This document shows positions 1-32,175 of a stretch of DNA of 32,175 nt, in pieces. Position 1 is the stretch's first letter. Each line of letters begins with the position of its first letter. The stretch is from Jimgerdemannia flammicorona. Taxonomy: Eukaryota. A program made the position numbers and the translations under genes. The stretch covers positions 1-32,175 of the forward strand of contig RBNJ01000363.1 in assembly GCA_003990765.1 (NCBI GenBank), given 5' to 3'. The notes below the pieces were generated by a model. The model had not been told where the DNA came from and made no database searches. It saw only the letters and a program-made list of their open reading frames with translations.

Positions 1-896
1 CCACATAGTAACCAGATAGCAACCAACTTGTATAAATTACCCCAGTGGCGAGAGTGAATAAAACCTCAGTCCGAAAGTTGAATACAAACCAAAGCAAAAG
101 TCAATTGTCTGGTACACTTAGGAGAAATGCCTGCCAAAAGCCACTTGATCCAGGAAGGATTGCAACACTTAGGAGATACGCCTGCCAACGAGCCACTGCC
201 AAGAAGTTGTGAGCTTGGTTCTCTTCTCTTCTACTCCGGTCCACTTTCTGATACAAAGCTGATTTTGCCGCCTAAGTTCAAGGAAGAACTTCGCCGCCTT
301 TGGAATTATTGTTATTGGTTCGCTTGCCAGATAAGCCTGAAGATTTCCGCCGCCTTTTGAATTATCCACCGTATTCCCAGTTAAGCCACCGTTTTCGAGA
401 AGTCCGCCGATTCAGGAAGAATCCGCGTCATCCGCCGCCAGCTATCCGCATTCCCAGAAAACCCACGCCATCCGAGTAGTATTCCCAGTTGAAGCCGAAA
501 CCGCGACATCCGAGTTATTCGTTATTCCCAGTGAGCCTAGGAAGAATCCACGCCATACAATTCCCAGTGAGCCAAATCGGGTTATCAGCCAGTTCGCCGC
601 ATTCCCAGTTGACCCGCATAAGGAACCCACCGTGCTACACAAAGATCGTCGTGCTACACAGAAATTGTGCCATTCCCAGTTGACCCAAGAAGGAAACCCA
701 TTCACACACAAATCGCTGCTACACCCAGAGAACCATCCCAATAAGGAAATCGCTCGCACAGTATCCAGATCTTGACTATTATACTGCTAAACACTAAGAA
801 CATTTTGTTGCTTTTAACAAAGTAACTGGGGGCTCAAGCCAAACTACATCAACCCCCAACCTTGTAATTTGCCTCTATTGAGCCGGCATGTTACAA
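1..896 (+). mobile_element. LTR of a Gypsy-type element (left end outside window; solo or 3' LTR, relatively young)
   Basis: Carries the TGTATAAAT-N16-GTGAATAAA(A)CCTCAG core (29-69) shared with the other LTRs here. Ends in ATGTTACA like the 22677 LTR, and no PBS follows. CpGs are retained, unlike the DNA after 897. Confidence 0.7.
373..686 (+). repeat. Array of ATTCCCAG(T) motifs inside the LTR
   Basis: Copies start at 373, 450, 481, 524, 560, 601 and 672; most continue as ...AGCC or ...ACCC. Confidence 0.85.
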
Positions 897-1346
897 TAGA
901 AATAGTATATATAATGATCAATATAATCAGATTATTATATTCTTATTGAGCCAAAGTTATCAATATAGTAGCATATATATGTAATTAATATATATCTTAA
1001 GTATTGAGTAAAAAATCTAGCAAAAATAATAATAAGTATTCTAGGAATAATTATGATCTTACTCTTAAAAAGTTATAGAGTAGAATGAAGTCAGACATAT
1101 TATATATATATATTTAGATATAATATATATGTATATTCTCAATAAGAGTAATATTAATCAGTATAAGTTTAAGCTGAAAGCTAGTATAGATATTCTAGTA
1201 AGGTATATCAACTTTGGGATCTATGTAAATATTATATAGTAATCTTATATGATATACAGTTTAATAAAAAAATGAAATCAGAAACTCTATATATATGTAT
1301 CTATTAGAATCTCTACTTTAATAAAGAGCCTGCCTTAATATATATA

Positions 1347-1490
1347 TCTCAAGCTATTGTAACCCCAGCAACCTCCTATGATTTGATTCTGGAAACTGAC
1401 TGGTTGCACTAAGTTAGAGTCAATGTAGATATCAAGAAGCAACTTCTGGTCTTCACCTTTTATAGACAAAAGTATAAAGTCCCAATTGAG
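1347..1490 (+). pseudogene. Aspartic protease C-terminal half (Gypsy pol relic)
   Basis: AIVTPATSYDLILETDWLH*VRVNVDIKKQ aligns with VIVTNATNYDILIGNQWLHKAKAVID of the minus-strand element. Confidence 0.75.
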
Positions 1491-2602
1491 TCAAAAGAAT
1501 TAAGAAAATCAAGTCAAGTCTCTAAGATAGAATAGTAAGGATATGGATATACACCCACTACTACTGAGAATGAAAGTGAAGTAAATTTTCTGCAAGAATT
1601 AAAAAGTGATTTTGATGTATTTAGAAACTCTAAAGGTAGCCAAGAAGACCTTTTTATTAGAGTAATTAATACTGAAAGCTTAGAAGAAAGTATTGATTAG
1701 ACTATTAGTGAAGAAGCAGTATGCAAATTTGCAAGATCATCTATACAACCACTAATACCTCTGAAGAAAAACTTAATTATGCAAGTCTTCTACCTAGGTA
1801 TGTGTGAATACTATAATTATTTCTACTCACTAAGAGATAACTGTAGTAACTGTTGAATCCTTGATCTCTAGAAGGTCTCAATACTAGTAATTGAAGATAA
1901 GAATGAGTTAAAACAAGTCCCAGTTCTTATATAAACACAACCACCTACTTCCAAAGGTTTTAAGAAGACTTATAAAGAAGAACAGAAGATCCTCTCTCAT
2001 CAACCTTTAGAGATCCTCATAGTTAAAGGCAATAATAACAATGTCTATACTATTACCCAAGCTCTTCAGATTACTCTACCCACCTATGATAAATATTAAA
2101 GGAGATACCCCACAAGTAAGGAAGTTAAACAATAAAATGAGAAATTTGTCAAGCAAGGACACTGTGATTGTGAAAAGATCTTTACCTATTATTGGTATAA
2201 ATATCAAAGTATTTACCTTAGTGATGATGTCTACAAGAGTTGAGTTAAGAGAAAGAACTCTACTCTGCAAGAATCTCAAATCTACTAGATCCATCAAAAA
2301 TATAAAGAGATCAATTATGAAGGAGATTATAAAGCCAAGAACAAGACCTCATCTAAAATCTGCCATTAGAAATTCTTACTATTATCCATTGATATTACCA
2401 ACTATACCAAGGCAAACAAGGAGTCAACCTTGCCTTCTCTTTTATAGAAGCCTTAGATCTACTTGGAAAAACTGGATTCAACTATACAAAGATCCCAAAG
2501 ACTAGAGTATATTAGCTATTCTTTAAGCCAGAATATATGGAATTATTTTCTATAGTAGCAAATACTGAGACATCATTTCTCAAGATCCAACTAATCATCT
2601 AA

Positions 2603-3001
2603 GTTAAACTACTATCACCTTGAGTACAACCTTCTCTTATACAGACAGAAGGATTAGTAGAATATAATCTCTGCCTCTCTTATCAGACAATGCTCTATCC
2701 CAAGACTACTAGAATCTTTGACCTTTAGATTACACTTGCTATACCATCTGGACACTATAGATAATTAACATTAAGGTTATCTTTGGTAGTTAAAGAAATT
2801 ATAGTAAAAGGAGGAGTTATTGACCAGAACTACCAAGGTTCTCTGAAAGTCATTATTTGCAATAATAGTAGAAACCACTGAGTCTTTAACCTCTTAGAAG
2901 CTATCTGCCAGATTCTGTTCATTAAGATATCACAGCCCACTATCTAAGAAGTGAACCAACTTAGCAGTATGAAGAGAGAATAAAGAGGCTCTGGAAGTAC
3001 T
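2603..3001 (+). pseudogene. dUTPase domain relic within Gypsy pol
   Basis: One frame with stops: ...LAIPSGHY..LRLSL..KGGVIDQNYQGSLKV..AICQILF..RE*RGSGST, i.e. dUTPase motifs II-V. Confidence 0.85.
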
Positions 3002-3469
3002 AATATAATCTCTCAACTACCTATTGAAGTCTACTTGGTAATAGTAGCTCAGTTCTGTCAAATAAAACTATATATCTATCACTCTATCTGAGTAAGAGAA
3101 GATATTCTCCTTCAATTATATCAATAAAGAAGTCTTGATATATATCTATCTATGAATACTAATAATCTGATATTTGAGCCATAAATAGAACTCTGAGAAA
3201 AGTATCACCTTCTTCTGGCTGAAGAACAAATATATGATCAGATGTCATCAATCTATATTCTTATTCAAAACCTGAGCTTTGAAGTAGTAATAATTTCCAA
3301 AGAAATAATATTGAGATATTTTGAACTACTGATAGATATCTACATACAAGGAAGAAATCTTTGAATTCTTAGAAAACAGCAAGCCCTCTCTAGTGAGACT
3401 GATAGTATCAGAGAGAAAGACTCAGTAATCAAAGCTATTAATATCAAAACAACTCTAACCAAAGATTAG

Positions 3470-4883
3470 CAATAACAGATACAGAAGTTGATAAAAGAAT
3501 ACAAAGATATATTTACTACTATGTACAGTAACTTTCCACTATATCAATATAGAGAATATATTATATATATAGGAGATACTAAACCAATTCTTCAATGCCT
3601 CTATTGAACACTATACTACCCAATTGAGTTTGAACAACAACATATAGATGAAATATTACAAAACAGAGTTATCAGACCCTCATTAAGTCCCTGGACTTTA
3701 TCAGTAATTATAGTATCAAAGAAAGGAGGATAGAGACTAGTTGTAAACTTCAGAAAACTTAACAAGATTACTATAGAAGATATCTATCTACTATCAAAAA
3801 TTGATAACCTTCTCAATATTCTTAGAAAAGTCAAGTTTGTGATCACTACTGACTAGTTTCAAGGATTCTAAGTAATATCTATTGCTAAGAATAACATCTG
3901 TAAGACAGTCTTTATTACTAGATAAAGATAGTATAATATCTCTAAATATCATTTGGACTCTACAATATACTAGTCTCATTCTAGTAAATGATAAACTATA
4001 TCTATTAAGACCTCATTAGAAGAAACATATTAATATATATAGATGATATAATTATCTACTCAGAAACATTTGAACAACACTTATGAGACTTCTACAAAGT
4101 ATTTAATATCATCTGAAATTCAGAACTCAGACTTAATACCAAGAAGTACTTCTTTGGAAAACACTAAGTTGAATATCTAGGATATGTAGTTTCAGCCCAA
4201 GGAATCCATGCTGACTCATACAAGATAGAGGAAGTCAAGAGCTATCCAATCTCTGTCTCTGTAAAGAAAGTCTTATTTTTTCTCATATTAGTATCCTACT
4301 ACTGGTAGTTTATCTTAAGATTTTCAGACAAGATAGCTCTACTATTTAATATCTCTAAGAAAGACCAGTCATTCTACTGAAAGAAAGAATAGTAGAAGTC
4401 ATTTGACCTACTCACTGAAGCCCCTATTCTAGTACAATCAGATTTTGATAAACTATTTATCTTGACAACAGATGCCTCTACTCTTAGACTTGGATTAATT
4501 CTATCTCAGCTAGATGTTCAGAAGAAAGAACATATCATTAAGTATGCTAGCAAGACCACTAATAAGATATAAGTAGACTATAAAGCCACCAAGCTGAAAT
4601 ATCTTGCAGCAGTATGAACTATTGATCACTTTAGATACTATCTCTTGGAAAAAAAATTTACCCTTATTACTGACCACTAAGCTTACAATAGCTGTTCAAT
4701 AAACCAGAGCCTTCAGGAATCTTTACTAGATGGATCATGTCTCTACAAGAATACCAGTTCACTATTATTTACAAAAAAGACATCAAGAATTCTAATATTG
4801 ATACTCTATCAAGAACCCCACAAACTCAATAAGAAGATAAGGAGCCTCCATGAGAGAAGACTGCTTCCTACTCACCCAAATGA
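3470..4883 (+). pseudogene. Reverse transcriptase + RNase H relic
   Basis: IRPSLSPW, VNFRKLNKIT, IYIDDIIIYS (~4034), LTTDAS (~4462), LITDH and NIDTLSRTP (~4795-4820). Confidence 0.9.
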
Positions 4884-7800
4884 ATTAAGAACTATGCCTT
4901 GTCCTCACCTTGAGCCTATACTATAAAAACTTTAAAAAGAGAATTCAGTCAGCTTACAAACTGTTTATTCAAAGGAATTTTAAGAAATTTTAAGAAGGTG
5001 ATAGTGAACTTTGGAGAGTAAAAGGAGATCAATACACTTAAGTCTCACAAGAAGATGAAATACAGAAGATACTCACAATAAACCATAATCAGAATATATA
5101 TTGAGGAATTAGAGCTATGTACTATTATAAGAATACTAGTATAAAAATGAGAAAATAAATTTCAACACACATTTAATAATATGATATCTGTCAAAGATAC
5201 TGATAAAAACCAATCAATAAAGTACTACTAATATCAATTGCAGCACTAGCTAGAGCCTTTCAAAGACTGGGAATAGACATCATTAGCTCTCTACTAGTAA
5301 CTAGTCAGAGAAAATGCTATATTCTCACCATTGAAGATCATCTGATGAAATGGCCTAAAGTCTTTACCATTGAGACTGCTGATGCTCAGACAATCATTGA
5401 GATCTTATATGATGAAATTTTTAGCTGCCATGGTGTCTCCAAGGAAATCATCATAGACTAAGGTTAGGAATTTTTCAACAAAGCTATGAAGACCTTCATA
5501 GCCAACTTTAAAATCAAACTGTATCTAATAATAACCTATTACCTACAAGTAAATAAACTTACTGAATAAATAAACCAGACCATCAAGCAAGGCCTCAGCA
5601 AGATTAGAGACTAATTGAATTGGGATATCTACCTATTAGCAATTCCATTTAGCATCCATACTTCAAAAGCTACTACTACCCAACAGATCTCTTTTTATTT
5701 GGTATATGGCTAAGAAGTACAAAACCCAGCTGAATCAATCTAGTTAGATTTGATAAAATAAGTTACTAAAGAGATCACCTGGTTATATGAAGTATACCAG
5801 CAAGAATAAGGATTTATTACTAAGATATAAGAATATCAGAAGAAGTACTATAACTGCAAGGCTAACCTTGAATCTCTACTCATTAGACAATAAGTCTTAG
5901 TATACCATACTATCATATATAAAATAAAACTGGAGTATCAAACTTGAACTAAAATGAGAAAAACCCTATCTTATTTACCAAAAGTTCATAAACTATACTT
6001 TTTTTTTTTTTTTTAAAAGTTACTTGGACTTCCACTTTATTATCAAACTGCCTATGATGTATTAATACAAATGAACTCCCCACCCAATCCACTATATATG
6101 TACCCACAATCCTTCAGCTGATATCTCTTAGATCTCTCTCTCTACTCTCCATCACTCCCTGCTAAAGTACTACTCAGTCACCTATCACCTAAACCCTCCC
6201 TCCACTCTTCTTGCAAATATAATTCACCAGATTCCAACAGCTCCCCCCACCTGGTCCCCACCCTCTCCACCAACCATTCAAAATGTCAAGTAATAACTAT
6301 TCCCAATATACAACCCTAGCTCTAAATATAACCTGCTGGCCCTCCTCAAAGACATGAAGCCAATGACTGGTTATCTCTACCCAAATTATCAGAGCCCACC
6401 CCAAGGTCAACCATTCATCTCTCACCCTATCCACTAGCCTTTGCTGGAGGTCCCCCCATCTTCTTCCTTCTTCCCCCACAAGGGATCTCAATCTCAATCT
6501 GCTAGAAATACTATATTAAAACTTCTCCAAAACTTCACACTCTCCTAGCAAATGTTCAGGAATTTGTACCACTCCTCCTTCCTGACAATGTTTATATATT
6601 CCTCACACTCAAACACCCTGTCTGCCACCAAGTACCCAGACTGATAGTTCAATATCACATTTCACCTCAGGAACCTCTACCAGACTACCTAGAACTTGGG
6701 GAGAAGTTACTATATCATCTGCTTGCTCCAAGACCAAATACCATTTCAGTTCCACTTCTTACCAATTCCTATCCTCTGTCATGCTTTAGACCACATGTCC
6801 CCCCCAAGCCCTCTCATACATTCCATTCCATCTCCAAGCTGAAAGTCCTCTACCAATATATCTCCTAGTAGAAGCCAGTCTTATCTCCACATCTGTAGTC
6901 TCCAGTTCTCCACCCTCTCATCACTCCTCTATCAAAGTTCAATCCTTTTAGCACTATCTACTACTCTCCACCAAAAATCTTTATAATACATCCTCCTGCT
7001 TCTATCTATGACCACTATTGCAAGCAGATCACCAGTTGCTTCATGAGGGGAATACTGGACTTTCCACACCCTCTATATAAGTGACACCTACTCTCAGTCT
7101 CACAACTCACTTGCTCTCTTCAGCCACTATGCTTGCAGACAATATAGACACTTAGTAAAGTCTACTAAGCTCAGCCTACCTCTATCAACAGGCAAAGTCA
7201 GAACTTCTCAGCCTATCTGACTCTACCACCCAGCCCAAATCCACAATCTTACTATCTTCAGAAGTCACCTGATCACCTATGTCAGGAAGTCCAGATGATA
7301 CTCTATATACTACAGCTTTGGCATCCAATACATATTCAGCACTATCATCCTTTCTGCCAAGGATATATGCTGGCCACTCTACTATAAGAGAATATTCCCC
7401 CATACTAGTAGCTACTATTCCCACTATATATGAGGCAGAAGGGATCCATATACTGAAAAGTATATCTCCAAGTACCATACCAGTTCTTCTGCTGGAACTA
7501 CTGTCCCAATCATGTTACCTCTTACTATTCTGCCATCTAGTACTAGAGTCTCACATTTGTGTCAGTTGAGTTGAGTACCTGAGCCTCTCTCATACTATTC
7601 TACAGTTCTTCTTAATTCTTCTACATTTACTAATGAACCCAGTCTAACTACCATATCATCTGCAAAAACCCCAACCTTCCAGTTAATCCCTAAAATATCC
7701 AAACCCCCAATTTGATGCCAAATCCTATCTAATAGGGACTCTAAGAAAAGGATATATAGGATGGGTGATAAAGAGTCTCCTTGTAGCACCCCACAACCTA

Positions 7801-8862
7801 GTGGAAAAGTCATACCTCTATGCCCATTTACTATCAATACTGCTTAACTGTCCTCCAATAAACTAATCAATAATCTCCTGAATGCTGGGGGAACCCCCAC
7901 ACATTTCAGCACTCTCTCCAGCCAGACCCTCCTTACTCTATCATATGCCTTCTCCTGATCTAGAAATATTAACCAACCATCCACCCCAGCTGCCCAAGCC
8001 CCTTCAATCACTCCATGAATCCAGGCAGTGCCATCTCGGATCAATCAACCACCAACAAATCCCCTCTGCTCTACTCCTAGTATCTGCTGAGCAATCCCTA
8101 CAGCCTAGTCACCAAGATCTTTGTTACCAGCTTGTGGAGCATGATCAGTTGCCAGTTCTTCCAATCTTCCCTTCTTCCCTTATCCTAATAGAGCAAGGAG
8201 ACCAGCCCTAGACACTGGTCTCTCAATCCAAGTTTCAGACCAAAGAACCTCACTATACATCACTGTCATCTCCTCCAATACTACCTCCACCCCAGCCATC
8301 TTCTTTCAAAAATCCCAAGAAAGCCCATCCTTTCCTAGAGCTGTCCCCTTACTTGTTGAAGCCAAAACCTTGCTAACTTCCTCTCTCTGTACTGAATCTC
8401 CCAGTGTCCCCAGGCCCAGTACTGGGTCCAGATACCAATTCTCCAACTGCTGTTCAATGTTCAAGACATCCACACTCTCTTCTTTCTCATTCCATAAATT
8501 CTCCCAGTGAGTCCTCAGCAATCCCAGAATCTTAGGAGTCCCTGCCACTATCTCCTCATCCTCATCCAAAATACCATCTCACTGCTATCTAGTTCTTCAA
8601 GCTTAGAGTAACTATAAAAGAAACCTAGTGGGCCTCTCTCCCTCCTCTAACTCCTGCCACCACAACCTCACTACCATCTCCTTCAGCTGAGTCTCTTTCT
8701 CTATTTGTAGCACTTTCTTAAGCTCATCTACTTTCTTTTATATCTACAGAATATACCAATTGGCCACCCCTCTTTATAAACTATACTTATCAACTTAAGA
8801 CTTTAGATAAAGTTATACTCAAGATCAAGATACACTACAACCACATAAGATCTTATTACTTA
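4880..8862 (+). pseudogene. Integrase relic (separate ORF, split by LINE 6001-8775)
   Basis: Starts ATG AAT TAA GAA CTA TGC. Contains EPFQRLGIDI, KWP and HGVSKEIIID*G*EF. The C-terminal KLELK*EKPYLI..NYTYQLKTLD..IH reads in frame once the LINE and one TSD copy are removed. Confidence 0.85.
6001..8775 (-). mobile_element. 5'-truncated, degenerate LINE (non-LTR retrotransposon, L1/Tx1-like ORF2 RT region)
   Basis: Motifs GKDGL, FLDQEKAYDRV, GVLQGDSLSPILY and FADDMVV on the - strand. Poly(A) tail appears as a T run at ~5999-6014. 13-bp TSD ATAAACTATACTT at 5988-6000 and 8776-8788. Confidence 0.92.
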
Positions 8863-9659
8863 GCAGAAGCAAAATATATTTGAACAACTCTGTTCACTCC
8901 ATCTATATCACCTCTATTAGAGAATAACAGATACTTTATATGAAACTCAAGAAAGTTAATATCATTAAAATTAATCTTAAGTCTATTTATATAATAGATA
9001 TTACTACTTGAAATTACCTTAGATTATAGAAAATATTATTTCCAAGAGAGTTGAACTCCCTATCATAACAATGAGCTCTCACTCTAGACAAGGATGGTCA
9101 GTCCTTACAAATGTGCCAATAGTCTAAAAAAAAAAAAAAACTAAGACCTATTATTTCTATATAATCATCTTTACTGAGGATAGCTCTAATTTTGCAAGAA
9201 ATAGATATGATGACATCTTAGAAACTGATGACATCAAAGTAAAGAGACTGCTTAGACTTTATAAGTCTCTAGTTACAAATTATGACTCAACTATGACTCA
9301 TCTTGATCAGAAGATAATCTGCATCTGAATTCATTATAACTTATAGTGACCTCAGCAATATATTACTCCAAATCAGGTGACCCTACTCTCTGGACCAAAG
9401 AAGAAGACCCTTAGGATATAAAAGAAGTATCAAAAAGGAGTATAAGATATTATTTATAAATAAGAAACTCACTATAAAACAAAATACCTACTATCTGCCA
9501 AATAGCAAGATCAAGGAATCACTAAGATCTATCAGTCCAATATCAGATATTATCTAATATTAAAAGAGCTATAAGAATGCATATAAGAAGGACTCCAAGT
9601 CTGAATCTCTTTATAAGAAACCCATACTACTATACTCTCAACTATTGTGAAATGGAAAC

Positions 9660-9890
9660 AAGAATCTCCACTACTACTAAGTATCTCTGGATATAGTAAG
9701 AATATAAGTTGGAATATCATCTCTGCCAAGACCTCTCACAGACCAACTCTTAAGAAATTATAGATAATATATATCTAGATAGATATAAATAGAAGTTGGC
9801 CAAGAGTCTACCAGATCTTCAGGCATATACCCTGGGTCATTTCTAACTTGAAATATGTCAAGGTTTCAGATATTTAAGAACTAACAAGTT
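9660..9890 (+). pseudogene. Relic of accessory ORF3 downstream of integrase
   Basis: **EYKLEYHLCQD...KLAK/RVYQIFRHIPWVISNLKYVKVSD (one frameshift) aligns with QEYFKLGQVLNQD...IVKRIYKLFQEDESALAHLRGVTPSD at 23181-23642. Confidence 0.65.
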
Positions 9891-10336
9891 GCTCTACAGA
9901 CCATCTTAAAGAAATGATTACAGAAGAAGTCCAGTCTACTATCATAGTCAAGAGTGATGAGGTTTAAGATCTTTGGAACTCCATACTAGAAGATAACTCA
10001 GATCAGTTCCTTTAAGATCTGATTGCATTGTTTCAAGATCCTCCTCTGAGAGTCTACTATCCTCAGAATTCCACAGATGTATTCTACTTTATAGATGACA
10101 ATATTATTGATTAGAGATCTCAAGAACCAGAGTAGAGTGAACTGCTTATTTCATGAGAAGAAGACCTTAACAACCTTCTGGAGGAGTATATAAGCTCTCT
10201 TTTACTATCCACAGAACCCACTACTAATCTTAGCACAACTGTAGAGGATACAGAAAATGATTTGGCTGGACTCCCTAAAGAAAATAAAGAAGAAGATAAG
10301 GATGATATAATTCCAGTCACATTGAACTTCAAGTTA

Positions 10337-11080
10337 TATAAGGACAGCTCTATTAGCCAAATTTGAGTAAGTTAGTTAGTTGTATAAGTTAGTTAGTTAT
10401 ACAAAAAATAACTACTTATTAACTAGCCAAATTTGTTATAAACATAAGATTAGCCTTATTTAGCTAGTTAGTCACTTGATTTCCAAAAGCATACTAAATA
10501 GTATCTTCTAGTAACTATGAGTTATAACCAATTATATAGCCTTATACATAACTTGAAATTTGTATAAATATTTCCTTAACTGGTAGTGAATAAACCTCAG
10601 TCAATTAATTTGCATTACTAACTTAAGTTCTGAAAGACAAAGAAAGTCAAGTGTAAGAACTTTGGGAAAAGACTCCAAGAGTTGAAGAAATTACTCTTAC
10701 AATTACTATTACAGAAAATCATCATATTATAGAATTTAAGATATAAGACCCAGGAAATATCAGAATGCTATCAGGAAATATAGAAAAACCACAAAATGAT
10801 CACTAGCCAGAAACTCAAGAATAACTCAGTTAAAATTGCTACTATAAAGAAAACTACTATAAAAAACCACTAAGTAAAGAAATGCTACCACAGTCAGTCA
10901 AGACTACTATTATGAAATTCAAGATACTAGATCTAAGAAATATCAGAATACTATCAAAAAAATATACAGAACCTGCAAAACTCACCAGGAAACTTAGCCA
11001 AGAACACTAGGATAATCATTAGTATACCAGAATCTGTAATATATATTTTTTCACTTTTTGCCATTTTGAATATCTAGTTA
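10337..11080 (+). repeat. Probable decayed 3' LTR of the + strand Gypsy element (boundaries approximate)
   Basis: TGTATAAAT-N16-GTGAATAAACCTCAG at 10561-10600, and an internal ~70-bp direct repeat at ~10727-10797 / ~10910-10980. TG..CA termini are not clearly preserved. Confidence 0.55.
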
Positions 11081-11418
11081 TGTGACCAACAACTCATGAT
11101 ATATAAACTCCAACTTGATGTGAGAAATGTGAATAAATTAAACAGCAGTTGAACTGAACATTGAGCTAGAACATTGTTAGTAGAAGAGATAAATAGCATA
11201 TAAATAACCAGTGGTATATTGAGTTACTACATTTCTACAAACAATCTATATAAATTATATGCCAAAATATATTTATATATTTATATATCAGTTTTAGGCA
11301 CCAGCACTAACTTGTACTCTTTTGGATATTACTATAATACAGACATAATGTACAGTATCTAGTTATATCTCTTGGTCACTCATCCAAATACTTTAAGTTA
11401 TATACTTCAAGCCATACA

Positions 11419-11430
11419 CTTCAAGCTTTT

Positions 11431-11472
<42 letters not shown>

Positions 11473-11487
11473 CTTCAAGCCTTTAAT
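11419..11487 (-). mobile_element. Poly(A)-only retroposition scar: T40 flanked by ~15-bp direct repeats
   Basis: CTTCAAGCTTTTAA-(T)40-CTTCAAGCCTTTAAT; the flanking repeats differ by one C/T. Confidence 0.6.
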
Positions 11488-12733
11488 GCTCACTCATTTA
11501 TCTTCAATTTACCACTCATTCTATCACTTCCTGCCCACCCTCCATCTTCTATGTTCTTCTTCACTGCTGCTATTTTCAGCACATTATTTTCCTTTCATAT
11601 ATATAGCTGAGATGGGCTGGCCTTTATAGCCCTTTCCTTTTATAGACTTCCCGAATATGACATATACATATATTCACATATATATCTTGGTCGGATGGGC
11701 CGGTAGCATAGAGACATTGAATGCTACTTCAAAAAAACTCCCATTTTTCATGTCCTTTGCTTACATATCCAGCATCTCTCCATGCCTGCCAACAAAGATG
11801 ACATCCAAACAAAAGAGGAAAATTCCACATTGATAGACCCGAGCTATGAGTGATCTCGTTTGAGATCCCAGGTCATTGAAAATAGGAATGTCTCGGGCGC
11901 CAATATGTAAGGCGTTCCACGCCAGATTGTGGTTAGGCGTAGGGCGGAATTCTATGCGTCGTTTCATGTAATGCGCTCGTCCCTTCCGGCCCTAGCATAG
12001 TCGTGTACTATCGGCTTGCCGCTCGCGCTCTACACCCACGATTGACACCTACGCTCTTCGCGCACTCCTGTACTCTCGTAATTGATTTCATTACTACCCT
12101 CCCTCCCTACTATCATACATACAACCAATCAGGCCGGATTTCCATCGTGTATTTTTCACCCAAATATACTTGTATGAATTTGGAATCCTCTGGCATGCTT
12201 CGAAATTTCGTGTTCGGGGGCGTAGTGTAGTTTACATTTCGGCAAAACATTGATCTCCCAAAGGACGGCAATAGCCGTGGTAGTAAACATTACTAGATTT
12301 ACCATACAGACGACGAGCAACGGGAATTTCCCGGAGGACCTTCAAAGAAAAATACACAAGCAGTAGCATAGGCATATAATTACACCAAAGTGTCCTTCGC
12401 GTGAAAAATGTATGTGAGATGAGTAATGCTAAATCGGGTGTGCTGATGTAAGCTGGGTCGATGGGTTTGATGAATATGGAAGCATGCGCTTCCCAGGCCC
12501 GCCATTCGCGTAAAGCGAAGGGGCCACTTTTATTGTTCCTCACCCAAGAGGGAAGGGCGGGATGGGTTGCGTAAACTGATTGCAGGAACTAACTAAGTAT
12601 ACAGGTGTAGTCTACGAGCTTGATTGTTAAGATGCGACGCGAACTCAGTCGCTGGGGGAGACATTACATATAATGCATGCTGAAACGTTGCTAAACTAAT
12701 TGCCGCTTAGAGCTGGCATCTAGCCAGGGAAGC

Positions 12734-12836
12734 TAAGATTGCACAAAAGACGGCACGGCAGGGAACTGACACTAGGGTAAGATTGCATAAGAGACCGCAC
12801 GGCACGGAACTGACACTAGGCTAGAAAGATTGCATG
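12734..12836. repeat. 44-bp tandem repeat, ~2.3 copies
   Basis: TAAGATTGCAcAAaAGACgGCACGGCAgGGAACTGACACTAGG at 12734 and 12778, with a partial AAGATTGCAT at ~12826. Confidence 0.85.
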
Positions 12837-14211
12837 ATGGTAGTTTTTCCGCGGCTCCGGCCACTTTGCTGAAGTTTGAACTACGTTCATAACTCTAACA
12901 AAATTATTTTTCATATACGAAATAATTCATGGTTATTGTCCAAAAAAAAGGAGAATACTAATAATTGTATATAGTTAAGCAGAACCAAAGGAAATCGAGC
13001 AATCAGGCAAATATAACATCGATTGTAGCTCGAGGCTACGACACCCGCCACTTGGCCAAACCAGGTGGCCAGGAAATATCAGGGCACTCATCAAAAAAAT
13101 AAGGAAATAAGATTATTTACATAGGGGAAGGAGAAAGAAATAATCAGCGGGAGTCACACGATCCAGCAAAACATGTCAGGGTTTGGGAAATACAACCCTC
13201 GGAGTCCGCTTGTCGAAAATATTGAGACTGATGGCGCTCATACCTAGGTATGGAAGACAGTGGCATACCCGCTCAAGTTTGCTCGCGATGAATGCAGTCT
13301 ATGTTTTATTCTAATCGATCAACTTACTAAGCCCTAAAGTAAATATACACGTTGGGGCCGTTTCGCTATATGTTGTGTAAAAACGACAAATTTTGTCAAG
13401 ACCAGCAAAAATTTTGGGCATCATCGACGAACTGGTTATATTACCTCCTACTTAGCATTCCTAACCAGTAATAAATGCAGCACTGCAATAAATTACATTC
13501 CAGTGACGTGTTGATGTCGGCTCCGATTGCCACATGGTCTGAAATGAGCCTTGTTAATAGTTATCATCTTCTCTTATTAACTTGTTGCTTTATTGGTTTG
13601 CCCGGAGGTGGAATGTGACGAGATTAAAAACTCCCCTATGGATATGGTTAGGTTTTCCTAGATTGGCCGCCGCCTTTCTGTCTGAGATTGAAAATGCAAC
13701 TGGCGACAGGCGCCAATTATTTTCATATTATTTTGCCAGGGGACAAACGATAATTGTATCGCCATTTGGGTCATCAAATTTCCGAATTCCAAATATATAC
13801 ACAGGACGAACCTGACCTCCATGCTCTCCGCATCACCCAGCGTCCAGACCCACTCACTAGTGGACACCTTTCTTAAACTATACACGCACACTGATATATC
13901 CATCGTTTTCTCCTGTGGGGAATGGTGTCATCGCCAATGGTCTTCTGCGTTCCTCAGCCCGCTGGCTGCGTTGCTCATGGCTATAAATGTATCTGTGCAT
14001 TCCACCAATGTCATTGTTCTCCGTTTACATACAACAACAGCTATTCGCAAAAGCTTCGATGATGACGCCACAAGAGGAACGAATTTATATAGAATAAGAC
14101 GTCTACAAGGAACCGCAAAGTGACGTCATCTTGGATTTCGGATATAAGTTACTGCGCCACCTTTCAACGTTGATTCCGTAACTCAAACAAAGCTGTATTC
14201 TAACACTAAAT

Positions 14212-15719
14212 ATGGACGTTCAATCCAACAGTGGTCTTAGCCTTAAGGACGACATCGCCTCATTATGGACAGACACCACCTATCACGACGTCACCATCGT
14301 CTGCGCCGATGGTGTCGAACTTGGCGCTTGCCGTGCTTTTCTGGCTGCAAGGTGTGTTCCATTGGTAATTGATCATATTTCATGTTTTCAAATTTGGCTC
14401 ATACTAACTGCTATCATACGACCACACAGGTGCCCAGTTTTTAAGGCGATGCTGTACGGAAACATGCAAGAGAGCGGCTCCCAACGAGTCATTCTCCACG
14501 ACATCAACTCTGCAACCCTCACCGTCGTCCTCGGCTTCATCTACACCGAATCGATCGACAACACCACCACCACCACCATCGCGGTGGACGTCTACCGCGC
14601 TGCGAGCTTTCTTCTACTCCCAAAGCTCATGGCAATGGTGCTGGAGCGTGCCCAGGATATTTCCGACTTTGGCGTCTCCTCGTCCTTACTCAATGGGGCC
14701 GCCGCCTCAATCCCGTGGAGTGATGCCAGCAAGGACCTCTACGCCGTGCTCCTCAAGCCCTTCCACGTTCGCGAGCTCGCCATAGGAGAACTGACAGACC
14801 TCTCCGAAGAGGCTATCCACCTGCTCTTCACTGCACCCTACGCTACCACCTTCGTCACTTCCGAATATGACCTACTTCTGGGAATCGTCGACTGGGTCTG
14901 GGCACATTCCGAAGAACCGCGGCCCGACGTTGCTGAACGTCATAACGTCTTGCGCGCTGTTACCAGTATGGCTCCGGGATGCGTAGGAAAGATTCGGATT
15001 GGAAATGACTCTTTGTTGCTGAAAATGATGAAGTATTTGGATCTCACCCTTGTGTGCCCGCATCGCTTGAAGAGCATCATAGAGGCAGTTGATGGGTTTA
15101 CGGAGGCGTCACCCCACTACATGGCATTTGTCACCACGCATGCCAGAACACCCTGTGTCCAACGGGGCACCCATCCGGGTATCGCAGAAGACAAAGTCGA
15201 CAAGATCTCCAATGGGACCATTCGAATGGCGTTGTCGTCTCAGACGACTTTAAGGTCGTGGAACTTTCTGTCGGTATGCCAGCGACTGCGTTCCAGACGG
15301 CGAGGATCTCTGTCCCTGGAAATATAACGCAGGCCAGGGTGTGCGAATGGGACATTGTCGTCGAATCTGTTGGATTATATAACGGGTCTCAGCGCTTCTG
15401 CAATTTAGGGTTGGTGGGAGAGGAGTTCACTGCTTTCGATTCCACCATGGCTGGACAATTATCGATGTGGTTGTTCTACTCATGGGAGAACGACACTCCG
15501 AAAGTAACTGGGCCGGGAGGAAGCGAGCACCGTGACTATGGCGTCAGTCTTCGGAACGGCGATGTAGTGACTTTCCATTTGGATAAGGTCGATCACACCT
15601 GTGCCTTTTCCATCAATGGTATTAATCATGGCATTGCATGGACCAACCTTCCCGTGAATGTGTACCCTGCTGTGACTTTGGGCTTTCAATCCAAGTATCG
15701 AATAAAAGATAGAGTTTAA
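14212..15719 (+). pseudogene. BTB/POZ-(BACK-like)-SPRY/B30.2-like protein gene with one intron and a 1-nt frameshift (pseudogene or assembly error)
   Basis: N-terminal HDVTIVCADG..ACRAFLAAR/CPVFKAMLYG BTB. C-terminal EWDIVVE..GDVVTFHLDKVDHTCAFSING..NLPVNVYPAVTL SPRY. Homology with 17971-19443 switches frame at ~15121-15130. Confidence 0.85.
14352..14429 (+). other. 78-nt spliceosomal intron (stop-free, in frame)
   Basis: GTGTGT donor, TACTAAC branch (14402-14408) and CAG acceptor. Removal restores FLAAR-CPVF, collinear with FLATR-SSVF of the paralogue. Confidence 0.85.
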
Positions 15720-15841
15720 TTTTTCAACGTGAATACAACCACGCTTTATTCATATGATTGCCATTTATTGTGAATATTTTTCCTTTCTGGCAGCTACCTG
15801 TCATTTTCCTATTATTTTTTATTTTATTTTTTAGCCACAAA

Positions 15842-16714
15842 TTATCAGGACCTATCCGTGATGGCATCGAGAGCTTCGGTCATTAGCTTCACACGGTGCG
15901 GACACATAAGCCCGAGGTCTATATGGCACCATATCACCAGCATGGACTCGAGCGACCGACTGTCGACCAGACGGATATACATATTCGCGTCTGGCTCACC
16001 ATACGATTCCGCTGGGTTCCGGAGTCGTTCGAGACATGCATGCGCCCATCATCGTCAGGAACTTGCTCACCACAGGACCACGCCCAATCGACGACGCACA
16101 GCAAGAGGGTGTGTTCGGGAGTGTGGAACTCCACGAGTGAATTGTCCTTCGTGCGAGTCAGGAGCAACTCAAGCGCTTTCTTAGAGAGGCCGTTCAGCTC
16201 TCCGACAGTAAGCGACGGCAGAATGGTTTCATCAGAACGTTGTATAGCTCCGCGGTTGCCAGGTTATCCGAGGAGGTGATGTCGACGGCTCCGTTGAGAA
16301 GTTTCCTGGCATCGTCGAGATCCTGGCCTTCATGACCTTGTTCGGCCTGTTCAAGAGCCAGCTTCATGAGTTTCGGGAGGCGGAGGGCCCCGCTTGGTAG
16401 GTGTCCAAGGCGTCGGAGGGTGAGAGCGGGTTAGGACCGATAGTTTCGGTGTGGGTGTAGTGCAGCACGGCGCGCACGGCTTTGGAATTGGTGCTCTTGA
16501 GATGGATGCGATGTAGAGGTTCGGGGCCGTAGAGCATGCGCTTGAAGACCGACGGCCTAGTAGCTAGGAAGGAGCGGCAGGCTTGGATCTCGATATTGTC
16601 AGAGCAGACAATGGTTAAATCGTGGAGAGTTGTGTCGGTGAGAAGGTTTGCAACGTCGTCCTTCAGGCTGAGATCGCTCTCGAGTTGGGTGGATATATCA
16701 ACCACAGTAACCAT
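15842..16714 (-). pseudogene. Truncated, frameshifted duplicate of the BTB-SPRY gene at 17971-19443 (SPRY absent)
   Basis: High nucleotide identity to ~18552-19443. In-frame deletion after YGPE and net 4-nt losses near 16385 and 16213. Homology stops at ITDRS followed by TGA TAA. Upstream motif GGTGAC.GTATCAGGTCATGGG is also duplicated (16800 / 19502). Confidence 0.9.
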
Positions 16715-17970
16715 AATGTAAAAAGGATCTGAAGAGGGAACCCGTATAGGTTTTAGTACCATGACAGAATGATGATCTATCCTCTGTAAGTAGAATTGTG
16801 GTGACAGTATCAGGTCATGGGGCACCCGGTGAATTTTCTCCTTCCGTCCAACCTTTAACTCAATTACCACCGAAGTATATATATATAACAAGGACGCCTG
16901 CCCAACGCAACGGCATCCCTCTTTTGTCCGGTCGCATTCTCGTCCCACACTCAACTATCGCCACGGCAATACCTCAAGATCAACTATATGACTAATTTCA
17001 AACACCCGAGTGTCCGATGTTTTTGTTCCACTCCCCGTAATATAGGTCCGTTTCAATTATGCCCTTGCCATCGTCTCCGCACACCACTCCTTTCTTCATT
17101 AACTGCAACATTCGAGAGATCCGTAACACTCTCCTCCATTCTTAACAGAGCAAGGCAATTGGAGATGCGCTTATCGCCGACTCCCGCTTTATGGTTTCTT
17201 TGGTCGAGAGATGGCCGCAAAGTCAAAGGTACTAAGTATATCAAATCAAATTTTCCAACATATCGCTAAAGGGCGACATTCAAATTTGACGTACGTTTAC
17301 TCGTTAGAATGCTATCACGAGCGTAAATCCAACGAGCCCAAAACAGCTATTTTGGACGATGCATCATAGAGATATCCTAGAAATCCTTTATCCCGGTTAA
17401 TAAGGATAAAATTTTGATTCCTGGATTTAAGTAACTGAAGTGTAATTGTGAATATCAAAAGATTTATTGAGAGCAGATCATACAAAGATCCACAAAAACA
17501 ATCACACTAGGAATTTGTTTTTTTAGGCGATTTCTGACAATTAGAGGATTCAGGATAGGTAGGCGACTGGGTGATTGAAGTGGTCCTGGCTTCGCGTCCA
17601 TCTGTCTGTTCTGTTCAGTCTCTGTTTCGTTCTTTGGTGTTGTAAAACAATGATAATTTGAATTTAAATGAGAAATTTTTCCAGATACATGGTACTGAAT
17701 ACACCTCACTATGTATATATCTCAGGCGGGAATGTTTTGCAGGCTGTAATTAATGACAGCGATGCATGCTAAGTATTGTAACTTGTCTGGATCATATTCG
17801 TCTGCGCTACGCTGTATGTGACAAAGCTTTTTGGTGAGCGTGAACCCACTAGTTTGCTTGTATTTGTAAATTTCATGGCTATCCAATTTCCATAAGATGA
17901 TTACATTCAAAGCTATAACACATTGAGAGGATCGATTATAAAAAATACAGGACTTTGAAGTACTATGATT

Positions 17971-19443
17971 CTAATTATATATTTGACGGTATCGATATTT
18001 GCTCCCCGTCCAAAGCGTCACGGCAGGATAGATCTTGTCAGGAAGACTTCGCCACACGACACCGCAGTCATGCCCATTGAGAGAGAAGGAACAGGTTCGA
18101 TTGTTCATGTTCAGGCGGAATGTGATAATATCATTTTCTTTGAGTTGGTGGTTGCATGCGGTCGCACCGGGGTAAATTAGGTGGTAACTAGGTTGGCATG
18201 AATAGAAGCACCACACAAAACGAGAATTCGAATTTAAGTTCTTGTTGAATTGTTTGAAATCCTCTCCAACAAATCCCACGGCGTTGATTACAGCTTTCAA
18301 CCACACGCCGCTCGATTCAATGACAATCTCCCATTCGCACGACGTTGTGAACGGTATCTCCAATCTGGCTGAGCAAAAGGTGTCGGACGCGTTGTGATAC
18401 TCAATCACTGCACCGTTTTCCGAGACGACAACCCCTTCTCCGGTCCTCCATTTGTATACCTGTATTGGTTGCACACCACGGATTTTGGATGGATGGCCGG
18501 GAGAACATTTGACGGTGGCACAAGCGATCTGGGAGAGTGTCAGGTATTGGGGGGACCTATCCGTGATGACGTCGATAGCTTCGGTCAGTAGCCTCACGCG
18601 GTGTGGACAAATAAGCTTGAGGTCTATATGGCGCCACATCATCTGCACGGACTCGAGCGACTGACTGTCGACCAGACGGACATACATATTCGCGTCTGGC
18701 TCACCATACGGTTCCGCTGGGTTTCGGAGTCGTTCGAGACATGCATGCCGCTCAGCATCGTCAGGAACTTGCTCACCACGGGACCACGCCCAATCGACAA
18801 CGCATAGAAAGAGGGTGTGTTCGGGAGTGTGGAACTCCATGAGTGAATTGTCCTTCGTGCGAGTAAGGAGCAGCTCAAGCGCTTTCTTGGAGAGGCCATT
18901 CAGCTCTCCGACAGTAAGCAGGCGACGGCAGAATGGTTTCATTAGAAGGTTGTATAGCTCCGCGGTTGCCAGGTTGTCTGAGGGGGTGATGTCGACGGCT
19001 CGGTTGAGAAGCTTCCTGGCATCGTCGAGATCCTGGCCTCCATAACCTTGTTCGGCCTGTTCGAGAGCCAGATTCATGAGTTTCGGGAGACGGAGGAGGG
19101 CCGCCGCTTGGTAGGTGTCCAAGGCGTCGGAGGGTGAGAGCGGGTTAGGGCCGATAGTTTCGGTGTGGATGTAGTGCAGCACGGCGCGAACGGCTTTGGA
19201 ACTGGTGCTCTTGAGATGGATACGATGCGGGGTGTGGGAATCCCGAGCTTCGGGGCCGTAGAGCATGCGCTTGAAGACCGACGACCTAGTAGCTAGGAAG
19301 GAGCGGCAGGCTTGGATCTCGATATTGTCAGAGCAGACAATGGTTAAATCGTGGAGAGTTGTGTCGGTGAGAAGGTTTGCAACGTCGTCCTTCAGGCTGA
19401 GACCGCTCTCGAGTTGGGTGGATGTATCAACCATAGTAACCAT
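17971..19443 (-). CDS. BTB/POZ-(BACK-like)-SPRY/B30.2-like (ConA-fold) protein, putative Cullin-3 substrate adaptor, 490 aa
   Basis: Intact intronless ORF. HDLTIVCSD..ACRSFLATRSSVFKRMLYG..VLHYIHT BTB; PEHTLFLCVVDW BACK-like; EWEIVIE..DIITFRLNMNNRTCSFSLNG..LPDKIYPAVTL SPRY. Confidence 0.9.
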   Translation of the reverse strand: MVTMVDTSTQLESGLSLKDDVANLLTDTTLHDLTIVCSDNIEIQACRSFLATRSSVFKRMLYGPEARDSHTPHRIHLKSTSSKAVRAVLHYIHTETIGPNPLSPSDALDTYQAAALLRLPKLMNLALEQAEQGYGGQDLDDARKLLNRAVDITPSDNLATAELYNLLMKPFCRRLLTVGELNGLSKKALELLLTRTKDNSLMEFHTPEHTLFLCVVDWAWSRGEQVPDDAERHACLERLRNPAEPYGEPDANMYVRLVDSQSLESVQMMWRHIDLKLICPHRVRLLTEAIDVITDRSPQYLTLSQIACATVKCSPGHPSKIRGVQPIQVYKWRTGEGVVVSENGAVIEYHNASDTFCSARLEIPFTTSCEWEIVIESSGVWLKAVINAVGFVGEDFKQFNKNLNSNSRFVWCFYSCQPSYHLIYPGATACNHQLKENDIITFRLNMNNRTCSFSLNGHDCGVVWRSLPDKIYPAVTLWTGSKYRYRQIYN

Positions 19444-19894
19444 AATGTATTGTTAAAGTGAAAAGGATTGCGTTACTGGTTATACCATGACGTAATTAAG
19501 TGGTGACGGTATCAGGTCATGGGACCGTCGTTTTCCAAACCTTTCAAGGCTGTCACAGCTTCTCCCAAACTCATTTACAAAGTAATGTGATGTATTAACT
19601 GATTCAGACTAACAAGGATATGAACGAATATGTTATTCATGGCAGCTGAGCTACCAACTGTAAAATTTGGTCTTTCACAGGTGCCGCTAAGCTCCAGGTA
19701 TCGGTTTTTGCGCGTATTGCGCACACGCAAACCAGGAGGCTTTCGCCGATTGAAAAGTGTGGAATCGTACGTTGGAACTAGAGCCATAATGCGGTTTTGG
19801 ATCTTCGTTTCAATGCGCAGGCACGCGCAAGACTTAGGACGCAGCAAAAACGGTGAACGCGGGTAAAGGCACCAACGGTCATGGTACCAAACAG

Positions 19895-21400
19895 ACCTCT
19901 GGCCACAAATCTCTCTCATACTCCTGCAGACATTCTATACTATCCTCTAAGTAAAAATTATCTACCAGTATACTCTCTAATAGTAGACAATTCTACCTCT
20001 ACATCTGGGGTCTCTATTTCTTCTCTTCCTTATCACTCTACTACCTGAGTCCAATTCAATGAGCACTATTAACCACTTCTTACCAGAATCTCCTATAGTA
20101 CATCTTTCTGCTCTCCTCCAGTACCACTAGAGAAAGCAGATCACCAGTCATACCCCAGAGAGAGAACTAAACCTCTCACACCCTCTGTATAAGGGACACC
20201 TACTCTCAACCCCTCAATTTGCTTATTTGTTTCAGCCACCATACTCTCAAGCAGTGTAGATACTTGGTAAAGTCCACCAGACCCAGCTCTCCTCTATCTA
20301 CTAGCAATATCAATATCTTCTAGCTGATCTGACTCTATCACTCTGTCTATATCTATGATCTGACCATCTTCAACAATCTCTTGATCATCTATACTAGGAA
20401 GTCTAAGTAATATCCCAAATACTACAGCTTAGATAGCCAATATATATTCAACACTATTACTCTTCTTACCAAAGAGATATATTGGCTTCTCTATCTCAAG
20501 AGAGTATTTCTCTACTTAAGTAGCCACTGTTCCTACTAATCTTGAGGCAACAGAAAATAGTGCTCTCAAATGAATCAAATCAATTTAAATTAAATTAAAT
20601 TAAGGGTCATTCAAATTGAATTGAATTGGGAATTTTTCAATTTGAATTAAGTTCAAATTGAATCAAATTCAAATTAAATTAAAGGTCTAATTTGAACTCT
20701 ATTTTTCAAAATATAATAACTTGATAAATATATGTCTAAATTCAATAATCTTTAGCTTATTAAATTCTCCTATATATGTAAGAGAAATCTAACAAGCTAA
20801 AGATCATTAAATTTAAATATATATTTATTAAGTTATTATATTTTGAAAAATAGAGTTTAAATCAGACTTCAAATCAAATTAGTCTTTAATTTAATTTAAA
20901 TTAAATCAAATTGAATCTTTGATTTATTAAGAGTACTAATAGAGAACTATATATTAAAAAATAAATTCCTAGGTAGCAGACTACTTCTTCTACTAGAATA
21001 ATTATTCCAATTATATCTCCTTCTATTATTTCTCTACCTAAGACTAGAGTCTCATACTTATGCTAGTTAAGCTTAGCATCTGAGCACTCCTTATACTATT
21101 TCACTATACTCTTTAGTGCTGCCACATCCTCTATAGAGCCTAGCCTGACTACTATATTATTAGTAAAGACCCCCATCTTTCAGTTTACTCCTAGAATGTT
21201 CAACTCCCCTACTCTGTATTATATCTTGTCCAACAAGAGCTCTGGTGAGAGGGTATAAAGAATTAGTAACAATAAATCTCTCTATAGCACTTCTCTGTCC
21301 AGAAAAAATAACTTTTCTCTGTATCTATTCATCATAATAGCCATCTGACTCCCCTTCAACAAACTAATTAATAATCTTCTAAACTCTAGAGAAACTCTCT
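19895..21400 (-). mobile_element. Degenerate LINE fragment related to 6001-8775, interrupted by a MITE
   Basis: Collinear nucleotide similarity with ~6790-7900 (e.g. AAGCAGATCACCAGT, CTAGAGTCTCA, AACTAAT.AATAATCT); strongly CpG-depleted. Confidence 0.8.
20558..20938. mobile_element. hAT-type foldback MITE
   Basis: TIRs TAGTGCTCTCAAATGAATCAAA / TTTGATTTATTAAGAGTACTA. 8-bp TSD ACAGAAAA / ATAGAGAA (two transitions). Internal inverted arms of ~90 bp around ~20775. Confidence 0.85.
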
Positions 21401-21699
21401 AAGACTTATTTCTTTAGTATATTGCTTTAGTAAGTGAACTATAATCATATACTCTATAGAGATATATTCTAAGTATATAGTTCTGTTTTATATATTGATT
21501 ATTTGTATCAATCTCAAGTACAGCATATGGATGACAGCATATGTTTATCTATTTATGAAGATAAGAATAATATTACCAAATTCTGATAAATGAGATTTAT
21601 TATATTATATAAATTATGTAGCAAAATTTGCAGACAAATTTTACAGGTAAATTTACCTATAAATTATCAATAATATAAGAGATATATTCTCTTATATAT

Positions 21700-21909
21700 C
21701 CCTTTGTCTGTAGATAAGATCGTCTTTTAAAATCATTTAGCAGACAAATTAAAGTTTAAAAAAAATGATTTTTTGAAACATTGTTTTTCTGTTAAAAATA
21801 TATCTCAATTTGTTTAAAAACAAATTTTTTTTTAAAAGCTATTATGATTTTAAAAGTTATAAACTTTTAAAATATTGCCTCTAAATATAGGTGCAAAATA
21901 GTCAAAGGG
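21700..21909. mobile_element. Small foldback/MITE-like element with CCCTTTG..CAAAGGG ends
   Basis: Terminal inverted CCCTTTGTC / GTCAAAGGG flanked by ATAT on both sides. Internal inverted pairs TTTTAAAATCAT / ATGATTTTAAAA and A/T tracts. Confidence 0.55.
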
Positions 21910-22676
21910 ATATAATAGTATTATATATTAATATATTTAGTTCTATTATAATAAATAGAGTTCTTTACCATAGTAATTATAAACTAATTATTCTGATAGA
22001 TAAACATAGAGTGCTATTTCTGATTAAACCCAAGTTTCTTTAATAGCTAATATAGCTAAATAATTTTCTTTATTACTATAGATAATGCTTGGTACTCTAC
22101 TTATATAGATGATATTATTACTAAATTCTACTTATATATTTACTATATAATGACTTCTTTATTATTTAACTAAAAGAAGTATCCAGTTATAGATTAGTAA
22201 TTATCTAAGTCTCTGATTCAATTAGTATTTATATATCAGATAGTTATATATATGCTATTCTTTCATTATTGTTATTACTATTACTCTTGCTCAATCTATT
22301 AAGAGTGAGTATATAGTATATCATTCCTTTAATATATTTAATAATTCTCTTAATAGTATTCTAATATAAATTATTATAGTATAATAAGTACTATACTATC
22401 TTATTTATAGTATATAAAATATCAGACCTTATTTCTAATATAAGATATATATATGAGAGAATTAACTATTTATCAATAGAGAATATTGATATAGTTTTTT
22501 TTTAATATAATATCAGACTTTCTTAACTTTATCAAAGTTTCTATAGAGATATTTACTAACTTATATTTACTTATATTGAATTATTCAAGAATAATATAGA
22601 TATAAGTTAACTATGAGAGATATATAGTATATACACTTCTGTCATACATATATAATAGATATCTTCAAATATATAT

Positions 22677-23143
22677 TGTAACATAGTGGATGCTTACTCT
22701 TGAAAGTACATCAGATTTCTGTATCTTGAAAACTTGACTGTTCTGACTCTCGCAGAGTCTCTTGAAGTTGCAGGGGAGGGTGGGTGGGTTCGAAGTGTAT
22801 CTGCCTGCAGGCTTACTAGTTCCTTTGCTATCTCTTTGATTTGAACTATTTTGATCTGAGGTTTATTCACTCAAAGATACTGGGTTATTTATACAAGTTT
22901 GCTAGCTATGAGATGGTTACTGGGTTACATGGCTAAGTTATGAGTCATTTAATACTTTGCGAAATGTTTTGCCAGTTGCGAAATGCTATACTATATCAGG
23001 AAACTCAATCTTGCACTTTGCGAAATATTTAGCAAGTTGCGAAATCAAGGACTGTTAACTATGTGGCTATACTACTTTGGGACTGGGTGCAATCAAGTAT
23101 CTATTCCCTATTTCCTTCTTCCAAATCTGGCTATACTGTCACA
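22677..23143 (-). repeat. 3' LTR (467 bp)
   Basis: TGTAAC...GTCACA on the + strand; direct repeat of 28913-29322. Confidence 0.95.
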
Positions 23144-23154
23144 ACTTCCTCCTG
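23144..23154 (-). promoter_or_regulatory. Polypurine tract
   Basis: (C)AGGAGGAAGT immediately before the TGTGAC start of the 3' LTR on the - strand. Confidence 0.7.
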
Positions 23155-23180
23155 AATAGATGATCTCGTCTCTAAAGCAT

Positions 23181-23642
23181 CTATTCAAACTCCCAAGCTT
23201 CAATGGTCTGTATGGTCTTGTATTGCACAATTTGTTACATTACTGTTTCCCAATGGTATCGCCTAACTTGGTCGAAGTCTGAGGGAGTCACTCCTCGCAG
23301 ATGGGCTAGTGCTGATTCATCCTCTTGGAATAGCTTGTAGATTCTCTTAACAATAGTGATCTGGGAATAGGAGAGCTGGCATTCTGCGATCTAATTTTCT
23401 TTGGTCATTTCTGGGTCTTGATTGAGTACTTGGCCAAGTTTGAAGTACTCTTGGAATTCGTTTCGATGCTGATAGGCCTTGAAGTGTGAGATCCAAGAGA
23501 GATGAGTCTGCACGATGCTTTGGATACTGTCATAAGATTCCTCTATGGTCGGAGGCTCAGTGGTGCACCATTGTCTCTTGATGGCTCTTTGGGCAGTACT
23601 AGTGATCTTGAGTGCCATCACAGTACTTTTGTTACTAGCCAT
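23181..23642 (-). pseudogene. Accessory ORF3 (~153 codons, two internal stops), unknown function
   Basis: The ORF-track 83-aa ORF continues in frame past TAG as IAECQLSYSQITIVKRIYKLFQEDESALAHLRGVTPSDF...; a homologous relic lies at 9660-9890. Confidence 0.7.
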
Positions 23643-24825
23643 GATATTTCTTGAGTTGGTTTTGGTAAATGGTGGTGGGGATTATTGTACCTGAGGGTTT
23701 TCATAGCCAAAAGGTGGTTCCTTTTATATCTTACACAAGGTAAGATCCCTCCCACTTGGGCTCCAGTTTTCGTAACCATGAAGCTTCAACCATATTCCGA
23801 TATACTAGGACTTTGTCTCCTATCTTGATAATCTTCAAGGGTTTGTGGGTCTTTTCTACATTCCTCCATTATAGTGTCTGTGCCTTCGTTATGTAATCCT
23901 CAGCCTTCTTCCTGATTTGGTATAGTCTCTGTATTTCTATGTCCACATATTTCCATACAGCATCTCCATTGGATGACAGCATTCCCTGAGAACATTCTTC
24001 TCCAAACAGTATTTCTTGAGAGGTAAAGTGGGTGCTTTGTGATTGGATATCCCGGAGAGCAGATAATGCTATTGGTAGATAGTGATCCCAGTTCTCATAG
24101 TTATTGCAGATCTTAGCAATAACATTCTTGAGGGTTTTGTTGGTCCTTTCTACTTGTCCATTTTCTTGAGGGTGATATGCTGTAGTCTGAATATGCTGGA
24201 TCTTGTACTTCTTGTAGAAAACTTTGAAGAACTGATTCACGAATTCGGTTCCTCTATCTGTAGTTACTTGTGTTGGAGTCTTGAATCGGCAGATGATTTC
24301 TTTGTGGAAGAAATCAGCGATTGACTGTGCATTGGCTTCCATAAGGGGTCCTGCTTCTATCCATTTTGTAAAGAGGTCTACAATGATGATGATGTATCAG
24401 TTGCCAGTCAAGGTCAAGGGTAGGGGGCCGATTATATCTATTGCAATGTGGGCAAATGGTACTGATTCTATGTGTGCTGATCCTGGGGCTTGATTTCATT
24501 GGTCTTGTTTCTGTTTCTAGCATTTGTCGCAGATCTTGACAAATTGTCTGATATCTTCCTCCATCCCTGGCCATCATATTGTTCTTCTTGCTTTGTCATA
24601 TGTATTTGTTCCTCCTAGATAGCCAAGTTCATGTACTGATTTCATTGCTTGCTCCTTCTTGTGTTCTGATATGACTAGTAGTTTTCCTTTCTTCAGTATT
24701 TCTCCATCAGTTTCGAATTGTTTCTATGTTCTGTTGATAATCATTTGTATCCATTCTTCCAGATGTTGGGGCATCTTTTGCTGTTCTAGGTATGTGATAA
24801 TTCTGTAGTAGAGCTCCTTATTCAT
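23635..24825 (-). pseudogene. Integrase, separate ORF (~396 codons, in-frame stops)
   Basis: MNKELYYRIITYL..VHELGYL..CDKC (HHCC zinc region, second His now Tyr)..IAIDIIGPLP..TDRGTEF..YHPQENGQVER..KLEPKWEGSY..KKYHG*, all in one frame that differs from the RT-RH frame. Confidence 0.9.
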
Positions 24826-24850
24826 GGCGATTTTGTAGGGGTGGGGTCCT

Positions 24851-27800
24851 TCAGGGTGTCCGTGAGAGGGCATCTGCATTAGCATTGGTTCTTCCAGAGT
24901 GATGTATGATGGTTATGTCATAAGCTTGCAACTTCATTATCCATCTGGCATAGATTCCTTTGGGTTGTTCAGTTGTCAGTAGCCAGGTAAGAGCTGAGTG
25001 GTCTGTTTGGATGGTGAAGTGTCTTCCAGCCAAGTAGTAGTGAAACTTTTCTATAGCCCAGATAACTGTGAGGCATTCCAACTTGTAGGATTCGTATTCT
25101 TTTTCAGCTCCTCGGGTTCTGCGGCTGAGGTTTGTAATGATATACTCCACTTTATCTTTCTTTTGAGCTAGGACTGCTTCTAGTCCTTGTGCACTTGCAT
25201 CAGTCTGTAGGATGAATTCTTGAGTCCAGTCAGGTCTTCTGAGGATGGGTGCCTGGGTCAGTCTGACCTTGAGTTCATCAAATGCTTTTTGTTGTCTGCC
25301 AGTCCACTGGAACTTGGTATCCTTCTTGTTAAGTTTGTAGATTGGTCCCGCAATATTAGAAAATACTCTAATAAATCTGCAATAATAGGAGGTAAGTCCC
25401 ATGAAGGCTTGGACTTCCATAACAGTGGTGGGTCTTGGGTATGCTGCTACTGCTTGTATCTTGAGGGGGTCCATGTGTGTTCCATCTCAGTTGATGATGT
25501 GGCTGAGATAGGAGATCTCAATTTCTGCGAACTTGCACTTCTTGGGTTTGATGTAAAGGCCATATTGTCTTAGTCTCTCCATTATCTGCTGTATGTGCTG
25601 CAGATGTTCCTCAGGTGTCTTACTGTAGATGATTACATCATCGATGTAGACCATCATTCATCTTCCCATGTCATAGTGGAAGATTTTGTTCATCATTCAC
25701 TGGAAACTTACTAGTGCATTGCACATTCCGAATGGCATTCGTAGGTAGACATAGGTTCCATCTGGAGTGATGAAAGCTGACTTTTCACTTGCCATATCTG
25801 TGAGTCCGATTTGGTGGAATCCTGAGTATAAGTCCAAGGTGCTGTAGTATTGTGCTTCATCTCTCAGTATTATGAGAATGTCATTGATGAGGGGCAGTGG
25901 TTGGCGATCCTTCTTGGTAACCATGTTGAGTTTTCTGTAGTTGACACAGAGTCTTGGGGCGAATTCTCCAGGCTTGCTGCCTTTTTTCAGGACTAGTACA
26001 ATAGGTGAGGACCAGGGGCTGCTTGCTTCTTTAATGATACCGGCTTCTTCCATCTGCTTGATTTCTTCTCTGAGCCATTCTTGGTAGGCTGGTGGGACAG
26101 GTCTTGCTTTCTGATAAATTGGTTCGGTGTCTCCAGTATCTACTTCATGATAGTAGTGTGGGGTCTTTCCTTTGATATCCTTGAAATCTGTAGCAAGGAC
26201 GTCTTCGAATTCATGGAGTATTTTCTTGAGTTCTTTCTTGAGTGGAAATTCATTTCTGATGGTGTAGCTATGCTTGCTTGTGTTTTCCTCCTTCTTATGC
26301 TCAAGTTCGGTGATCTTGGTGTTGGCAAATACTCCTCTTCCTGTAGATCCAAATCCTTTCTTTCCTCTTCTTGTTTCCTCCAGCTTCTTAACTTCTATGA
26401 TCTTTGGTTGTAGGATCAGAAAGATCAACATTTGCGCCAATCGGTCCTTCTTTTTGACTGAGAATGGGATTGTAGGATTGTGATTCCTAGCAATGAGTAG
26501 AATTTCTCCAGTGTAGTCTGAATCGATGACTCCTCCTTTGATTGTAATTTCACTTCTAGCCAGGCTGCTTCTTATCTTGAGAATCCCAACATGATTCTTT
26601 GGGATAGTCATCTCCAATCTGGTTGCAAGTAGGGTAGTTGTCTGGGGTTCCAGTATGGTTTCTTCTACTGTAGTGATGTCCATTTTGGCTGCATTTTCTG
26701 ACTTGTATTCTGGCAAGACTGTGTCAGGGTGGATCCTTCGAATCTTGACCTTGATTTCTTCTTCATCATCACTGTCCTCCAGGAGAGCTGGTGATTCGTC
26801 ATCTTCCTCCTTCTCTTCTTCCCTGATCTGTTTTTCAAGAGCTTTCTGCCTTCTTGCCTGGTAGATCTTCCTGATTCCGATGGTGTACTGATAGCAATCA
26901 TTGACATGCTCCATGCAGTACATCTTGATCCTGTGAGGACAGACTCCTTGTGGAGCATAACCTTCTGTGATCTTCTTATACCATTCTTCTTCACTCATCC
27001 ATCTGACTTTCTTCTTCTTTGGAGTAGTCACCATATAAGCTTCCTCCTGCTTGCTCTCTTCTTCCTCCATGTCAGGCAGGACTCCTTTGTTGACATTGAT
27101 GGGAATTCATATCTTCTGTCCCCGGTAGGTGATCTGCATCTTCTGGGCATTGAGGTCTATTACTGCCTTGGCTTTGTGAAGCCATTGATTGCCAATGAGG
27201 ATGTCATAGTTGGTGGCATTGGTTACGATTACATCTACTGAGATGGTTGCTCCTCCAATCTTGATGGGAATGTCTTGGATCTTTCCCAGAGGTGTGGCTC
27301 TTGTACCATCAGCTGTGACAAACACCAGCTTAGTTGCCTCTTCCACATCCCAACCTAGGCAGTCTGCTGCCTTCTTGCTGAGGAGATATCCACCTGCTCC
27401 CATATCAATGATGGCCTCAAAGATTCTATCTTCAATTTGATATGTGGCATATGCAGAGGTTTTGCGATTGTCCTCACTTTCTTCTCCTGAGTCCTCTTGA
27501 GCGTTATTGGCCTCGGTTATCTTCTATCTCTGTTCTATAGTTGTTTTGGCAAGTCTAAACCTCATTTGCTGTCTGAATATAGGGATTTCTGCAAGCTGGC
27601 CAAAGGTTGCATTGACCTTTTGTTGGCTGAGGTCCTTGAAGATATCATACTTGAAGGTCTTGGTCTTGTGAAGCTTCTTCTCTTTTTCTCCTTTACTGGC
27701 TGGAGTGGTTCCTTGGATGATATCTTGAACTACTTGCTCCAGCTCTGTATCTTGGTCCATCTCTTCAGCTTGGCTTTCTGTAGCAGTTTCCATCTGCTTT

Positions 27801-28810
27801 TCCACTGGGTTCTTCTTGGGTCTTCCTGGTGGTCTCTTGTAGGGTTCTTTGCAAGCATCCTTCTTGGTGGTCTGAGCAGGATAGGCCTCCCATTCTTCTT
27901 CATCAGAATCTCCAATCTCCTCGAAGGTAATTGTATTGGCCTGCTTCTTGTTTTGTATGGTATTGCTTGGTTGAGCCTTGTGCTTGGTTTCGCTCATGCA
28001 TTCATAGGAGTAGTGGCCTTCTTCTCCACAAGTGTAGCAGATACCTTTCTTCTTATCTGAGGTGGTGGTGAACTTCTGGACAGGGCAGTGGTCTCTTCCT
28101 TGAATTTCCTTTACCACATCTCCCAGGTGGGCAGTCATTTCGGCAAACCTTTTGGCGAGTTCCTCCATAGGGTCACTGTTCTTTTGCTGCTCTATAGCTT
28201 TTGGTTGAGGTGTATTTCGATTGATCATTGTGGTAGGGATCACACTGGTTGCCTTGGGTGCCTCAATTCTGACTCCTGTGACCCTTTCCATTGTATGATC
28301 TTGTGGATGTCTGGCTATCTAGTATCGCTGAGCATAGGTGACCTTCTGTGGCAGATTCAGAATTACTGGTGATGAGCGGATGGCCATGGCTATTTCTGGA
28401 TGAACTCCTTTCATGAAGATTGCTTTGGCTACTTGATCTCAGATAGCAGCAGCATAATCTGCAAGAATTATCTGATATCAAATTCTGATATAGAATGTGT
28501 TTAGATCCTCGCTCATTCCTTGGCATGTTGTGTTGAGCTGATCCTTCAGGGCTTGCTTGATCTCATCTGTGTAATATGTATTTCGGAGCCAGGTCTTCTG
28601 TGCTGTCAGTATGGCATCAGCATCATTTCCTGCATGGGTTGTGGCTGTGAATGCTGCTCTGGCAGGGCCTCATAGGCTAAAGGGCATGAGGGCTACTTGC
28701 TGTGCTGCTGTCAGGGTCCTTACAGTGACATACTGCTCAAAATCATCAATGAAGGTGATGATTGATTCGTCTGAGATATATCTGTGGAATACTGGTGGTC
28801 TCATATCCAT
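24851..28810 (-). pseudogene. gag-protease-dUTPase-RT-RNase H polyprotein in a single frame (1320 codons, broken by in-frame stops)
   Basis: ORF-track pieces starting at 28291, 27403, 27070 and 25474 share one frame. Motifs: CYTCGEEGHYSYEC knuckle, AIIDMGA protease (DTG>DMG), SPWSSP, LDLYSGFHQI, VYIDD, LQTDAS, NADALSR. Confidence 0.93.
26339..26755 (-). other. dUTPase domain between protease and RT
   Basis: AAKMD (I, decayed), RSSLA (II), GGVIDSDYTGEI (III), DRLAQ (IV) and RGKKGFGSTG (V). Confidence 0.95.
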
Positions 28811-28892
28811 CTTGTCTGGGTATTGGGGCTCGGTTTGTGTAGTGGTGGTTGTTCATTGTTCAGCTTGAAAGTGAGGGATTCATCTTGAATCA

Positions 28893-28909
28893 CCAGCTAA
28901 TGGGCACCA
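28893..28909 (-). promoter_or_regulatory. Primer binding site
   Basis: TGGTGCCCATTAGCTGG, 3 nt downstream of the 5' LTR and complementary to a tRNA ending ...GGGCACCA; the tRNA is not identified. Confidence 0.8.
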
Positions 28910-28912
28910 AGT

Positions 28913-29322
28913 TGTAATGTAGCAGATGCTTACTCTTGAAAGTACGTCGGATTTCTGTATCTTGAAAACTTGACTGTTCTGACTCTTGCAGAGTCTCTTG
29001 AAGTTGCAGGGGAGGGTGGGTGAGTTCGAAGTGTATCTGCCTGTAGGCTTACTAGTTCCTTTGCTATCTCTTTACTTTGAACTATTTTGATCTGAGGTTT
29101 ATTCACTCGAAGATACTGGGTTATTTATACAAGTTTGCTAGCTATGAGATGGTTACTGGGTTACATAGCTAAGTTATGTATGAGTTATTTAACACTTTGC
29201 AAAATATTTAGCAAGTTGCAAAATCGAGAACTGTTAACTATATGGCTATACTACTTTGGGACTGAGTGTGATCAAGTGTCTATTCCCTATTTCCTTCTTC
29301 CAAATCTGGCTATACTATCACA
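28913..29322 (-). repeat. 5' LTR (410 bp)
   Basis: Direct repeat of 22677-23143, lacking a 61-bp block and carrying a 4-bp insertion. Confidence 0.95.
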
Positions 29323-30236
29323 ATATATATATATTGTCTATATTAGTTATCTTGAATTTCTTATACAGGGCTTCTTTAACTCTATTAAGTTTATTTTTCA
29401 TTACAATAATAATGATGACATTTATCCATATATCTATAAATACTACTCTATTAGTGTAGTATTGAATATATATATAGTTATCTGCTTTATAATATATAAA
29501 GTTATTATTAAAGAGATATTTATTGATTTTTCTATTCTACAAATGAGTTGCTTGCTTAATGCTATATAATTCTTTATATAGTTTATATATATACTTCTGA
29601 TAAAGAGAAGTATAAATATTCTAAGACATTTATAAGATAATCTATTACAATATAAATAATCAGTAATAATATTGAGAACAGATCAAGAATAAGATTGCTA
29701 CAGCTATTCTTATGGCTATTGAATATCAATAGATCTCTATAGAACTATCCTCTATCAATATATAAAATTCTATAGACCCTGATCCAAATGAAGCCCAACA
29801 ATATCTTAAAAGAATTCAATATTTCTAAGCCTTCTACTATTAACAAGAGTTGAAGAAATATTATAAGATTAGATGACTCATCTGCCAATAAGCAACTTTC
29901 AGCAAAGTCAAGCAACTGTTCTATCTATTCATTAATAACTATATCTACATCATTATAAAAATATTATATATTCTTTTCTATACTCAGTTTTAAGTTCTTA
30001 ACTATTTCTATAGAATATCTTTAGAGAATATTATCAATCTGACTGATAAATACTAGAGTGATATTATCTTTCAAGTAGTCTAGTATACAGCCCTTCAGTT
30101 TGAAGAATATTTAGAATTTTAGTACTGATCTTATTGAGTAGGTTCTGATAAAAAAGAGAAAAATATAATAGTTTATTATATATTAAACAAAGCTACTGAA
30201 AATTTCTAATAAATAGTCATAAAATATACTAATAAG

Positions 30237-30281
30237 CTACTAGAGTTTCCAACAGAAATTTTAATAAGAATTTTCAATAAG
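30237..30281 (+). pseudogene. Possible F-box motif relic
   Basis: Translates LLEFPTEILIRIFNK*, matching the LxxLPxEILxxIF F-box start. Short, and embedded in decayed DNA. Confidence 0.3.
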
Positions 30282-30365
30282 TAGTTATAAATACTATATA
30301 TAGTATAACTATATATAGATATATCCAATATACTATATTTAGATATAACTTCAAATTTATATAAA

Positions 30366-30935
30366 TAGTGCTCCAAACAAGTTGATCTGGATCAGATTTA
30401 AATCCTATCTAGATCAACTTAGATGGAATTCAAATTCCATCCAGATGGATTTGAATCAATTATTATTTTGATTTTCAAATTAGACAATTAAATATTTACA
30501 TCAATAACTTGATGAATAATTATCTAATTTTGATGATCTTGATGTCATTTGAAAGTCCTTAATAAGGCCTTTCTAATGATATCAAGAATATTGAAATCAG
30601 ATCATATATTGCTAAGTTATTAAGAAAAATATCTAACTCACTGATTTTGGAAATTATTCAACTTGCTGATTTTGGAAATTTTATCAAAAGAACATTTTCC
30701 TTAATAGCTTAGTAATGCATAATCCAATTTTAACATTCTTGATATCATTAGAAAGACCTTATTAAGGGCTTTCCAATAATACTAAGATTATCAAAATTGG
30801 ATGATTATTTATCAAATTATTGATATAAACATTTAATTATCTAATTTGGAAATCAGATTTGAATCAATCTAGATGGAATTCAATTTGAATCAATTTGAAT
30901 CCAATCTGGATTAAATTGACTCATTTGGAGCACTA
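30366..30935. mobile_element. hAT-type foldback MITE
   Basis: Perfect 12-bp TIR TAGTGCTCCAAA / TTTGGAGCACTA. 8-bp TSD TATATAAA / TGTATAAA. Internal inverted arms of ~160 bp (~30470-30630 vs ~30694-30855). Confidence 0.9.
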
Positions 30936-32175
30936 TGTATAAATATCCTCTATACTGAGTATATTGTAATCTCAGCTCTACTTTCTCTGACTATAAGAAT
31001 AAAGTAGTATTTTTATCAAAGAACTCTCAGATCTGACTTTTTAACAATTCTAAGTCTGATCAACTTAGGATACAAACATGATACTATTATTAGTATAAAA
31101 ATCTGAAAGTGATACTTGAACTATACTACTACAACAGATAATTAAAACTTAGTGCTTTCTTACAAGAACTCAGAACTTAGGGCTAATAGTCATCTTAATA
31201 TATTAATTCCATCAGCATATAGTTTTATTACAGAGGGCCTCCTTAAATGTTACCCAATCTTCAATTCTTATTCCTTAGTAGGTAGTAGTAGTCATGATAT
31301 AATTGTATTACCAAATGGCTATATTTTCTCAGAGAAGTATGGTAGCAAATTAGACTTATATATCTGTCTCCATTTTTGTAAGTTTAGTGTACATGGTGGG
31401 AGTATATCCTCCACTCATCTTTCAGAAACAGAGTAAATGTCAGTCATCTTAATACAAATTCTTCGCCGTTCAATTTTTTTTTTCTTTTAAAAAAAAACCC
31501 CCCATCACCCAATGATTTGCCGCCCATAAATATGTATATACTTCATGGAAAAGTTGGGTTTAATAGTAATGTTTTGTTCCAACTGTCAAAGGTCTCCGTC
31601 GCTACGTGGTGCCACTAAGTCTTCAGGAGATCAGCCGAGGATTCAAGGCGCCTCGGTTGTTCGATGGTACATGGATTCTGCCACGAAAGCTTGTTTTTCA
31701 GGCGGTGGACTTACTGCGAAATAAGCTGATAATTCATGCGAAGCCGTCTCCCAGGCGATAGACCCCCGTTATTCTCGGAGTGGCTCCGTAATAATTGCCA
31801 AGGCGCTCGTCTTCGGGTACTCCACAAGCACAAGAACGCCGTCCGGCCAGCGTCTGCTGGACTTTTAGCTTATTTATGGGACGTTGTCGTCGTCGTGTTG
31901 ATGTCTTTAGGAATCGCGGGACCGAGGATGCGTTTTTAAGTCGAATGATGCAGCTCCGCCTCGCGGTAGCTTTTGAGTAACGCTAACATGGTTGCGGTGA
32001 ACGGGTTGGTGGTTTGGGGACAAAGGAAGGAGGCTGAACTGTAAAGGTCAGCGGAGAATTAGAAGAGAGGGACACAGGCGAGTCATCGAGCCTCGACTAG
32101 ACGGTGTAGATTCTGACAAAGACAACAGTCGCTTATTTCCTTTGCAATTGTTTATTGAAATGGAAGAAACGAGAA

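What the first reader, a model, noticed from the sequence alone, without database searches (positions are those of the whole stretch)
23181..23642. Conserved accessory ORF3 of unknown function after integrase, shared by two diverged Gypsy families
Seen: reading through two decay-type stops gives ~153 aa containing QEYFKLGQVLNQD...KRIYKLF..ALAHLRGVTPSD. The other element, which has no evident nucleotide similarity here, has EYKL(E/G)YHLCQD...(K)RVYQIF..VISNLKYVKVSD at 9700-9880, with nearly the same spacing (28 vs 29 aa between KLG and KR) and in the same position. No signal peptide or TM segment (not Env-like) and no chromodomain motif are visible. Inference: a selected, probably helical, accessory protein such as a nucleic-acid binder, targeting factor or anti-silencing factor. 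It loosely recalls R.Y.LF-containing hypothetical proteins of arbuscular mycorrhizal fungi (from memory, unverified).
Basis: partly seen in the sequence, partly recalled or inferred. Interest (0 to 1): 0.75.

Follow-up and report, generated by a model that had tools for sequence, protein, structure and literature searches.

The report
Retrotransposon's own candidate transcription regulator
Several jumping-gene families in a probably fungal genome carry a real, conserved extra gene of no known family, and indirect evidence suggests its small protein is a two-part DNA-binding switch for the element's own promoter, though binding is untested.

Summary
The ORF is real: 153 codons at 23642-23181 (minus strand), two decay stops here, at least 150 copies in the genome (24 of 150 uninterrupted), and dN/dS about 0.1, like integrase. 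The two window copies alone do not align significantly (56 of 1000 shuffles), but profiles show they are homologous. The family spans eight groups, seven in this genome, including a chromodomain element. Corrections: the second copy is about 290 codons, frameshifted, and lies inside the LTR rather than in the same position. No Pfam, PHROG, PDB or fold match was found. The model (pLDDT 87.5) is all-helical with a helix-turn-helix-like core, and homodimer prediction passes its controls. A TATA box inside integrase sits 86 nt upstream (65 of 66 copies; 0 of 13 in a sister lineage whose gene moved into the LTR with its own TATA box). ORF3 and a family-specific U3 repeat array travel together. Best reading (0.55): a self-encoded LTR-binding regulator, like foamy-virus Tas or VANC. 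DNA binding and expression are untested. This scan found the family before on other pieces of this genome.

The parts
23181..23642 (-). ORF3 of element B: 153 codons plus stop; this copy is broken by two in-frame stops (codons 84 and 136)
   Evidence: (start ATG in 47 of 49 and terminal TAG in 48 of 49 gap-free copies)
23722..23728 (-). TATAAAA box inside the integrase D-I-K codons, 86 nt upstream of the ORF3 ATG; candidate internal promoter
   Evidence: 65 of 66 type-B integrase tails, 0 of 13 family-D tails; distance 86 nt in 44 of 47 copies with a TATAAAA upstream
23632..24825 (-). Integrase reading frame (decayed). Its start overlaps the RNase H stop, and its own stop lies 8-10 nt after the ORF3 ATG
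   Evidence: rve; TAA at ATG+8 in 49 of 49
23145..23153 (-). Polypurine tract between ORF3 and the 3' LTR (so ORF3 lies outside the LTR in family B)
22677..23143 (-). 3' LTR of element B (TG...CA)
   Evidence: 384 of 408 aligned bases identical to the 5' LTR; 23 of 24 differences are transitions
22954..23045 (-). U3 array of short repeats (four TTTCGCAA units with a weak dyad) upstream of the LTR TATA box at 22887-22893; candidate binding sites
   Evidence: (D9)
28912..29323 (-). 5' LTR of element B, with a 57-nt deletion in the U3 array
24818..28318 (-). gag (zinc knuckle), protease, dUTPase, RT and RNase H of element B (decayed)
9484..10366 (+). Homologous gene of element A: about 290 codons, many stops, one frameshift near 9800, acidic tail; lies inside the LTR
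9417..9423 (+). TATAAAA box 67 nt upstream of element A's gene, inside the LTR
   Evidence: seen in the window and in the other A loci printed there
9207..11265 (+). 3' LTR of element A (about 2 kb; end approximate). Many genomic copies look like solo LTRs
1323..5998 (+). pol region of element A (about 30-40% protein identity to B's RT, RNase H and integrase), continuing at about 8773
29682..30083 (+). Third, heavily decayed homologue in the window (family E; its relative L141 follows a chromodomain)
   Evidence: E 1.2e-4; 27.9 bits with the B-only profile, best null 7.4

Best explanation
ORF3 is a third gene of these Ty3/Gypsy elements, and most likely encodes their own transcription regulator. 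SHOWN: it is a selected protein-coding gene of a family shared by many LTR lineages; it has a lineage-tracking TATA box upstream in families B, D and A; it travels with a family-specific U3 repeat array. PREDICTED: an all-helical protein that dimerises through a long antiparallel helix (residues 40-76) and carries a helix-turn-helix-like head (81-105) plus three short helices. INFERRED: a short mRNA made from the internal promoter yields the protein. The dimer binds the short, often dyad-symmetric repeats just upstream of the LTR TATA box, and switches on, or keeps unsilenced, the LTRs of its own family in a host that methylates transposons. The acidic, aromatic C-terminal tails of most relatives would be activation domains. 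Family B has only a short remnant of such a tail.
For: Selection: dN/dS 0.07-0.16 between diverged subfamilies, CpG codons masked or not, versus 0.05-0.14 for integrase. Fold: pLDDT 87.5, pTM 0.79. With the first, weaker model the best structural rows were SopB, ParB, VirB and KorB DNA-binding domains over residues 61-120 (Z 4.6-5.5). Dimer: ipSAE 0.48 versus best control 0.22, runs agree in at least 73% of contacts, partner pLDDT at least 63. That mark was reached by 21 of 30 solved homodimers and 0 of 23 monomers; on eukaryotes 17 of 29 and 0 of 30, but by only 1 of 7 without an older solved relative. The conserved E62/Q64/Y66/G70 lie on the helix that forms the interface. Internal TATA: 65 of 66 versus 0 of 13; family D instead has TATAAAAG about 90-100 nt upstream of its gene in the LTR in 8 of 8 loci shown. 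Cassette: g1 and g2 differ in ORF3 and the U3 array but hardly in integrase or TATA/R, while g1 and g4 show the reverse. Residue 125 is K in 34 of 34 copies with one array type, and R or its CpG-decay products in 33 of 33 with the other. Positions 121, 124 and 125 vary among type-B proteins while D122 is conserved. Acidic tails: net charge -9 to -11 in the last 30 residues of C, D and A-like proteins. U3-array CpGs are slightly better kept than context-matched CpGs (p 0.02 and 0.03; 7 and 5 sites).
Against: No DNA binding or expression was measured. The better model has no significant structural match: best Z 4.3, no Foldseek hit at E<=0.001, so the helix-turn-helix call rests on helix pattern and weak rows. 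The presumed recognition helix (92-105) is essentially the same in the two subfamilies whose U3 motifs differ. ORF3-U3 co-travel is expected from geometry alone, since one template switch after integrase moves both. Dyad enrichment was clear in only 6 of the 21 U3 regions scored (g2, L111 5', G, one D), and only 1 of 5 repeat units beat unit-shuffling clearly (9 of 2000). The window's own g1 array did not pass. Family B has no long acidic tail (net -1 to -2). Families G and F show no TATAAAA upstream of their genes. The TATA contrast is in effect one lineage against another. U3 repeat arrays are common in LTRs and are usually bound by host factors (established knowledge).
Confidence: 0.55

Rival explanations
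1. ORF3 works at the RNA level, as a Rev/CERV-like factor that binds the genomic RNA for nuclear export, translation or packaging. The U3 arrays are then host-factor sites that merely hitchhike.
For: Precedent: CERV of C. elegans Cer1 is needed for genomic RNA export (PMC10309623, abstract). The long helix is basic (residues 41-60 net +9 counting His) and the protein is predicted to dimerise. Integrase is a separate ORF, so the RNA may need special handling.
Against: The acidic aromatic tails of most relatives and a separate upstream TATA box fit a transcription factor better. No sequence similarity to CERV or Rev appeared in any search, though none was aimed at them.
Confidence: 0.18
2. ORF3 is an adaptor for particles or integration: it tethers the pre-integration complex to chromatin or a host protein, or escorts it into the nucleus.
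For: Position next to integrase with overlapping start and stop. Insertions often sit in TA-rich sequence (flanks). Accessory TE proteins make many host contacts (PMC13547354, passages).
Against: ORF3 is exchanged independently of integrase between subfamilies. It occurs with very different integrases, including one that already has a chromodomain.
Confidence: 0.12
3. ORF3 binds the LTR but as a repressor or copy-number control factor, or blocks competing families.
For: The same DNA-binding anatomy would apply. Family B lacks a long acidic tail. In families A and D the gene survives in solo LTRs, where it could act in trans.
Against: Strongly acidic tails in A, C, D, F and G. These families reached very high copy numbers.
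Confidence: 0.1
4. ORF3 is a passenger: a captured host gene or an Env-like remnant with no role in the element.
For: No function shown; most copies are broken (126 of 150 have stops).
Against: Purifying selection equal to integrase, fixed position in 48 of 50 loci, no TM segment, no cellular homologue recognised.
Confidence: 0.05

Closest known systems
Sense additional ORFs (aORF-3S / ORF3) of Ty3/Gypsy elements: plant Athila/Bagy2 env-like genes (PMC7264820, parts 1-2 of 3 read); bdelloid dUTPase-bearing elements with Env, GDSL or DEDDy ORF3s (PMC5408684, abstract)
   Same: Extra sense ORF between pol and the 3' LTR, present in most copies, conserved like pol; dUTPase in pol as in three bdelloid lineages.
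   Different: No TM segment and no enzyme domain; a protein family without Pfam match; the gene lies outside the LTR in some lineages and inside U3 in others.
Foamy virus Tas/Bel1 (PMC517496, abstract start and passages)
   Same: Works like it in my reading: 3' accessory gene, internal promoter inside the preceding ORF, DNA targets in the LTR, acidic activation domain.
   Different: No sequence or fold similarity was shown. Host is probably a fungus and the element has no env. I found no copy of the U3 motif in the 760 nt upstream of ORF3 in six copies, whereas Tas also binds its internal promoter.
VANC anti-silencing proteins of Arabidopsis VANDAL DNA transposons (PMC5735166, abstract and outline)
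   Same: TE-encoded accessory protein whose targets would be short tandem motifs that differ between related families, in a host that methylates TEs.
   Different: Retrotransposon rather than MuDR; no similarity to VANC or MAIN seen; loss of methylation untested (only a weak CpG-retention signal).
CERV of C. elegans Cer1 (PMC10309623, abstract)
   Same: Novel nuclear accessory protein of an LTR retrotransposon.
   Different: CERV comes from a spliced mRNA and exports RNA; no similarity shown.
ParB/SopB/KorB/VirB DNA-binding domains and phage DUF3102 (PF11300)
   Same: Helical core of similar arrangement: top rows for model 1 (Z 4.6-5.5); DUF3102 rows stand out by probability in the viral library (0.69, TM 0.43; 0.47, TM 0.36).
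   Different: E-values are not significant; profile comparison with 20 DUF3102 proteins was no better than shuffles (probability 0.3); PF11300 finds nothing in the genome.
MMTV sag and other U3-resident retroviral ORFs (recalled; also named in earlier scan notes)
   Same: Gene inside U3, duplicated in both LTRs and kept in solo LTRs (families A and D).
   Different: Sag is a membrane superantigen (recalled); this protein has no TM segment.

Membership tests
Ty3/Gypsy LTR retrotransposon (element B) | LTRs, PBS, PPT and domain order gag-PR-RT-RH-INT | tested here: met
   dUTPase between PR and RT
Sense additional ORF (aORF-3S) | Sense ORF between pol and the 3' LTR in most copies | tested here: met
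   LTR follows in 50 of 50 loci, integrase tail precedes in 48 of 50
Sense additional ORF (aORF-3S) | Conserved like the core genes | tested here: met
Env / env-like ORF3 | Signal peptide and transmembrane segment | tested here: not met
   max hydropathy window at most 0.98 in 9 of 9 family members; no Pfam Env hit at cut-off
Chromodomain extension of integrase | Chromo (PF00385) match, beta-rich fold, in frame with integrase | tested here: not met
   all-helical; separate frame; family E has a true chromodomain and an ORF3 homologue after it
DUF3102 (PF11300) | Profile match | tested here: not met
DUF3102 (PF11300) | Shared fold | tested here: inconclusive
   E 0.96 and 2.4, TM 0.43 and 0.36
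ParB/KorB-type helix-turn-helix domain | Structural match to the DNA-binding domain | tested here: inconclusive
   SopB Z 5.5, rmsd 2.6, 55 aligned; VirB Z 3.6, rmsd 5.1, 78 aligned; SopB Z 3.1
Tas-like transactivator (functional class) | Own internal promoter | tested here: inconclusive
   TATA box tracks the gene in B, D and A, not seen in F and G; no transcript data
Tas-like transactivator (functional class) | Sequence-specific binding to the LTR and activation | not testable with these tools
   needs EMSA and reporter assays
Tas-like transactivator (functional class) | Acidic activation domain | tested here: inconclusive
   present by composition in C, D and A-like proteins; only a short remnant in B
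VANC-like anti-silencing factor (functional class) | Family-specific tandem target motifs | tested here: inconclusive
   family-specific U3 arrays exist; that they are targets is untested
VANC-like anti-silencing factor (functional class) | Causes loss of DNA methylation | not testable with these tools
   only an indirect CpG-retention signal
   not among the hits; no direct profile comparison was possible

The most novel reading that the evidence does not exclude
A whole group of fungal Ty3/Gypsy elements, from non-chromodomain dUTPase lineages to chromodomain elements, encodes its own sequence-specific transcription factor of a new fold family. It is expressed from an internal promoter and co-evolves with family-specific U3 operator arrays, which would be a retrotransposon equivalent of the foamy-virus Tas circuit, with the gene moving in and out of the LTR.
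Probability: 0.4. Interest if true: 0.82.

Novelty: new variant of a known kind. Interest (0 to 1): 0.62.

Why it matters
Most extra ORFs of LTR retrotransposons have no known function (PMC7264820). This family gives a directly testable case: natural subfamilies differ in both a few ORF3 residues and their U3 motifs, so a cross-binding experiment can be run with existing sequences. If the reading holds, simple retrotransposons have evolved a self-encoded transcription switch like that of complex retroviruses. That could help explain how these families reached hundreds to thousands of copies in a genome with strong CpG decay of transposons. It could also supply small programmable DNA-binding proteins.

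Tried and rejected
No family or structure match: Pfam on ORF3 and 34 aligned members (nothing at curated cut-off), PHROGs, PDB sequences (0 hits), Foldseek on PDB and BFVD (none at E<=0.001), wide structural search (best Z 5.5 and 4.3), ESM Atlas (top rows unnamed clusters, no usable family). No relatives found in viral contigs, prokaryotic genomes or annotated phages (E>=2). One metagenome locus was found. P0009 was rejected as a tandem-repeat artefact. DUF3102 membership was rejected at sequence level. My first idea that the pol stop overlaps the ORF3 start by 8 nt was dropped: the conserved stop lies 3 nt further on in 49 of 49 copies. No U3-motif copies were found upstream of the internal TATA box. 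No RNA holder was listed for the region, which is no evidence on expression. Two targets (F, G) were in the wrong frame and were rescored; the LINE frame was wrong and rescored. Source names for the database homologues could not be looked up. The U3 arrays of a third type-B subfamily (hits) could not be read beyond L109, L111 and L138, so the residue-motif pairing rests on few lineages. Literature searches for a described family (open-access library only, listings and abstract starts) found none; this does not cover subscription journals or Repbase.

Full report
1. Setting. The finding lies in a decayed Ty3/Gypsy element (element B) on the minus strand, 22677-29323. It has LTRs at 22677-23143 and 28912-29323 and gag zinc knuckle, protease, dUTPase, RT, RNase H and integrase. 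CpG is depleted in the element (observed/expected 0.23) but not in the BTB/SPRY gene region at 12-20 kb (1.01). A fungal host is my inference; an earlier scan note says Endogonales, which I did not check. CpG methylation of transposons is documented in Rhizophagus irregularis (PMC8647823, passages).

2. The observation. Window 23642-23184 reads as 153 residues with stops at codons 84 and 136. In 50 loci examined (30 best hits plus 20 chosen mostly for few stops) the LTR follows in 50 and the integrase tail precedes in 48. Among 49 gap-free copies, 47 start with ATG and 48 end at the same stop. The two window stops are sense codons in 44 and 40 of 49 copies. The integrase stop lies 8-10 nt after the ORF3 ATG in 49 of 49, so ORF3 is a separate frame. 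Stop density was 1.16 per 100 codons versus 2.6-7.3 in the other five frames; the loci were selected on ORF3 similarity, so this is biased in its favour.

3. Selection. Codons shared within subfamilies but differing between them give dN/dS 0.07-0.16 for ORF3, with transition weights 1-10 and CpG-prone codons masked or not. Integrase gives 0.05-0.14 in the comparisons where it has diverged. Four wrong frames give 1.4-3.9. The antisense frame that shares wobble positions gives 0.17 but has 5.2 stops per 100 codons. The gene is selected as protein.

4. Homology with element A. On window sequence alone the pairwise score is not significant (56 of 1000 shuffles), and the two motifs are in different frames. 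Other A copies have them in frame. Database searches gave an independent bridging group C (P0010-P0020). A profile of B+C, containing no A sequence, hits A copies at up to 24.8 bits (E 1.5e-7 over 180 frames; 26 of 30 A loci at the expected place with E<0.02). Profile-profile comparison gives probability 87, E 4e-6. Leave-family-out scores of the B+C profile were A 25.2, D 21.4, E 39.7 and 28.3, H 20.7 (best null 5.4), and F 26.1, G 22.0 (best null 5.3). So eight groups share the core: B, A, D, E, F, G and H in this genome, and C in databases without context. L141 (E) has the gene right after a Tf2-type SH3 domain and a chromodomain. A third, very decayed homologue lies in this window at 29682-30083.

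5. Position. In B, and in G (L155), the gene is between integrase and the PPT. In family D it is an intact gene of about 270 codons wholly inside U3, present in both LTRs of 1.5-1.65 kb (L134, L139, L144, L149, L151). In A it lies in a roughly 2-kb LTR starting near 9207, mostly found without pol beside it. The window's A gene is 9484-10366. A LINE (RT match E 2e-17) is inserted at about 5999-8775. 'Same position' is therefore wrong.

6. Structure. A 15-sequence alignment gave a poor model (pLDDT 47.8). A 34-sequence alignment of B, C and D gave pLDDT 87.5 and pTM 0.79 (five models 55-87.5), all-helical: 2-21, 40-75, 81-88, 92-105, 109-114, 120-124, 128-151. No significant match exists in PDB or BFVD. 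Weak rows point to ParB-type DNA-binding domains and DUF3102, but DUF3102 failed at sequence level. Two copies of P0002 reached the dimer mark: 0.48 versus best control 0.22, contacts agreeing at least 73%, pLDDT at least 63, antiparallel through residues 40-76. That mark was reached by 21 of 30 solved homodimers and 0 of 23 monomers; on eukaryotes 17 of 29 and 0 of 30, and by only 1 of 7 without an older solved relative. It supports but does not show dimerisation.

7. Own promoter. The integrase residues D-I-K are coded so as to spell TATAAAA in 65 of 66 tails followed by a type-B ORF3, 86 nt before the ATG. The same holds in the metagenome element L111. In 13 family-D tails with the same residues it occurs 0 times; 7 tails with other residues and L048 were left out of that count. 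D carries TATAAAAG about 90-100 nt before its LTR-borne gene in 8 of 8 loci shown, and A about 65 nt before its gene. G and F show no such box. This is in effect a contrast of one lineage with another, and no transcript data were available.

8. Candidate targets. Each family has its own short repeat array in U3 just before the LTR TATA box, inside otherwise similar LTRs. B subfamily g1, which includes the window, has GCAA-C-TTGC; g2 has GACA-T-TGTC; L111 has two further types. Sliding comparison shows that g1 and g2 differ in ORF3 and the array but hardly in integrase or TATA/R, while g1 and g4 share ORF3 and the array but differ in integrase and R/U5. Residue 125 separates the array types in 67 of 67 classified copies (of 75 records, 6 were dropped for gaps or partial length and 2 carry other arrays). 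This includes three copies whose ORF3 is partly g1-like upstream but which carry the g2 array. Against this: linkage is expected from a single template switch; the helix 92-105 barely differs between g1 and g2; dyad enrichment was clear in 6 of 21 U3 regions scored and in 1 of 5 repeat units under a unit-shuffling null, and not for g1. U3-array CpGs are a little better retained than context-matched CpGs (0.49 versus 0.37 and 0.68 versus 0.53; p 0.02 and 0.03; 7 and 5 sites), which is a weak signal.

9. Tails. C, D and A-like proteins end in acidic stretches with aromatic or leucine residues (net -9 to -11 in the last 30 residues); F and G look the same by eye. That composition is typical of acidic activation domains (established knowledge). 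B has only a short acidic-aromatic end.

10. Mechanism. Shown: a selected, separate, widely shared gene with its own TATA box in three lineages and tight linkage to U3 arrays. Predicted: a helical dimer with a helix-turn-helix-like head. Inferred: it binds its own family's U3 array and activates or unsilences the LTR (0.55). Rivals are an RNA export or packaging factor (0.18), an integration or particle adaptor (0.12), a repressor (0.10) and a passenger (0.05).

11. Comparison and novelty. By position it is a sense additional ORF (PMC7264820, parts 1-2 of 3 read; PMC5408684, abstract). It is not Env, not a chromodomain, and not DUF3102 by sequence. In my reading it works like foamy-virus Tas (PMC517496, passages) or VANC (PMC5735166, abstract), without shown homology to either. 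My searches of the open-access library found no description of the family; PMC11952901 (passages) showed no mention of accessory ORFs. No supplements were consulted. This scan had already noted the family, its LTR-borne form, the TATA boxes and the separate integrase on other pieces of the same genome. What this report adds is the profile-level homology across eight groups, a confident model, the dimer prediction, the TATA contrast and the ORF3-U3 cassette pattern. Verdict: real, a new protein family of a known kind of gene, with a specific and testable but unproven mechanism; interest 0.62.

Noticed in passing
window 24818-24825 (minus); L111 about 4610-4620; L041: Integrase is a separate ORF: its ATG overlaps the RNase H stop (ATG-AA-TAA geometry) in the window, L111 and L041; L031 and L035 have the same junction with a decayed start. 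This suggests stop-restart translation.
   Followed up: partly
window 5999-8775 (minus): Decayed LINE with RT and a poly(A) tail, inserted into element A just after integrase.
   Followed up: partly
window 1-900: LTR remnant of another lineage (G type, matches L155, whose element carries an acidic-tailed ORF3 homologue); it is not element A's own 5' LTR.
   Followed up: partly
window 29682-30083 (plus): Third, heavily decayed ORF3 homologue (family E); its relative L141 follows a chromodomain-bearing integrase.
   Followed up: yes
window 20569-20920 and 30355-30946: Two AT-rich elements with long inverted repeats (arms 121 and 162 nt), probably MITE or foldback-type.
   Followed up: no
window 14182-19452: Cluster of BTB/POZ and SPRY domain genes with a roughly 2.7-kb direct duplication at 90-98% identity and no CpG depletion.
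   Followed up: no
L111 1-520 and 6256-6479: Metagenome contig with the end of one type-B ORF3 before the first LTR and a different ORF3 and U3 array at the other end: tandem elements sharing an LTR, or a chimeric assembly.
   Followed up: partly
window 26339-26716 (minus): The element's dUTPase matches bacterial (mostly Bacillota) dUTPases at about 33-41% identity; nothing points to a recent transfer.
   Followed up: no
L008, L030, L098: Natural recombinants with breakpoints inside ORF3 (g1-like upstream part, g2-type U3 motif); useful for mapping specificity.
   Followed up: partly

Follow-up and report, generated by a model that had tools for sequence, protein, structure and literature searches.

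The window analysed here, meaning the whole 32,175-nt stretch of Jimgerdemannia flammicorona DNA (contig RBNJ01000363.1, positions 1 to 32,175 of the forward strand), carries two Gypsy elements, one on each strand. The coding region of the minus-strand element is flanked by long terminal direct repeats, with the 5′ LTR at 28912..29323 (ends approximate) and the 3′ LTR at 22676..23144, which pair through direct repeats D1 and D6 at 92-94% identity. ORF1 (24818..28810, minus strand) opens with an ATG at 28810 and encodes gag with its zinc knuckle, protease, dUTPase, RT, and RNase H (RH) in one frame, as read from its translation and from Pfam matches to zf-CCHC, dUTPase, RVT_1, and RT_RNaseH, which were also checked in the orthologue from a related metagenome locus, L001. 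ORF2 (23632..24825, minus strand) encodes an integrase (IN) with an HHCC zinc finger and a DDE core, matched by PF17921 and PF00665 in relatives, and begins at its own Met. It is followed by ORF3, open for 83 codons plus a stop (23391..23642, minus strand), whose ATG at 23642 overlaps the 3′ end of IN and whose original end probably lay near 23184, judging from the length of the 153-aa ORF3 homologue in L001. The Pfam domain order of protease, RT, RH, and then IN is that of Ty3/Gypsy elements, with IN downstream of RH; the inclusion of IN in the Pol ORF, a typical trait of the group rather than part of its formal definition, is absent, and IN is a separate ORF in all 11 junctions read.

An earlier note on this DNA had described IN as a separate, out-of-frame ORF with its own ATG in both elements, and the frames and start codons proved to be as described. 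In the minus-strand element, the IN start codon at 24825-24823 is set by gccATGaataag and opens the frame MNKELYY..., which on re-reading lies at +1 relative to the single gag-to-RH frame. The latter runs through ...ADALSRTP to a TGA at 24853-24851, and its next stop is the TAA at 24820-24818, which yields cATGaaTAA and a stop-start overlap, ATGAATAA, occupying 24818..24825 on the minus strand. The premature TGA in the RH tail (24851..24853), placed by the earlier note at 24851, had been guessed to be a CGA>TGA decay product, with the RH frame ending at cATGaaTAA instead. Both points are borne out by L001, in which the aligned codon is CGA and Pol reads past it as ...ALSRMPRRTQPPYNHHE*; because this codon is sense in L001, the Pol frame truly ends at the TAA. 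The ATGAATAA octamer is identical in L001, and its counterpart in L005 is ATGAATAG.

The plus-strand element is strongly decayed. Its junction (4800..4883, plus strand) contains the RH motif DTLSR at 4800-4814 and the IN ATG at 4880, out of the RH frame and overlapping the RH-frame stop TGA (4881-4883) as ATGA, just as had been noted. From there, a frame translation follows an integrase remnant that begins MN*ELC and extends over 4880..6000 (end approximate). IN lies at -1 (or +2) relative to RH, two further RH-frame stops occur earlier, at -50 and -29, and the frame offset differs between the two window elements.

Since both window copies are decayed, the two offsets might be independent post-insertion indels in dead copies. 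The minus copy bears 10 premature stops in ORF1 relative to L001 and nine in IN, namely eight internal stops plus a TAG at 23637, the family stop being the TAA at 23634-23632. The minus copy shares 74% nucleotide identity with L001, and the comparison argues against indels as the source of the split: all 10 premature Pol-frame stops and the IN-frame stops are point substitutions, all coding-region indels are multiples of 3 except one adjacent 28+1 pair, and the RH-to-IN frame change is common to both copies. The same split is present in 9/9 related metagenome loci that span the junction, in relatives with intact ORFs (a 1281-codon Pol in L001; a 1577-codon Pol and an open IN frame of 429 codons in L003), and in more than 90 stand-alone IN ORFs, and no relative within the clade shows RH and IN in one continuous frame, the arrangement that the earlier note had named as fatal to its reading. 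The independent-indel explanation is refuted by these comparisons, and its probability is practically nil. At the site of the TAG at 23637, related contigs carry the sense base in 99.2 of 103.2 depth units (X1) and in 32 of 32 (X2), and by this comparison the TAG is specific to the window copy and a decay product. In a look for RNA evidence, three runs (DNA or unclassified contigs) showed two joints, each in a single low-depth contig.

The start codon of IN is conserved far beyond the window. A search for homologues of near length yielded 224 matches; among the 120 of these that were listed, 89 begin exactly at the Met column, six have Met at the column with an upstream extension, and 25 are truncated and start downstream of it. 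Met thus occupies the column in 95/95 of the listed homologues that cover it, with no other residue in any. In an alignment of 36 sequences with a mean column identity of 42%, Met26 is invariant (36/36), as are the catalytic residues D155, D215, and E251. By comparison, Met occurs at the same column in 0/14 fused-Pol outgroups, whose motif Q-x-x-D-P-x-L aligns with the M-[ND]-x-E-L of the stand-alone INs. A search among longer proteins returned distant fused Pols only (114 matches), with 24-32% identity at full coverage and a maximum of 39% over 26% of the query. Scans for clade members found none in genome contigs (15 loci with at most 40% identity, as partial matches from at least residue 33) and none in viral contigs (four loci with at most 31% identity).

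The end of Pol tells the same story from the other side of the junction. Among RT-RH relatives, those closest to L001 (50-55% identity) all carry a dUTPase, lack both an rve and a zinc-binding integrase domain, and terminate 0-18 residues from the point where the L001 Pol does. In a tree of 117 rows, comprising L001 and 116 of 120 hits (four with short RH alignments were dropped), every one of the 18 rows in the dUTPase clade (support 100) ends after RH. There are also sister groups in which Pol ends 1-3 residues past LSR or bears a tail of 200-340 residues. More broadly, 42 of the 44 rows that stop after RH fall in one 58-row group (support 85) with just two fused rows inside, a clustering of labels reached in 0/500 shuffles. 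The RH/IN split is ancestral to the clade and has been kept under selection. Both window elements belong to this large Ty3/Gypsy clade, which includes a Mucoromycota-like fungus and many soil-metagenome contigs.

Eleven junctions were read as DNA, nine from metagenome loci and two from the window, with the position of the Pol stop counted from the A of the IN ATG. The stop lies at +5 in the window minus-strand element, L001, and L005, at +8 in L007, at +7 in L002, at +1 (ATGA) in L003, L014, and the window plus-strand element, at -2 (TAATG) in L008 and L009, and at -5 (TGATCATG) in L011. It falls within -5..+8 nt of the IN ATG in 11/11 junctions, in each of which the IN ATG is also the ATG nearest to the Pol stop, and this adjacency is kept whether IN is offset by +1 (four junctions) or by -1 (seven). 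With either offset, ORF1 is kept from ending more than a few nucleotides away from the IN AUG. Under a crude random-stop model, the product over nine loci, two of them close kin, is ~1e-9. Some of this closeness is a consequence of the conserved IN N-terminus, where Met-Asn (ATG-A) creates a TGA in one frame and AAT-AAG/AGA a TAA/TAG in the other, a point that counts against coupling. After the LSR motif, the ORF1 tail stays open for 11-27 codons before its stop in the 11 junctions. The Kozak -3 position varies among A, G, C, and T, and upstream of the IN ATG runs a C-rich, G-poor tract (33.6% C; background 24.1%), which ranks among the top 5% of windows in 5/11 loci. As regards the conservation of the junction, which the earlier note had proposed to check in all genomic copies and relatives and which was followed here in metagenome relatives, the IN Met and the proximity of the Pol stop have held, whereas the frame offset has not.

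The separate-IN architecture is firmly established, with a coding region of three cistrons (Gag-PR-dUTPase-RT-RH / IN / ORF3) in place of gag and pol, and we infer, with moderate confidence, that IN would be translated from the full-length RNA by termination-reinitiation. Ribosomes would translate ORF1 on this template to its stop, and a fraction of those terminating would remain bound to it and resume at the neighbouring IN AUG, which would give a sub-stoichiometric, protease-independent integrase. ORF3 may be made by the same route or from a separate RNA, this being the weaker part of the proposal. The junction geometry favours translational coupling over frameshifting or splicing as the probable mode of IN synthesis, and the variable frame offset in particular speaks against frameshifting and fits coupling. 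ORF1, at 3.8-5 kb, is longer than the upstream ORFs of textbook reinitiation cases, which counts against coupling. In the accessible portion of one review, TURBS-type restart is described as yielding the downstream protein in a low, fixed proportion, independently of Kozak context, from a stop and start within 20 nt of each other, with an efficiency reported to drop at ~30 nt (PMC10275272). The spacing of -5..+8 nt lies inside this ~20-nt range, and the variable Kozak -3 position agrees with the context-independence of such restart as stated there (PMC10275272). The TURBS core TGGGA (UGGGA) was found in 0/11 junctions within the 120 nt upstream, and pseudoknot-free folding gave no consistent RNA structure at -90..+12 or +1..+100 (MFE z -2.7 to +1.8).

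The missing motif and structure would also suit an account, unlikely but deserving attention, in which IN and perhaps ORF3 are separate genes expressed from a dedicated mRNA, produced by splicing or by an internal promoter, or else through an IRES, the stop-start adjacency being the scar of a split polyprotein in a compact element. Such expression has precedents in retroviral env, made from a spliced subgenomic RNA, and in the Tor elements of Oikopleura, which use an internal promoter; the C-rich, G-poor tract could serve as an unstructured entry site, and ORF3 overlaps IN by as much as 68 nt. A separate mRNA, however, would place no selection on the end of ORF1, yet the stop is kept beside the IN ATG in every junction and in both offsets. 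By inspection, moreover, the RH-to-ATG linker is too short for the intron of a spliced mRNA (11 codons from LSR to the stop in L003). An Ogre-like intron bridging RH and IN was likewise rejected by inspection, given the same short linker and the invariant Met.

Programmed ribosomal frameshifting or recoding near the ORF1 stop, giving a Pol-IN fusion later cleaved by the protease, appears very improbable. It draws on in-phase X XXY YYZ heptamers, which precede the ATG by 18-33 nt in three of the seven -1 loci (L002, L009, and L014), on an IN frame with no stop over the 33-141 nt before the Met, and on the +1 frameshifting of Ty1 and Ty3 for Gag-Pol, as given in the available part of PMC5911963. 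The other four -1 loci and all four +1 loci nevertheless lack a heptamer, a Ty-type +1 site, or an A/T run of at least 6, and where heptamers do occur, they lie within the codons for a conserved peptide in the Pol tail (LPK, GPF). A conserved slippery site with one fixed direction was thus not found among the 11 junctions (heptamers in 3/7 -1 and 0/4 +1 loci), and the direction of shift that would be needed differs between sister lineages. Frameshifting also needs no Met, which is present in all column-covering IN homologues among the matches listed and in none of the fused outgroups. Transcriptional slippage was rejected as well, as no overlap zone contains an A/T run of at least 6.

The conserved third ORF after IN encodes a small protein, all-helical and outside any known family, and that of the window matches its L001 homologue at a phmmer E of 6.5e-46. 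Pfam searches with three ORF3 proteins gave no family at E<=0.1, Cauli_VI included; in the Atlas, only unnamed clusters matched ORF3, a Foldseek comparison of its fold with the PDB gave no match at E<=0.001, and in a VIA-wide comparison the best Z was 4.5, less than helical bundles would be expected to give. The IN/ORF3 joint is loose: in relatives (six loci), the IN stop comes 5-68 nt after the ORF3 ATG. The ATGnnTAR geometry that the earlier note saw at this joint does exist in the window, as cATGgcTAG at 23643-23635, but it rests on the decay-derived TAG and is not kept in relatives. In three of the six loci the overlap is 41-68 nt, which exceeds the ~30 nt at which TURBS efficiency falls according to the available text of PMC10275272 and counts against coupling at this joint.

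The IN/ORF3 overlaps of 5-68 nt resemble the joints of CaMV, where successive ORFs from I to III are spaced by 1 nt and those from III to V share 19 and 38 nt, as stated in the accessible part of PMC5902531. The Caulimoviridae are reverse-transcribing relatives of Ty3/Gypsy elements whose long ORFs follow one another through fused stop/start codons or short overlaps; unlike the present elements, they have no integrase, and they rely on TAV, to whose family (Cauli_VI) the three ORF3 proteins searched show no Pfam match at E<=0.1. A polycistronic full-length RNA of the caulimovirus kind in a widespread clade from fungi and soil eukaryotes, with IN and ORF3 both reached by reinitiation after a 4-5 kb ORF through a non-TURBS signal, perhaps the C-rich tract, and ORF3 acting as a reinitiation or IN-delivery factor, would be an improbable variant on the present sequence evidence; were it true, the stand-alone IN must enter particles or find the cDNA outside Gag-Pol.

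Among systems with established termination-reinitiation, the caliciviruses and influenza B M2/BM2 (TURBS) share with these elements a long upstream ORF and a stop on or beside the AUG (AUGA, UAAUG), and differ in their TGGGA motif, in host, here a fungus, and in not being LTR retrotransposons. Fungal ribosomes are common to the hypovirus CHV1 (UAAUG; available part of PMC2699510) and the victoriviruses (AUGA/UAAUG), and their overlaps recur here as ATGA in L003, L014, and the window plus-strand element and as TAATG in L008 and L009. These, in turn, are RNA viruses rather than retroelements; victoriviruses reportedly need an upstream pseudoknot, and pseudoknot-free folding predicts no consistent structure here. 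The non-LTR retrotransposon SART1 (UAAUG) likewise joins two retroelement cistrons by a stop-start overlap. In SART1, however, the upstream cistron is a gag-like ORF1, the downstream one ORF2, and a hairpin beyond the joint is required; here the coupled cistron would be IN, located after RT-RH, and folding over the next 100 nt is not significant. SART1 is the sole retrotransposon example of coupling named in the parts of two reviews available (PMC10275272, PMC5902531), which otherwise name only RNA viruses and CaMV as users of termination-reinitiation, and LTR retrotransposons, in contrast, are said to use frameshifting (PMC5902531). A literature search, Repbase notes and subscription journals lying outside it, found no paper on an LTR retrotransposon whose integrase is a separate, coupled cistron.

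Canonical Ty3/Gypsy elements (Ty3 and most Metaviridae) have in common with the present clade their LTRs, Gag zinc knuckle, PR-RT-RH-IN order, and HHCC + DDE integrase; they differ in that IN is the Pol C-terminus freed by the protease rather than a separate cistron, and in that gag to RH is here a single ORF without a frameshift. In textbook LTR retrotransposons and retroviruses, integrase is the tail of Gag-Pol, an arrangement that fixes its dose, its packaging, and its dependence on the protease. A species-rich, deep clade in which IN has been cut loose, with its AUG kept at the ORF1 stop codon, suggests another way to set integrase dosage, possibly by eukaryotic stop-restart after a very long ORF, and it raises the question of the route by which a free IN finds the reverse-transcribed DNA. 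In annotation pipelines built around a fused Pol, such elements will be scored as broken or integrase-less, and the many intact natural variants of the junction (ATGA, TAATG, ATGAATAA, TGATCATG) provide a ready series for reporter assays. If coupling is the true mechanism, LTR retrotransposons would join the short list of eukaryotic termination-reinitiation systems.

The window minus element is bounded by LTRs at 22676-23144 and 28912-29323, direct repeats that are 92-94% identical, and translation and Pfam place its gag (with a zinc knuckle), protease, dUTPase, RT and RNase H (RH) in one minus-strand frame, ORF1, from the ATG at 28810. This frame meets a TGA at 24853-24851 directly after ...NANADALSRTP and, if that stop is read through, ends at the TAA at 24820-24818; integrase (IN) starts in the +1 frame at the ATG at 24825-24823 (MNKELYY...), which gives the junction sequence ATGAATAA. 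The window plus element, which is much more decayed, carries the RH motif DTLSR at 4800 and an IN start, MN*ELC, at 4880, in the -1 phase, opposite in direction to that of the minus element, and overlapping a TGA as ATGA. Both junctions thus read as the earlier note had described them, and its observation of an out-of-frame IN with its own ATG in both elements is correct as written. After the plus-strand IN remnant, at 6000-9000, GC skew is strongly negative (-0.38 to -0.57) at a GC content of ∼42%. Beside the elements lies a BTB-SPRY gene (17971-19443, Pfam) whose nearest protein clusters are recorded from Mucoromycota; the host of this eukaryotic DNA is therefore probably an early-diverging fungus. 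The 5' part of the gene is overlapped by a direct duplication of ∼870 bp (15848-16720 and 18553-19449; 90-98% identical, ∼2.71 kb apart).

A 6.5-kb metagenome contig, L001, with 74% nucleotide identity to the minus element, is unbroken for 1281 codons from early gag to the end of RH, ending in ...ADALSRMPRRTQPPYNHHE*. Its codon facing the window TGA at 24853 is CGA; this bears out the earlier guess of CGA>TGA decay and makes the TAA within ATGAATAA the true ORF1 terminus. Every indel that separates the coding regions of the two sequences is a multiple of three except one adjacent 28+1 pair, the premature stops of the window copy are substitutions, and the transitions number 332 for G>A, 255 for C>T, 225 for A>G and 191 for T>C. 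Most of the differences between the element (22676-29323) and its relatives are transitions to A or T, as read on the coding strand, and this bias recurs in X1 and X2, two runs of related contigs aligned to the element. The 1520 related contig pieces found in X1 show the family to be abundant in at least one soil sample. Near the start of gag (...SL*GPAR...), the window (28672-28670) and L001 (771-773) have another in-frame TGA in common, flanked by synonymous differences; the residue at its position is Arg in L003, L002 and protein P0252 and Met, His, Gln or Glu in other relatives. Possible explanations are repeated CGA>TGA mutation, inheritance from a master copy that already carried the stop, and read-through.

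Decay as the origin of the RH/IN split was ruled out by stand-alone IN matches and by alignment of the start Met, both obtained with the window minus IN frame as protein query (P0001, with X at its 8 stops). Among proteins of more than 737 residues there were 114 matches, only distant fused Pols, whose full-coverage identities are 24-32% and none of which exceeds 39%. Proteins of 231-737 residues gave 224 matches, the best 120 of which are 37-78% identical, with full-length ones of ∼390-570 residues. In the alignment of these best 120, 89 have their first residue exactly in the column of the window Met, 6 have Met there plus an upstream extension, 25 are fragments starting downstream, and none has another residue in that column. 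The start Met is invariant, as are the DDE residues, in a 36-sequence alignment with a mean column identity of 42%, and it never occurs in the aligned column of 14 fused Pol outgroups, whose Q-x-x-D-P-x-L motif aligns with M-[ND]-x-E-L of the split proteins. The architecture of a split RH and a stand-alone IN can be regarded as established with very little doubt.

Eleven junctions were compared, from nine metagenome loci of the clade and the two window elements, the A of the IN ATG serving as the origin for stop positions. The ORF1 stop begins at +5 in window minus, L001 and L005 (ATGAATAA / ATGAATAG), at +8 in L007 (ATGAACACTGA), at +7 in L002 (ATGGATCTAG), at +1 in L003, L014 and window plus (ATGA), at -2 in L008 and L009 (TAATG), and at -5 in L011 (TGATCATG). 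It thus falls within -5 to +8 of the IN ATG in 11/11 junctions, the IN ATG being the nearest ATG to the stop in every one, and RH-to-IN frame changes of +1 are needed in four and of -1 in seven. Past the LSR motif, the ORF1 tail spans 11 to 27 codons and is open up to the ATG throughout; the linker is so short (11 codons between LSR and the stop in L003) as to rule out an intron between RH and IN. The joint probability of the stop adjacency in the nine loci is ∼1e-9 under a crude random-stop model, two of the loci being close kin. Adjacency is partly built into the conserved IN N-terminus, where ATG-A yields TGA in one frame and AAT-AAG/AGA yields TAA/TAG in the other, but in the Met-Asp lineages the stop lies just upstream of the ATG and the N-terminal codons do not explain it. 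In two more distant elements, in L043 (3712-4230) and L047 (922-1356), ∼375-385 nt separate the Pol stop from a downstream M-N-x-E-E-Y IN start; this stretch, in-frame stops included, is conserved between both loci and may be a conserved non-coding spacer. The IN ORFs of L024, L030 and L032 start at the homologous Met (MDRQLY..., MELPLY...); tblastn detected no RH in the 450-730 nt upstream, and gene order may be different there.

Two features together suggest initiation at the IN Met, coupled to ORF1 termination: the residue is invariant in split IN and missing from the fused Pols, and the ORF1 stop shadows it through frame changes. The geometry matches that of termination-reinitiation, by which IN would be made; of the mechanisms considered it is the best and, judged from sequence, a moderately probable one. 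In viral termination-reinitiation, stop and start lie within 20 nt and efficiency drops at distances above ∼30 nt; the fraction of ribosomes that restart is 3-20%, irrespective of Kozak context (PMC10275272). Position -3 of the IN ATG is A, G, C or T across the junctions. Counting against coupling, TGGGA, the core of the viral TURBS motif, is found in the upstream 120 nt of 0/11 junctions, local folding is unremarkable (z-scores -2.7 to +1.8), and ORF1 is very long. The 60 nt upstream of the IN ATG (24826-24885 in the window, and at the other loci) are C-rich and G-poor with CCCACC-like runs, C content being 33.6% vs 24.1% in the rest of the elements over the 11 junctions; in 5/11 loci the tract ranks among the highest 5% of windows. 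It could be a signal or could simply result from Pro/His/Thr codons. Production of IN by frameshifting fits poorly, since eight of the 11 overlap zones lack slippery heptamers, Ty-type +1 sites and A/T runs alike, the three heptamers present (L002, L009, L014) belong to the codons for a conserved Pol-tail peptide, and lineages differ in the direction of the shift required. Translation of IN from a separate mRNA or an IRES is a less probable alternative, neither predicting the stop-start adjacency.

The small ORF after IN, ORF3, starts just past the last conserved IN motif (KKY-H/Q) in a different frame, and its products are homologous across the clade (connected phmmer graph). Among 1.84 billion representatives, at least 150 clusters matched its profile at E<=0.001, and 81 of these reached E<=1e-10, all matches being of 58-318 residues and none long enough to contain integrase. 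The product is confidently modeled (pLDDT 86.4) as a fold of seven helices; it belongs to no Pfam family and lacks a convincing match in the PDB. The parallel drawn in the earlier note between the RH/IN and IN/ORF3 junctions holds in part, but cATGgcTAG, the window sequence at the latter, is a decay product: at 23637, 99.2 of 103.2 and 32 of 32 depth units of related contigs carry a sense base, which makes the next codon, +8 from the ATG, the family IN stop, and L001 has no stop whatever in that place. In six loci the ORF3 ATG precedes the IN stop by 5-68 nt (window -5, L007 -17, L003 -26, L001 -41, L002 -50, L009 -68). Coupling is a weaker proposal for ORF3 than for IN, and the overlap looks more like those of 19-38 nt between CaMV ORFs (PMC5902531).

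The nearest mechanistic relatives of the IN junction are TURBS restart in caliciviruses and influenza B, the fungal hypovirus CHV1 and victoriviruses, the non-LTR element SART1 and, among reverse-transcribing elements, the polycistronic RNA of caulimoviruses. One review says outright that frameshifting is used by LTR retrotransposons, in contrast to non-LTR ones (PMC5902531). A separate, stop-start-coupled integrase in an LTR retrotransposon was not found in the openly accessible papers searched, and the available portions of two surveys of fungal LTR elements make no mention of a separate integrase (PMC3248453, PMC2864245).

Relatives of Pol were sought with the RT-RH part of the L001 protein. 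The nearest among the matches listed (50-55% identity) all have a dUTPase, none has an integrase domain, and they end 0-18 residues from the end of L001 Pol. A sister group of Pol ORFs without IN (P0290, P0291, P0293, P0298, P0302, P0305, P0311, P0326, P0331, and P0336) has an extra C-terminal tail of 200-340 residues after RH with the conserved end ...[AE][DEP]LD, and another group ends just 1-3 residues past the LSR motif. In a FastTree phylogeny of 117 RT-RH rows (L001 plus 116 of the 120 listed matches, four with short alignments having been dropped), the 18 dUTPase rows form one clade with a support of 100, in which every row stops after RH. A single 58-row group (support 85) takes in 42 of the 44 rows that stop after RH and just two fused rows, and label clustering this strong arose in 0/500 shuffles. 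Because the labels cluster in this way in the RT-RH tree, the split between RH and IN is a clade-level character.
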